A stretch of DNA of 63,477 nucleotides, the filler included, from Aduncisulcus paluster (taxonomy: Eukaryota), in the NCBI GenBank assembly GCA_024181965.1. It is 7 parts of 7 records of this genome, joined end to end, with 100 filler letters (N's around TTAATTAATTAA, not from the genome) between each part and the next. Parts side by side here need not be neighbours in the genome. Positions count along the whole stretch, not along the records: positions 30,589 to 41,870 come from BQXS01009948.1; 6 more parts are not named here. One strand, written 5' to 3'. Of this stretch, positions 1-63,477 are shown one piece after another. The stretch's first letter is position 1; every line of letters starts with the position of its first letter. The position numbers were made by a program, and so were the translations under genes. A model generated the notes under the pieces. That model was not told the DNA's origin and did not search any database. It saw only the letters and a list, made by a program, of their open reading frames with translations.

Positions 1-2
1 AC

Positions 3-3000
3 TTGATCAGTGGGAAACGTGTGGCTCAATCCATTGTTCATCGACTTCTCCATGATTCCATTGTGAAGGAGGAAGAGAACATGAAGGCCATCGTTGATGT
101 GCAAAAGATATGGAGGGGGCGTCAATCTAGGATTCGTTCCAAGGCACTTCAAGATGCTGACAACCAATTGATCGATATGTTCCAGAAGGATAGTATGCTG
201 TATGATGCTGATGGTATGACCACGGATCGGAAACACACAGAGGTCTATGACGCATCATGGTGTTTGGTCAAAGAAATATACGAAAAAGCTATGGAATTGG
301 GTGAGCAGGGCAGGACTGTCTCTGCTTCAAAGTTTTCTGCGTCTCTTTCCAAAGTCAGAAAGGAATCAAGCAACATTGTCACACCTCTTGAACTGATCAG
401 GAGAAGACATGCCAGACGTGCATCTCTTGGAGCTGGACAAAGAGTCATTGCTGTTGTTGAGAACTCCTATGGAGGAAGTTACATTGCCCCCGTCTTGAAT
501 GGTGAGCCCAATGGCAAAGAAGGGAAAGATGAGCTCGAGAAGAAGAAGAAGTGCATTGGATTCGTTGTTGGAACAAAGCTCGGCGAGAGTAGAGGTCTTC
601 GCATGAGAACCAGTCGGAATGCCCAGGAAGAGCGTCGTGGAACTACTGGAACTGCTCTTACCCTCCGAACTGACTTCTTCCAGAATTCAAAGGCATATGG
701 AATGTTCAATACTCGTCCTCGTGAGATGTCTGTCACAGAGCGTGATAAGTGGAGTGTTCGTACTCGTTCTCAGATGCACCAGCAACAAAACAGATTATTA
801 CGGCATCATCCTTTGATCGATGCCACAAGTGCTCACGGATCTATGCCCTTGAAAATGCTTCAGACTTACCTTCTCGTTAATCATGTTCCTCCCACCTGCT
901 TCGTTCTTCCTCACCTTCTAGACTCTGTCGTTCTTGGAGAAGACGTGTGTCTCTTATGGGAACAAAAGGAATATCAGCGTCAGTTGAAGAGGTACAGGCA
1001 TGTCCAGATGGAAAGTCTGGCCAACAACGATGGAAAGCTTGAGTTGAACCTTTTCAGAGAAAAACGAGACCGTGGAATGTGGGTCGGCGTGATCAATGGA
1101 TCTTTGACATTTGAAGATTTTACTGTTATTGAGGATGAAGATCTTTTGCTTGTGGCTGAGCAGCACCGCCGAGAGAGGAAGAAGTTCGCACTCGAGCATG
1201 GCATGAAGGTTGTCATGTCCCGTGAAGAAGACCAGAACCGTGATGCTTACCTACGGATGATGAACAAGCGTAGGATCGGAATGGGATCTATTGATGTCGT
1301 TGGTGGTAACAGTCTTTCAGTTGTCTTTGAACGTAGGAAGAGAAGGGAGAGGAGAGAAGCACGTGAATCTAAGAAACTTACAGGTGGTGAAATTGTTCCA
1401 TTTGATCCCAACTTCACTGGAATGGCTTCTCCCATCGCTTCTCCTGTCCCCGTTCACGAAGACCAACTTGACAAAGCTCTCGATTCCATGAGCCACTCTC
1501 CTTCAACACCCCGTTCTTCAACCCCACATGGATCTGTGTCCAACTCTTCCCCNNNNNNNNNNNNNNNNNNNNACCGTGATGCTTACCTACGGATGATGAA
1601 CAAGCGTAGGATCGGAATGGGATCTATTGATGTCGTTGGTGGTAACAGTCTTTCAGTTGTCTTTGAACGTAGGAAGAGAAGGGAGAGGAGAGAAGCACGT
1701 GAATCTAAGAAACTTACAGGTGGGGAAATTGTTCCATTTGATCCCAACTTCACTGGAATGGCTTCTCCCATCGCTTCTCCTGTCCCCGTTCACGAAGACC
1801 AACTTGACAAAGCTCTCGATTCCATGAGCCACTCTCCTTCAACACCCCGTTCTTCAACCCCACATGGATCTGTGTCCAACTCTTCCCCTCCCCCTCTCCC
1901 TTATCCGATGATCTCGACCACCATTGCAGACAGAGATGCCCTCGAAGGTGGAGAGAAAGAAGAGGAGGAGGAGGAGGAAATGATAGCTCGGGTGGAAGAT
2001 GGGAAAGAAGAGGAATACGCAGAGTTTGTTGCAAGACGTGAGTGGGAGAAGGAGCGTAGAAAAGTGGAAGAAAGCGGAACTCTCACAAACATTGATGATG
2101 TCTTCCACACTCATGTTATTTCCCATGCCAAGTATTCCCCTGCTGTCCGCAAGACTCCGTCCAGATCTGTTTCAAGAACATCCCAATTCTCTGACTCCCT
2201 TGACCAACTCTCAGAACAATCTTCACCCAATGTCTCCCGTGATGATGATCACGAACAACTCTCGGAGAGGATGAGGAAACTCACCATCGACCAAAGAGCC
2301 TCTTCTGAGAGAGAGAGAGAGAGAAAGAGAAGGAAAGGAAGAGGAAGAGAAGAGAGAACCTTTCGATCGTGTCAAGCAAGATGGTGTTGCTCAGATTGGT
2401 CAGAGTCATGATAATAATGTTCCCACCATCTCAATTGATCATGCCAACGAGATTGGATTGGATATTTCTCCCATTTCTCGTTCCCAGGTGCCTGATGGAC
2501 ACTCTGTGAAGCCTACTCTCGATCGTCTTCTCGACAGCGATCTCTCTGGTCAGGATGCCACTATCTCCCCACAAATTGCGACTGAGCATTCCAATACCGT
2601 ACACTCACGTTCTCCATCCTTCGATATCTCCTCCTCTGTTTCCAGTCCCGATGGATACACATTCAAGGTTGGGGATAGTCAAATCTTTGTCGAGAGCGAG
2701 AGTGAGAAGGAGATGTCTGAGGCTCTCCGAGGAATTGATTCCATATTCCATTCGCATATCATCCAGCAGAGAGAGCAGAGAGAGAAAGACACTGATCGTG
2801 AGGACAAGGATGGATTCAATCTTAAGGACACTGATGATGATTGGTTGAAGAAGAGGAAAGATTTCCATGGTTCTTCTCATGGAACTCAGAAACAAGATGT
2901 TGATGGAGAATCTTTAAGAGAGGAACCGACTCTTGAGTCTCCTTCAATTGATCACTCTCCATCGAACCAACTCTCTGAGAGGGACATTCTGAAACTCAAG

Positions 3001-3273
3001 GCTGCCTCAACAAACTCTCCTTCGATGTACTTTGTGCTATCTTCCCCAAGAAGTGTTGAAGATGCCCATCGTGAAGACAAACTACTTCTTGATGAGGATC
3101 TCATTCATCATGAAGGAAAAGCTTCAAACCATCAACCATACGCCGGTGATGAGAGTGCTCCTCTGAAACCCTCAGCAACGACTGGTCTGTCTCCTGGCAC
3201 TCTCAAAGAAATGGAGGATGGAGTTGGACAAGCTGTTAACAAGAAAGAAGACAGCGGTTTCTTCCATTTCTAA
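3..3273 (+). CDS. Large hypothetical protein with IQ-like motif, 5' partial; ORFs 3..2411 and 2458..3273 are probably one gene
   Basis: IQ-like motif VQKIWRGRQSR near the N-terminus. The frame of 2458..3273 stays open upstream to the (GA)9 run at 2307-2324 (EEEKREPFDRVKQDG...). Includes the gap-flanking duplication 1237-1552/1573-1888. Confidence 0.7.
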
Positions 3274-4025
3274 ACTAAATAATTAATAGTAATTGCTTAA
3301 AGAAAGTATTTTAAATATTATATATTATATTTACTCTTCCATATATCTGTTGTATTATAACACTTTTTTTTAGATCCATTATTAGACTATTTTATTGTTT
3401 TAATCGCAATCGCACTAGCTAAACAACATTTTTATGTCCTGTATTTTTGTTATTTTCCCTCTCTTGGGGCATGCTATGATATTTTCCCTCTACTGGATGT
3501 ATTATTACTCCACATCATGGAACTTGGAATCATTTTCATTGTTCATTCGAAATGAAGATTATTTCACATATATATCTTCCATGTGGTTTGAATATCCAAG
3601 ATATGTTGAATAACACAATATTTCTATTTCCAACCGATTTCGATTGCTGAACAGTATCGAGGTCGAATTCAACTTGTTCATTGTGTTGTTTAAGAATAAA
3701 GTATGTATTAATTTTCAATATTAAGATCTCTTCTTAATAACTTAAATATTGCCACTAATTTTCAAACAATTTTTGGTATATTTTTGTAACTCATTGTCCA
3801 GTTATCAAACATGAGCTAATAAATTAAAAATAAATTTTAAAATTACTTATATGTAAAAATATTAGTATAACTATCCTGTTCATGAGATGGAAACGACTAT
3901 AATTCAAAAGCACTGTTAATTCCTTGTTTTGTTAGGTCATTAACACTAATTTGACTAATTTTTCTTTTAAATTATCATTGGTTTCATATTGCATTTCTAT
4001 ATTTTATAAAACACATTAATTTTCC

Positions 4026-5159
4026 ATGGGAAACAGTGAATCTGCTCCATCGCAGAATATAAAAGAGGAGGCCCAAATTAAACCCTCCAAAGAGAAACCA
4101 AAAGTCGTCAATACAATAGTTAGCCCTGAAAGTTCGAATGCCACTCGGGCATCTCATGAAGGTGATAGGTCAGCCTCTTTATCTGACCCTCCATCCAGGG
4201 AACACCATGAATCATCTGATAATTGGGATGATTGGGATAGCAAAGAACAGAAAAAATCATCAAAAGATAAAAAATCAAAGTCAAAAGATAAAACCATCAC
4301 TGAAGAACCAAAAGATAAAACGGAGCCTCAACAAGAAGGTTATAAGCAATCTATAGATAAGGATAGTGATCATACAACCAAGTTAGTGTTGAATGAGGAT
4401 CCATCTACCTCCCGCCAAGATCATATATCCACTCCCAAAGCCTCCATCATGGATATCAAACATTCTGAAATAATTCCTTCTTCATCGTCTGCACAAAAGC
4501 CTCAATCATATTTTTCCCGTGGTTCCTCCGATGGGTCTCGGAAAAGGCAGCGGAAAAGACGGACTGGGACGGATTTTGATATCGAAGCCTTTCGGAAAGT
4601 CAATTCACCCATTTGGGCTGCAGCTTCCTCTGCAGTTTCTATTGCCTCATCTGCTCGTTCAAAAGGTCCTCATCTTGGCAGTACCAGTCGCTCTCTCCTT
4701 GATGTTGTTGTTGCAGCCGATAAGCCTCTTTCTGTCGCTACTCTATCTCCGAGACATATTGGTGGCTCTGTTCCATCTAGCACTGCATCTGGTATGGCTC
4801 GTACTCTCTCACGCTCATCTCCCACCCCATCTCCCCTCTCACGATCTTTTTCCCATGATGTTGACAATCCTCCCAAGCGGCATGACGAAGGGTCCAAACG
4901 ATCTGAGGATGTCTCTTCCAAACATGACATGCCAACGATGACAACAACGGATACAACGGGATTTTCATCCGGGCTTACCATGCATCGTGAAGTTGATGTG
5001 TCTGAAGAAATCCAAAGAGACGCTCCATCGTTGAGTGGCAGAAGGAAAGCATCATTGCATAGACGTGGTGGGCATCAACAAGTGGCACATGATCCCTCAG
5101 TTTCATCAGTACTTGATGCACACGATGAGGAGATGATTGATCAGATTCTTGGGATTTGA
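4026..5159 (+). CDS. Ser-rich hypothetical protein, possibly N-myristoylated
   Basis: 377-aa ORF between AT-rich flanks; starts MGNSES, matching MGxxxS. Confidence 0.7.
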   Translation: MGNSESAPSQNIKEEAQIKPSKEKPKVVNTIVSPESSNATRASHEGDRSASLSDPPSREHHESSDNWDDWDSKEQKKSSKDKKSKSKDKTITEEPKDKTEPQQEGYKQSIDKDSDHTTKLVLNEDPSTSRQDHISTPKASIMDIKHSEIIPSSSSAQKPQSYFSRGSSDGSRKRQRKRRTGTDFDIEAFRKVNSPIWAAASSAVSIASSARSKGPHLGSTSRSLLDVVVAADKPLSVATLSPRHIGGSVPSSTASGMARTLSRSSPTPSPLSRSFSHDVDNPPKRHDEGSKRSEDVSSKHDMPTMTTTDTTGFSSGLTMHREVDVSEEIQRDAPSLSGRRKASLHRRGGHQQVAHDPSVSSVLDAHDEEMIDQILGI

Positions 5160-5182
5160 TTGTTCGATCATTCAGGTCTCTC

Positions 5183-5227
5183 CAGTACAGTATAGTACAG
5201 TACAGTATAGTATAGTACAGTATAGTT
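5183..5227. repeat. Pentamer microsatellite (AGTAC/AGTAT)n
   Basis: cagtacagtatagtacagtacagtatagtatagtacagtatagt read directly. Confidence 0.9.
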
Positions 5228-5837
5228 TATATTATACCATTGGATGATTTCTTCAAGATCATTGTTGTAGTGAGTCCATATCTTGATATTCCTGACTTTG
5301 ATTTAGACTTCACATTTCTTTTTGATTTTCGAAAAGAAGAATATCTTTATTTTCATATAATTATTAGTTTTCCCCTTGCAATCTCACACAAATTCATTTT
5401 CAATCCTCATTATTTCTTCCCCTTTTTCGTTATTTTTTGTCAACAATCTCATATTGACATCTTGTCTATGTTCTAGTTTATTTTCATAAGGAGAGAAATT
5501 TTCTTATCCTTCTAGATTTTTCGAAGATCTCGCATCTTATTTGACAGCACATAAACAATTAATAAATGTCGTTGTTAGTCATTAATTGAATGGGACAGTG
5601 GACTGGTTGAATAATGTAAAATTCACTATAAATCATTTAATTTGTATTATACTTATTGATTTGAAAAAGAATTTTGCTTTTGTTAAAACTTTTATTGGGA
5701 AATACACCGTACAAATGAGTGATTCTATTTTGTAGTTAATATCGATTATCAACGCATATAATAAAATAAAATAACAATAATATGAAGTTTAATGAAAATA
5801 TTATGCATGTAATATAGATTTTATTGTTGTTCTTGAG

Positions 5838-8800
5838 TTGATTGAATCCATTCAATATAAAAACGCTTTTGGGATCATTCCAAAAATGGATCGGTTCACT
5901 TTCACTTATTCTACAAAGCAAGGGAAAGAAGGGGAGGTTGAGCCTGTCCATAATGATGTTTTTGAAGTTTCAGATATGTTTTCTTCTTTTGCTGCGGATC
6001 CTGGTGGTTTTACTGACAAAATGATTTATGTTTCAGAGTCAAAAGATATGATGTCATCAATTTTATTTCCAATGCAAGAGATATTATCCATTCCAGTCAG
6101 AAAGGAATTATTAGCTCCAAAATCCTTTGTATTTCTTTCTTCCCCGCATGATGATTCAAAATATTTTACATATGAGTTTATGAGAATGTTGATTATTCAA
6201 TATCTCCAAACTCATGATACATACCGGGATTTTTGTCATATTTCTCTCCATAAGCAGTTTTTGAACGTTCCACTAATTTCTTCGAATCCAAAGTATAAAT
6301 ATTATAATAGAACTCCCATATCTGTTAGGGGAATGTTATGCGCGCTTGTTAAGATCCATAAATTTTATTCTATTCCCATCATTGGTGTCGCTAAGCAGCG
6401 GATCAACGATCGCACCCGCTCTCATCAATATATTTTATTTTATCGTAATGAAACGGATCAGCTTCGATCTTTCTACATGTTGAAGAACGCTGAGACCAAG
6501 ATATCTTTGCGCCAAACAAGATTCGGTGAATTTGATTGTGAAAGTCTTTCTAAGAGTTTAACAAAGCATTCAAATTATGAATTTGCAAAGCTCCTTGAAG
6601 TTCAAATGAGACAAAAACGATACCTTGAAGGTAAAGCTAGGAAAGAAGTGAAGGCACAATATGCCCATATATCGCCATATATCCGTCCGTATATTTACTT
6701 TGACAATCGATCTCCATTTTGTCCCGCAAGTTCTCATTCTCTAAAAGATCGACAATTCTTCAAGTCTGGGGACACAGTTAGTTATTTGTTCAATATCGAC
6801 CAGTCTCCTATCATGCATGTCGTGGAACACGAAAAGACCCTAATGAATTGGTTATCCGGTTCTTGTCGGACGGTTGAGCTTGATGAATGGCTTGAAGTTC
6901 GCCAGAGAATGGCTGAACGAAGCAAGTTACGGAGAAAGAAGGATAAAAATGAACTCAAACGTATTGTTGCCGAGGGTAATTCATACTTTAAAAGTCAATT
7001 ATCTCGCCGTACTTCTTCTTCGAAACCCTGTCCTTCATCTCCCGATCTTTCTTCCTTCGTATTCCCTCGATATGACCCCAGTGATGAATGTTCTGTTCCA
7101 GTTAGATTTCGATCCCATTTATTCATCCATTCTTCCCAACTCCCCACCATCCCATTTCCTATCGTTCTCCTGAACTCTCTTCCATCTCCCCTTCTCCCAT
7201 ACCTTTCAATGTGTCTCTCGAGTTGCAATGCAATGGTGATCGGTGTCATCCATTCGAACAGTGGAGAATCATTTCCTTATCGTCCAAACGCCTCATGCGG
7301 TGATTTGTATTCTTGCAAGGGTGCAAAGCCTGATCTTTATTTGAGGTATCGAGAGAATCGGAGGTTGTTTATGACCCTAGAATCATATACTAGGGAGTGG
7401 AAGGATTGGTTGCGCTGGGTTGCTGAGTATAGACAATCTGGGGGCTTTAGAAAAACGTATCTTTCAGATCCATCCAAGACCTCTCAATTCACAAAGATGA
7501 TGGAACCAGGATGTAGGAATATGATTCCTCCACATCCGCCCATGCTAAGCTTCTCGGAGAGAGATGTTGACGATATTGGAAAACATACGCATATGACAGC
7601 GGCTATTGTCTGTGCCTCTGAACATGATAAGTCCATTGTACGGAATATTATCGGAATTAAACGATTGATCGATGTTTCATCGCCAGATATGTTTGTGTGG
7701 TCCATCAAGAACCGTATTAAATATCCTGAATTCTATGGACTTGATTCTTCTGGCTCTACTTCATTGCATTCGTCACTTGGAATATCCTCTTCTTCTTCTT
7801 CCACGGTAAACACCGGTGTAGGTATGTCCATGTCCGGTCGTCGTCATTCCTCGATCACTGGTTCTGGTCTCCATTCTTCTGCCTCTTCCCTCTCTGGTGT
7901 GTCTCGTTGCTTCCCTTTGGATATGTTCTATCTTCAAGTCATTACCCAGCTCGAGGACTTCATTCCTTCCACTTTCACTCACCCACAGCATAGTGCTGGC
8001 ATTGACAAAGTCTGGATTGAGGAGATTGTCGGTGATCTTGTAGGTGGAACTGGTGTGTTGTGCTCAGGGTTTAACTCAACCAATGCTTCAAATTTATGGA
8101 ATGTTCCAACTCGCAGAGCACATGTTGATTGGGGAGAAGTTGATCTCAATAGATTACATCGACCAAACTTTCGCAGTATGTACTATATATTCCATAAGGT
8201 TTATGAGAAATATTGTTCTCATCGAAAACAACGGAAAATGTGGAAATATCCATTGTTTATACGTCATGGAAGACAGGAAATGATGCAACAATGTCATTTA
8301 TCTTCCAGACATCCCATTTTATTCTCACATCTTGTTTCTTATCTCAGTGGTGATAACATTTCATTCTGTATAAAGCTTCATCGTAGCATTATCAAATCGA
8401 TCAAAAGAGTAAGATCTGCACTATGTTCAGGCGCTATTTCACTTCCATCGGCAGAAAATATTGAACCTTCTGAAGTTCCCAAGGCTGAGCTGACTGATAT
8501 CAAGACTGAGCTGACTGATAACGATGCGTATGACATTATTGGAATTACCAATGGAGTGACTAGTGCCAACTCAAGTATGGGTGAAGCTGGTTCGTCATCT
8601 GCATCTGTTTCCGATGAATATTACTACCACGAGGGAGACGATGAATTAGATTTGTTGGATGACGATACTCCTTTGAATGCCATCATATCTGTGAAGGCTA
8701 GTTATTTTGATTTTCAGGATGAAGAAGAGGAAGAGGAAGAGGAGGAGGAAGATATGAGAGGTTATAATTTGACTGAGCGTAGAACTGATATTCGTGATTC

Positions 8801-9462
8801 TCATCAACAGGAAGTCCACTCTCCAATGGTTTCCATTCCAACAAAGGAGAAAGAAAGTGCCGCGTCTGGATCTGTGATATTATCTGGATTGACAGAAGTT
8901 GGGGATGGTTCAACAGCATCCAAACAGAAAGTAGATCTGGCACAACAGAAAGAATCGCTTCCCCAGATTCCTCTGAGATCACTCTTTGCTCTTCTTTGGT
9001 GTGGAATCAGTGATATTTGTGAGGATGTGAGCAACTGTGTGGTCGAAAGTGGTATGAAGTGGGCTGATGAAGAGTATGAAAATAGGAGGAAAAAGAAGGA
9101 AGCTCAAAGAAAGAAAGAACTTGAACGGCAACAGCGGAGAAGGCAACGAGAACAGGAACAAAGAGAGAAGAGAGAGAGGCAGAGAGCTCGGTTGAGGGAA
9201 AGTTTGCAGTTGGACAGGACCAGCAAGCGCATTGAGAAAAGAAAACAACGCGAGATGGAAGAATTGGCTTCGTATGGACGCTTCGAGAGAAAAGAGGAAG
9301 AAGAGGAGGAAGAGGAGGAAGAAGAAGAGGAAGAGGAAGAAGAGGAAGTGAGAGATTCTACCCTCACGCCACTTTGTTTTGATATTGACACGACTCGTTT
9401 GGAAGCAATCGATGACGAGGAAGATAGTGCTGAGAATTACAATGGGGCATTCGAAGAAGACA
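5838..9462 (+). CDS. Large hypothetical protein with acidic and coiled-coil C-terminus, 3' partial, start uncertain
   Basis: About 1200 open codons running into the linker; no family recognised. Confidence 0.75.
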
Positions 9463-9562
9463 NNNNNNNNNNNNNNNNNNNNNNNNNNNNNNNNNNNNNN
9501 NNNNNNTTAATTAATTAANNNNNNNNNNNNNNNNNNNNNNNNNNNNNNNNNNNNNNNNNNNN
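9463..9562. other. Artificial contig linker N44-TTAATTAATTAA-N44 (also 11910-12009, 13938-14037, 30489-30588, 41871-41970, 57452-57551)
   Basis: Identical 100-bp cassette with stops in all six frames, present six times. Confidence 0.98.
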
Positions 9563-9574
9563 TTCACTCATGAT

Positions 9575-9650
9575 CACACACAAAACACACACAAACAAAA
9601 CAAAAAACACACACAGCACACACAACACACAAAATAACACACAGCACGTG
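9575..9650. repeat. Irregular CA/CAA-rich simple repeat at contig edge
   Basis: cacacacaaaacacacacaaacaaaacaaaaaacacacacagcacacacaacacac... Confidence 0.85.
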
Positions 9651-10896
9651 CAAACATGCCAGGGGCTAGGGAAATCGTGTGAGGAGATAGAAAACAATCT
9701 ATGTTGGACATATAGTTTTGAATTGAAATTTTTTTCATATTTGAATCGTTAATGGCCAGATTACATAAGGCATCATGTATCGACATTATATCCATAATAA
9801 ATAAATTTTTCTTCTGGATGCAACTCTGATGGTATATAAAAAGTGAAATCTGTCCTCTCACCAACTCATTGATATCGGGATGATAAAAAAGATAAATGTC
9901 ATTTATATGCAAGTTGTTATGTATTACATTGATATCTACCATCATTTGTTTTCAATCTCTCAAACATCCCAGTGAAGTGTGGATATTCAGTTGCATTTGC
10001 CCTGTTATACAACATAATGCGAGAATAAAAATCAAGAATATGCTTATTGTATTGCTCTCACATAGACCTTCTCATCCCTTGAGTCTCGAAATATTCTCAA
10101 ATGATCTATTTTTAGCACAGATTCGAAGTTTGATATTCGGCTTTTTCTTTGCAATCAAAAAAAAAAAGTATGTAATTGAAGCCTGTTTGTTATCTTTTTT
10201 CAGTGTTATGACCTCCTAACCCGGTTTTATTATATTTTCATCCTATTATACTCTGGCTGGTGTGGTTTTTATTCTTTTTTATAACCCTTTTTCTTTTCNN
10301 NNNNNNNNNNNNNNNNNNTATCGGGATGATAAAAAAGATAAATGTCATTTATATGCAAGTTGTTATGTATTACATTGATATCTACCATCATTTGTTTTCA
10401 ATCTCTCAAACATCCCAGTGAAGTGTGGATATTCAGTTGCATTTGCCCTGTTATACAACATAATGCGAGAATAAAAATCAAGAATATGCTTATTGTATTG
10501 CTCTCACATAGACCTTCTCATCCCTTGAGTCTCGAAATATTCTCAAATGATCTATTTTTAGCACAGATTCGAAGTTTGATATTCGGCTTTTTCTTTGCAA
10601 TCAAAAAAAAAGTATGTAATTGAAGCCTGTTTGTTATCTTTTTTCAGTGTTATGACCTCCTAACCCGGTTTTATTATATTTTCATCCTATTATACTCTGG
10701 CTGGTGTGGTTTTTATTCTTTTTTATAACCCTTTTTCTTTTCCTATACGATTTTTTAACCGACTGCTAAATGCTTTCAATTTTTTTTTGCATATATTTAT
10801 ATTTGTTCCTACACACTTAACATTTATATTTATAATATTATTTTCTTTCTTTGCTTTCTTTTATATATATATTTTACAATTTATTATTTTTTAGAT

Positions 10897-11909
10897 ATGC
10901 AGGGAAAAAATCACTGCTCACGTGCTCAATGGGCAAAAAATACGCCAAAGACGACAAATCCCGACTTTGACATATGTATGTCTTGTAATTACACCCCAAG
11001 AAAAATGTGCAAAGAAAGATTTCTGGGGGAAGTTGGTGCATTTTCCAAATCACTGCCGAAATATATCTATGATGATGAACTGTTATTGGCTGTGCTATCT
11101 GAATTCATTGGATATCTGAATAGTTTTGCTTTAAACTCTAAAACTATTACATTATATGCTCTTCAACTGATCATGTTTAAAGAGTATGTGGATTCAGAGT
11201 TCTCTCCAAAAGTATTTGAGCTGTCTGGTCTTGGTTTTATTGCTTCTCAGTCTTTAATCCGTTCATACTCGATGAAATGTGCTCCATCATCAGCAAAAAA
11301 CTGCACCTATGCTCTGAAGTTTGCTGGACAACTCCTCGAAGAAAAAAACAAATCCTACTCTCTCTCTCGTTATACCCATTTGTTTAAAGAAATTAGAAGA
11401 GCTGCTACAAGAAAACTTAGAGCTCAGAAAGTTGAATCAGAACTTGATCCAAAAGAACTTAGAACCATCTTTTGTAAGATAAAGAAACAATTATCTGATG
11501 CTTGTGCTTCTTCTCACGTTCATGATACTCATTTGTTGAAATTTCAGCGTTTATTGTTTGTAAGCATTGCTACCTTCACAACCCAACGAGCTGCATCAAT
11601 AAGAATGATGAGGTGTGAAGATGTAAAGAGTATTGATGGATCATTGACATTGTTTATGGACCTGGGAAGGAAGAAGAAGGACAGAGTTGGTAAATCTCGC
11701 TATCCATTAAGTAGAAAGTGGAGATTTCTCGAAGAAGCAATCCTATTATGGATAAAAGAACTGAGAGAACGGTTCTTTAAATACTATTCCAGCTCTGATT
11801 CTGAAAACTCACTCGAAGATCTCCCTCTTTTCTTCACCACCTCACTTAACCTTGTCCAACAAGCTACTGTTGGAAAGTGGATGGATATTGTATGTGGAAA
11901 ACATGTCAC
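10897..11909 (+). CDS. Tyrosine recombinase (phage-integrase fold; Crypton/DIRS/Polinton-like), 3' partial
   Basis: Core-binding-like helix CAPSSAKNCTYALKF; box I-like FTTQRAASIRMMRCEDV (cf. TGxRxxExxxLxxxD); Lys-rich hairpin GRKKKD; PLFF; ends GKHVT just where HxxR is expected. Confidence 0.7.
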
Positions 11910-12009
11910 NNNNNNNNNNNNNNNNNNNNNNNNNNNNNNNNNNNNNNNNNNNNTTAATTAATTAANNNNNNNNNNNNNNNNNNNNNNNNNNNNNNNNNNN
12001 NNNNNNNNN

Positions 12010-12483
12010 CTGACGTTTTGTAGCCCTCTTGTGAATAGTGGGGGTTACAAATAGATGCAACGGAGTAGGAGAGTCTGATGTTTCACCACCAGAGGTTTCT
12101 GTAGACATGGCAAGGCTATCTAACTCCGAAAATTTTTTATCCTCTTTATCAGAAAGCGATTTAATAAACATAAAAAGGCATTTCCTATTGGAGGCAATAG
12201 TGGTGGAGGTACCATTGGAGATCCCTTGTAGGTTCGAGATACGACCATCAAAGAGTTCTCTAACAAGAGGGTTCTTCTCATAAATATGAACAAGGACTTT
12301 TAAAGCAACATCCTTGGTCGGAATATTGTAGTTAATATCTCCAACTTGGAACTTCCTTTGGGAACCAAGAGTAACCAAGATCCCAAGATCAGTTAGGAGG
12401 TAGGGGATATTGCTAGCAGAAAGTGACTCAAAAAGGCGACTAATTTCGCCCGTTTCAATGGAGCTCTGCGCTTCCTCAGTCAT
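12010..12483 (-). CDS. Hypothetical protein, 3' partial
   Basis: ORF from ATG at 12483 runs into the linker; AT-rich upstream; no homology recognised. Confidence 0.5.
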
Positions 12484-12892
12484 TTAGAAAAAAGGTGTGC
12501 TGAAACCTAGAAACAAATAAAAATATTATGTAATTAGGTAACTAGAGCTAAAAAGCAATACAAAATCAGTATCAAAAAGGAAACTAAAATTTGTATGGTG
12601 AGTTCTCCTCTACATCCACAAATATACAGTATCATATCTAATTAACGTTAAAGTTCGGATCATTGTCGACTTTTACCAATATTAAATATTATAATTCTTT
12701 GATTAAATGCTTAAATGAACCACAATGAAAAAATAATGCTTGGAGGTTCGACATTTCCAGGATCGAAGTTATATAATTTTCAAAATAAGTTTTCATTAGG
12801 ATTTATTTAATATCACTGGGTATATATCTCGAATAACCTACATTGTATCCCTCAAGAAATGTGCTCGTCGTTTTGATTAAATAACTAATTTT

Positions 12893-13937
12893 ATGTCAAC
12901 AGAAATTTCTCAATATGAATTGATACTTGGAGCTAGGAATCTTCCAAGCAACTTATTTGTTAAGTAAGAGTGACCCTTTTGCTGTAGTCGAAATGGTGTG
13001 TACTGGGGCTGCCCCGGTTCGAATTATGAATACTAATGTGATAATGAATAATGAAAATCCAGATTGGAGAGAAATGGCATTGGTAACATATCGACTTGAA
13101 TCTGCTGATATGGTGAAGATTTCTATCTATGATGCCGATTCTAAAGATTTGACGAAATTATCAAAACACGATTTCATTGGATATGTTCAGTTTCAACTCG
13201 CTTCTTTGATTGTTTCCAGAGAAGGTGTTTTGGAACTCCCTATTTTGGGCAAAGATGGTAAGAAACTTCCCCTCGTCCACAAAAAGCCACCAATTTTTAT
13301 CGTAAGTGGTGAAATTGCAAAAGCCTCGAATGCATTTGCCGATATGGAATTTAAAGCTCTTCGTGTTGACAAGAAAGATGTTTTTGGTAAAAGCGATCCT
13401 TATTTGTTGTTTTACAAGTCAAAAGAGACAAGAACCACAGTTCCCGATGCCATTGAAGCCAGTTCTCCAAGTTGTAGTACTTCTTGGTACCTTTCCCACA
13501 AGACTGAAGTCATCAGGAAGACTCTTGATCCATGCTGGAAACCTTTCACTGTGAACCTCCAATCACTTTGCAACGGTGATCTTGGCAGGCCTATCAAGAT
13601 TGAATGTTGGGATTGGGATCGAGTTTCATCCGATGATTTTATTGGGAGTGTTATCACTGATGTTAACGAACTCCATAAACTGTCACAATCAAAAGACGGT
13701 CTTCCTCTCTTATCTGAGCACAAACGCCAGAAGTTGCTCAAAAAGAAGAAGTCTTATATTAACTCGGGAATGCTCTATCCCATGAAGATGCACATATACA
13801 AGAAACCGCAGTTTATTGACTATGTTAATTCTGGAACATGTCAGATCTCGTTATCCGTGGCTGTCGATTTTACTGGATCTAATGGATACCCTTCAAATCC
13901 CTCGTCTCTCCATTACATTGGTGCTGGTGTATCTGCC
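12893..13937 (+). CDS. Copine (two C2 domains plus start of vWA), 3' partial, +1 frameshift near 12945
   Basis: SKSDPF and DVFGKSDPY C2 motifs, WDWD, and the copine vWA motif VAVDFTGSNG. The N-terminus MSTEISQYELILGARNLP (ATG 12893) lies in a different frame. Confidence 0.92.
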
Positions 13938-14037
13938 NNNNNNNNNNNNNNNNNNNNNNNNNNNNNNNNNNNNNNNNNNNNTTAATTAATTAANNNNNNN
14001 NNNNNNNNNNNNNNNNNNNNNNNNNNNNNNNNNNNNN

Positions 14038-17000
14038 CTCGTTTTCTCGTCTCCATACACCAAGCTTACTCCTGGCCCTTCTCCGCTCTTCTTCGGTGAG
14101 GTGAGTGACATGTTTCGGCTTAAATTGTCGCATATATTCAGCCTTCCGTTTGGCAATGGCCTCTTCAGCCTTCTTACGTCTCAGATCTTGACGCTGAAGT
14201 ATCCTCTCTCTCTCTTTCACAAACTCATCATTCCTGATCTGTTGCCTTCCAAGACGATCTTCTTGTTCAATCTGTTGGGAACGTAGTTGCTCAAGAGAAT
14301 GGTTAAAGAGCTCATGTTGGGTGGAATTAAGTAAGGATTCAGTCGGAATGACACTATAAATAGGCGCTTGAGAAACATTTGAAGATGGGGTGGGTTTGGA
14401 AACAGGTTTCTTGGGGGGAATGTCAGGCTTAGGTTCTGCAGTTTCTGGTTTCTTTGTTTCTTCTTCTTTCTCCCCATCTTTCTCCTCTTCTTCCTCTCCT
14501 TCTTCCTCTCCTTCTTCCTCTCCTTTCTTCCCTTCAGCTCCAGTTTCTTCTCCTTTCTCATCGTCTTCCTTCTCTTCCTTCTTCTCTTCCATCTCTTCTT
14601 CATCTTCCTTCTTTGGTTCTGTATGACCAGTATCTTCGCCATGTTTGCCCCAAGGTCCAATACCTTCATGAATCATATTGATATTCAGACTTTCGACCAA
14701 TAAATTCTTCACAAAATCAACGAGACTCTCAGAATCAGTGCCATATTCCTTTGGGTTGAGACTCTGAGAAACAGGATAATGCTTGACACATGTCATACCA
14801 TGGGGAATGAACAAATCACGCATCTTCTTTCCTCCTCTCTTCTTCTCTTCCTCTTCCCTCTGTTTCCGTGTTGACAATTCATTACACTGTGCATACAATC
14901 TCACCATTGGGTTCACTTTCTGTTCGTCTGTGGGATTATAAAGCTCAAGCCAAGTCTTCGATTCCTCGTCTTTGCCAGTGGAAGTTGAAGGTTTGGAAGC
15001 CTTTTTCTTTGAAGATTGATCACGAATTACCATTGCTTTCTTCATTTGTTGATACATACGATCACGTTTATCTTTCTCTTTCTTCATCTTCTCACGGACA
15101 AGACGTTCCCGATCAAGTCTATCTTGCTCTTCTTTCTCCTTGAGTTTCTTACGGACTTCTTCGCGTCGGTTTCTCTGAGAGTTGTAAAGAGCGTCAAACC
15201 GGGCATTGTTACCGGCTGGGCCGGTAGAATGAGCTCTTTTCTTTGCTCCCTTCCCTCTCTTCCCATCTTCCTTACGCTTTGAGAAGAGGAATAAAGGTGT
15301 AAGATCATAAATGAATGCATATTCTTGGTCATCTTCCTCGGCCTGTTCTTTCCTTGCTGTTGTTTCAATGATGTTAGGAGAGGCAAATGACTCTTTCATC
15401 TCTTTCTTTCTAGAGTTATCACGAGCTTCATTGCGTCGTTCCTGTTCCATGGAATGAGCAAGGAAAGCACGTTCATCATCAACAAGAGCTTTTCTCCACT
15501 CATCATCCATCTCTTCTCTGGGTGTCGTATCAACAGTCATGGATGTAGCAGTAGAGCTTGCAGAAAGCATCATCTTCTCCCTCTCTTTCTCAGCTTCTGA
15601 TCTCCGAATCTCATCCCGACGAAGAATTTCTTCGAGAAGAGCCTTGATCAATACTTGCACTTCTCCTTCCTCGTCCAAAGACACTCTCTTAAGGAAATCA
15701 ATGATATTTGCCTTAACAGATATGCACTCACTGACACACTCGGTCATTGAGAGAAGCAACGAAGATAAGAAGGTCCTTCGGGCACTCACACTGATGGAAC
15801 CAGAGTCAGCATCATACCCGCGCCGAATGCCTCCAACACAAGTGGCTACGAGACGAAGGAGAGCGACTGACATTTGGGTCTGTTTGGACTTGTTGGAGGC
15901 TCCCTTTTTCTTCCCGGCTGAACCAGCAATGAAACTATCACGATATTTGTTTCTAACGTATTTGTTCCTCTCTTCTTCTTTCAAACTCTCTTTCTTAGCA
16001 AGGTTACGCATAGCTGTGAGCAACAAGGATGTAAGGCTCATCAACGTTGGAGAGAGAGACTCGGCGGAGAGGGAAGGGCATGACATCACATGGAGGACAT
16101 GGCTGAGCAATGTATATGCCATCTGAGCAAGAGAGAGTGTTGTAATCCTTGGGTGGTTGATCATAGATGTCAGTAAACTAGTCATGCTCTTCTGAACAGA
16201 TGAAATCTCATCGCTATCATCAGGGAGTAATAAACACATAGGAGGGATACTCTCATCCTCTTCCTCATCCTTCGAGGCCTGCAAACGTGTCCTTGACTCC
16301 CTTTCATCGTCCAAGAGTTCACAGACAATGCTCGTACACACACTCAGAGCCACAGGGAAGGAGTCCAGGATATACTTCATGGAAGAGAGGACAATGTTCA
16401 TAGAGAGTACATCTGAGATGCCCAGAATGGCAGGAAATACATGCACACACATGCATACGTACAGTGTAGCTGAGAGAGGAGAGTGAAGGAGAAGAGAGTG
16501 GAACAAGAGAGAGGAGAAGGCACACACACACACGAGAGAGTGTGAGAGCATAGGCTTCGAGGGGAGGAGGAGCGAATGTTCCCGGTGAGATTGCTGGAAT
16601 AATGGGATCATACACATTATCCTCGCCCTCACGAAGAGCATCCTCCTCAACAAGACCTTCTTCACGCTTCTTCCTGGCGACCTCCTCAGTGTTTGTGAAT
16701 TCAAGACCACACACTCCGAATTGTAGGAGTTTGATGCATATATCATCACAGAGAGCAACAGCAGGACAAACTTGGGTGAGGATATATAGCAAAGCACAGC
16801 AAGCCACACGCTGGAGTGGTGGTTCATCACTGTCACTGATCACAGAGCAGACCGCATGCAAGAGGTGTGAGAATATGGAGAAGCATGATCGAGGGATACG
16901 TGTATGATTGAGGACATGGATATGCAAGGAGCTAATGGCAGGTGTGGGATTCAGAGCAATGCCTCGGATAGTTGGGGGATCAAATTGTTGGATTGCAGGC

Positions 17001-17935
17001 GCATCATCCTCTCGGGCAGATAAAAATTCACGTTTTGTCTCAGCAACAGTAAAGAAAGGATGGCAGGGTAACTTATACCACGCACAGAGCAGACAGGTAA
17101 CTAAACTGATTCCACTAACACAATAGGGCGTTTCTTCATCTCCAAGCTCATTGAAAGTGAATGTATGAAGCGAAAAATCTGCAATATTCCTCACAAGGCG
17201 CAGATATGAGGGAGAGTGGGTGAGAGGGAGAGAAGTCGAAGAAGGAGTGTTTGAAGCAACAATAGAACTGTGAGGACTCACACCAAGGCATGAAATAATG
17301 GTTTTGTAGATGGAAAACATAGTGTCATGGAGCCATTGTGAATGAGAAAGAACGAATGTCTTGATGGTTCCAAGAGAACGAATCCAGAGTTCCATCTCTC
17401 CCCGGAGATCAGAGGCATGGGCACTATAACGTGAACTGGTTTTTTTCGTCATTTTATGGGGAGCAAGTTTCTCAATAAAGGCATCGATCTCAGAACAGAC
17501 ACACGCCAAAGCATTACCACAAGCGACTGCTATCTCTTTATAGTTACTAGTAAGACCTCTACTAACCGTGGTTAAAGAATAACGAAGTAATTCTGGACCT
17601 TTGCAAACAAGTTTAGCCAAAATATGAGCTTTAGAAGCAATAAGTCGATACCAACTAATTACGGGTGCAATATCAGCATTTCCAGTCTGTTGAGGAACAC
17701 CATTTTTAATATATTGATATAATACAGATGTGGAGGATGGAGTAGAAAGGAATTTAGCAGCTTGATGAGTAGAGACACCAAATCGTGAACATAGAGACAA
17801 CACAAAGAAATCATTTGGTGTACTAGCTGAATCTACAATAGTTTTTCCAATCATTGTTTCACTAATTCCAGCTGAAGGCTGTTGGGATATGTCGAGCATA
17901 TGGGAAACTGATTTATCCTGGCTAGCCCTTTTCAT
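14038..17935 (-). CDS. Large helical/ARM-like plus coiled-coil protein, 3' partial; two overlapping ORFs probably one gene
   Basis: ORFs 16319..17935 and 13990..16836 join into plausible sequence (...ALTLSRVCV/CAFSSLLF...) at the (CA)6 run 16521-16533. Confidence 0.7.
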
Positions 17936-18201
17936 ATTATTATTTACAATAAAAAAATATCAAAAAGGGTATAAATATGTAATATAATTTTAAATGTAGC
18001 AAGAAACGCCAAATTGCAGGATTCATCACAAATTTTTTATGTTTGTCTTTACTTAATCCATAAAAATGATCTTACTAATAGTGAATTTATGTTTTAGATT
18101 TATATTTCCTTTGACATATTACTATTTAACAAGTTAACACACAAAATAGTTTAACTCATGAATTATGAGATATTATGGATCATAAATCAAATAAATTTAC
18201 T

Positions 18202-19290
18202 TTATTCCTGTCCTTGCACAAGCATCGAACCACTACTCACCAATTTTTTAAAGATAGCATTGACAATGAAATATCCTAAAGCAACCCAAATAACAAGTTC
18301 TTGAATGGCTAAACGAACAATTTGGATTCCTTTTCTTTCACACATTGCAACGTTTGGTGGAACAGAAACGAAAAAAGATATCTCGACATTGTAATCTCCA
18401 TCATCGGTATTTTCACAGTTGACAATATGCTCGGATCCCTTGGAAAGCAACACAGAGAAATCCTCTGTTTCTGGCGTTGATACTCCTCCGCCGATTGCCA
18501 ATCCACCACCACCTGATAATCTGTACACGCTTCCGGGAAGATTCGAATCCTCAGCATGTTGAGAAACAACACCTTGGGTCAGGATACGCATTGGATCAAC
18601 ATCGGCAAAGGAAGATGCGCTGTTTGGAAGGACACTTCTTGTGGAATGTTCGATTGATGTTGATAATTTGATGACATCCTGTTGGATGATTCTAGCATCA
18701 TAAAAGGACAGGCCAACAGATATTGGAGTTATTGAGCTTCCAGTGGAGAGAATAATGGTATCTTCAAGATTGAGGAAGAAAGGAGAGATGGAATCAGGTG
18801 ATGAATAATCATGAGGTGAGCTGAAAGGTCTTGTATCTGGATATACGGGAGAACCAGCCTCAATAGAAATGCCAGTAATCACTTCTGCTCGATAAATTTT
18901 CAGAGGGGTCGTATCAGAACTATAACGAATTTTAAGAGCAATGCGTCCAGCATCATCTGGGGGATATAAATCAACTGATATCCCTTCAATGTCATCAATT
19001 GAGAAATATTGATCATCTAAAGTGGAAGATGAAAGAATTCCAGGATAGGAAGTAGAATAATAAACCGTGTCTTCACTGCCATAGAGAAAAACAAGATAGT
19101 TACCTGAAAATGATGAATAAGAATTATATAATACAGATAATTGAGTATTCCACCCACCTCCTAACATCCGAAAGAGTAAGAATCCAAGTAATATCGCCAA
19201 TGGTATCTTCAATACTCGAAATACATTAATAAAACTGCACGATGGCGCATAATATTTCTTCACAACCGTTTTTTCATAAACTTGAGGCAT
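18202..19290 (-). CDS. TMEM231: TMEM231-like ciliary transition-zone (MKS module) membrane protein
   Basis: Co-linear similarity by eye to recalled TMEM231: VYEKTVVKKYYAPSCS~LFSHPVERSYRAGLCS, TM1 then GGGW~HGFW, RIIQQ~RLQQK, SVLPNSASSFADVDP~SVINGTSPFAYDYDL, C-terminal TM2. Confidence 0.75.
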   Translation of the reverse strand: MPQVYEKTVVKKYYAPSCSFINVFRVLKIPLAILLGFLLFRMLGGGWNTQLSVLYNSYSSFSGNYLVFLYGSEDTVYYSTSYPGILSSSTLDDQYFSIDDIEGISVDLYPPDDAGRIALKIRYSSDTTPLKIYRAEVITGISIEAGSPVYPDTRPFSSPHDYSSPDSISPFFLNLEDTIILSTGSSITPISVGLSFYDARIIQQDVIKLSTSIEHSTRSVLPNSASSFADVDPMRILTQGVVSQHAEDSNLPGSVYRLSGGGGLAIGGGVSTPETEDFSVLLSKGSEHIVNCENTDDGDYNVEISFFVSVPPNVAMCERKGIQIVRLAIQELVIWVALGYFIVNAIFKKLVSSGSMLVQGQE

Positions 19291-19496
19291 AATAAAAATA
19301 TGACCTTTCTGTATCTCGTCTCAAAATCGCAAAAACATGATTTGAGTGAATCCTTTCAATTAATATATGAATAGCAAAATGCATATCATTTAAAAATGAA
19401 TTTTATGCACATAAATGGATATTAATATTGCAAGTTTCCTTATGCAATTTGTCTCCATAAAGTATTGTTATTTTCTCGACAATAAGGAAAAATATC
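19291..19496. promoter_or_regulatory. Putative bidirectional promoter
   Basis: 206-bp AT-rich spacer between the divergent ATGs at 19290 and 19497. Confidence 0.5.
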
Positions 19497-21740
19497 ATGC
19501 CAGGCGTTCCTAATCAAGCTCCTCCGCAATCTAGTAGACCTATGACAGCTGTCAGAGCCGCTGGATATTCTTCTGCTGGCAGGCCTGGAACTGGAGCAAG
19601 AAATTACTCTAGTAAGCACTCGAAATTACCAAAAAAAGAGATTATTACGCGTGAACAACGGATCCGTACGTTGGAAGCACGTGTACATGAACATATTAAT
19701 GCATGTTGCGATGCTATGGAGAAGAAAGACTATAAAACTGCGATTAGTGAAGCTCAAATTGCTATTAGATCCGATAAAAAACTTATAAAAGAGGATGGCG
19801 CCTCGAAAGAATCAAATGAATCTGATTTAACGTTTTCTACACAACTTTGTCTCGCCCAGTCTCAAGAAGGAGCCGGTGATTATGAAGAAGCAATTAGAAC
19901 CTATACATCCATGCTTAAGCATCATAAAGAAATCCAAGAAGCAGAGATACGTTTACATATTGGAAATTTATATTTTAAATTGGAGAAATACGAAACTAGT
20001 ATCAAAATGTACCGAATGGGAATTGATATGATTCCTCCCACTCACAACAGACTTCGTATGTTATTTGGCCGTAATATTGGACAGGCCTTTATGAGTCTTG
20101 GCCAGTGGAGTGATGCTGTATCTACCCTTGATTCTTCTTCTTTCGATAGCTTAGAAGCCGATGCTGAAAGAAGCCAGTCCCAAACTGGAGATGAGGAGGA
20201 TGAGAGCCCCGAGGTTGATTTCCAGTCTCTCTACAATTTACTTATTTGCTATTATGCCACAGGCGACCAAACCATGATGTTTGAAGTGTTTTCTCGTCTC
20301 ATCACAGCTGATCAGAAATTCACAACTGATTCCGCTGGCGATTCTCTTGCATTAAATCTGGCCAAACAAGCTCGTGAAAGGCGTAGACTTTTATTGCAAG
20401 CTGCTCGTCTCATTGCTCCTGTGTGTGCTGAAAACGAAGCTACCGGGTTTGATGCCGTCTCCACTCTGCTCCGTCAAAGTGGTCTTGGAAAACTTGCCTC
20501 ATCTCTTGAGCTTGCCAAAGCGTCTGCTTTCATGCACACTCGTGATTTTACGTCTGCCGAGTCTGTTCTGAAAACGATGGAGCGTCGTGGAGGTGGTTCT
20601 AGCCTTGACATGATTACTGGTGGGACCGATTCCTCCCAATATGGTACTGGCACATCTGGCGGCGACAAAGCCCAGTCCTCGCTCGAAGGTATTTACACCA
20701 ACCTCAGTTTCCTCTCTCTTGCCAAAGGTGATGTGGAAAGTGCCGAAAAACATGCTGAGAGTGCCCTTGGGTGTGATCGTTATGCTCCTCAAGCCCTTGT
20801 TAATGACGGATGTGTTAAGATGAGGAAAGGAGAGATTGAAGCTGCTCGAGATATCTTCAGTGAAGCTGTGAGACTCTCCTCTGACTCTGTCGAAGCCATG
20901 TATAACCTTTCTTTGTGCCATCGGATGCTTGGTCACTACACCAGTGCTCTTCGTACTTTGCAGAGACTTAACGTTGCTGTTCCTGATCTTCCCTCGGTCG
21001 TGTATCTTCTTGGGGACACTTCGTTTTTAGCCGGGCAGAAGGAAGAAGCCGTCCGTTATCTCGAACAATGTGTCAGTCTTGCTCCTTTCGATAGCACTGT
21101 TCACTGTAGGCTTGGAGAGATCCACAGCAAGATGGGCGATATTCCAGCTGCCGTTAACTGCATGTGTGAGGCTGAACGTTGTGATCCATCCAATGCGACA
21201 GTGCTAGAGTGGTTATCGTCACACTATATATCTCAAGAGGCGTATGAACAAGCCTTGCCATTACTGCGTCGTCTCAGTCTCCTTGCTTCGACGTCCACAA
21301 TGTCCATCGGAGTTGACGGAAACATTGAGGGCACGTCAGATCTGTGTGAGAAGTGTAAGTGGCTCTTGCTTGCCGCCTCGTGTGAAAGGAGGCTGGGATT
21401 GGTTGATGAGGCCACTTCAACGTACGACGCCATTGTAAGTGAGTTTCCCGCTTGCCGTGAAGCTCTCAGGCATTTAGTGAGACTTTGTAACAATAATGGT
21501 GATAGCGTCAAGGCTGCTCGCTATCAGAAAGAGCTCGATCAAGCTGTTTCTCTTGCCGCCAAACAGGAGGCACGGGTCTTGATGGAAAAGAAAGAAGAAC
21601 CTGTAAAAATTGATTTTAAGGCATCTGAAGTGGAAGAAGACTCAAGATTTTCCGGAAGACCAACACCAAAACTGCCAAGTAGGGATGATGATATCTTTGA
21701 TGATGATGATATGCTTGGAGATGATTTTTTACCCGAATAA
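19497..21740 (+). CDS. IFT88: Intraflagellar transport protein 88 (TPR protein)
   Basis: N-terminal signature RPMTAVRAAGYSS; IKMYRMGID; DRYAPQALVNDG; VEAMYNL; tandem TPRs; acidic C-terminus ending LGDDFLPE. Confidence 0.93.
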   Translation: MPGVPNQAPPQSSRPMTAVRAAGYSSAGRPGTGARNYSSKHSKLPKKEIITREQRIRTLEARVHEHINACCDAMEKKDYKTAISEAQIAIRSDKKLIKEDGASKESNESDLTFSTQLCLAQSQEGAGDYEEAIRTYTSMLKHHKEIQEAEIRLHIGNLYFKLEKYETSIKMYRMGIDMIPPTHNRLRMLFGRNIGQAFMSLGQWSDAVSTLDSSSFDSLEADAERSQSQTGDEEDESPEVDFQSLYNLLICYYATGDQTMMFEVFSRLITADQKFTTDSAGDSLALNLAKQARERRRLLLQAARLIAPVCAENEATGFDAVSTLLRQSGLGKLASSLELAKASAFMHTRDFTSAESVLKTMERRGGGSSLDMITGGTDSSQYGTGTSGGDKAQSSLEGIYTNLSFLSLAKGDVESAEKHAESALGCDRYAPQALVNDGCVKMRKGEIEAARDIFSEAVRLSSDSVEAMYNLSLCHRMLGHYTSALRTLQRLNVAVPDLPSVVYLLGDTSFLAGQKEEAVRYLEQCVSLAPFDSTVHCRLGEIHSKMGDIPAAVNCMCEAERCDPSNATVLEWLSSHYISQEAYEQALPLLRRLSLLASTSTMSIGVDGNIEGTSDLCEKCKWLLLAASCERRLGLVDEATSTYDAIVSEFPACREALRHLVRLCNNNGDSVKAARYQKELDQAVSLAAKQEARVLMEKKEEPVKIDFKASEVEEDSRFSGRPTPKLPSRDDDIFDDDDMLGDDFLPE

Positions 21741-21967
21741 ATTCATAACATTTTTTCAAATGATTTCTATGTGGCGATTTCAATCTCTGTGTATTTCATG
21801 TTAAACCACATTGATCTATTCCGTTATATAATCTTCCAATCTTTTTAAATTGACTTGGAATTCTTCAAGTTCATTTTTTTCTGGATTGAAAGAAATTCAA
21901 AATTTATTGTATGTCAAATATCCCATTTAATTCATATTAAGAAATATTTTATATGATATTATCTAAT

Positions 21968-22500
21968 TATATTCATTGGTTCTGCTGTTGGTCGTTCTGT
22001 CGTTTTCAAGATGCTCCCAATATTGCGGGCGTGGAGTTTTTAACTCTCAAAGCAAGAGATGAAACTAAGCCTTGGTGCCAGAGGATGTAGAATACGATCA
22101 GAGTTTCTGAAGTACAAAAGATGATGAAAGGAGAGTCAAATAATGGGGATTTTACCCACATTTCCATCTGTTTCTCCTCATCTTTCCCGATAAAAGGTGA
22201 GAAAATATCCAAGAAATACGAATTTATTGAATTTAGTGGTTGTTGTTGGCTCTTCCTTCCTGTTAATCTCTCTGGCAATTGTTTTGTGTGGGATTACAGG
22301 AAAAGGAAGAGAGGAAGGCAATTTTAATATCACATTTCTTGTTTTCTTTCGAAAAGAAACTCTTGAAGAAATCATAACTCGTGAAGCGAAAAATTATGGT
22401 CTGAATCTCCAATTGAAAAATCAATATTTGCGAATGATGGAGCTCGGTAGATATTCCATTCCCATTCTTCGTCATAATCCAATGCTTATAAAAGACAATA
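21968..22500 (+). pseudogene. Degenerate paralogue of the 28592..29698 repeat-domain gene
   Basis: Fragments DAPNI, YDQS, KMMKG..FTHISI, KKYEF, WLFLPVNLS, VLCGITGKG and RKETLEE match the intact gene, with frameshifts and an internal deletion. Confidence 0.85.
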
Positions 22501-22588
22501 CCTGATGTAAGCTCAGATGATGAATGTTGAATTCAAAAAGTGGCGTATTTTGACATATTTCTTCTCTTTCTATCAAGTTATCGAATAT

Positions 22589-25500
22589 TTACCCGAAATA
22601 ATATAGTAAAAGGTATGCAATAGCTGCAAAAAACATCATACTAAGAATTTTTAGAACTGGCCATTTCTCCATAAATTTTCTGGTACCAGAAGAAAAGACG
22701 GATCTCTTATTATCAGCCAAAGGACTCTCTGACTCAATTCTTTCAACAATGTTTTGTATCCTTAAATCGTCTCTACTTCGCACGAAACAAGTGTTAGAAG
22801 TGCTATCTATTGGAGATATAATTGGTGGGTAGTGAGTTAATTTTGATGTATGATGTGAGGCTGGTTCTCCAAACAAAATCTCCACGCATCCACCAGTCCG
22901 TCGAATAAAATCATACGATTTCTGTCTTAGGGCTCGCAAATTTCTCCCTCGATTAACCTCACATTCAGGATGGAATATACCATAACAAGGAGAACAGAAT
23001 TCGACAAGGGGAAGGGTGTTAAGGGTTCTATAGGAGACATCAGCGGAGCATTGCATCAAAAGAGGAACAACATCAACAATACAGGGCCCTGGAGTATCTT
23101 CGACAAAAGGTTTCATCTTCCGTTCAGTAGATAACAAATTAGTGTAGAAAGATTTGTATTTCATGTCAGAACCCAGATGAACAACTTTCATGAGTGTGAA
23201 TATCGAGGATTTGTATTCACAAACTTGATCAATTTCAATGCTCGGAATTAACTGATGAAGAGGAAGACGATGTAAGAGAGAAACAAGAGTCAATGAAGCA
23301 ACAGAAGCGGTAAGTTTTCTTTGATAACTCGAAATAAAGAAATTTATACTGCTTCCAAATGAACTACCAAGCAAACCCAGAATATATTTATCATATTTAA
23401 GCATAATATCAGGAAGACAGGCTGGAATTGACGAGAAATCCGAAATAAATTTTATCAATAATTCTAATTTGGGAATTTGACGTACCTTTAATTTCGGATT
23501 AGAGCATTTTTTGAATATACTCAAGAACCAATCGTCAAGAAGGTTTAAATTCTGCCCTATTTCCATACTATCAACATCAGATTTCAACAAAGCAGTTGAG
23601 GAAACGAAAGATTTGTCATCTTCGGTGATTGTTCTTGTGGATATTGTTGACAAAAGAGAAAAAATCTTTGGAGCCCAAGAAGGGAAAATATATCTGATAT
23701 TAGAAAACAAACTGAAAACATCTTCGAGAACCCCATCGATGGTTCCATTCTTATTTTGAAGGGAAATAATCTCCACAAAATTATTAATAAACTCAGCATG
23801 AGAAAAAATCTTTGACAAAAGATCAAAAGATTTCCAAATATTTGGAATCGACCGAGAGTAGTTTTCATGTTCATCTTCCATTGTTGTGATATTCTTCAAG
23901 AGTTTAATCCAAAGAGAAAACGGTGCTAAAGATTCTGAAGAAAGCATATTTTCATATTTAAACTTGTGCACGTATTGGATAATAAATGGAGAGATAAGTT
24001 CTAAAACTTTTCGTTTTATCCCAAAGATATGATCCAAATGCGTTGGCTTATCTAATTTATCCTTGGATTGCAAAGGAACAACATTCGGCTTGGTAATCTT
24101 GAGTAAAATCTTCAACAAATCAGTTAAATCAACTTCATTTCTCTCGAAAATTCCCAAAAAATGATCAAAAAGAACATTAATAGCGAGAGAGTTGATAAAT
24201 CCAATAGAAGGGGATTTTGGAGATATTGACTGCAGAAACCTTAAGGAAATCTTCAAAAACCTCGAATCCACATCCTTATGGAGTACAAATTCAACTCGAG
24301 CAAGTGGCCGAAGAAAAGTGGTAATAAAATCAATATAATCAACATCTTGAGGAGCATCAAGATGCTTTGGTAGGGGTTTTACAGGGGAGGTTATCTGTTT
24401 CATAAAACTAATAAATTTGTACAAACATTCAAAAACAAGTTCAAATAACGGACTATGAGCTTTTATCAGATCAGATGTATCATAAGTGTCGAAAACATCT
24501 ACGAAAACCGCCATTTTTGATTTGAATAATGTATAGCATTCACTGTTTTTGGTACATTTTGATAGTTCCTCCAAGATCGTTGTCCAAGGAAGTAACAAAG
24601 TCTTCGAGATATGAGGATAACAAAAAGACAAATATTGGGCATAGTAAATACTGATTTTGGAGTTTGAACAAGAATCGCGACACCATCGAATAGTATCACG
24701 AAAAGTTAACGGTGAAAACGCCTGTGTTATTATTGGACTTTGAGAAACATCGTCATGAATGGAACTCCCAGAATCTGCAGTAGATACCGGCTGTGATAAG
24801 GTAATTCCATGAATAGATTGACAGTATTTCGAGAAGAATAAGATACTATTAACATATACCATGATGGCATCAGAAGTTTGAATAGAATAAGAAGGCAATG
24901 ATTTGATATTTTCAATCCACTCATCAAGACAATCCTTATACTTCTGATATACATTATAAACCTTTGCTAGAAACGATTGTTTCTGCTCAGAATATATGCT
25001 AGAAACTATGCAAGAACTAAGAGTTTCTTCTATACATTCCAAATAACGAATATCAAGTACAAACTGACCCCATGACAATTCTCGCACGATTGAAGAAGAA
25101 TCAGAATAGAAACAATGGTTATAGAAACTTGATAAATCGACATGCATTTGGCCAATATTCAACCTTTGTCTCGTCATTGATAATGATGATGGATCTGAAT
25201 GTTCAGAATTATTAGCAATAAGTTTGAACTCATCGCAAATGAATTCTTCCATCATACTAAACTCTGACTCTAAAAATGCTGAGACAATGGAGGAATTAGA
25301 GGATAATTGACAAATCAAATAAATACAAGAATACCTCCATATTCTTGAGTCATTTTCGCCTGCAATGTCAACCAAATCCCTCAACCAAGAGAAGAGAGAA
25401 GGATATGGTTGCTGTTTTCTGAGGTATGTCTCACCGTTCTGTGTCATCATAAACGGGAGATGATCCACAATAAAACTGGCATTGGTAACGTTACAGGATA

Positions 25501-27811
25501 TATTACCCATAAATAGTAGCAAATATGTATTATTCTGCTCTACAATCTGTTGATTGGGTTCATTACAAATCAGAGTCCATAGAATATCAGCCATATCGTC
25601 GTAGGATGAGATCTCTTCGAAAGGCCCATTCTCTTCATTATTCCATGTCAACTGAGCAAGAATGAAACACCAATCTTTCGAATGGGAACGAATTTGAATA
25701 AGTTGCATCAAATGTGGGGCTAAAATAGAAAATAATCTCTTTTTAGTTTCAGAATCATCAGAGCACGAGAGTTTTTTCACAAATTCCACGCATTCCATGA
25801 CTTTAGCAGCATTATATCTCTTGTTCCCAGGAAGATTCTTTGGAAGAGTGATTTGTTTCAATACATGTTCCAGAGTTTTGAAATTGACCCATAATTTGGG
25901 ATCAATTTTTTGAAGATTTGAGCAACAATGATGAAATTGGAATAATTTTGGATCTGATGTGAAAGATAGAGAATATTTAGAGTTTTCAATTGATTTTGGA
26001 ATAGATATATCACAATATAGCATGTCAATAGTTACAAATTTCGAACAAAATCTCTTCCGAAATTTCCTCAAATATGGTTCAAATCTTTCCTCAAAATCAA
26101 TAATTAGTTCGCGATTTGATTCCATGGAGTTAATGGTTCGAATAAGTTGTCGTTGAATAACTAAAAGAGCTTTGCAACATTGGACAACTTCATAATACTT
26201 TGATATCTCAGATAATTTTCTCACATCTTCAAAAATATTATCCAATGTGACAGCCAAATCCTCTCTACTTTCAGAATAAAGCCTTGATATTGCATCGCCC
26301 TGATCTGAACAGTTTGTAGCAGTTTCAATTAATCCTCCCCATTTGTGGAATCGAGGATAACAATTCATTATGAACACTGAAAAATCCTCATCTCTTCCTC
26401 CATTCATAACACACCATTCCATCTGTGAATCATATTTGGGAGATATTTGAGGCATAAAGTAATGAGAAAATGAGATAACTGATACGATATGAGACCAATA
26501 GGTAACACATTCGTCCTGAACAACTTTATCAATGAAAAGAGGGGGTGAATTGTGGGTTTTCTTGATTAAATCAAACCAACAACCAATAAAATCTATGATC
26601 TCAACAAAGTTTGATTGAATATTATTATCCACTTGTTTCGAAAAGCACCCAATACTTGCAAGGAGAAACTGATCATCACGTATGTCAAATCCAAATTTAT
26701 CCTGAATTCTCACACATATTTGGCTAAATATTGGAGTTAACACCTCAGAATTTGAGTGTTTTTGCGGATGATGTTCAGAACAGAGATTGAGGAGAGCATT
26801 CATCCAAAACAGATAAATATCTTGACTTGGATACTTCTCAAGCCATTTTATAATATGAGATTTGAAGGATATAATTGGAAACAATCTTGAGAATATTGGT
26901 TTAGTTGCAAGGAAATATATAGTTTGGCAAACATAATATGAAGATAATCCGGGAAGGTCCTCCTCAATCCCAAATTCCAGCATCATTTGAAGCAAAGGTG
27001 TTATCTTGGAGGCGAAAAATTCTGTTTTTGAATCCATTTCCGATACGATTGATGCAAAGATCTGCCAAATTGATTCATAAACCTTAGATCCCAAAACACT
27101 CTCAATATTGATCAGAAGATCGACAAATTTATCAATAAAATTGCTATCAGGGCCTAGATTCAGGAATTTTCTCTTCCCAGACGGTAGAAGTGACCTAATT
27201 CCAGCCAAACACTGACAGCATAATATGATCTCTGATTCATGTTCTTTGATCAGAGACTCAGTTTGATACGCCTGAATAACAGATAAAATAACATCATTGG
27301 GAAGAAAATCGTTGAGAAGAATTTGATTCGAAGAAGGTTGTAAATACTTCAACCGGTATTTCTCAAGAACACGGATAAGAACTGATGATATCTTGGGGAA
27401 AAGAGCAGATCTAAAGAATTTCATTGACATTTCTACATCAGATACAAAATAAACTAATGGGTTTGAGAGCCAATCAATTCTCTTTTCAAGCGGAATAATT
27501 GATTCGACTTGAATCATACGGTGGAAAAAGTTCTCGACTAAATCAACCAATAAGGACTCATAAAAACTGAAAGAATCCTTAAATTTCTTATTTCCACACT
27601 TAACGAACTCTGACAAACACTCAAAACACTTTGTAAATTGAATATTGGGGAGGATTTCGGGTTTGGAATATCTTTCAAAAATCGCTTTAATTCGAAGTTG
27701 ATTGTCAGAATAAATGGTTTTAACCCCAGAAAATGAAGAACATCTCTTAATCTGTCTAATTAAATCACTCAGTTCTGGAATAGAAAGGGGTTCACATTCT
27801 AGAATAGACAT
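22589..27811 (-). CDS. 1740-aa hypothetical helical-repeat protein with C-terminal membrane anchor
   Basis: Long uninterrupted ORF; hydrophobic tail ILSMMFFAAIAYLLLYYFG. Confidence 0.8.
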   Translation of the reverse strand: MSILECEPLSIPELSDLIRQIKRCSSFSGVKTIYSDNQLRIKAIFERYSKPEILPNIQFTKCFECLSEFVKCGNKKFKDSFSFYESLLVDLVENFFHRMIQVESIIPLEKRIDWLSNPLVYFVSDVEMSMKFFRSALFPKISSVLIRVLEKYRLKYLQPSSNQILLNDFLPNDVILSVIQAYQTESLIKEHESEIILCCQCLAGIRSLLPSGKRKFLNLGPDSNFIDKFVDLLINIESVLGSKVYESIWQIFASIVSEMDSKTEFFASKITPLLQMMLEFGIEEDLPGLSSYYVCQTIYFLATKPIFSRLFPIISFKSHIIKWLEKYPSQDIYLFWMNALLNLCSEHHPQKHSNSEVLTPIFSQICVRIQDKFGFDIRDDQFLLASIGCFSKQVDNNIQSNFVEIIDFIGCWFDLIKKTHNSPPLFIDKVVQDECVTYWSHIVSVISFSHYFMPQISPKYDSQMEWCVMNGGRDEDFSVFIMNCYPRFHKWGGLIETATNCSDQGDAISRLYSESREDLAVTLDNIFEDVRKLSEISKYYEVVQCCKALLVIQRQLIRTINSMESNRELIIDFEERFEPYLRKFRKRFCSKFVTIDMLYCDISIPKSIENSKYSLSFTSDPKLFQFHHCCSNLQKIDPKLWVNFKTLEHVLKQITLPKNLPGNKRYNAAKVMECVEFVKKLSCSDDSETKKRLFSILAPHLMQLIQIRSHSKDWCFILAQLTWNNEENGPFEEISSYDDMADILWTLICNEPNQQIVEQNNTYLLLFMGNISCNVTNASFIVDHLPFMMTQNGETYLRKQQPYPSLFSWLRDLVDIAGENDSRIWRYSCIYLICQLSSNSSIVSAFLESEFSMMEEFICDEFKLIANNSEHSDPSSLSMTRQRLNIGQMHVDLSSFYNHCFYSDSSSIVRELSWGQFVLDIRYLECIEETLSSCIVSSIYSEQKQSFLAKVYNVYQKYKDCLDEWIENIKSLPSYSIQTSDAIMVYVNSILFFSKYCQSIHGITLSQPVSTADSGSSIHDDVSQSPIITQAFSPLTFRDTIRWCRDSCSNSKISIYYAQYLSFCYPHISKTLLLPWTTILEELSKCTKNSECYTLFKSKMAVFVDVFDTYDTSDLIKAHSPLFELVFECLYKFISFMKQITSPVKPLPKHLDAPQDVDYIDFITTFLRPLARVEFVLHKDVDSRFLKISLRFLQSISPKSPSIGFINSLAINVLFDHFLGIFERNEVDLTDLLKILLKITKPNVVPLQSKDKLDKPTHLDHIFGIKRKVLELISPFIIQYVHKFKYENMLSSESLAPFSLWIKLLKNITTMEDEHENYSRSIPNIWKSFDLLSKIFSHAEFINNFVEIISLQNKNGTIDGVLEDVFSLFSNIRYIFPSWAPKIFSLLSTISTRTITEDDKSFVSSTALLKSDVDSMEIGQNLNLLDDWFLSIFKKCSNPKLKVRQIPKLELLIKFISDFSSIPACLPDIMLKYDKYILGLLGSSFGSSINFFISSYQRKLTASVASLTLVSLLHRLPLHQLIPSIEIDQVCEYKSSIFTLMKVVHLGSDMKYKSFYTNLLSTERKMKPFVEDTPGPCIVDVVPLLMQCSADVSYRTLNTLPLVEFCSPCYGIFHPECEVNRGRNLRALRQKSYDFIRRTGGCVEILFGEPASHHTSKLTHYPPIISPIDSTSNTCFVRSRDDLRIQNIVERIESESPLADNKRSVFSSGTRKFMEKWPVLKILSMMFFAAIAYLLLYYFG

Positions 27812-28591
27812 ATTATTTAACTAACACTAAAATAATAAAATAGGGATGATAGAGGAATATATATGATTGGTATTTGCTGAAATATACAAAATTTAAATTA
27901 AAATTTTCAAATGAATTAAATTAGGAAAAAAATTGTTAGGTCTAAGACAATTAATCAATTTTTTATCAAAATTCAAACTTTGTATGAGTTGTCGAATTGT
28001 AAACCAAGAAAGATCATAAGTTCGACTTCAAGTCGACTGAAAGTTTCAGTGAAGATGATGAAATAATACATTATTAATACAAAATCTACTAAATTTAAGA
28101 GTAATATAAATTATTAAATTATTTACTATTGCTTACCATCCTGGTAGGTGATGATCACTGAAGGTGCCACCAGTGGTGGATTTTATTTATGTGACGGCAA
28201 ACTCTGCTTTGTGCGAAAAGTAATAAACAAAGACTTCCTTTTGATAAGTGATATTTTGCTATCTAAATTTTTCTTTCAGAAAAACTTCAGTTTTTGGTTT
28301 AAAACAGAGGTCTCCAGACACGTCATACAGGCGGTCTGGGATCAGTTTCCAAAGTCTTCATTTCATAATCCTTGAGACAGCACAGCTCTCTGCGACATAA
28401 TGTACATCCAAGCCGGAACAGGAGTCTTTCTTTCCACCTCCTGCTCCTCTCACTCCTAGAGTCCCCAGGCGTGTTGAAATCAGATGCTTGCATTGCGATT
28501 CCATGAATGAATTTCAGAGAATAAGTGCCGACAGACGCAAGGGAATAAAAGAACATTGTCCTTCTTTGCAGAAAATATCAGTATTATCGGA

Positions 28592-29698
28592 TTATTTCCA
28601 TGGAAGTAGAGATAATCGTTCAGCTGCAATGGTTTCATCGGGCATAGTAAATACAAGGGAGTCGATCCAGAAACATCGACTATTCTTATTACACCACGTT
28701 CCTTTCCCTTCAATCTCACACAATACAACATTATCCAAATCAATAGGAAGGAAATGCCATTCGACTCCATGTTTAGGTTCTGTGAATTCATACTTCTTGA
28801 ATGTCTTCTTACCATCACAATCAGCAAAAGTGAAGAGAAGAGAGGGTGAACTATATTGTTTATCCACACAGATATAAGCACCTTTCATTGGACTAGGTGA
28901 TGGGAAAGGAATGGAAAGATGGGATAATTGGACATAATCTCCCCCTTTTAACATTTTTTGTGCTTCTGAACTCTGAACATACCACTTAGATTCCTTACTA
29001 AGCAAATCATTCTTGCACTTAACAATTGAGAATGAAGGATCCACAAGATGTGAATCATCACGTGCAATGGGAATAGAATCTCTACCACCTGCCTTAATAA
29101 ACTCTGGTTTAACAACTGGAGCTTCAGACCATAGTTTCTCTTTGGCTTCACGAGATGCGATTTCTTCAGGAGTTTCTTTTCTACTAATGAAAACGAGAGA
29201 ATGGATTCTAAAACACTCTTCATATCTTCCTTTCCCTGTAATCTCACACAGAACAACATCAGAGAGATCAACAGGGAGGAAATACCAACGCCAACCATCA
29301 AATTCAGGAAACTCGTATTTCTTGGATGTTTTCTCACCCTTTGAAGATGTGAGAGTGAAAATAAGATGTGATGTAGGTAAATAAACACCAAATAGACAGA
29401 TGTAAGCCCCTTTCATTGGGGAAGATGAAAAGAAAGGAATAGAGATATGGGTATATTGTCCAGCATTACCCCCTCCTTTCATCATCTCTCGTGCGCTAGA
29501 ACTCTGATCGTACCTATAACTATCTTCCTCAGTTCCATTAATTGCTTTGATAGTTGGAAACTTTGCACTCTTAATATTGGGGGCATCTCCAGGAATTGGA
29601 CAGCAACCCTCACTTCCTTTATGAATAAACACGGGTTCCACAGTTTGAATAACAGCGTCTGTGGATGAACTCATTTGTACACTTTCAGTTGAACCCAT
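28592..29698 (-). CDS. Lineage-specific protein with two tandem ~170-aa beta-rich repeats, possibly N-myristoylated
   Basis: Repeated unit SIPF..SPMKGAYIC...KKYEF...W.FLP.DL..VVLCEI.GKG; starts MGSTES. Confidence 0.85.
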   Translation of the reverse strand: MGSTESVQMSSSTDAVIQTVEPVFIHKGSEGCCPIPGDAPNIKSAKFPTIKAINGTEEDSYRYDQSSSAREMMKGGGNAGQYTHISIPFFSSSPMKGAYICLFGVYLPTSHLIFTLTSSKGEKTSKKYEFPEFDGWRWYFLPVDLSDVVLCEITGKGRYEECFRIHSLVFISRKETPEEIASREAKEKLWSEAPVVKPEFIKAGGRDSIPIARDDSHLVDPSFSIVKCKNDLLSKESKWYVQSSEAQKMLKGGDYVQLSHLSIPFPSPSPMKGAYICVDKQYSSPSLLFTFADCDGKKTFKKYEFTEPKHGVEWHFLPIDLDNVVLCEIEGKGTWCNKNSRCFWIDSLVFTMPDETIAAERLSLLPWK

Positions 29699-30390
29699 TT
29701 GAATAGAGCTAGAATTTCTTATCTAAAAAATAAAAAAACAAGCGGAACAATATTAGTATTTGTGGACAAACAGAATAATTGCGAATTTCAAGGAGAACAG
29801 TCCGAGAAACAAAGACAAAACTAACAAAACGAATAAGAAACGACCACACAGCGCAATATAGTGAGTATAATTGAATGAATCCGGTTAAAATATTTCTTAA
29901 TATACATTTAATAAAAGATGTGACATATATTAAACATAGAATTTGCTTGTACGACGAGAAAAATTGGACATCGGCGCTCAGCCGCCAACAGATTGAACAA
30001 GCAACTCTTCAATAGATGAGATTGGAAATTAAAAAAAATACATATAAACGAATTAAATGCTGGTAAATGATAAAAACATGTTTTATTTTCATTTCCATGC
30101 CATGGTGTTTATTCTCGATATCTCAGGCTTTTGGAGAACCCTCAGGACTGGATATAGTTCCATTTCACGTGTTAAGAACATTTATGAACGATTTCAATGC
30201 TATTCAATAACATGGATATATTTCCATTTCATTTCTATCCTTATCCTTGCCTTTCTGTTCATTTTCACTTGCTTTTGCTTACAATCAAAAATATCAAGAA
30301 CTCGGAATATGATGGTATACATGTGTCTGTATACTGCTACGAATCTAATCCCCTGATGCTTCATGGAACACGACATTTCCCCGTAGTCAA

Positions 30391-30426
30391 ATCCAACTCT
30401 AACTCCAACTCCAACTCTAACTCCAA
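30391..30426. repeat. Hexamer repeat (TCYAAC)n
   Basis: tccaactctaactccaactccaactctaactccaat. Confidence 0.85.
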
Positions 30427-30590
30427 TGCCAGCTCCTGATTATACGATACATTTAATCTGAGATTTGTGATCTGTGATCCTTGTCTTTNNNNNNNNNNNN
30501 NNNNNNNNNNNNNNNNNNNNNNNNNNNNNNNNTTAATTAATTAANNNNNNNNNNNNNNNNNNNNNNNNNNNNNNNNNNNNNNNNNNNNTG

Positions 30591-32063
30591 GATAAAATAT
30601 CTTCAGAGCGAGGACGACACCGAAGCCGTGGCCGAACAACATCGTCATCTCAATTCGGTGTGGAAGAGGCAGAAGAATCAGATAGTTTCGGTGCCAGTTT
30701 TACAACTGCCATGGATATAACTGGGCAAGACCAAAGTGGAGAGGAAGATGAGAATGATTCGTATGAACCGTCAGAATATTCGTTTTCAGCCGTTGATTAT
30801 GTCGGTGCCGATAGAGCTCCTGGTAGTCCTGAGGATGATGTAAAGATCATTGGAGGAAGGTATCGAAGGAGATCAAAGAGGAGAAGCACTGGTGAACATG
30901 GGATAGGTGACGGGATGGGACTTGAAGACGGAGAGGAAGATGAAGATGAAGGTAGTGGCTCTGATTCGTCGTCTACAGCCACGAGTGACTTCCACAGACA
31001 GAGATATGCTCCCGGAGTGCCAAAACGTTCTTCTACGTCGGGATCTTCTTCTTCCTCTTCCTCTAGGCGGTCAGGAAGATATCCTCAAGGTCATGTAATG
31101 TGTCACAATGGAGACAATACAGATCTTTTGCCCATTGCCTCAAAAAGTGATTTCAGGCAAATTCGCAAAAGCCATGGTTTCCTATATGATATCTTTGGTA
31201 ATGCCGCTGTGGCCTCAAAGAATGGAGGAATGAGTCACCAGCCCTTTGGAGTCGATATAAATGCCGAATATATGAAACACGTATGGGTTCCCCGTGAAAT
31301 GTTATCCAAATTAGGGCCCTCGTGGGGTGGTGGTGATCTTGAGAAATATGCTCCTCCACCGGGGAAACGGAGATCCAAGAGGACTCGTATGGGGCCTGTA
31401 TTTAGTAATTTGGGTGAGGAAATCATCTACCGTGGCGGTGTGATCTGTGGTGTCATCAAAGCTGTCCCCGTTGAGCATGTAAGACGGAAGAGAAGGAGGA
31501 AACCTACTAGAAACACTGACATGTTCCAGGATCCACCTGAAGGTGTCATAAAGCAACCTATGGGTCCATTCACTCGCACGATAACACACAGGCATTCTGG
31601 GCAACGAGAGAAGGTCGTTCTCGGTGTTTCTGGAAGAGACATTAACTTTACAGATATCCCTCAACTTCGGCATGCAAGGTGTCCCTTTAAATCGCACATA
31701 TACATCGCTACGTTATTAGACGATTCAAAGATCCACAAAGGATTCCTTCGGTTTGATCCCAGAGCTAGAAGTCGTCCGATGCGAGTTGAGGATTACCAAC
31801 AGATATGGGACATTCGCCAGGGGGAGTTGACGATTACGATTGATGGAAGAAGTATAAGAAACACTGGAGCTAATTCTTTCTTTATTTTAAAGCATGGAAT
31901 GCAGGTGCAAATTTCAAACCCTTCTGACAAAGTCTCTGTGGCAAGCTTTGAATTCACAAAGAGAGCTCCAATTCGAGGGTCATCAAGACACTCCATGGAT
32001 CAATCATCAGTATCAGCAGAGAGATTTACAACATCAGGAAGCCCCACCGGAACATACCGGTAA
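30591..32063 (+). CDS. CENPC: CENP-C/Mif2-like inner kinetochore protein, 5' partial
   Basis: CENP-C-motif-like RRSKRTRMGPVFSNLGEEIIY (31368-31430; cf. Mif2 RRSKRTRVAPLQYWRNEKIVY). C-terminal cupin-like segment IRQGELTITID...FFILKHGMQVQISN, preceded by a disordered region. Confidence 0.72.
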   Translation, partial: DKISSERGRHRSRGRTTSSSQFGVEEAEESDSFGASFTTAMDITGQDQSGEEDENDSYEPSEYSFSAVDYVGADRAPGSPEDDVKIIGGRYRRRSKRRSTGEHGIGDGMGLEDGEEDEDEGSGSDSSSTATSDFHRQRYAPGVPKRSSTSGSSSSSSSRRSGRYPQGHVMCHNGDNTDLLPIASKSDFRQIRKSHGFLYDIFGNAAVASKNGGMSHQPFGVDINAEYMKHVWVPREMLSKLGPSWGGGDLEKYAPPPGKRRSKRTRMGPVFSNLGEEIIYRGGVICGVIKAVPVEHVRRKRRRKPTRNTDMFQDPPEGVIKQPMGPFTRTITHRHSGQREKVVLGVSGRDINFTDIPQLRHARCPFKSHIYIATLLDDSKIHKGFLRFDPRARSRPMRVEDYQQIWDIRQGELTITIDGRSIRNTGANSFFILKHGMQVQISNPSDKVSVASFEFTKRAPIRGSSRHSMDQSSVSAERFTTSGSPTGTYR

Positions 32064-32270
32064 ATTACCGGTAATAATTTATAATAATTCATACTATTTA
32101 TAGATTCTATAATATAGAACACAACAATATATACACCTAACCATTCTCATTTAAATTTTCAAAATATCAGAATCGATCTCTGATAATCTGATCTATTATT
32201 AGGTCGCAATTTTTAATAACATTCAGAATATATGATAGATATTATATTACGAATATCTAATAAATTAATA

Positions 32271-32271
<1 letters not shown>

Positions 32272-32302
<31 letters not shown>
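32272..32302. repeat. (AT)n microsatellite
   Basis: Direct reading. Confidence 0.95.
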
Positions 32303-32306
<4 letters not shown>

Positions 32307-32502
32307 AAATATGATTTATAATTTTTCTCTTTCTCATTCTTCTTTGACATGGAGGGAATAATCACCCAAGAATGATTCACTTTGTAGATAATTTCGCCAT
32401 GATCATTCGAGAGGAAATAGGATGGAGTAATCCAGTTCTGTTACTTATTATTTGGAATATATAATTATTAATTTATCAGTAATGTTGGGGGGAAATACAA
32501 GC

Positions 32503-32926
32503 TTAGAACTGTTCATCAGGTCCGATTTCTTTTTTCTTTTTCATTTCCTTTCTCACTTCTTTTAAATCAACAATAACGACACATCCATCCATATGTTTTC
32601 CCATCACTACACATTCATGGCAATACAATGCCTTGTGGATGCCTTTAGCTCCACAAATAAGACATTTTCCCTTTGTTTCACTATTGGAGGCACAATAGTC
32701 GCATATTTTAACTTCTTCCTCTAAAAAGAAGTGTGAATCGCACAAAGGACACCTTCCATCACATTTATCACACAATAATCCAATTGTATCGCCAACCTGA
32801 CGACGACAAAATACCAAATCGGGATCTATGAAAGAATGAGTTAATAAGAGAAATAATTATGGATCAAGTCAAATATACAAACCCATTAATGTTAAAAAGA
32901 AAATACATACGATACCTGGCTGCCAT
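32503..32926 (-). CDS. PHF5A: PHF5A/Rds3 (SF3b subunit); exons 32926-32911 and 32825-32503
   Basis: Splicing the 85-nt intron 32910-32826 (GTATGT...TATTAAC...TAG) gives MAARYHPDLVFCRRQ..GLLCDKCDGRCPLCDS, the PHF5A N-terminus and Cys pattern. Confidence 0.95.
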
Positions 32927-33206
32927 ATTGCAAGAAAAACGAGGCTTCAAGCCCTCCTCTCTCAATAATTGATAAAATATTTTCAAATATAATAATATTA
33001 GTAAATATAACCATTATATGGTAAGAAAAAGAAAATATATATCAAATATTACAATAATTGGGCTAACTAAATGACTTTTTTGATAGGCACCGAAGGGGAG
33101 AATTATTTTCATAAATAAAATAGAAAAACGCTTATAATAAACATTAGATTTGAGTTTACTGGTATCATTGTCCTATCTTCCTCTTAGTTAAGCAAATAAT
33201 AAGTAA

Positions 33207-35549
33207 TCACAATTTACTGCCAACAAAATATAAATCATGTTTCCCGGTCCTTAATCTGTCAATATCTTTAACAGTTGATTCCATAGCTTTCTTCAACGCA
33301 TCAAGTTTTTTCTCCTCAGCTTCAAGTTGTTGGGTGAACAATTCTTTAAAATTTTCTGCTTTTCCTCTGAGCTCTGACACATCTTTTTCAAGGGATGCAT
33401 ACTTATTACTTTCCGAACAAAAGAGAGTCAAATCAATCTGTTGAGATTTTTGATATTCCAATTTCCTCCTTTTTTCTTCGATAGACTTTTCCTCTTGCCA
33501 CAATTCACGATATCTCTTCACAACTTTTCCGATGCGTCCGATTTTTTCCTTGATTAAACTCTTATCATCTCTAAACATAGAATTTACAACAGATAAGGAG
33601 CAAGAAGAAGAAGAGCAAGAAGAAGAAGAAGAAGAGGAAGAGCAAGATGAAGATGAAGAAGATTTTTGACGATATATCTTGTCTAACTTTTCTCCAAGAA
33701 GAGTCAAGTCCCCATCACAGGTGGGAATGTCGGGTTCGTCTTCACGGTCGTGTTGTTCATCAGCAGCATGGACATAATATTGAGCAAAATCTTCGATATA
33801 TTTTCTGATATCACGGACATATTCATGAAAAAGACGGAAATATTTCTTTTCGATTCTTCGTTTGATTCTGTTAAAGCTCTCAACCGCCATTGAACAACAA
33901 GAACAACAAGAACAATGGGAGTCACCAGAGTTAGAAGTTGAAATGAAGACATTGGGGAGACCAAGAATCAAAGAGGCTATTTTTAGATCCCTTGAGAAAT
34001 TAGGAGATGTTGAAGGACTGCCTCGCCCCGGAATATCTATCTCACCGAGAATATCCTCACCGTGTGCCAAAATACAACGAGTTCTTCTCCCCTTAGTCAT
34101 AGCAATATTAAGCCCAGCCGTAGGATCCATCACAACCAATGAACATCCCTTCTCCAGCACAATACTATCATCAAGAGAAGCAGTTTCCTCGAGAATCGAT
34201 ACAAATGCTGAATTGTCAATCTCTGCAGAACGAAGGACACCAGCTTTGATACAGGAGTAGAGATATTCGGTCTCCTTGGGCTTGATATGATGATGTTTTA
34301 AAGTAAAGAAATCCCGACATATCTGAGAAGGGGGTTTGAACGGACAAGCTAGAGTCTGAGAAGGATCTCCATGAGAATCGTCACGTACTAGATCCTCATA
34401 ATACATGGAAGATGGAGCTAACTTGCGACGGATAGTGGGAAGGGCTAAAGCAATCATAGGATTACTACTTTGAGGGTAGTACTCGGTTTCTTTCTTTTCC
34501 TCACGTTGGAATATATCATCGGTTTGTTTAACAACAATGGTATCTTCAGTCTCTTTCAGAACTTTGGCAAGCAACTGCTCGGGTGTTTTGATGGGGATTT
34601 GAGGTGGATTAATTCCATATCCGTTATGTAAAAGTCCAGTTTTAATGAAATTTAGAGGAAGAGAAGCACGGAGCTTCTCATTAGAGCTAAAAATAGAACA
34701 TGATACAACTCGAGGATAAACGATGAAAATATTCCTTGAAACTGAAGTAAAAGAGGCAATTGGACGTAAATATTTATGGGGAAACAATGTTTCATTCACA
34801 ATTTTCTTCAAATTGTTTTTAATTTGCCGGAAAATGGGAGAACGTTTACGAACATAAATTCCAAACAGATACTCGCTTTCATAGTACTCTTGCTCCGTGA
34901 TTGGGTGTTTTTTCGGTTTCATTCGGAGAATTTCGTGGATTTCGCCACCATCTGTTCTTGTAAACTTCGATATTGGGTCAATGAGCATGGTGATGCTGTT
35001 CAACGCCTGCGACACCGGAAGACTGTACTTTTGAAAGCGTGGGATTGCCTGAAATGCCGGAATTGCATCGACTAACCAAGCTTCTATGCATTCATTGAGA
35101 GAGGATTGCACTTTAGTGGGAGATTCTTCATCCTCATCGGCATAGATACAAGAATCGAAATAAGTATCGAAAGTTCTATAGGCAGAGAATGTACGGAGTA
35201 AATTTGATTGAATAATATCGTATTCATCAACAGTCTCTTGCATATCTTGATACCTTGCAAGAATTCCTTGAATCAGTTCGATGAGATCCAAGTATTCTCG
35301 CTTCCAATCATTGGATTCACAGTGCATGCTGATATGATCAACAGAACACATGGAGATAAATCTTGATTGCAAGGCTGGTAGCATGGAATACATCATATCT
35401 ATTTCAGGTTGGTATTCATCAATTATCTGGATAACATTTTCAATATCTGACTCTAAATCATCAATTTTTCTATCTATATCAGCTTTTAATTGGGAATATT
35501 TTGTAATTAAAGATGAGCAATGAAATGGGTCCTCAGAGGGTAAAGACAT
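33207..35549 (-). CDS. Hypothetical coiled-coil protein
   Basis: 780-aa ORF with heptad-rich termini. Confidence 0.75.
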   Translation of the reverse strand: MSLPSEDPFHCSSLITKYSQLKADIDRKIDDLESDIENVIQIIDEYQPEIDMMYSMLPALQSRFISMCSVDHISMHCESNDWKREYLDLIELIQGILARYQDMQETVDEYDIIQSNLLRTFSAYRTFDTYFDSCIYADEDEESPTKVQSSLNECIEAWLVDAIPAFQAIPRFQKYSLPVSQALNSITMLIDPISKFTRTDGGEIHEILRMKPKKHPITEQEYYESEYLFGIYVRKRSPIFRQIKNNLKKIVNETLFPHKYLRPIASFTSVSRNIFIVYPRVVSCSIFSSNEKLRASLPLNFIKTGLLHNGYGINPPQIPIKTPEQLLAKVLKETEDTIVVKQTDDIFQREEKKETEYYPQSSNPMIALALPTIRRKLAPSSMYYEDLVRDDSHGDPSQTLACPFKPPSQICRDFFTLKHHHIKPKETEYLYSCIKAGVLRSAEIDNSAFVSILEETASLDDSIVLEKGCSLVVMDPTAGLNIAMTKGRRTRCILAHGEDILGEIDIPGRGSPSTSPNFSRDLKIASLILGLPNVFISTSNSGDSHCSCCSCCSMAVESFNRIKRRIEKKYFRLFHEYVRDIRKYIEDFAQYYVHAADEQHDREDEPDIPTCDGDLTLLGEKLDKIYRQKSSSSSSCSSSSSSSSCSSSSCSLSVVNSMFRDDKSLIKEKIGRIGKVVKRYRELWQEEKSIEEKRRKLEYQKSQQIDLTLFCSESNKYASLEKDVSELRGKAENFKELFTQQLEAEEKKLDALKKAMESTVKDIDRLRTGKHDLYFVGSKL

Positions 35550-36128
35550 TAATAATCAATATTCTTGGGATAAAATATATAATGTGAAATTTTTTAATTG
35601 TTTTTATAAAAATATCCTTGAATAATACTCTCAAGGAGTGACAAAAGCAGGTGTGGAGGTGAGGCAAATTCGATACCGCAATAATATTGCTTTCAAGAGC
35701 AGCCTTAGAAATTGTATTTTATGCAAAAATCCAAAAGGATATTTATTTTCAATTGTTTATAAGAAGAAGGTCAAGAGACAGGATAAAACCCACAACTCCG
35801 CCAAATATTACAGCTCGAAAGTCATAATATAGGAGGTGAAAAGTAAATGCTTGTTGGATCAAACTTCCTAAAAGGAAAAAGTCTAGAATGGATCAAAACC
35901 CCCTAGAAAATAAAATTATTCTCAAGGCTGAAAAAAAGAAGTAGAAATGTGTTAAACAATTTATATTAATCGAATTATATCTATAAACTTGGATCTAAAT
36001 CGATAACGATAACAAATTTCATTGAAAGTAAGCGAATCACACAAATTCAATTTCGTGAGATTCGCATTTGAATCACATGAATCGATGATTTTGAGGTGGA
36101 TACCATATATCAAAGAATATATTGAATA

Positions 36129-36659
36129 ATGAGTGGAGCAAAACGAGTTGTTGCGGCATTACAAGAGGCCTCTAATGTTATTAAAGTTGCTACTGATGTT
36201 TTTTCTTCTACTGGTGTAATGACAGCCTGTGCTCATGAATGTGCCACATGTCCACAATTTGCACAGTGTAAAGGAATTGGATTACAGAATGAAGAGTTAT
36301 TTACCAAGATATTTTCAAAAGATACATCTAAATCGCAATTTGGTGCTGATGGGCACCAAGATGAAAGGTTTAAATTTGATGATAAAACGATATTAGATAG
36401 TGAAAGTTTTATTTCTGGATTTGGAGCAGCTGCAGGGGAAGCTATTGATGAAGAAAGAGAAAGGGAGGAAACTCATGACGCTGATGATAAAATTGTTACA
36501 TCGCCGTTATTTTCTGATTTACCAGGTGGAGATTCATCGGCTTTAAAGATGTTTGATATGTCTCAGAAATCTAAATCACTTCATTCATATTCATCATCAA
36601 CAGACTCAAAAGAAGAAGGTACCATCCTGAAACTCAAAACTTTCAATGACTTCTTTTGA
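36129..36659 (+). CDS. Small hypothetical protein with Cx3Cx2CPx4C motif
   Basis: 176-aa ORF containing CAHECATCPQFAQC. Confidence 0.65.
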   Translation: MSGAKRVVAALQEASNVIKVATDVFSSTGVMTACAHECATCPQFAQCKGIGLQNEELFTKIFSKDTSKSQFGADGHQDERFKFDDKTILDSESFISGFGAAAGEAIDEEREREETHDADDKIVTSPLFSDLPGGDSSALKMFDMSQKSKSLHSYSSSTDSKEEGTILKLKTFNDFF

Positions 36660-37036
36660 AATTTATGACTAAATTTATCTCAATTCATCATTTTTGATCA
36701 TCCACAAATCATAAACTACTAAATCAATCATAAAATCGCACCCAGTTCGTTATAACACTGAATTATATTATCTAATATATATCTTTTTTTAATCGAAAAT
36801 CAAATTTGTCGGAATAATATGGTACTTATATTTCCTTCCCTATGTTTTGAGATCGAATCCATTTCTCCTCTTCTAATGGGCTGGTATCAGTGATTACAGC
36901 TGAAAATTAATAATTTCATTAAAACTAATAAAATATCTAATTGTTTTTATCACTTAATTTTCTTCAATCAAATGAGTTTTTGAAACTCAATCAATGATTT
37001 TCATTTTCTCCGGAATATTCAAACCTATTTTGTTCA

Positions 37037-38602
37037 ATGGTTGTTGAAGTTGAGGTAGAACAAATTGAACTTCCTGTTCCAGAGACCTGTTATCAGAGAT
37101 ATAAGGCTAGAAAGTTGGCTAAGGCGAAAATCGCTGCTGATAGGCATCTAATGCTTGCTTCAGATCATATTTTTAAAACTTTAATGGCTTTATCCATTCC
37201 TTCTATTATTTCAATGGGTCTTAATGCCGTTTATAATGTTGTGGATTCCATTTTTCTTGGGAATTCGAGCGCCGAGGATCTTGCAGCTGCAAGTTTGTTT
37301 ATGGTTATTGAATTCGGTGTATTCACGTCATTGAATGTGTCATTGGGTGCTGGAGCTAGTGCTGTTATTTCTCCGGCTCTTGGAAAAGGTGATTTTTTAA
37401 CTGCTAACAAAGCCCTCACATACTTTTTTACTCTCCTTATTATTGTTAATGCTGCCATTCCTGCTATTTTCATTCCTTATCTTGACCCCCTGCTTGACTT
37501 TTTAGGAGCTACTTCTGTTACTAAGGCTCGGGCCAAACAGTATGCTCTCATCATGAGTGCTTTCCCTATTGGATATGGATTAACCGCGTCAATGGGTCCC
37601 TTGCTTCGTGTTGAGAATAAGGCTTCTCTAAGTATGTGGCGACAAGTCATTTCATCTGCCTTGAATGTCATTTTTGATCCCATTCTGATCTTTGGTTTTG
37701 ACCTTGGAACTCAAGGAGCTGCCATCTCAACTGTCGCCTCGCAGCTTATTGTTGGTGTGTATATGCTCTGGTTCTATTTATTCCCCGAGAAGAGTGGTGC
37801 TACTGTCAAACTCGCTTGGAATGAAGCATATGGCAAAGGGAACATGGATTGGCGAATGATTGGAAAGATGTCTGTTCTGGGCCTTGGCAACCTCTTCTCT
37901 GGGATGGGAAGGAGGATTGCTGGACTCTTATTCAATAGGACCTTCAAGACGATGCTGGATGGAAGTCTGGTGGAGGTCTATCAGGCCATTATGGGTGCCA
38001 TGACTCAACTATCGTCTCTGATTGGAATGCCATCAGCAGGGATTGCGTTAGGGTTCATTCCACTTGTCGGCTATAATATCGGCAGAAACCGGTACGACCG
38101 TGTTCAAAAGGCTTTAGTATACTCATTCCTGTCTATGTTGGTCATTGGAGGATCGCTTGTCATTCTTGTTGAGATCCTTGCAAGACCTATCAGCCGGGCA
38201 TTTGGCTCTGATGGTGATTTCCTCGATCTTGCCCCCAAATATCTTCGTATTGGTCTGTGTGGAGTGTGGTTGTCTGCAGGCACATCTCTTCTCATGGGAT
38301 ATTTTCAAGTACGGCATAACATCATTGTCTCGATGATAATGGGTCTCTTGCAGCCCGTTCTGTCCATTATCTATGCCTCAATCCTTCCATACACATCTTT
38401 GGGTGTTGCAGGTGCCTTCTGGACTCCGACAGCTGCCTTTGTGACATCATTTATCATTGCTCTACCGATTATGATCGTTGTTTTGAGACAGATTGACAAG
38501 AAGAAGCATATTCCTTCTTTTGTCATCGATGGTGAGTCTGAGTCTGGTGAGAATTCAATGAAGTCTCCAGAAGCAGTCGAAATGCGGGAAGCCAGAGTAT
38601 AG
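37037..38602 (+). CDS. MATE-family efflux transporter (bacterial MepA-like)
   Basis: About 12 hydrophobic segments; YNVVDSIFLG, LNVIFDPILIFGFDLGTQGAAISTVASQ, PLVGYNIG motifs. Confidence 0.93.
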   Translation: MVVEVEVEQIELPVPETCYQRYKARKLAKAKIAADRHLMLASDHIFKTLMALSIPSIISMGLNAVYNVVDSIFLGNSSAEDLAAASLFMVIEFGVFTSLNVSLGAGASAVISPALGKGDFLTANKALTYFFTLLIIVNAAIPAIFIPYLDPLLDFLGATSVTKARAKQYALIMSAFPIGYGLTASMGPLLRVENKASLSMWRQVISSALNVIFDPILIFGFDLGTQGAAISTVASQLIVGVYMLWFYLFPEKSGATVKLAWNEAYGKGNMDWRMIGKMSVLGLGNLFSGMGRRIAGLLFNRTFKTMLDGSLVEVYQAIMGAMTQLSSLIGMPSAGIALGFIPLVGYNIGRNRYDRVQKALVYSFLSMLVIGGSLVILVEILARPISRAFGSDGDFLDLAPKYLRIGLCGVWLSAGTSLLMGYFQVRHNIIVSMIMGLLQPVLSIIYASILPYTSLGVAGAFWTPTAAFVTSFIIALPIMIVVLRQIDKKKHIPSFVIDGESESGENSMKSPEAVEMREARV

Positions 38603-38653
38603 AATTACACCATAATTACACCATAATTATATCATAATTACACCATAATTACA
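38603..38653. repeat. 11-bp tandem repeat (AATTACACCAT), about 4.5 copies, immediately after the MATE stop
   Basis: aattacaccataattacaccataattatatcataattacaccataattaca. Confidence 0.9.
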
Positions 38654-39708
38654 TCGTGATATTTTTCACAAGAGTCTAGAATAGATTTCAGAAGCAAAAA
38701 TCGTAATATATATTTGATATATTTCCAAGTCCATGTCGATGTCATTCCTTATTTTCAATCTATCTTTGCGATTAATATTAGATATTAATATATATATATT
38801 TACAAGTATTTATCATTTTTTTTTTTTTTTTTTTAACTTTTATCTTTATTTGACCAAAATCATTGTTTGTCTATTTATAGATACTATTTGTCTATTTTTA
38901 GAACCGTACGAATCTCTGGGTTCAGAAGAATATTTATATTGATCTTTTTTGATCTCTTCTACTTCACTTACATCAGTTATTAGCTCGTTGTTATAAAATC
39001 AAGATTTAGTTATCATTTATATTTAATTATTATCTATTTAAATGAATAATTATTATTGTTTTATAAAATCAAAAACTTTTTTATATTCTTAGTTGTGTCC
39101 TCAAAATTTAATTCTTTTTTACATCATCATCATGTGAATCGATGATCGATTGCTCTCGAATTCAAGTGTTTATCTCTTTTGAAATGAATTAATTAGAATT
39201 AATTATTAATTATTGCCAAATTGGCACTGCCACAGTGCCTCCATTGATATATGTTGATTATGGCTTCGAACAGATGAATAAATAGTTCTGATCAGAATAC
39301 TGATATCTATTTTAGGATACATATTCATAGAAATGTGCTTATTAACTTCACATCCTTGATATTCCACTATCTTGAGATGATAGAATAAATCTCAACTTCC
39401 AATGGAAATAATTCCAACGACGATAGCAGAAGAACGTTTGTTTCTATTAATATTGGGAGGGCTCTCCTTCAAAAACAAAAGAGTGAATATAGAATGTAGC
39501 CAGTATTTCAATCTACCGTTGAAATCGAAATAATTTGCCGGTTCATCCCCATTTCTGTATATGGGTTTTCAGCATAATTACATAAAAAATAAAATCAATT
39601 TTTTTATTATTTCTTATCAATATAATTTAAAAATCCATGATTATTTGTTTTTTTGCAGAGACATGATCCAGTTGAAATATTTTCCCTTTTTCTTCGACAA
39701 TAGAAATT

Positions 39709-40320
39709 ATGGATGGGTTAGGTCATGATCCATTCGCAAGTAGAATTAAAGAAGCTATCATATTTGACGAGATATTTGAATTTCGACAAATTTTCCCCCC
39801 CTCAAAATATCTTCCACTATCTCAATCTTCTCCTCGCCCCCGTGATTCTCGAAAAGATGCAATCCATTCTGAAAGCATTAAATCTCAGGTGCACCCGTCT
39901 AAACCTAACCCACGTAAAGGATCGAAATCTATTATTCACTTTTTGACAGAAAATATTGTCTTTTTTCTCGTTATGTGGAGGCTGATACCATCTGGGGTCC
40001 GTAGAGAGGTGAATGCCAAAGATTATTTTCAATCCGTTGATTCATTAGTTTGTCCTTTACCCACAGAGAACCATATTACTGCAAGAAAACTCCAAAAATG
40101 TCGATATATTCACAATAAGAAGGGCTGTCCTAAGAAAATGGGCAAAATGGTTGTATCCGTTTGTGATGTCATCGAAGAAGTCTGCAGGGAGTCACATGTG
40201 GTCTCCTTTGAAGCCACTCCGCATTTTGCAGAAGCCTTTGTGGAAAAAGTTATCCCCAAACTCAAACCCCCCATATTTCCCCAGATGCCTTCTCTTCAGA
40301 CCATTTCCGGAAGATTATAA
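39709..40320 (+). CDS. Hypothetical protein
   Basis: 203-aa ORF, no recognised motif; boundaries uncertain. Confidence 0.4.
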   Translation: MDGLGHDPFASRIKEAIIFDEIFEFRQIFPPSKYLPLSQSSPRPRDSRKDAIHSESIKSQVHPSKPNPRKGSKSIIHFLTENIVFFLVMWRLIPSGVRREVNAKDYFQSVDSLVCPLPTENHITARKLQKCRYIHNKKGCPKKMGKMVVSVCDVIEEVCRESHVVSFEATPHFAEAFVEKVIPKLKPPIFPQMPSLQTISGRL

Positions 40321-41091
40321 CTATTGTCAAACAATGGATTGGCCTTTATCCAGAATCAAGGAAATTGATTAAGAGTGTGAAACAGCAAAGAGATATTGCA
40401 ACACATGAGGGATCTACGAAGATTAAAGCTCGCAAAGGACATCGAGATAGCCAATTGTAGATTCTTTTTGTAATTAATTAATTAACTATACGATTTTTAT
40501 TTTTGACTTAAGCACAAAATTGCTGAAGAAAAGCATGCTGGAACACTCAGCTATTCTCTAGCTTTGCTTTGCAACACTTTAAAGATTTTTATTTCTATCT
40601 TTCAGTTGTTTCCGAAAAAAAAAAGAGCTTTGGGTAACTTTGTTTCATTTGTTTTCTTCTTCCATGAGTTGAAGAAACAAGTGTCAAAGTCCAAACTCCA
40701 CCTAATTCGAAATACAATCTTTAGAAAGATATATACTACACCCATTTCAATTTTTTTTATAAAATTAAATTGATAATTTTACATCTTCTGCTTGTGACGT
40801 GTCAGTGACACGATTTTTTCGAATCACCTGCAAGAGAAGATCGACTCGATCATCGAGCATCAAAATCGAAAAAAAAATATAATAAAACCACTAAACAAAA
40901 CATTGACAAACCCCAATATTGGGAGATATAGAACAATATGCGACTTACAATGCATTTACCACCCATAAATGTACAGCATTTATCATAAATGTTGTCTGAT
41001 TATGAAGGGTTGAACAGTAACATGGTGCTTTCGAAGGTTCAACTCTACATCCATGAATAGGGATATATATTGAGATGATAGAATAAACAAA

Positions 41092-41870
41092 TCACGCCTG
41101 ACTATCAAAGTCAAGTCCACTCGATGGTAGTCTTAATCCTCTATAATCCCCAAAGTCATCCACACGGCCCTTATCTCCCTCATATCTCTTCATTTGTCTC
41201 TTTATGATGCTATCTATCGTTGGGCATTCCCACCCTTCTCCAAGCCTTGGAAGTAACTGTGCGATAGATTCAACTTTCATCCGTGCATCATTCACGCTGA
41301 GTCTATCGCCAGCATCGTATTCAATCAACCCATCATACACTTCTTTGAGACAACTGTAGATCTCATCTCCATGAGGCATCTCTTTCAGCTTTCTGAATAG
41401 GGGACACCATTCTATCTTTGGGAAATCACGATTATGCATCATCTCAAGCATTTTCTGGATCACTCCGGCATTATCCACGGTGCCATCTGGATGGAAAAAC
41501 TCATCGAATGCTCGATTACTCAGGAATGGGACATGGCCACTAAATGCTGCATACATCGACATTCCAAGAGCATAAGCATCGCTGTCCTTCGAATGATTAC
41601 CAAATAAAGCTTCAGGGGAGTTATACGCATAAGTTCCGCAGATAACTTTCCGATCTTCTTTTTGTGTCGTCTTGCTACTTTTTGAAGAAGAAACAACTGA
41701 GCCAGAGGATATAACGCTCGAAACAGAGAACGATAACGAGTCCTTTGAAGAGGAAATGGAGTCTGAGATTTGAGCAAGCCCAAGATCTCCAAGGATAAGT
41801 CCACATCTACCGGTGTCAGGATCTACTCTTACAAGGTAATTGTCAGGTTTAATATCTCGATGAATGAACG
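41092..41870 (-). CDS. Ser/Thr protein kinase, C-terminal part, 5' partial
   Basis: Manual translation from the contig edge: FIHRDIKPDNYL...GDLGLA...CGTYAYNSPE...SDAYALG, in frame with ORF 41092..41562. Confidence 0.92.
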
Positions 41871-41970
41871 NNNNNNNNNNNNNNNNNNNNNNNNNNNNNN
41901 NNNNNNNNNNNNNNTTAATTAATTAANNNNNNNNNNNNNNNNNNNNNNNNNNNNNNNNNNNNNNNNNNNN

Positions 41971-43426
41971 GTTAATATTATAATAAGGGAATATTTACAA
42001 GACATGTCATCATGTTGAATATTATAAATAAATTGGCCCACAGGAAAAGTATTATTATTTTTTATTGAAGGGAATTTAAGAAGAACTGCACAGATTTCCC
42101 AAGATTATCATCTGTAGTCTGATTTATTTTACAAAGCCCTTAAAACAGAAATGACATTATCAGGCATAATCAAAATCTTAAATAAGCATAATATTCAGAA
42201 ATGTCATATATCAGCGATCATTACTGATAGGGAAAAGATCATGGTGAGTATTGCTAACCAGTTGTTATCTGAAGGCTATGGATTTGTAGTTACCCATTGT
42301 TCTGTCCATATTGTTAATATTATAATAAGGGAATATTTACAAGACATGTCATCATGTTGAATATTATAAATAAATTGGCCCACAGGAAAAGTATTATTAT
42401 TTTTTATTGAAGGGAATTTAAGAAGAACTGCACAGATTTCCCAAGATTATCATCTGTAGTCTGATTTATTTTACAAAGCCCTTAAAACAGAAATGACATT
42501 ATCATTCTCAGCTCAGGAAGGTCATTCCAGATACGGAATTACAAACATTAAAAAACCGATTCATGAACAAATAAGCTTCAGTTACTTGGTTTCAAATCTT
42601 GAACACACTTAGCCTGTACCGAAAAACATAAATTTCTTCTTCGAGATGTGAGACACACTGGAATATATTGTCAGATTTCACAATAAAGCTGATTAATTTG
42701 TTGAATTTATTGTAAACCAGGCGATTCTGTGCGAAATACCTCTCTGTGCAGTTTGTCGATTTCTCACAACAAAAATGCAAGAAATCATCAAGGATCTTCC
42801 AGCTCCAGTTCCGCTTTGTAAGTCAACATTATATCGAATATCAAAGGAAGAAAGATTTAAATCATTAACTAAGGCGAGAATATCTGCATTAAGACCTCCA
42901 TATTCTATTATTTTAGATAAAAGCTGCTCACATTACAGACCGAGAACAACTTATGGTGAAAATATCACACGATTTGATTGAAGAAGGGTATGGTGACATC
43001 TGGCTACCTTGCATTGCTCACCTCATCAATTCAATTCTAAAAGCATATTTTTCATATTATTTTCCTGCGATTGAACCTTTTTTGGAAGATCTAACCAAAG
43101 TATTCAATAAGTTCGAAAGAGATAATCGAACAATTATCAAGGCTCTGAAATTGCCTATTTTACAATATACTCCAATTCGGTGGAGCTCTCTATTATTGTG
43201 TTATTTGCAGGTCTGTAAAAACTGGGATACTTATTTAAGCATATGTTCAAAGTATATTCGCCAATCTGAGGAAGCAAAAGATGCTACCATTTTTTGGAGA
43301 ATGAAAATTAAAAAATTCAATAATATAATGATTACGAGATTTATACCATACTGTTTAGATGCACTTGAAGCTGCATCGTTTTCAACCGTTTGTTTTGTGT
43401 GTGGTAGCCTAGATTTTATTGAGTAA
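41971..43426 (+). mobile_element. hAT transposase fragments, with 192-bp direct duplication 41971-42162 = 42313-42504
   Basis: ITDREKIM..THCSVHIVN, SIILDK, WLPCIAHLIN and PIRWSSL correspond to hAT D, CxxH and RW motifs. Confidence 0.8.
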
Positions 43427-44484
43427 ATTTGTCAGCATCATTCCCTGGTTGTTTACCACATGTGCACACCGGTGTAATTATTATGAAGATATTTCTATAA
43501 ATCATTAGTTATACCTTCTTCTGATTCCGTTGCATACAGAAGCTCAGTAGGGTTATTTTGTTCTTTTGAATTAGAGATAGTTCCTATTTTGTGAGTGTGT
43601 CTCGAACTAAACTCCTGACAAGAGACATGCAGCACGTGATTTTCGATCTAAAGCTTCATTTCAAATCCCGTTTCGTCGAGTTTCTTGGTCTTGCTTTCAT
43701 CAACGGAAATTTTCGAATTCTGAAGAACTATCTTCTGCAGTGACGGACAACCATCCATAGTATAGTAATAATACTATTAAATAAATAGTATTTATTTAAG
43801 AAAGAAAAACCAAGAGAGAAAAAAATAATTCAGAAATAAACCTAGCCCGTTGGGCATATGGAACTTAATGCTCTGGGCACTGAAGGTCGAGGGAGGAGAA
43901 GTTGTTAAGATATTGATCAGCAAGAATAACAGATGGAAATTAAATAGTACATACAAATGTTGAATGGTATTTCATTCAATTTTATATAAGAGAAACATGC
44001 TTCTTAACTCGAAATCATAACTCTCGGGTTCAATTCCGGAAGTTGAGCAAATTGTTTCATCATTTTTGAGCAGGGTGTGGTTAAATATAACAGAACTACC
44101 TAATGGTGAGCCAATTTATTATATCTGATCGATATGAATATCATTCCGGCATACTACCATATGCCACAGAGGGCAACTCATTTTTTCTCTTTGCATATAA
44201 CACCTTTAACACTTTAAATAATTTAAATATCAATAATAATTAGTATTATGGTAGAAAACAACGTTAAAAAGAAAAAATATATCATAATGTTTCGAATTTG
44301 CGGTTGAAAGTAAAAAATGCAGATTTCGTCGCCGTTGAGAAAAAATTATTACCAAAAGCAAATAGAAAAATAGAATTATATTATAACCATACGTAATATG
44401 TAATTTATATTATTGGTATATACTATATACAGTGGTAGTACCAAAAGTATATCGGTTATAGTACTGTATCCATACTTCTGCTCC

Positions 44485-45870
44485 CTAGAAAAGTATTTCG
44501 CAGCACTCGATCTGAAGAACGGTTACTTTAATATCAAAAGTTTCTGAAAAAACAAGACCCTTGACTACATTTATCACACCGTGGGATTGTTTGAATGGAA
44601 TAGGATACCGTTTGGTTTAAAATCGGCTCCGGCTCATTTTCAAAGGTGTATCAACGGAATTTTCAAAGATCTCATGCCCCTTTCTGTTTAGTTTATTTGG
44701 ACGACATTCTTGTTTTTGGTGAGAACCAAGACGATTTTATCAACAACCTTTCAAAGGTTTTGGACAGATTATCCGAGTTTAACCTATGTCTCAACCTAGA
44801 CAAATGTAAAATCGGAATGAAGAATGTTCGCTATTTAGGTTTTATTATATCGGAACAAGGCAGGTCTTTGATCCAAAGAGATTGGAAAATATGAGGAATA
44901 TCCGTCCACCCGAAAATTTAAAGGAAGTACAGAGCCAAGTGGGGAAATTAAATTTCCTCAGAGAGTTCATACCGAACTATTCAAGGACAGCGGAACCTTC
45001 CGGGTAATGAAGAAAGGATACACCAAATCGTGTTGGGGACCCGAACAATCTTCGGCCTGGAATAGTTTATTATCTTCCTTGGACAAGAAATTATCATTAG
45101 AACATCCTGTGACAGATCTGGGTATCTGGGACTTCTCGAATTGTTTAAAGGATATTATCGTATTTACCCTGCACATTATGCCTGCACAGCATATTCAACC
45201 CACTGATTGAAAAATAAAAATAATATTAAAATAATCATTCTGGTATGACTTTACAAGTCATCACAATCCGACACAAGAAGGAACTATTATTCTTCGGACA
45301 GACGCTTCGACAGTGGGAATAGGAGGAATCCTTCTTCAAAGAGCTACAAGTGGAAAAGAAAAGCTGATAAATCTCTTCTCGCGGAAATTCAATAAGACAG
45401 ACACCCGTTGGAGCACTATAGAGCAGGAAGCTTTCGGTATCTAATATGGAATAATTTCGAACAGGTTTTATTTGCTTGGAAAACCTTTTTAGGTGGAAAC
45501 AGATCACTGAAATCTTCATCACATCTTCAAAAGCGAAGTCCCGAAACTTGTGCGCTGGAGAATGATGATGACTCCTTTTACTTATCATATCAAGCACATT
45601 GTTCAGAGAACCAAACAGCTGATTTTCTTTCGCGAATAGAATTAAAAAACGACTATTCGTCTAAAACAAGGAAAATTAGGACACTAAAAGCTCTTGATAC
45701 GACTACAAAAGGTCCAGAGAAAGATGTTCTACTCAAACAAATTCATTTAGAACTCGGTCATGCTTCGGCAGGGTTAGTTGTAAAAGTTCTCCGCGACAGA
45801 GGATAAATTGGACCGGTATGTATAAAGACGCTGAAAGAGTCATTAAACCGTGCATCTTCTGCAAAAAGAC
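44485..45870 (+). mobile_element. Degenerate Ty3/gypsy pol (RT, RNase H, integrase start), close relative of the intact element at 58354
   Basis: FAALDLKNGY, PFGLKSAP, YLDD, WGPEQS, IHLELGHAS; many frameshifts. Confidence 0.9.
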
Positions 45871-47469
45871 ACAAAAGGGAAGATGTATAAAAACAAATGG
45901 TCACTTGAAGAAGCCCGTATCAAGAAAAAAATTGGAATGAGTGTCCCAGAATACGCAAAGCAGATAAATCGGCATTTATCAACACTAAAAAAATCTATCT
46001 CACAGCAAGCCACTCAACTTAAGGCTTTGGTTGAGATTGGAAAACCCAAACAAATTTCGACTTAGATATAGAAATTGACCATTGTTCTTCTTTTCTAAAG
46101 GTAGCAGATGTATTTGAAAATGAGAGAGAAGATATTGCCGCAAGGATAGCCCTTCGACTGGTTGTGTCCCGCTGTAAGTTTGAATACGAGCATAAAACTA
46201 TAAAATCCAGGAGAAAAGTGCCTTTGAGTGCCAGAAAGGCCATAATAATATCTGAGATAAGAAAAAGCAAATATCATGGCCATTTTGTAAAAGATCTGCC
46301 AAATAGCGACATTTTACTTCTTTTTGAAGATAGAATAGGACAAAAAACTAGAGTTTTCTTTTCGAACGTAAAGGGAAAACCTGCTAGTCTTAAGAAAAAT
46401 TATGACCTATACAAAGGGCAGATGAGCCTAGCAGCGGATGAGGTAGCCTTTATTGATACATATTACGAGAATATGGATAATTTGATGCTTGTGGTGACCT
46501 AGCAGAGTATGGGCCAATCACCACCCACTGGAAGTTTATCATCTCTGAGCCTTTCTTCCATTCGAGAGTCTGATATAACGGAAGATTCTTCCCATGACGA
46601 CGGGGATGATGATTTTTCATCGCTCCGAGATGACCAACCTGATGATCATGAAGGTAATTCTTGAAAACGCTCTCTCCGATGAATAGATTTTAATAAATAT
46701 TATTTAAAATTTAAAAACCATATATTAGCAATGATAAGATCGAAATAGAATGATTTTGTTTTTGAAAATACATTTCAATAAAATCTTTGTTTGAAAACCG
46801 ATTTTTTTCGATATACTATTATGGCAAATCAATTGACACGTTGTTTTTATTATACTGAAGCTCAATTCAGAACAAATACCCTTTCGTCCATGTTAGAAAT
46901 ATCTTCCAAATCGGACCTGGGAAAAAAGAATATATTTCTCCGCTGCCCTTTATGTATGAATTCATTGGGACATACCTGTGCCTTTTCGAAGCGAAAAAAA
47001 TGGGATATTAGAGATTTTACGTGCCAAATATGTGCAGTTTCAAAAGCTTTATTTTTAATCCGCTGTGATTATATTCTGGTTGATCTAATTGATAAACACC
47101 ATGAAAATGATTCGGGCTGCTCAGATGAACAAACTGTTGAAGGCCTCAGCCCTGACGATGATCGCCAGTCTCATGATGAGCACGATGATCATGGCGCTCC
47201 AATAATTGATTTGAGCCAGTTAGTTTCCCGAATGGGAATGGAGATCACAATTATTTTTATAATACTATTAATTTTTAGTTAAAAAATGATTTTTTAATTT
47301 CAAATCCCCCCTTTTCTAACAGGGGTTTTCATATTGTTGTGGATTGTCTGCGTTAAATTGAAAGAAATTTAGCATCAATTATATATGTTATTGACCATCT
47401 ATATTGAAAAGTTAATAGTCAACACCTGCCAGATAGTCACAGTGATGTATTATTAAGTCAAATCAGAAC

Positions 47470-49070
47470 ATTTAAGGAAGCAGTAGTTCTAAAATGCATT
47501 GATATTGGTATCTATTCCCATGGCATGTAAATTCTTAGATCGAGAAATGCAAGAAATAATTCGAGCACTGGTTGATTTTGTACCTTTACACCAATCATCA
47601 ATGTATGATATTGAATATAGGCTCGGAAATTCCTCTAAAAATGGTACGAGAGATTATGACAAAATGTTGTTTCTCGATAATTCTTGATAAAACCCAATCT
47701 AGAATGAAGAACATTCTACTAGAATATCCCTAGTAGGGATATTGATTCATATACTTTCGGATCTTTTGCCGTTGGATATATTAATCTTGGAGGGAAAAAA
47801 GACTCTTTATTCACACAAGCTTTCATGAGCGAAATCACCATCTGTGATGGCATCTCAGGATTTAGAAGAAACAAAAGTGAGTAAACGACATGCAGCAACG
47901 ATAAGTTTTATAATAACAAATATTAATCATAAATTAGCATGTTATTCTGATAAGATCCACGATGTCCTTTCAAAACCAGCTGATTTTTTGACGAAAGCAA
48001 TTAAGAGTGAGTTTGAGGCAATTGGAATTAAAAAATCTTCAATAGTTTCCAATTATTAATTTAAAAATTGTAATGGCCTTGGTTAGCTGGAAAAATCAAT
48101 TTATAAATTTGGATTCATTGCACAACGGCTCCTTTTTTCAGCAGTATTTTGTTTCTGAGAAGAGGCCATACTAATACTGGGATTAGATTCTCTCGGAGTA
48201 ATAGTACTTGTATATTATGTGGAGTGCCGTTAAAAACGAATTGTTCAGCATTGTCTCATTTGCTAACAGTGAAACATTGCAATGGAGAATTGTCATCAAA
48301 ACCAACGCATCAAGAAGAATCTATTCAAGGGAAAAGAAGACATTTAAGAGAACAGGTGGTGGATAGTGCACTATGTGGAATATCAGCTTTTACGATTGCA
48401 AATTTTTTTATTTGAAAATTCAACAGGCGATGCTTGATTTGGGTGAGCCAATGGAATTCAAAAAAGATGCATTATATGATTGCATGCATATGGTAGCATC
48501 AAGATCACTCGAAAGCACTAGAGACAAGGTGTTAAAGGGGTGTTATAGTCTAATTCTAGACAAAACCACCTCGAGGGGGAAAACCATTCTTGGAATACTT
48601 GCACATAGCAAATTAGGAACCTACGTTGTAGGTTATTTGGATATAGGAAAATATAAAGACGAAAATTACTCTAAATCATTTAAGCATTCAATACAACAAT
48701 CATATGCCTCCGAATTTATAGACGATGGGAAATAACATACAACACCAAGAGGGGATAAATTATATTATCACACATGTTAAACAGACTTTAGGATGTTGCT
48801 CGGATAGCATCCGGAAGGGAATGCCATCCCCAGCTGACTTATTGCTTTCTCATTGTATTGATACATTGGAATTAGGAAATCGAATCTAATTGCAATTTGG
48901 CCGGACAGGGAACCATTGATGGTCAATGTTTGTAGTCAGTTGGTTGCAAAAGGGTATGGGATTTCATGGCAACTATGTTTAGCTCATGTATTAAATAGTG
49001 TCAATCAACAATACATTAATTATTACTTTGAAGCTATTAAAGATTTTATTGAATAAATAGTACAGTATAT
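47470..49070 (+). mobile_element. hAT transposase fragments including C2H2/BED-like finger
   Basis: CILC...HLLTVKH, IQGKRRH, YSLILDKTT, PDREPLM...LCLAHVLN. Confidence 0.75.
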
Positions 49071-49089
49071 TGAAAGAACTGCTTCCAAG

Positions 49090-49325
49090 TTTGTTATGAA
49101 TTCTTCGTTTTGTTGTTTTTCCTTTGATTAGTAGGTCATCGATGAATATCAAGCAAGCATGCGGAGTAAGATCAGCGAATGCCTTCTCAATCGATCTCTG
49201 AAAGTGAGCGCTTGTGTTCATGGTTCCAAATGGCATTCTTCTGTTCTGAAACAGCCCCTTGCTGCAAGTAAATGCCAGTAAAGGTTTAGATTCATCTTCT
49301 ACAAGAATTGGATGGAAACCTGAGT
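49090..49325 (-). mobile_element. Ty3/gypsy RT fragment, inverted
   Basis: SGFH..AFTCSKGLFQNRRMPFG...FIDD. Confidence 0.9.
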
Positions 49326-51290
49326 GGCTCACCCAAAAGCAGAAGCGAAATTTATCGTGCGGACTGATGCAAGTACAACAGGAATGGGTGGAGCATTAAT
49401 CCAAAAGGTGGATGGAAAAGAAGAAATATTGTCTCTATTCACAAAGAAATTCACACCAGCGGAAAAGAAATGGAGCACTATAGAACAGGAAGGATATGCA
49501 ATGGTATATGGAATAACAAAGAATATATATCATTTATTAGGGAGGAAATTCTTTGTGGAAACAGATCACTTGAACCTAAAATACATTTATAAATCAGAAA
49601 TACCAAAGCTGGTACGCTGGAAATTACAACTATCTGTTTTCTCATTCACCATTGATCATATTCCTGGAAAATAAAAATACAATTGCTGATTTCCTTTCGA
49701 GAATAGAAACAATCGCAAAACAAAAAGAAAAAACAGCCTGTGGAAACAGAGATAAATAAGGAGAATGATACTCCTAAATTAAGAAAAGAAGCCCTATCAG
49801 CGGAAAAAGTCTCTTCTAGTACATCGGAAGTAGATGATAAGGAAGAATCTCCAGAGATACAGAAAGAAACCGAAGAATCAATAAGAAAATGGCTGAATGT
49901 TGTGCCTTCCTCGGGAACCAGTTCTCGAGAGTATGAGTAAGTCGTAATTCTTCTATGCTCCTGGATAAACTCACCAAGTGGGTCTTGGATGTTTGAAATG
50001 TCCTTTTGGTGGATACTGCCTTCAAATGTTAAGATGTAAGTGATTGTAAATAATAAAGATCATAAGCTTAGAATGTGTATAGACTTCAGAGACTTAAACA
50101 AAATAACCAAACCCTACCATTTTCGCAACTTATGAGAAGCCGGAACAGCGGGAAGAACGAGGCTCGATAGCCAGGGATAAAAGGGAAAACGAAAGAAAAG
50201 AAAACGAAAGAAAATTATTAGAGATGTAAAGGAAGTTAAAATAAGAACAAAACGAAACATACAAACGCAAAATGGAAGTTTGATAAATTGATCAAAATCG
50301 AATAACGATTTGTTCTCAAGGATGAGGAAAGTTGATGAAGAATAGTGCGAACCATTCTTATCCACTTCCTCGTATTGACGAAATACTTGATGGATTATCG
50401 GGCTGCACCATCTTTGGATTGGTTAATGCTCCAAGACATTTCCAAATGGTAATGAATACGATCTTTGCTGATCTAATTGGAGTGAGTTGCTTTATTTATA
50501 TTGACGACATTGATTTTTGGGAAAGACAATGCGGAGTTCCTAACAAATCTAACAAGAGTTATGGAAAGAATTAAGAAGACGAATCTGAAATTAAACGAAA
50601 AGAAATGTGTCGTGGGAGCAATGCAGATCCGCTATTTGGGTTATATCCTTTCGGAGGAAGGTCGAAGAATTGACCCTGAAAGAATAGAAGCATTGGAGAA
50701 GATAAAGATACCTCAAAGCAAAAAAGATGTCAGATCTTTGCTCGGAATGATTAATTTTTGTAGAGATTATATTCCTAATTGTTCACAAATAACCGCTAGT
50801 TTATCGAAAATGATTCATAAAGATGTGGAGTTTGTGTGGACCAGTGAGCAACAAACAGCTTTTGACTCTGTTTTGAGAATTCTAAAGTCAGCTCCTCCTT
50901 TATCTCTTATTCGGGATGACCAGGAGACTTCCGTATATACAGATGCTAGTGACTATAGGTTGGAGGAGTAGTATTACATCATATTTCGAAAGTGGAAAAG
51001 GTTCCACTGTTACTTCACCTCTAAAACATTGACAACTACAGAAAGGAGATGGAGTGTGATCGAGAAAGAACTTTTTGGAATCATTCATACGATCAGAAAA
51101 GCAGAAAAATACCTAAGAGGAAGATCCTTTACTCTTTATGTAGATCACCGAAATATTACCTTTTTGAAACAAACTCCGAATCAGAAAATGATGCGATGTT
51201 ATCTATTTGGGTTCGATTTCTAGATCAAACACGTTGCTGGAGAAGACAATGGAGTAGCTGATGCGTTGTCGCGACTTTTGGAGATAAAGA
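49324..51290 (+). mobile_element. Ty3/gypsy RNase H and RT fragments from several lineages
   Basis: RTDAS..WSTIEQE..ETDH (49324-49700); LRMCIDFRDLN (about 50070); YPLPRID..FGLVNAP..YIDD..YTDAS..WSVIEKE..VDH (50345-51280). Confidence 0.9.
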
Positions 51291-51559
51291 AACAGAAGAA
51301 GAAAGAAACTTTACATTTTATAAAAGAAGGAGCTAAAATCCTGTCTGATGATTCCTTACAGATGAAAATCCTGGCAGAACAGAAGAAAAAGTGGCAAGTG
51401 TCACGAGCTTGGACACATGGCAATTCACTGCCCTAATGGGCAGAAAGAATCGCTTGACTGAGCCAAGCAGGCACTGGCCATACCCGAAGAGAGTAAAGTC
51501 GACTCTCCGTATTTTGACCTTTCCGTTTGGACGACCGAGCAGCCTCTGTTCAAACTCCA

Positions 51560-52634
51560 GCGTTGGTGGACACAGGATCATCTTTGAATCTGATTAGCCA
51601 AGATTTACTTTATAAGTTGACACCCACACAGACGCTGGGCATTAGAAGAAGCAAGTGCATGATTGAGCTTGCTGACGGGTCAAGAATTGGACGAGGAGCA
51701 AGATGTTGTTATAGACAGTGAGGATGATGATGAAGACATTGTAGAATTTGTGGAAAGCCAGGACATGTTGAAAAGCGAGGATGTGGAGATTCAGGTAATG
51801 ATGCATCAGGCATTTAAGGAGTATCATGAAACGGTAAAGTCGTTGGAACCGGCCAGGGTGCATCCGGTGGTCCTCGAGTTGATCGGGGGAGCTAAGGAAG
51901 TTGCACAACCCCCAAGGAAGGTCCCGTATCATTATCAAGAGTTAGAAAGAGAGATGATTACTGACTTGCTGAAGAAAGGATTCAGGAAGAGTTCGAGTTC
52001 ATTTGCAAGCCCGATACTTCTGGTACCAAAGAAAAATGGTCAAATGCATATGTGCATCGATTATAGAGAGTTGAATAAGCTCTTGGTACATAATCGTCAT
52101 CCAATTCCGCGACCGGAAGATCTGTTCCAAATTCTTCAAGGAAAGAGTTGGTTTGCATCATTTGATATAAAGAATGGATATTATGCTTGTACACTTGCTA
52201 GAGAAAGCCAAGAAATAACTGCGTTCTGCACACCATTCGGTTTATATGAATGGTTAAGACTCCCGTTTGGTTTGAAAATTGCACCGGCTTATTTTCAAAG
52301 AATTATGACGGATATGTTAGGAGACTTACGAAGTCAGGGAGTGGTCGTGTATTTAGATGATATTTTAATTTGTGCCGAAACGAAGGAAAAGTTGGTGGAG
52401 TTAGTGAAAGAAGTTCTGAGAAGACTACAAGAAAAGAACTCGATCATTAATGTGGGGAAGTCGTTTGTAGGAAAGCAAAAGATTAGATTTTTGGGATTCG
52501 AGTTCTCTGAAGAGGGAAAAAGGATTGTAGAGGACGAGTTCAAGCGGTGATGGAAATGGCTAGACCCACTGACAAAAAGGGTGTCAGGAGGTTCCTTGGT
52601 ATTTGTAATTATGTGCGGGATTTTGTGCCACGTA
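51560..52634 (+). mobile_element. Ty3/gypsy protease-RT fragment
   Basis: ALVDTGS, MCIDYRELN, LPFGLKIAP, YLDD. Confidence 0.92.
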
Positions 52635-52911
52635 NNNNNNNNNNNNNNNNNNNNGAAGGAAAAGTTGGTGGAGTTAGTGAAAGAAGTTCTGAGAAGACTA
52701 CAAGAAAAGAACTCGATCATTAATGTGGGGAAGTCGTTTGTAGGAAAGCAAAAGATTAGATTTTTGGGATTCGAGTTCTCTGAAGAGGGAAAAAGGATTG
52801 TAGAGGACGAGTTCAAGCGGTGATGGAAATGGCTAGACCCACTGACAAAAAGGGTGTCAGGAGGTTCCTTGGTATTTGTAATTATGTGCGGGATTTTGTG
52901 CCACGTATGGC

Positions 52912-54545
52912 TGTGTAACTTCTCAGTGATCTATATTTAGAACCTTGATCGCTCCGATCACTTTTATTCAATAAATTGCTAACAACCTACAATATTAATA
53001 TTAATTGGTTGAAAATTTTTGTATGACAAAGGATTCAGCAAAAGTAACGAGCGTTATTACTGCCGAAATGGCTCCTAAAATGCCCAGGTTGGAGGACTTG
53101 ACGAGTACCAAGTGGAGCGAGTTTATGAACGACTTCGACCATTACCGTACGCTGGGAGGCTTGAAAGAATGGCCGGAAATGGTTGACATTACCGTATTAG
53201 GGATCATAAGAGACCTGGAGGGAGTATCAGAACTGAGGACGACAGCGTCAAGAAAAAAGGCGAAGACAATGGTAGATAAGATCTTCGGGGCGAGTTCAAC
53301 GCTCAACTTGTACGACGAACTACGTCAACTGAGCATGAACAGGGAACTTGCAATGGACGCTTTAATGAGATTTATCAAGGAGTTCAAGGCTGTCAGAAGC
53401 AGAGCTGAGAAGCTCGGAGAGGATAAACCGATCGTGGAGTTGTTTATCGCGGGTCTGTACACGGGCCGTCTAAGAGAATGTGTAAGAGCATGAACCAAGG
53501 AGACACCAATGCTGTTACAGTGGAGTTGAAGAAGATTATTGAGGCAGAATTGACGCATAAGGCTTTAATGAGTGAAAAGTAAGGGTATCGGAACGAAGAT
53601 ACGAAGTTCAAACAAACATGCCAAGTGTGTCGAGGAAACAATGCCACACAGCAAGGGATTGTTGGCACAACAAGGGGAAAAGAAGGTTCTCATCAGCAGC
53701 AGAGAAGACAAGGACATCAACTACGTTCAAAAAACCAAAAAGGGGAGCCCAGTGGGTAACAAGTAAGGACCCACAAAGGAGGAATTGGGCAGAGGTAAAG
53801 AAGAAATTAATTGCGAAATAGAGGAATTGGAAGGAGCCATAAGGGATATGATAACGGATTACGAAAGGAAAATCGATAGAGAAAAGCCTGCTAAGGTCAG
53901 ACCTTTTGAGCTCAAACTTAAGGAAGGAACAAGGCCAATCAATATCAAATGAAGAAAAGTTCCAATTCACCTAAAGGATAAGGTAGAGGAGAAATTAAGA
54001 GAATTACTGGATAGGGGATTCATAAAAAGGAAAAGTAACTCCTTCTCAGCGTCATTGTCGATTCAGTGGAGGAAGTCTGGGGAGATGCGACTTTGCATCG
54101 ACTACCAACAGTTGAACAGAGCGACTTGTGAAGAAAAATACACAACCTCAACCCCAGATGAATTATTCAAGATGTTGGAAGAATATAAAACAATCGCGGC
54201 GATCAATCTTAAATCAGGATATTATAATGTTGCAGTTAAGAAGGAATCCCAAGATAAATAGGCGTTTTCGTCACCTTTGGGGACATTCGTATGGAAAAGA
54301 ATGCCGTTTGACTTACGTACAGCACCTGCACACTTTCAGGAAATTATGACGGGGGTTCTAAGTGATATCATAGGAACTGGTTGCTACGTATACCCGGACG
54401 ACATTTTGGTCATGGGTAGAACGGATGAAGAATTTTTTTGTAATCTGAAAATGGTAATCGGAAGACTTGCGGACGCGAAATCTATATTTAATTACAAGAA
54501 AACGAAATTTGTAACAAGGTCAGTGACGTATTTAGGATACGTACC
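52912..54545 (+). mobile_element. Degenerate gypsy element: LTR end, gag with zinc knuckle, protease deleted, RT
   Basis: Gag WSEFMNDFDHYRTLGG ~ intact WKTFMKEYEHYRTLGG; knuckle remnant C..HTARDC; RLCIDY, MPFDL, YPDD. Upstream DNA resembles 58255-58340. Confidence 0.88.
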
Positions 54546-54604
54546 TAGGATTACTATTTATCTGGATATTATTACTAATATGGTAGTACCAGAAATAACA
54601 CCCC

Positions 54605-55455
54605 AGAAGGAGAGGGGGGAATGAGGAAATTTCTTAATTTGAAAAGGATTATGGAAGGAAAAGAAATAATTACAAGGCTACAGAGTGATTCAAAAGGAGT
54701 TAGAGGATCTTGTGATAGCAAGAAGGAAGATAGCAAAAATGAAGGATTCTTGGAAAATTGTGGCGAATGCTAGCTCTTGGAGCTTGCGAGCCTTCCAGAA
54801 CTCGCATACGAGGCTTATACGAGGTCATTGTAGACCTGAAACAATAAATTGTAATACAGAAGACTCTTCGGAGGTTGGCTGAATCACAGTATTAATACTA
54901 CTAGTATTATATAGTATATAAACAGCTAAAAATTTTATACTTAAATAGGGAAGTGAAAGGATAATGTTATCAATGGATTATAAAATCCCTGAGTTAAGGG
55001 CCTGGTCAAAAGATAATTGGAAGAAATTCACGGACGAAGTCAGACTTTATGAAGCAAGAGGTCAGAAACGATGGTTCAATTTAGGTGATCCGGTGTTGTT
55101 GGATACCTTAAAAATGCTTAAAAGAGGTGAAATGACCAAATCCGTAAGGACTATGAGGCGGATCCTAAAGATGCGACAAAAAGTCGAGATTATTTTTTGG
55201 AACTTAAGGAAAAGTTAAATGAAGATATTTCACCAAAAACAACGACTGAATTTTATGATAGATTGCAATCTACGAAAATGGAACATTTTTTAAGGAAGAA
55301 TTCTTTATGGATTATCTGGTAGAGTTCCAACGTGAGATAAAGGCTTTCTCATCATTTGGATCGTTCGACGTTGTTAAAATATTCATTAAAAGTCTCTGGC
55401 CAAAGAGATTTGGCGATAGGGTACGAAATGAAGTAGAAACATTAAAAACGAAATG
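54605..55455 (+). mobile_element. Polypurine tract, candidate LTR (about 54622-54888) and degenerate gag
   Basis: AGAAGGAGAGGGGGGAA then TG; AATAAA near 54843; ...CA at 54886-54888; gag NWKKFTDEVRLYEARG and IFIKSLWPKR. Confidence 0.6.
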
Positions 55456-55569
55456 ACAGGCTTCAGAAAAGAAAAAGAAGATTAAGTTAGATCCTTTGGG
55501 ATCTCCTGGTGATACCCAGAAGGAGGATTCAAAATCCAAGACCAAAGGAAAACCTTTGTCGGACTTTGG

Positions 55570-55830
55570 GGCGGTGATTGTTGCTGCCCGGACGGAGTGG
55601 GTGGAACTTGTAGCGGCACCTTCAACAACCGCGATCTCAGCTGATGATGCGATCTTTGGGAACATTTTCTGCAGATTTGGAGCCCCTCATCAGATTCGAA
55701 GTGATAACGGTACTCAGTATGTAAACAAGGTAATTAAGGAACTGATGAAGATGACCGGTCAAACACAAAATTACTTTACCATACCACCCCAAGGAAATAG
55801 CATCTGCGAGAGAATTAATGGAGAGGTTAC
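55570..55830 (+). mobile_element. Retroelement integrase core fragment
   Basis: FGAPHQIRSDNGTQY...GNSICERIN (second D and E of DDE). Confidence 0.88.
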
Positions 55831-56210
55831 TCGAATTTTACGATTTCATCGAAGGAAGCTCCCACTGGGTTCAACTTTCATTCGGCCACATCGTTCTGCT
55901 TACTGCAATTGCCAATCAATTTATACACGAGGCACAAGTGGCATCTACTGATAGCGATTGTGAGAAAGTAATTGAGAATTATAAGAATTTTCTTGATATT
56001 CTCTCTCCCCTTTGTGCGAAATGCGATATTTTCTCTACGTCAGCCCCGATTCGTAAGATAAAAACGCATCTTCTGCTCCACATTCAACAATGGGTCAGAT
56101 ATGGAGGCTCATTATACAACTATTCTGCCGAGGCTGGAGAGCGAATGAACTCTTCAGTGTTCAGGCTATATAGGTATATACGTACACAGTCTACAAGACA
56201 TGTATGATTG
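55830..56210 (+). mobile_element. DNA-transposase fragment (CMC/EnSpm- or Plavaka-like)
   Basis: KIKTHLLLHIQQWVRYGGSLYNYSAEAGERMN fits the H-x-L-x-H...G...E-x2-N pattern. Confidence 0.65.
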
Positions 56211-56509
56211 GTTCCTTATCATTACCTTTCTTGCTTCCCGACTCTGACTCCACTGAAGCTGCGTCAATTCGATTCCAACGAGGAAAGTGTTATTTTTTTG
56301 CTACAGAAGAATTGGATGATAGTGTGATAATGGTTTCATCACTTTGTGAAGACAGGAATTGTTCATGGTTCCATTTACACTTATCATTCGCCTGCATCGA
56401 TTGGTCATGGGGTGAAACATCAATAGGGTAACAGACACGAACTTTTCAAAATGACAAAAAATTAACATTAATAAATATTGATAAACAAATAATCCAATTA
56501 AATTTATAA

Positions 56510-56900
56510 ATGGAAGTGCCTGATATATTTATTTCAAATATTTTGAGTCAAACTTGGAGAAAAGAAACCATCCTTGAAAAACTTTACAAAATACACTCAA
56601 CCCTCACATCTCAAGAAATCAGGACTCACTTATTGCGCAGCCTCAAAATTACAAAAGATGAAAAGATTATTTGTATTTTATGTCATTCTAACCCTTTTTT
56701 ATTTAATTCTAGATCAGCTGCCTCTCATATTTCCTCTTCAAACCATCTTCATTTATTTAAGCAGTCTCTAAAACCTACTCCAATTCAAGGTAAAAGACGA
56801 CATGCTGAGGAGGTAATTATGCTCAAAATGCTAAAACATGGAATGAGCCTGAATCACATTAGTGATTTATTCGATACATGAAATCGAACGAAGGGGTAAA
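56510..56900 (+). mobile_element. hAT-family N-terminal zinc-finger fragment
   Basis: CILC...HISSSNH then IQGKRRH, shared with the 48149 fragment that leads into hAT catalytic motifs. Confidence 0.7.
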
Positions 56901-57636
56901 TTTGAGAAATCAAGCCATTACGAAAAAAACAACACATTATCTAGGACCAAATCAGAGAAAAATTAACCGATTAATAGAGATTGGGAGCTTTATTCCGCGA
57001 ATTTCAGATATTTTAGTTCGGTTAGTGTTGGTTTAATAACCTTTATAATGATGGTGGAGCAAATTTATTAATTTGGGAATAAAGAAATGCGCGAAGAGAA
57101 GTAAAAAAAGTGATCTGCAAAGAACACAAAAACTTCCAGATGTGATCTTCTGTAATAAGATAGTAATAAACATTCTAATATCGAAATAAATATATTAATT
57201 AAAATCGTATTATAAAATATATATTAAATATTCAATAATAATACCCCTTAAAGAAAATAATAAAAACGTCTGCTTTTGGCAACAGCCGTGTTATTCTAAC
57301 ACTGCCCCTCCTTTCAAAGGGATTAACAATAAATAATGCGGATGTTCCAAAACGTTATTTCTTCTTCCTGCCTCTTTTCTTGGAAGGACGTTCCCCACTC
57401 TGAATCACCGCAGAAAAGATTTCGGGGTGTTGTAATAAGTAAATTTCAAATNNNNNNNNNNNNNNNNNNNNNNNNNNNNNNNNNNNNNNNNNNNNTTAAT
57501 TAATTAANNNNNNNNNNNNNNNNNNNNNNNNNNNNNNNNNNNNNNNNNNNNGCTGAAATGCCACGGACAGCACTGTAAGCCACGGGTCGGTGCATCCGAA
57601 GATTCCATAAAAGCCAATGCCATATGATAGCTGCAA

Positions 57637-57900
57637 GTTTGTTGTTGTTGTTGTTTGTCGTGTCCCTGGATATGTTGTTGTTTGTGTTGGATTCTGTTGT
57701 GTCGAAGCCAGTTGTTGTGTTGTGTTGTTGTTGTGTTGTTGTGTTGTGTTGTTGTTGTGTTGTTGTGTTGTTGTTGTGTTGTTGTGTTGTTGTGTTGTTG
57801 TGTTGTTGTGTTGTTGTTGTTGTGTGTACGCCATATGTCGTGTTATGTGTTGTATGTGTACGCCATTTGATTGTGATTGTATGTGTGTTCATGTTTGCAT
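57637..57900. repeat. Irregular (TG/TTG)n simple repeat
   Basis: gttgttgtgttgtgttgttgttgtgttgtt... core at 57711-57827. Confidence 0.9.
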
Positions 57901-57980
57901 TGATGCTGTATGCGTCATGCGCCCATTTTGATCAGAATACCGACCGTAGCCGGTATATGCTACACGAACGGATCTGAGAG

Positions 57981-58340
57981 TGTTGTTTGCTTAAATAATA
58001 GTTGTTTGTTGACGCCAAGAGAATGATCACGAAGAGGAAAACAGGGTTTCGGCCATGAGATGACCTCTTCAAGTGAGAGGAGGATGTGGTGACCATTCTC
58101 AGGGACATTCTAAAAATAGATTGGTTCGCTCGAGATCATCGACGAACTTCCGAAACCAAAGGAAAATATACTTTCCCAGATCAAAACTGATTTCGAGAAA
58201 ATAGGAATAATGAAACGAAAGATAGTTGGAATTGTTAGTGACAGAGAACCTTGTTAGTTTCTCAGATCTATTTATAGAACAGATGGTCATCCCGTTTATT
58301 TGAATAAATTGTATACCAGTTTAAGCTTAAATTAGCAACA
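57981..58340 (+). repeat. Candidate 5' LTR of the chromovirus (start 57981 or 58007)
   Basis: TGTTG...CAACA termini, AATAAA at 58303, and 3' part similar to 52912-52984. No second copy available to fix the boundaries. Confidence 0.45.
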
Positions 58341-58353
58341 ATAATATTATTGA

Positions 58354-61300
58354 ATGCCCAAACATGGTAAAATCATTAGAATTGGCGTAGCCAAAATGAA
58401 GGAAAAAGAGGTTCCGACTCCTTACCTAGAATCCCTCGATTCAGAGAACTGGAAGACGTTCATGAAGGAATACGAGCACTACCGTACGCTTGGAGGCCGC
58501 CGAGCTTGGCCGTTTTTATGTTCTTCTAAGGCTTTAAGGTTAATCTCAATCATCGCCAATATCAAGGATTTCTCCAACAGAGAAAACCGAATCGCAGCGA
58601 AAGGGAAGGTCGGAAAGGTTTACAGAGGCGATTCTCCCCAGAGCCTTTCAGATACTCTAAAAGGAATAAGAATGGAGCACTCTTTAACAATGAAGGCAAT
58701 ATCCGATTATATATCCGATTTCGACACGAGTCGAAGCCTTGATCCAACTGCTTTGGAAGGGAAAGCGTTCGTGAATCTCTTTATTGGAGGTCTCTTTCCA
58801 CCCAGATTAAGAGTCCGCGTTCGTACCGCTATCGGTCCGGACAGCGAGGACGTTGAGGAGGCTATAAGACAGTCCCTAGAACATGGAAGTGATTTGGTTC
58901 GTTGTGTAGAGGAAGGCCGCGTTGTTCTGAAACAACTAGGCTCAAGGGAACAAGGAAAAGACTCTAAACCTACTCCTCCACGCCACGACTCGAAACCAGA
59001 GGAAAAAGAAAAATCAGACCGCCCCAGGAATGCTTTTGGTGGTAAAAGAAGGAAGTTCCATTCAAAGTTCAAACCGAGTCCTACTAAAAAACAATCTCAC
59101 GCGGGGTTACAGCAGGACAAGCCCGTTGGAAAGAAACCCAAGTTCCTAAAGGGGATTTTCTGCAAAGACTGCCACGAAGAGGGTCATTACAGCTATAACT
59201 GCCCACTTCGCAGTAAATCCAACGGTAAGTATCTTTTTAATATTAACGGAACCGATCCCTCAGTTAAAACAGCCTTTATCTCGGGTTCGTCGGATAAAGA
59301 ATTTAAAGTCTCATATTTATTAGACACAGGGGCAACCCAGTCGGTTATCACAGACAATACAGTTAAAAGGTGTGGCTTACAATCAAAACCATCGCATATC
59401 AAAGAAGTTTTCCTTGCGAACGGGAGTTCCATCCCTGTTTTAGGATATGTGGAAATTAACATACGTCTTCTAGGCCCTGATGGAGCCAGCATAACGTTTC
59501 CGGACTCTTGCCTTATCATCGAACAAGTCTCTGATAGATCTCCAAATTTACTAATCGGCGAGGAAAAGATCACATCACAGTCCTTATTCGATTGGCAGGA
59601 CCCACAGGTGGAGGAGAATTCGACTTTTATTGAAGATGAATTATATGAAGAATTAGTTTCTCCCTTGGACGACATGGGTTCGGAATGGGAATGCGAAATC
59701 GACGAATTAATTCCAGAAATAACGGAACTCTTGCATCAATATTTCGGAAAAATCGATAAGAGAAAGCCTGCGAAAGTGCCAACCTTCAGTTTATTATTTC
59801 CCCCCGACAAACGTCCTCCGGCCATGAAAGCGAGAAGAGTACCATTCCACCTCCAATCGGAAGTTAAATCCCTTCTCGACGAATTATTGGATTTAGAATT
59901 CATTTCCCCTTCGAAAAGCCCATTCGCAGCACCAATCGTGCTAACGAGAAGAGGAAATGGACAGCTGAGGCTGTGCTGTGACTTCACGAGGTTAAACCAG
60001 ATCACCCCAAATGACCAGTACCCGATCCCAAGACAAGACTCACTTTTCACAGCTTTGGCTGGAAAAACGGTATTTGGTGCCTTAGATCTGCGTCGAGGCT
60101 ATTTCAACATTGAAGTGGCTAAAAATACGAAACATGTCACAGCATTTATAACGCCGTGGGGTTTATTCCAATGGAATCGCATGCCATTTGGTCTAAAGTC
60201 AGCCCCAGCCCACTTCCAACGCTGTGTGAATAATATATTCAAGGATTTGACACCGTGTTGCTGCCTGATTTACTTGGACGACATTCTTGTATATGGGAAA
60301 GATAATGCGGAGTTTATGGCGAATTTGAAAAGAGTTTTGAACCGCCTGGCGGAGTTTAACTTTTGCTTGAACTTGTCGAAATGCAAAATAGGCATGAGGG
60401 AGGTTAAATACTTAGGCTTCATTATTTCTGACAAGGGCCGCAGAATTGATCCTAAAAAGTTGGAAGATTTGCGAAATTTGACCGTTCCAAAATCTCTCAA
60501 AGACCTGCAGAAGATGGTCGGTAAGATAAATTATCTCCGTGAATTTATCCTCGACCACTCCAGGGTTGCCGAGCCTTTAACGAGAATTATGCGGAAACCA
60601 TTTAAATCTTCAGCATGGGGTCCCGAACAATCCGCAGCTTGGGTGAAGATTTTGGAGCAATTAGAACGCTGTATCACCTTGAACCACCCATCATCGACTG
60701 GACATTTTATTGTACGAACAGATGCTTCCAATTCAGGCATTGGTGGGATCTTGCTGCAAACGGACCATTTGGGAAAGGAAAAACTCATCAACCTTTTCGC
60801 ACGTAAATTCAACAAGACGGAATCAAAATGGAGTACTTGCGAACAAGAAGCCTTCGGGGTCTTCTACGGTATCACTTCGAACGCCTATTTTTTATTGGGA
60901 AAACAGTTTGTGGTCGAAACAGATCACCGTAACTTGGGATATATTTATAAGAGCGAAGTCCCCAAATTGATTCGTTGGAGAATGAAATTATCGCCGTTTT
61001 CATTCTCCATCAAACATATTCCAGGAGCCAGTAACTCTACAAGCGATTTTCTATCTCGTTTAGATGAATTTACTGAACCATCAAGACCCTTGCTGATCAC
61101 CCACAGGGACACCAAAGTATTTTCATTAAAAGCTGGAACACCAGACTCAAACAATTTATTATTAAAGAAAATACACATTGAGTTGGGCCACGCTTCTCCC
61201 AAATTAATGATCAATGCCCTGGTCGAAAGAGGAATAAGGTGGAAGTCAATGGCTATGGACGCCAAGTCGATCTGCAAAACGTGTCTAATATGCCAGAAGT

Positions 61301-62415
61301 CCAAAAAAGGGAAACAACCAAATTCTTTGGCTCATTTACGAGCTTCGTACGTTTTCGAGCGGGTTTCTGTGGACACAGTAGGCCCCTTGGAACCAGACAA
61401 GAATGAGTTTAAACATTTTATGGTCGTGATCGACGACTTCTCGAGATTCACCATTATTATTCCTGTGAAATCGTTGACAGCTGAGGAGATATCACAATCA
61501 CTTTTCGCCAGCGTGTTTTCAATCCACGGCTGCCCTGGCACAATCCGTTCCGATGGGGGTTTTACTTCTGCTTTAACAGCCGAGCTATGTCGTTTGTGTG
61601 ACATAAAATCAATAATCACGCTACCCTACAACCATGAAGAAAATGGTCTGGTTGAGAGGGCCAACAGAGAAGTTAGAAGACTTATCAGAGCTTTCTATAT
61701 GTCACATGAAGTCCAAGACTACAGAATTGATGCCGGAATGATGTCTGCCGCCATTAATTCGAGAATACACTCAGCAACTAAAGTCGCTCCGTATACAGCA
61801 GTGTTTGGTACACTGAGAAGACTCAACACGGTACCCTTTGAACCCCATCCAGCCTTTACTTCATCAAAAGACTCTATCGAGAAATTAAACGAAAGAATTT
61901 CTTCTGTCCATGAGTTTTTAAAGAAGAATCAAGAGGAATCCTATAGAAAAAGGGATAAACCAATGAAAGAAACGGACTTGTTCGAAATCGGAGAATCAAT
62001 CCTACTTTTCCCGAAGGTTACACCGAAGAAACAGTCGCCAGTTCTTCAGGGACCGTTTATTATAAGCGAAATACACGGGGAAAAGTTCACACTAACTTCC
62101 CTCGATAAGAGTAGAACATTCATAGCACCACGTCGTCGCCTGAGGAAATATCATAAAGGAACTGAATCCGAGGAGACGATCACGAAGATATCAGCGAAGG
62201 ACGAAAACGAGTTTATTGTAGAAAAGATCATCCGAAAAAGATACGGGACCAAACGTCCCATCGAGTTCAGGGTCAGATGGGCCGGCTACGGCCCTGACGA
62301 GGACTCATGGCTGACTTGGAAAGAAGTCAAAGATTTGGAGGCACTTGATAAGTTTTTAGAAGAAAACGCCTCACTAAAAAACAAAATAGAATCAAAGAAA
62401 ACAAGATTAAGATAG
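58354..62415 (+). mobile_element. Intact single-ORF Ty3/gypsy chromovirus gag-pol (gag, CCHC, PR, RT, RH, IN, chromodomain)
   Basis: CKDCHEEGHYSYNC; LLDTGA; YLDD; RTDAS/ETDH; HIELGH..CLIC; DTVGP/SDGG/VERAN; GPF; chromodomain FIVEKII...FRVRWAGYGPDEDSW. Confidence 0.97.
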
Positions 62416-63477
62416 TTTAAGTCTGATTTCTACAGTAATTACAATGTTTAATCGGTCCTTTAATAGTCCCATTTTTTCGAATCAATACTCGTGTGAATAA
62501 CGAGTAAACACATTTTTGTATGTTATTAGACAATTTTATTTCATATTAAATTAATTATTTCAGTTATAATTATCATTTTAGGTACTTTTAGAAAAAATAT
62601 TTTTTCGTCAAGAATTGGCATATCCAATTAATTTTACACGTATTATTAATGATATATTTGATTTTACAATCAAAAAGGTGGTTTTCAGGTCTACAAACGC
62701 TAATACAAAGACGTTAGGCAATTTCTTGAAAGACATAATTCTCTCAAAAAATTACATCTGATTATTACATTAATAACATTTTAATTGAATATTACTATGT
62801 TTATTTTTATATTAGACGTTTCTCCACCGAGTTACGACTTGATTGGATATCTTTCAGCCAAAAAACAGATAAGAGGTTAAATCAGGATAAATCCGTATTT
62901 GACCAATTTCAACCCGGTCGAATTCATCCTGATTTACCCAGATCTTATCATTTCTGTAGAAATCGTTTTTGCCGCGATTACCCATATTTATATAAAATAA
63001 TAATATTTAAATTATAATAAGAGGTCTATGTTAAATATTTTTCATTTATTTATTTTGTGGTGATGTTCTAATTTTTCTCAATCTTTGATATATTATTATT
63101 TATTTATTTGTTTTATAATTATATTTTATTTATTTTATTTAATTTATATTTATTTTATTTATATTTCATTGTTGATTCGATTATTGATTAATTGATTTCT
63201 TCAACGAGATTCTGATTCATCTTAAACAGTAAATTGTCTTCAAGCATAGTCTTGCTAAGATTGGTTTTATTCTTATAACTAAGGTAACACCACATTTTGA
63301 TCAAAATTATCTTAAATTACCTTATTTTTGTGTGTTGTGTGACAAGTGAGTACTTTCAGTGATTGTGATGAACCCCAGTGACGCCGGTGATATTATAAGT
63401 GGTAGTGCTAAGAAACCTTCTAAAAGTGAAACTAAACGTGTGAAACGTAGTGAGAAAACTTCAAAGTCCAGTGTAAA

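Follow-up and report, generated by a model that had tools for sequence, protein, structure and literature searches.

A divergent, unannotated CENP-C-like gene of the fornicate Aduncisulcus paluster, probably a CENP-C/Mif2 orthologue, with serine and asparagine in place of the aromatic pair of the motif

CENP-C, described as CENP-C, Mif2 or Cnp3 in animals and fungi, is an inner-kinetochore scaffold that binds centromeric nucleosomes and links centromeric chromatin to the kinetochore. The canonical motif has an aromatic pair at positions +8/+9 from its anchor arginine (Y725/W726 in rat, W530/W531 in human); this pair is the element for which CENP-A reading has been demonstrated, gripping CenH3 by its hydrophobic C-terminal tail. 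Centromere targeting of plant CENP-C is reported to require DNA-binding regions that flank the motif, and the CenpC cupin lies about 100 residues downstream of it (PMC4359364). For dragonflies (Odonata), Drinnenberg et al. 2014 linked damage of the CenpC motif to the loss of CenH3, and a dragonfly CenpC in which no motif can be recognised is still treated as a putative homologue (PMC4359364).

Among fornicates, CenpC was scored absent in Carpediemonas membranifera and in diplomonads, the Mis12 complex was found in none of the sampled species, and Ndc80 was absent in Carpediemonas (PMC8516963). Supplementary Data 4 of the same survey lists CenpC in Kipferlia bialata (g703.t1) and in Trichomonas vaginalis (TVAG_018410). 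In H2A, the acidic patch (E56, E61, E64, D90, E91 and E92) is changed both in Giardia (E64R/E91K) and in Spironucleus. Like Aduncisulcus paluster, K. bialata is a fornicate with a free-living habit, and it has a metamonad CenpC (PMC8516963, PMC9933649), so a CENP-C in a Carpediemonas-like organism would not be unprecedented. A. paluster itself stood outside the published fornicate kinetochore survey (PMC8516963), and a literature search returned no paper pairing the species with kinetochores. Here we describe a stretch of its genome that is probably the C-terminal part of an unannotated CENP-C/Mif2 orthologue, together with the evidence for and against this assignment.

The window, i.e. the whole stretch of DNA analysed (63,477 nt), carries the 3′ part of the CENP-C-like gene at 30591..32063 on the plus strand, with 490 codons followed by a TAA stop (32061-32063). 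An earlier note had placed a CENP-C-like gene at this position and had taken the host lineage to be that of Carpediemonas. The open frame is confirmed, but 30591 is a contig edge and the gene is 5′-truncated: the position marks the first in-frame codon (third base) past an artificial contig junction (N44-TTAATTAATTAA-N44, 30489..30588), not the gene start, and the frame is open from the contig edge onwards. The N44-linker-N44 pattern occurs in 6 copies across the window; the copy at 30489..30588 removes the 5′ part of the gene, and the contig that carries the remainder extends over 30589-41870 (11,282 nt). Regarding the host, positions 30591..31034 (+) overlap residues 399-546 of ADUPG1_009754 (tblastn, 100% identity over 148 aa), which NCBI lists as a hypothetical protein, partial, of Aduncisulcus paluster (546 aa). 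The organism is accordingly A. paluster rather than Carpediemonas. ADUPG1_009754 is encoded on another contig and supplies the missing N-terminal 398 residues, from which a complete protein of about 888 aa follows; the 490-aa piece in the window is its C-terminal 55%.

The draft assembly is highly fragmented (25,863 contigs, N50 4.6 kb, BUSCO 40.4%; PMC9933649), and the division of the gene between two of its contigs, together with the loss of key motif residues described below, would fit a decaying or mis-assembled gene, i.e. a pseudogene or a chimera created at the contig junction. We regard this as very improbable. Both contigs share an overlap of 444 nt that is 100% identical, and a single contig of 2,947 nt from run X1 spans the junction, reaches 1,234 nt upstream of 30591 and reproduces all 1,675 nt of 30591-32265 (0 differences). 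All 490 codons are open, with no frameshift across the motif, and decay would not have left 12 of the 14 motif positions untouched.

The motif itself is a 21-residue stretch, RRSKRTRMGPVFSNLGEEIIY, at 31368..31430 (+), corresponding to residues 260-280 of the 490. It was scored against a 14-position working consensus, which we take to represent the CENP-C motif and of which only five positions are backed by the literature consulted; 12 of the 14 constrained positions were matched, and both mismatches fall on the aromatic pair. When the 888-aa protein was shuffled 20,000 times with its composition preserved, a score of 12 was never attained (maximum 9), and the second-highest score over the window's 50,871 six-frame positions was 7. 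The match is far beyond chance. The predicted arginine anchor, R264-T-R266-M267 (31380..31391, +), has the spacing +0, +2 and +3 of rat R717, R719 and L720, and shares with CENP-C/Mif2/Cnp3 of animals and fungi the anchor arginine, a second arginine (+2) and the hydrophobic residue that follows it (+3). Beyond the arginines, a proline (+5), a Gly-Glu pair (+11/+12) and a tyrosine (+16) stand in register, all without a gap, and the claim that the arginine anchor and P...GE..Y are kept is borne out.

At +8/+9, where the canonical motif has its aromatic pair, the A. paluster protein differs from CENP-C/Mif2/Cnp3 in having Ser272-Asn273 (AGT AAT, 31404..31409, +), as had been proposed when the YW pair was first aligned to SN. 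The replacement is not a single-base error, because the contig of run X1 is identical over the entire stretch. The two residues are flanked by hydrophobic ones, V270, F271 and L274 (+6, +7 and +10). A gapped alignment that brings F271 onto the first aromatic position was rejected; the ungapped register is preferred because both sides match in it, whereas the gapped one requires two compensating indels.

As in the dragonfly CenpC of PMC4359364, a CenpC-type cupin appears to persist alongside a damaged CenH3-reading motif; in the dragonflies the whole motif is decayed, whereas A. paluster keeps 12 of 14 positions and has exchanged no more than the aromatic pair. The change in A. paluster looks selective rather than a general decay of the motif. 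How CenH3 would then be read is a matter of hypothesis, including the "rewired" reading suggested by the earlier note. If the protein is a CENP-C, V270, F271 and L274, together with a co-evolved CenH3 tail, may tentatively be proposed to preserve CenH3 recognition. It is less likely that the motif binds nucleosomes via the acidic patch only, with centromere specificity coming from elsewhere, and a little more doubtful still that CenH3 itself has been lost or strongly altered and that the motif is starting to decay.

The sequence upstream of the motif contains few hydrophobic residues and much Ser, Gly, Asp and Glu. Its first part (30591..31115, +) is of low complexity and presumably disordered, with acidic and Ser-rich blocks: 35-residue blocks contain 4-8 hydrophobic residues, net charge falls to as low as -10, and no Pfam family is matched at E<=10. 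A long, disordered and unalignable remainder is also described for CENP-C/Mif2/Cnp3. The pentapeptide RRSKR occurs twice in the protein; its first copy (30867..30881, +), which stands without the remaining motif and agrees with 6 of the 14 consensus positions, might act as another arginine anchor, in nuclear localisation or as a kinase site. Starting 17 residues past the motif, the basic patch RRKRRRKPTR (31482..31511, +) is a candidate DNA-binding or nuclear-import stretch. The protein ends in a short tail rich in Ser, Thr and Arg (31938..32060, +).

A nucleosome-targeting motif of the CENP-C type that is flanked by unspecific DNA-binding regions is likewise described for KNL2/M18BP1. The CENPC-k motif is reported there, with DNA-binding regions beside it, for KNL2 of plants and of non-mammalian vertebrates, and a CenH3-loading factor of this kind would account for that part of the A. 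paluster protein. We consider such a factor highly improbable here. The KNL2 descriptions consulted give a SANTA domain and a CENPC-k motif and make no mention of a cupin, whereas the A. paluster protein ends in a cupin-like domain and neither ADUPG1_009754 (546 aa) nor the whole 490-aa piece matched SANTA or any other Pfam family at E<=10. The language-model neighbours of the protein, given below, are CENP-C_C proteins. To our knowledge, KNL2 proteins are without a C-terminal cupin.

The cupin-like C-terminal domain was placed at residues 373-449 (31707..31937, +) on the basis of sub-threshold Pfam matches and language-model neighbours. From the end of the motif (residue 280) to this domain there are 92 residues, in agreement with the spacing of about 100 residues known from CENP-C/Mif2/Cnp3. 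The order put forward by the earlier note (a long disordered region, the motif and a C-terminal cupin-like segment, the architecture of CENP-C/Mif2) is therefore present. The entire 490-aa piece matched no Pfam family at E<=10. When three nested pieces were compared with Pfam, only three families were matched, all of them cupins and all below their curated thresholds: CENP-C_C (PF11699; E 0.034-0.24), Cupin_2 (PF07883; E 0.07-0.15) and EutQ (PF06249; E 0.029-0.25). The same three pieces gave no match in NCBIfam. The proposed relation to PF11699 holds as far as coverage is concerned, since profile positions 4-79 of 85 were matched, but not in score, which was 12.1-14.9 bits against a gathering cutoff of 29.

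Regarding specificity, none of 22 control pieces of 120 aa, of which five other ORFs supplied 20 and the front part of the same protein 2, matched any cupin family; 9 of the 22 matched unrelated Pfam families at E 0.018-0.27, and because these values are similar, the Pfam E-values alone mean little. PF11699 had been predicted beforehand, however, so that an E-value of 0.034 over 24,736 models corresponds to a p of about 1e-6 for this family alone. That the domain is nearer to CENP-C than to metabolic cupins is suggested by the language-model ranking, whereas the bit scores of CENP-C_C, Cupin_2 and EutQ lie within 2 bits of each other, and Pfam cannot separate them. In the language-model search the 250-aa piece had three PF11699 clusters at the top (0.93, 0.93 and 0.91, 180-199 of 256 features, recognition 2572), scores to be read against the 4-10 in 100 shuffled proteins that reach 0.9, a rate measured on proteins rather than on parts of them. 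The cupin alone (residues 100-222 of the 250-aa piece) again had three PF11699 clusters at the top (0.94, 0.93 and 0.92, 177-184 features), with clusters containing only Cupin_2 ranked lower (0.91 with 157 features and 0.86 with 101-114 features).

Small bacterial cupins (Cupin_2, EutQ and KdgF, 5fq0) thus resemble the domain in giving similar sub-threshold scores over the core strands. They differ in that shorter parts of their profiles were matched (EutQ 93-137 of 152), in their rank below the CENP-C_C clusters in the language-model search, and in lacking the eukaryotic disordered context and the nucleosome-anchor motif found in the A. paluster protein. The 77-residue cupin match contains 2 His residues only and, as judged by visual inspection, no His-x-His pair; it may be non-enzymatic, metal-dependent cupin enzymes (Cupin_2 and relatives) having a His-rich metal site in their two cupin motifs. 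AlphaFold2, run without an alignment, gave no confident cupin model (pLDDT 33.6 for 250 aa and 38.0 for 125 aa), and the ubiquitin-like folds returned by Foldseek for the 125-aa model (E of at least 0.15, TM about 0.2) are meaningless at such pLDDT.

The CENP-C-like gene of A. paluster is fast-evolving and divergent. Compared with 5.8 billion clustered proteins, the 490-aa piece retrieved only itself or ADUPG1_009754; with the same clustered proteins, residues 250-470 yielded no homologue at E<=10 among 330 candidates, and the N-terminal 400 aa of ADUPG1_009754 none among 8,000 candidates. A phmmer search of 1.84 billion representatives with the last 250 aa found no A. paluster relative at E 0.001, and of 139 pattern matches in metagenome contigs 0 were confirmed. 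Five phmmer queries (490, 63, 120, 26 and 250 aa) against the PDB sequences retrieved a CENP-C chain in no case; the matches were to 1vkn, the WD40 protein U5-40K and KdgF at E 0.6-1.8, the best cupin being KdgF (5fq0) at E 1.2. The A. paluster protein differs from CENP-C/Mif2/Cnp3 in that its cupin is below the Pfam cutoff and that no database protein is detectably similar.

With no homologues found to demonstrate conservation, every family match sub-threshold and Cupin_2, EutQ and KdgF scoring like CENP-C_C, the gene could encode a nuclear protein peculiar to this lineage, bearing a small non-enzymatic cupin and a basic stretch that resembles an NLS, whose likeness to the CENP-C motif would be convergent or accidental and which would have no role at the kinetochore. 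The repeated RRSKR, which resembles a nuclear import signal, and the absence of the residues that define CENP-A reading would agree with such a protein. We nevertheless judge it improbable: the proline (+5), the Gly-Glu pair (+11/+12) and the tyrosine (+16) are in register, where the shuffles reached 9 at most against 12 observed; both the distance from motif to cupin and the C-terminal placement of the latter are as in CENP-C; and CENP-C_C proteins are the language-model neighbours of the long piece as well as of the cupin alone. Orthology to CENP-C/Mif2 is the probable reading.

For a CENP-C, we infer from these sequence features the fold, dimerisation, nucleosome binding and localisation of the protein. 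The C-terminal cupin domain would form a homodimer, in which each CENP-C copy would present the motif to one nucleosome face. R264 and R266 would insert into the H2A-H2B acidic patch, and the basic patch could contact DNA unspecifically as well. Recruitment of other kinetochore proteins may fall to the long, disordered N-terminal part. A more speculative and rather doubtful proposal is that the protein is a natural separation-of-function variant, which retains the acidic-patch anchor, the cupin and most of the motif (12 of 14 positions) but has specifically given up the aromatic clamp for the CenH3 tail. If this were true, centromere recognition would no longer proceed via contact between CENP-C and the CenH3 tail, and the A. 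paluster protein could be an intermediate toward the complete loss of CenpC reported in Carpediemonas and diplomonads.

Fornicates are a clade in which canonical kinetochore parts vanish stepwise. In the A. paluster motif the changes are confined to the CenH3-reading residues, which makes a question testable: are anchor and cupin enough to hold CENP-C at the centromere, or did the CenH3 tail evolve along with the motif? Should the neighbouring hydrophobic residues compensate, the case would be an ordinary one, a known protein that evolves fast. An unannotated CENP-C of A. paluster would be the second point among fornicates from which kinetochore losses could be dated.

The window contains six junctions of the form N44-TTAATTAATTAA-N44 and three gaps of 20 N (N runs span 1553-57551); it is a concatenation of separate contigs, so adjacency of genes across a junction is not established. 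One artificial junction (30489-30588) cuts the CENP-C-like gene, which lies on the contig at 30589-41870 (11,282 nt). The reading frame flagged by the earlier note is real: on the plus strand it is open for 490 codons from 30591, where the first codon in frame begins on the third base past the junction, to a TAA at 32061-32063, and the peptide RRSKRTRMGPVFSNLGEEIIY is present at 31368-31430. The first in-frame ATG, at 30711, is not the gene start. A perfect 17-nt odd palindrome with one central base (ACCGGTAAATTACCGGT, 32056-32072) spans the stop codon.

Two database protein entries were returned for this gene. P0001 (478 aa) is the window's own product, and P0002, named at NCBI 'hypothetical protein ADUPG1_009754, partial [Aduncisulcus paluster]', covers the N-terminal part; its residues 399-546 are 100% identical to the translation of 30591-31034, so the full protein comprises about 888 residues, the first 398 of which are encoded on another contig. 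The join of the two parts was confirmed by a contig of 2,947 nt from the public sequencing run X1, which covers 30591-32265 with 0 differences and extends 1,234 nt upstream. A broken or chimeric gene is thus highly improbable, since the frame is open, the overlap with P0002 is identical and the X1 contig bridges the junction; genes split between contigs are expected from the fragmentation of the draft genome (25,863 contigs, N50 of 4.6 kb, BUSCO 40.4%; PMC9933649). The naming of P0002 also corrects the host, which had been taken for a Carpediemonas and is the free-living fornicate A. paluster.

In the rat CENP-C motif, as described, binding to the H2A-H2B acidic patch is through R717 and R719, the L720 contact is stable, and the hydrophobic tail of CENP-A is held by Y725 together with W726; for the human central region the same roles are described for R521/R522 and W530/W531/V532/V533. 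The motif is given as 24 residues, with an Arg-rich first half and a second half containing three aromatic residues (PMC549713). With R264 of the 490-aa piece taken as the anchor, R266 falls at +2 and M267 at +3, which bears out the proposal that the arginine anchor is kept. Positions +8 and +9 are Ser272 and Asn273, so that Asn stands at the canonical Trp position, and the claimed replacement of the aromatic pair by Ser-Asn likewise holds. The codons, AGT AAT, differ from those for Tyr and Trp by at least two and by three base changes, respectively, and are the same in the X1 contig. The fuller working consensus used to score the motif is R-R-S-x-R-x-[RK]-x-x-P-[LIVM]-x-[YFW]-W-x-[GN]-E-[RKE]-[IVLF]-x-Y. 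The protein matches 12 of its 14 constrained positions and misses only the two of the aromatic pair. When the 888-aa protein was shuffled 20,000 times, 12 positions were never reached (maximum 9); the second-best stretch within the protein matches 6, and none of the 50,870 remaining six-frame positions in the window matches more than 7. Because the register is anchored by matches on both sides, an indel placing F271 on an aromatic position would require a second, compensating one, and this shifted alignment was rejected. Hydrophobic residues flank the gap left by the pair (V270 at +6, F271 at +7 and L274 at +10), and in the human central region, as described, V532 occupies +10 as L274 does here.

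The pentapeptide RRSKR occurs at 30867-30881 and again, 167 residues further on, at 31368-31382. The remaining motif is missing from the first copy (6 of 14 positions), which could, judging from sequence, be a second arginine anchor (cf. the vertebrate central region), a nuclear import signal or a kinase site. Two of the three Trp residues of the protein (31284-31286 and 31323-31325) lie in a hydrophobic stretch 15-28 residues upstream of the motif.

For the proposed C-terminal cupin, a Pfam search with the whole 490-aa piece was empty up to E 10. Three nested pieces (250, 120 and 80 aa) all matched an identical set of three families, each sub-threshold: CENP-C_C (PF11699; E 0.24, 0.051 and 0.034; 12.1-14.9 bits, cutoff 29; profile 4-79 of 85), Cupin_2 (PF07883; E 0.081, 0.15 and 0.07; 12.2-13.3 bits, cutoff 27.2; profile 3-62 of 70) and EutQ (PF06249; E 0.25, 0.06 and 0.029; 11.6-14.6 bits, cutoff 21; profile 93-137 of 152). 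Of 22 control pieces of 120 aa searched with identical settings (two from the front of the protein, 20 from five further ORFs in the window), nine gave unrelated families at E 0.018-0.27, so E-values of this size are common noise; none gave a cupin family. The signal counts because all three matches belong to one fold class, the CENP-C_C profile is covered nearly in full and PF11699 had been named before the search. In the language-model search, the top three clusters were PF11699 for both the 250-aa piece (0.93, 0.93 and 0.91; 180-199 of 256 features shared; recognition 2572) and the cupin alone (0.94, 0.93 and 0.92; 177-184 shared features), with Cupin_2-only clusters lower for the latter (0.91 with 157 features, 0.86 with 101-114), on a scale where 4-10 of 100 shuffled proteins reach 0.9 (rates measured on whole proteins, not parts). 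Among the cupin searches it separated CENP-C_C from the others most clearly, which is good but not conclusive model-based support. AlphaFold2 without an alignment gave pLDDT values of 33.6 and 38.0, too low for a predicted cupin fold, and Foldseek with the latter model returned noise only.

Protein searches found no relatives of the 490-aa piece beyond the protein itself and P0002. Residues 250-470 (E<=10, 330 candidates scored) recovered the protein alone, the N-terminal 400 residues of P0002 (E<=10, 8,000 candidates scored) recovered no relatives, and phmmer with the C-terminal 250 residues, run on 1.84 billion representatives, gave one protein at E<=0.001, itself. A DNA-level scan of metagenome contigs gave 139 pattern matches, 0 confirmed. 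Among PDB sequences (phmmer) a CENP-C chain was absent in all five queries; the best cupin was the small cupin KdgF (E 1.2), and WD40 matches were equally weak. That the protein is instead a nuclear cupin unrelated to CENP-C and carrying an NLS-like stretch is unlikely.

The Pfam cupin match starts 92 residues past the motif and stops 41 residues short of the stop codon, and a basic patch, RRKRRRKPTR (31482-31511), lies between motif and cupin; unspecific DNA-binding regions beside the motif are described as needed in plant CENP-C. Outside the motif and cupin region no Pfam family was matched, and the remaining protein is rich in Ser (14.6%), Gly (8.2%) and Asp (7.4%), with three Trp per 888 residues. 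A KNL2-like protein is very improbable, as a SANTA domain was not found. The protein is likely the CENP-C orthologue of A. paluster, a reading that is probable on sub-threshold and model-based evidence and a consensus that draws in part on published contact positions. By analogy with the family, the cupin would form a dimer, two arginine anchors would dock on the pair of acidic patches that one nucleosome offers, the basic patch would rest on DNA and the disordered N-terminus would serve as a recruitment platform.

Elsewhere in the window, a 747-aa TPR protein (19497-21737, plus strand; many TPR matches including ANAPC3, PF12895, E 5e-10) could be an arc-lamp subunit of the APC/C or some other TPR protein; its contig piece is not the one that carries the CENP-C-like gene. 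A Ty3/gypsy chromovirus-type polyprotein (58354-62412, plus strand) has protease, RT, RNase H, integrase and chromodomain, and a separate reverse-transcriptase fragment lies at 51765-52547 (plus strand). A C2-domain protein (12993-13937, plus strand; E 4e-23), a MatE transporter (37037-38599, plus strand; E 3e-34) and a weak TMEM231-like match (18202-19290, minus strand; E 7e-5, just under the cutoff) were also found. A 368-aa ORF (28592-29698, minus strand) consists of two similar halves, both with ...MKGAYIC...KKYEF...VVLCEI.GKG..., and matched no Pfam family at E<=0.001; at that threshold, 17 large ORFs were searched in all and 10 of them were without a family.

If the protein is CENP-C, there is close to an even chance that V270, F271 and L274 compensate for the missing aromatic pair together with a co-evolved CenH3 tail. 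Loss of CenH3 specificity with nucleosome binding retained is a doubtful alternative, and early decay following loss or change of CenH3 is improbable; plain decay is argued against by the selective pattern, with 12 of 14 positions kept. The closest comparable case of motif damage is that of dragonfly CenpC, described as having a retained cupin and a motif that 'has decayed'; its authors tie this to CenH3 loss (PMC4359364). The 'rewired centromere reader' of the earlier note is a hypothesis, reasonable and open to testing, rather than a result.

The survey of Salas-Leiva et al. covered 18 genomes, A. paluster not among them; its table gives CenpC as present in K. bialata (g703.t1) and T. vaginalis (TVAG_018410), leaves it unlisted for both Carpediemonas species, three Giardia, Spironucleus, Trepomonas and Monocercomonoides, and shows zero Mis12-complex members across fornicates (PMC8516963). 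H2A acidic-patch residues are described as charge-reversed in Giardia and Spironucleus, both without CenpC (PMC10606924). Among the papers searched, none mentioned Aduncisulcus together with the kinetochore. Because CenpC is already listed for the fornicate K. bialata, CENP-C in a Carpediemonas-like organism is a new record, not a new kind of finding.

What the first reader, a model, noticed from the sequence alone, without database searches (positions are those of the whole stretch)
41971..57451. 15.5-kb co-oriented archive of transposon fragments, resembling a uni-strand small-RNA cluster
Seen: the contig has no clear host gene and no complete element. It is a patchwork of roughly 0.1-1.6 kb coding fragments from several gypsy lineages, hAT and a second transposase class. 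By my count 14 of 15 recognisable fragments lie on the + strand, the exception being 49090-49325. One fragment (44485-45870) is a close relative of the intact element at 58354. Known: uni-strand piRNA clusters such as Drosophila flamenco are dense, strand-biased transposon fragment arrays transcribed antisense. Inference: this may be a transposon-memory or silencing locus in a protist. The fragments may not be independent insertions, so the bias could be overstated.
Basis: partly seen in the sequence, partly recalled or inferred. Interest (0 to 1): 0.8.

Follow-up and report, generated by a model that had tools for sequence, protein, structure and literature searches.

The report
One-strand transposon graveyard in a protist
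A 15.5-kb contig, probably from the free-living flagellate Aduncisulcus paluster, is a real patchwork of broken gypsy and hAT-like transposon pieces that nearly all point the same way, but nothing yet shows it is more than an ordinary transposon graveyard.

Summary
The observation largely holds. Contig 41971-57451 has no recognisable host gene and no complete element. I count 11 well-supported transposon fragments, or 13 with two tentative ones. They are 7-8 Ty3/gypsy and 4-5 hAT-like pieces. All lie on the + strand except the RT fragment at 49072-49323.

Corrections:
- Fragment 44488-45910 is only about 60% aa / 68% nt identical to the intact element at 58354. Its close relative is an A. paluster polyprotein (76-97% aa).
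- The "second transposase class" could not be verified.
- Two exact duplications (around the 20-N gap and at the contig start) look like assembly artefacts.
- The strict minimum of independent insertions is 9, with 8 on +. That gives p = 0.04 (0.003-0.012 with looser counts), before any correction for the scan.

The silencing-locus reading could not be tested. No RNA holder of the locus was listed, no genome was available to search for Argonaute, Dicer or RdRP, and there are no long inverted repeats.

Best reading (about 0.65): an ordinary nested and deleted transposon island in a fragmented short-read assembly. A uni-strand small-RNA source remains possible (about 0.1).

The parts
41971..42504 (.). 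Exact 192-nt direct duplication (41971-42162 = 42313-42504) at the contig start. Probably an assembly problem or a 342-bp tandem copy.
   Evidence: 100% identity; one search shows about twice the single-copy depth here and a branch at 42660.
42142..42339 (+). H1a: hAT-like transposase fragment, about aa 278-335 of the full-length-like reference P0125.
   Evidence: E 4e-10 to 3e-6; weak Pfam DUF659 hit, E 0.0016.
42697..43387 (+). H1b: hAT-like fragment with an internal deletion. It matches P0121 aa 1-53 at 75%, then aa 174-324 at 51%.
   Evidence: phmmer search of its 169-aa ORF.
43424..44470 (.). U1: unannotated segment that is multi-copy in run X1.
   Evidence: summed depth 6079-8219 against a 1144-1290 baseline; no Pfam family.
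44488..45910 (+). G1: gypsy fragment running from mid-RT through RNase H to the integrase zinc finger (pol aa 574-996). It has at least 7 frame changes. It belongs to the A. paluster P0002 family.
   Evidence: 76-97% aa to P0002; 67-69% nt to the intact element; frames.
45911..47492 (.). U2: unannotated single-copy segment with two + ORFs of 155 and 166 aa and no recognised family.
   Evidence: X1 contig 45812-48033 bridges G1, U2 and H2 with 0 mismatches.
47508..48053 (+). H2: hAT-like N-terminal third (P0124 aa 5-193), in several reading frames.
48161..49053 (+). H3: hAT-like fragment with a BED-like finger followed by P0124 aa 12-246 (39%).
   Evidence: E 2e-38.
49072..49323 (-). G2: the only minus-strand piece. 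A gypsy RT fragment (pol aa 582-670).
   Evidence: RVT_1, E 1.9e-10; 42%; 57% to the RT of P0122.
49324..49668 (+). G3: gypsy RNase H fragment (pol aa 776-891). It abuts G2 head to head.
   Evidence: RT_RNaseH, E 8.8e-25; 59%; 65% to P0003.
50040..51301 (+). G4: gypsy RT to RNase H (pol aa 529-911), 29-43% aa identical by segment to the intact element, with 2 frame changes.
   Evidence: X1 contig 50274-51440 bridges the G4/G5 junction.
51399..52634 (+). G5: gypsy nucleocapsid knuckle, protease and RT (pol aa 273 to about 732), including a 295-aa open frame. 52655-52907 repeats its end as an assembly artefact.
   Evidence: RVT_1, E 8.9e-35; no long relative above 61% aa; joint 52381 to 52655.
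52917..52983 (+). Conserved gypsy 5' leader of about 65 nt. It is high-copy in X1 and similar to 58252-58311 upstream of the intact ORF.
53023..54543 (+). G6: gypsy gag (aa 1-157), knuckle and RT (aa 443-690). The protease is missing. In-frame TGA at 53950 and TAG at 54259.
   Evidence: RT 63-68% to P0147; X1 contig 52954-54621 with 0 mismatches.
54949..55215 (+). G7a: tentative gag-like N-terminus.
   Evidence: 26% over 80 aa to the G6 gag, E 4e-4 pairwise; no match to P0003.
55574..55849 (+). G7b: gypsy integrase core fragment (pol aa 1020-1112).
   Evidence: rve, E 1.9e-4, below cut-off.
55950..56204 (+). Unverified.
   Evidence: no usable hit.
56621..56872 (+). H4: tentative BED-like finger resembling the one in H3.
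   Evidence: 34% over 88 aa, E 2.7e-4.
56964..57451 (.). Very high-copy repeat at the contig end.
   Evidence: summed depth 65684 against a baseline of about 1200.
58147..58251 (+). On the neighbouring contig: a hAT-like fragment directly upstream of, and co-oriented with, the intact gag-pol ORF 58354-62415.
   Evidence: E 4e-5, 49% over 35 aa.

Best explanation
The contig is an ordinary transposon island, or graveyard, most likely in Aduncisulcus paluster (Fornicata).

At least five different Ty3/gypsy lineages and at least four copies of an orphan hAT-like DNA transposon inserted into or next to one another. They were then cut down by deletions and pseudogenised by frameshifts and stop codons. 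No dedicated function is needed.

The near-uniform orientation is real in the assembled sequence. On this reading it reflects a small number of independent events, perhaps helped by local insertion or retention bias, and it was picked out of a very large scan.

Shown: the fragments, their strands, their truncation and decay, and their family diversity. Inferred: the insertion and deletion history, and the absence of function.
For: - Every fragment is truncated and broken. G1 has at least 7 frame changes. G4, G5 and G6 have 2 each, and G6 also has in-frame TGA and TAG stops.
- Junctions are abrupt and not collinear. RT-RNH abuts knuckle-PR-RT, which abuts gag-RT, followed by gag-like and then integrase.
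- There are no LTR pairs and no long inverted repeats. There are no tRNA or Rfam features.
- The fragments belong to different lineages. They are 68% nt identical to each other or less, and their RTs are 29-60% aa identical to each other.
- The contig ends in a repeat of about 50 copies, and short higher-copy stretches separate the single-copy blocks. This is what a repeat-rich region gives in a short-read assembly.
- Other A. paluster gene models (P0051, P0122, P0124) on contigs of 12-23 kb are also mosaics of gypsy and hAT-like pieces. Such islands therefore recur in this genome.
- With the strict minimum of 9 independent copies, 8 on +, the binomial p is only 0.039.
Against: - With looser but defensible counts, the bias is 10 of 11 or 12 of 13 (p 0.012 to 0.003).
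- The bias holds for two transposon classes with unrelated mechanisms. A hAT cut-and-paste insertion has no known reason to copy the orientation of a gypsy element (my background knowledge, not tested here).
- On the neighbouring contig, a hAT-like fragment is again co-oriented with a gypsy ORF.
- G5 keeps a 295-aa open frame and G6 is only lightly damaged, yet X1 depth over them equals the single-copy baseline, so no other copy at 90% identity or more was laid. Single, young-looking relics of otherwise absent lineages are also what a 'trap' locus would hold.
- No genome-wide baseline of orientation was available.
Confidence: 0.65

Rival explanations
1. Uni-strand small-RNA source locus. The region would be transcribed from one promoter on the minus strand into a long precursor antisense to the fragments. 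That precursor would be processed into Argonaute-bound small RNAs that silence matching gypsy and hAT-like elements. Selection would retain insertions in the antisense orientation.
For: - The contig is a dense patch of transposon fragments with no host gene.
- 10 of 11 to 12 of 13 fragments are co-oriented, across two transposon classes.
- Gypsy-type pieces dominate, as in D. melanogaster flamenco, where 79% of elements are antisense and 85% of those are Ty3/mdg4 (PMC10495008, passages read).
- Most fragments are single-copy relics of lineages with no close copy elsewhere in X1. This fits an archive.
- A fornicate relative, Giardia, has an Argonaute homologue and a functional Dicer (abstract), and small RNAs from telomeric retroposons were reported there (passages) (PMC2583053).
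Against: - There is no positive evidence of transcription, a promoter or small RNAs.
- There are no long inverted repeats that could give hairpin dsRNA.
- Only G1 has a near-identical relative that small RNAs could target. The other gypsy fragments match nothing at 90% or more in X1.
- The contig is 15.5 kb, against hundreds of kb for flamenco (PMC10495008 abstract).
- In PMC11437800, the passage I read reports no Dicer or Argonaute in newly sequenced diplomonads. The pathway is therefore not universal in the group.
- I know of no animal-type piRNA cluster in any protist (recalled, not from a search).
Confidence: 0.1
2. Assembly chimera. The contig joins pieces of several repeat-rich loci through shared repeats, so part of the apparent co-orientation across the full 15.5 kb was made by the assembler.
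For: - There are two exact duplications, one of them flanking a 20-N gap and collapsed in an independent contig of X1.
- The listed X1 contigs confirm only 7 stretches, about 8.4 of 15.5 kb. They break at 43427-45812, 48033-49470 and 55674-57451, where depth rises 2- to 50-fold.
- A branch at 42660 leads to a different continuation (table 5).
- The published draft genome of the species with the closest relatives is Illumina-only, with N50 4.6 kb (PMC9933649, whole text read).
Against: - All unique blocks have the same depth (1144-1290), as expected for one locus.
- Four of the breaks are 8-239 nt long. The 8- and 74-nt breaks are shorter than the 150-nt reads of the published draft, and the other two are shorter than its roughly 500-bp fragments (PMC9933649), if the window comes from such data.
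- Block 49470-55674 alone still carries six fragments, one of them tentative, all on + (p = 0.03).
- Only the longest pieces were listed (396 more were not shown), so a break in the listing does not show a misjoin.
Confidence: 0.12
3. Sense-strand capture mosaic. The fragments were brought together by a process that preserves orientation, rather than by independent insertions. Examples are template switching between co-packaged RNAs during reverse transcription, or Helitron- or Pack-type capture of transcribed fragments.
For: - Junctions are abrupt, with no intervening LTR or terminal-repeat sequence.
- hAT-like coding pieces sit in sense orientation directly against gypsy pieces at several places. 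Here these are H3/G3 and G7b/H4, and 58147-58251 upstream of the intact ORF. Elsewhere they occur inside gene models P0051 and P0122.
- No hAT terminal inverted repeats were found.
Against: - The order of domains is not collinear, as homologous template switching would give.
- 15 kb is long for a single cDNA.
- There is no Helitron Rep/helicase or other capture machinery on the contig.
- One fragment (G2) is inverted.
- Gene models can only fuse co-oriented pieces, so P0051 and P0122 are a biased sample.
Confidence: 0.07

Closest known systems
Drosophila flamenco (uni-strand somatic piRNA cluster)
   Same: A dense array of mostly Ty3/gypsy fragments with a strong strand bias and no host genes. 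In D. melanogaster, 79% of elements are antisense (PMC10495008).
   Different: flamenco is defined by a Pol II promoter, a precursor hundreds of kb long and 24-32 nt Piwi-bound RNAs, and it lies in X heterochromatin. None of these could be tested here. This locus is 15.5 kb of a fragmented assembly in a protist whose RNAi gene content I could not examine.
Dictyostelium DIRS-1 / Skipper retrotransposon clusters
   Same: A protist genome with retrotransposon-rich clusters. In Dictyostelium these yield abundant 21-nt RNAs and are thought to mark centromeres (PMC2175303, abstract and passages).
   Different: Those clusters consist of many copies of one or two families and give small RNAs from both strands. 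Here there are single copies of many diverged lineages, and no RNA data.
Giardia telomeric retroposons (GilT family) and their small RNAs
   Same: Same eukaryotic group (Fornicata). Small RNAs homologous to telomeric retroposons were reported and proposed to silence them (cited in PMC2583053).
   Different: I recall those as non-LTR elements in telomeric arrays; this comes from no call. The same paper judged its own single GilT small RNA to be probably a degradation product.
Nested LTR-retrotransposon islands of plant and insect heterochromatin
   Same: Truncated elements from many families inserted into one another, with no genes. Gypsy-type elements prefer heterochromatin (PMC6911290, background passage).
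   Different: In the one plant sample whose passage I read, nested pairs at similar positions were 4 in the same and 2 in reverse orientation (PMC6911290). That shows no strong bias, whereas here 10 of 11 to 12 of 13 fragments share a strand.
Hermes and the hAT superfamily
   Same: A model of the full-length-like relative P0125 matches Hermes transposase. Of 12 PDB matches at E <= 0.001, 11 are Hermes chains. Weak DUF659 and hAT-dimerisation Pfam hits agree.
   Different: All Pfam hits are below the curated cut-offs. A PDB sequence-profile search found nothing. No terminal inverted repeats were seen. The lineage has only 6 representatives among 1.84 billion.

Membership tests
Uni-strand piRNA cluster (flamenco type) | Dense transposon fragments with few or no host genes | tested here: met
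   About 8.6 of 15.5 kb is homologous to gypsy or hAT-like proteins. No host-type Pfam family occurs in 124 ORFs.
Uni-strand piRNA cluster (flamenco type) | Strong strand bias of the fragments | tested here: met
   10 of 11 well-supported fragments are on +, or 12 of 13 with the tentative ones. Nominal p is 0.003-0.04 depending on the count, uncorrected for the scan.
Uni-strand piRNA cluster (flamenco type) | A single promoter and a long one-strand precursor antisense to the fragments | not testable with these tools
   No listed holder of the locus is on record as RNA. Contigs cannot show strand or transcript ends.
Uni-strand piRNA cluster (flamenco type) | 24-32 nt small RNAs mapping antisense to the elements and bound by a Piwi/Argonaute protein | not testable with these tools
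   No small-RNA data could be reached.
Uni-strand piRNA cluster (flamenco type) | Piwi/Argonaute machinery encoded in the genome | not testable with these tools
   No genome is held for the window. Only one paper in the library holds both Aduncisulcus and Argonaute, and the passages I read say nothing on this.
Uni-strand piRNA cluster (flamenco type) | Fragments match active elements elsewhere in the genome | tested here: inconclusive
   1 of 7 gypsy fragments (G1) has a 76-97% aa relative. The others show single-copy depth at 90% likeness or more and best matches of 31-74% aa.
Ty3/gypsy (Metaviridae) LTR retrotransposons | RT, RNase H and integrase domains in that order, with gag and protease upstream | tested here: met
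   Pfam domains. The fragments map onto the 1353-aa polyprotein in the expected order. The intact ORF also has a chromodomain.
Ty3/gypsy (Metaviridae) LTR retrotransposons | Flanking long terminal repeats | tested here: not met
   No LTR pair occurs in the finding contig. None occurs around the intact ORF within 800 nt upstream and 1060 nt downstream.
hAT superfamily DNA transposons | RNase-H-like DDE core with an inserted helical domain (Hermes-like fold) | tested here: met
   A model of relative P0125 matches Hermes chains at E 6.6e-6 to 1.8e-4. The model is weak overall (mean pLDDT 60.4, TM 0.24-0.40), though block-of-ten pLDDT means over residues 271-490 are 66-95.
hAT superfamily DNA transposons | Pfam hAT signatures (DUF659 or hAT core, C-terminal dimerisation domain) | tested here: inconclusive
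   DUF659 at E 3.6e-6 to 2e-4 and Dimer_Tnp_hAT at E 0.03-0.06 in relatives. All are below the gathering scores.
hAT superfamily DNA transposons | Terminal inverted repeats and 8-bp target duplications | tested here: not met
   Only one weak 39-nt inverted repeat occurs in the contig, and it is unrelated to the hAT-like pieces. All copies are truncated, so their ends may simply be missing.
Nested transposon island (graveyard) | Truncated, pseudogenised copies of several families abutting one another, bounded by repeats | tested here: met

The most novel reading that the evidence does not exclude
The contig is part of a uni-strand transposon archive in a free-living fornicate. It would be transcribed from the minus strand and processed into Argonaute-bound small RNAs. 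It would keep single, lightly decayed relics of gypsy and hAT-like lineages that are otherwise gone from the genome. That would be a functional analogue of an animal piRNA cluster arising outside animals.
Probability: 0.1. Interest if true: 0.8.

Novelty: new member of a known kind. Interest (0 to 1): 0.28.

Why it matters
If the strand bias proved to be a genome-wide outlier tied to antisense small RNAs, it would show that "trap" loci for transposon memory evolved outside animals, in a deep-branching protist lineage. It would also give a testable model for this.

As it stands, the value is more modest:
- It documents a diverse set of chromodomain-bearing gypsy lineages and an orphan hAT-like transposon in A. 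paluster.
- It flags chimeric gene models in that species' annotation.
- It shows how assembly artefacts and non-independent fragments inflate apparent orientation bias.

Tried and rejected
- **Whole-genome access:** none is held.
- **Public runs:** only one holder of the locus was listed (X1, DNA?). No RNA holder was listed. X2 is only guessed to be RNA and holds 0.02 of the sampled words. Laid contigs of X2 touch the locus in a few short pieces at depth 2-6. They cannot show strand, and I draw no conclusion on expression from them.
- **Alternative genetic code:** rejected as an explanation for the in-frame stops in G6. The two stops are different codons (TGA and TAG), and host ORFs are long under the standard code.
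- **LTR search:** nothing around the intact element or inside the contig.
- **tRNA genes and Rfam families:** none in 41971-63477.
- **Telomere-type repeats:** none.
- **Protein Atlas:** nothing usable for ORFs 55755-56204 and 46035-46499.
- **Word-based homologue search with the hAT-like part of P0051:** only itself.
- **PDB sequence-profile search with the hAT-like alignment:** 0 hits.
- **Scan of JGI metagenome contigs for hAT-like relatives:** 592 pattern matches, none confirmed.
- **Idea that G2(-) and G3 are one element split by an inversion:** considered unlikely, because their best-matching lineages differ. It is not excluded.
- **Purine skew:** the + strand is 57-62% purine across 49324-55453, including stretches with no homology. 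I considered a strand-specific mutation signal. It is equally explained by sense-strand coding remnants, so I did not pursue it.
- **Literature on RNAi genes in Aduncisulcus or other Carpediemonas-like organisms:** searches gave nothing specific. Supplementary tables of PMC11437800, which I could not open, may list such genes.

Full report
**What the window is.** The 63,477-base window is not one molecule. It is seven contigs joined by spacers of 44 N, TTAATTAATTAA and 44 N. There are also 20-N scaffold gaps at 1553, 10299 and 52635. The finding covers exactly one contig, 41971-57451. The five contigs to its left carry long open frames with host-type domains (C2, TPR/TTC21-like, MatE, protein kinase, TMEM231-like). 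They give no transposon hits. The contig to its right (57552-63477) carries the intact 1353-aa gag-pol ORF with a chromodomain.

**Organism.** The closest named relatives of that polyprotein are Aduncisulcus paluster proteins: P0002 at 57%, and P0003 and P0004 at 42-43%. One fragment of the finding contig is 76-97% identical to P0002. Four of the six relatives of the hAT-like pieces are A. paluster proteins. The window therefore most likely comes from A. paluster or something very close to it, a free-living fornicate related to Giardia. The published draft genome of that species is an Illumina-only MaSuRCA assembly of 25,863 contigs, with N50 4.6 kb and BUSCO completeness 40% (PMC9933649, whole text read). 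This is relevant to how far any 15-kb repeat contig can be trusted.

**Checking the observation.**
- I translated all 124 stop-to-stop ORFs of 50 aa or more (63 on +, 61 on -) and scanned them against Pfam. Retroelement domains occur in 12 + ORFs and in one - ORF (48994-395). Nothing host-like passed a cut-off.
- Mapping ORF pieces onto the intact polyprotein gives seven gypsy fragments:

| Fragment | Coordinates | Strand | Content (pol aa) |
|---|---|---|---|
| G1 | 44488-45910 | + | RT mid to integrase zinc finger (574-996) |
| G2 | 49072-49323 | - | RT (582-670) |
| G3 | 49324-49668 | + | RNase H (776-891) |
| G4 | 50040-51301 | + | RT to RNase H (529-911) |
| G5 | 51399-52634 | + | knuckle, protease, RT (273 to about 732) |
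| G6 | 53023-54543 | + | gag (1-157), knuckle, RT (443-690); protease missing |
| G7b | 55574-55849 | + | integrase core (1020-1112) |

- A gag-like piece, G7a (54949-55215), is only weakly supported (E 4e-4 in a pairwise test against the G6 gag; no match to P0003).
- For the hAT-like pieces I first obtained references. A phmmer search of the 169-aa ORF 42917-43423 against 1.84 billion representatives gave just six hits.
- These hits carry sub-threshold DUF659 and hAT-dimerisation signals. A structure model of the full-length-like P0125 matches Hermes transposase: 11 of the 12 PDB matches at E <= 0.001 are Hermes chains. The model is weak (pLDDT 60.4, TM 0.24-0.40).
- With these references, hAT-like fragments map to 42142-42339, 42697-43387, 47508-48053 and 48161-49053. 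All are on +, and there is no minus-strand hit even at E <= 0.5. A BED-like finger at 56621-56872 resembles the one in H3.
- In bases, gypsy homology covers 6178 nt on + against 369 on -. hAT-like homology covers 2050 nt on + against 0 on -.

**Corrections to the observation.**
- G1 is not a close relative of the intact element at 58354. It is 67-69% nt identical and 32-84% aa identical by segment. It belongs to the P0002 family.
- The "second transposase class" (about 55950-56204) found no support.
- The 253-nt exact repeat flanking the 20-N gap is an assembly artefact, because an independent contig of run X1 joins 52381 directly to 52655. A 192-nt exact repeat sits at the contig start.
- The "intact element" has no LTR pair within its 5.9-kb contig.

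**How independent are the fragments?**
- Five fragments overlap the same RT region (G1, G2, G4, G5, G6). They are mutually 29-60% aa identical in the RT, and 68% nt identical or less apart from one 72-nt stretch at 75%. They are therefore separate lineages, not in-situ duplicates.
- H1a, H1b and H3 overlap one region of the transposase. H1b, H2 and H3 overlap another. That gives at least four hAT-like copies.
- The strict minimum is thus nine independent copies, eight of them on + (p = 0.039).
- The 11 well-supported fragments give p = 0.012, and all 13 give p = 0.0034.
- These values are nominal. The locus was picked from a very large scan, and I had no genome-wide baseline.

**Assembly support.**
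- Contigs built independently from run X1 cover the contig with 0 mismatches in seven stretches: 42632-43427, 45812-48033, 49470-50200, 50274-51440, 51652-52946, 52954-54621 and 54860-55674. Their depth is uniform at 1144-1290.
- These stretches bridge several fragment junctions: G1/U2/H2, G4/G5, the internal deletion of G6, and the gag-like piece through to the start of the integrase.
- The listing breaks where depth rises (2- to 50-fold), at 43.4-45.8, 48.0-49.5 and 55.7-57.5 kb. Those joins are unconfirmed.
- Even the best-supported block, 49470-55674, still holds six fragments, one of them tentative, all on +.

**State of the fragments.**
- All are truncated and pseudogenised. G1 has at least 7 frame changes. 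G4, G5 and G6 have 2 each, and G6 also has in-frame stops.
- Decay is light in places: G5 keeps a 295-aa open frame.
- Over G4-G6, X1 depth equals the single-copy baseline, so no other copy at 90% likeness or more was laid.
- The best matches to any retrieved protein are 31-74% aa.
- Most pieces are therefore single relics of lineages with no close copy elsewhere. This cuts both ways. Small RNAs from them would have few targets now, yet a "trap" locus would be expected to hold exactly such relics.

**What bears on function.**
- There are no long inverted repeats, so no hairpin dsRNA source.
- There are no tRNA or Rfam features and no telomere-type repeats.
- Expression, promoter, strand of transcription and small RNAs could not be tested.
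- The RNAi gene content of the organism could not be examined (literature searches).
- In the wider group, Giardia has an Argonaute homologue and a functional Dicer (abstract), and small RNAs from telomeric retroposons were reported there (passages) (PMC2583053). Newly sequenced diplomonads, in contrast, lacked detectable Dicer and Argonaute (PMC11437800, passage read).

**Verdict.**
- The most economical reading is a nested and deleted transposon island of the kind that recurs in this genome. A. paluster gene models P0051, P0122 and P0124, on contigs of 12-23 kb, are similar gypsy and hAT-like mosaics.
- The orientation bias is real in the assembly, it extends to two unrelated transposon classes, and it reappears on the neighbouring contig. 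It therefore deserves a genome-wide test.
- By itself it does not establish a silencing locus.
- My estimates: ordinary island about 0.65, small-RNA source about 0.10, assembly chimera about 0.12, orientation-preserving capture mosaic about 0.07.

Noticed in passing
window 9463-9562, 11910-12009, 13938-14037, 30489-30588, 41871-41970, 57452-57551: The window is seven separate contigs joined by N44-TTAATTAATTAA-N44 spacers. Distances and relative orientations between contigs carry no meaning.
   Followed up: yes
window 57552-63477: The 'intact' chromodomain gag-pol ORF (58354-62415) has no LTR pair in its contig. About 100 nt upstream of the ATG, it is preceded by a co-oriented hAT-like fragment (58147-58251) that ends at the motif SDREP.
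   Followed up: partly
window 52917-52983 and 58252-58311: A leader of about 65 nt upstream of gag is shared by G6 and the intact element. It is high-copy in run X1 (one place reaches summed depth about 33,000, roughly 25 times the 1144-1290 baseline), and X2 contigs also match it. It may be the common 5' end of these gypsy elements.
   Followed up: partly
proteins P0051, P0122, P0124 (A. paluster gene models): These annotated proteins are chimeras of transposon pieces: gypsy RNase H interrupted by a hAT-like transposase, gypsy pol followed by two hAT-like pieces, and internal tandem duplications. They look like annotation artefacts over transposon islands.
   Followed up: partly
hAT-like lineage (H1-H4; P0121-P0125): This transposase lineage has only six representatives among 1.84 billion proteins. 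Five are from A. paluster and one is from an unnamed ENA contig. No relative turned up in JGI metagenome contigs.
   Followed up: yes
window 49324-55453: The + strand is 57-62% purine, with GC skew +0.12 to +0.28. This includes stretches without detectable homology (U3, U4). The intact element's ORF has GC skew 0.00.
   Followed up: partly
window 42660 / 57263: A contig in X1, and one in X2, joins 42660 to 57263 through 25 other letters. Another copy of the left-end repeat therefore appears to sit directly next to a copy of the high-copy right-end repeat.
   Followed up: no
window 57640-57870: A long imperfect (GTT/GTG)n tract lies upstream of the intact element.
   Followed up: no
window 5796-9518 (+), 22589-27820 (-), 13990-16839 (-): Very long open frames (1240, 1743 and 949 aa) without introns and without any Pfam family at E <= 0.001. 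These are lineage-specific host proteins.
   Followed up: no
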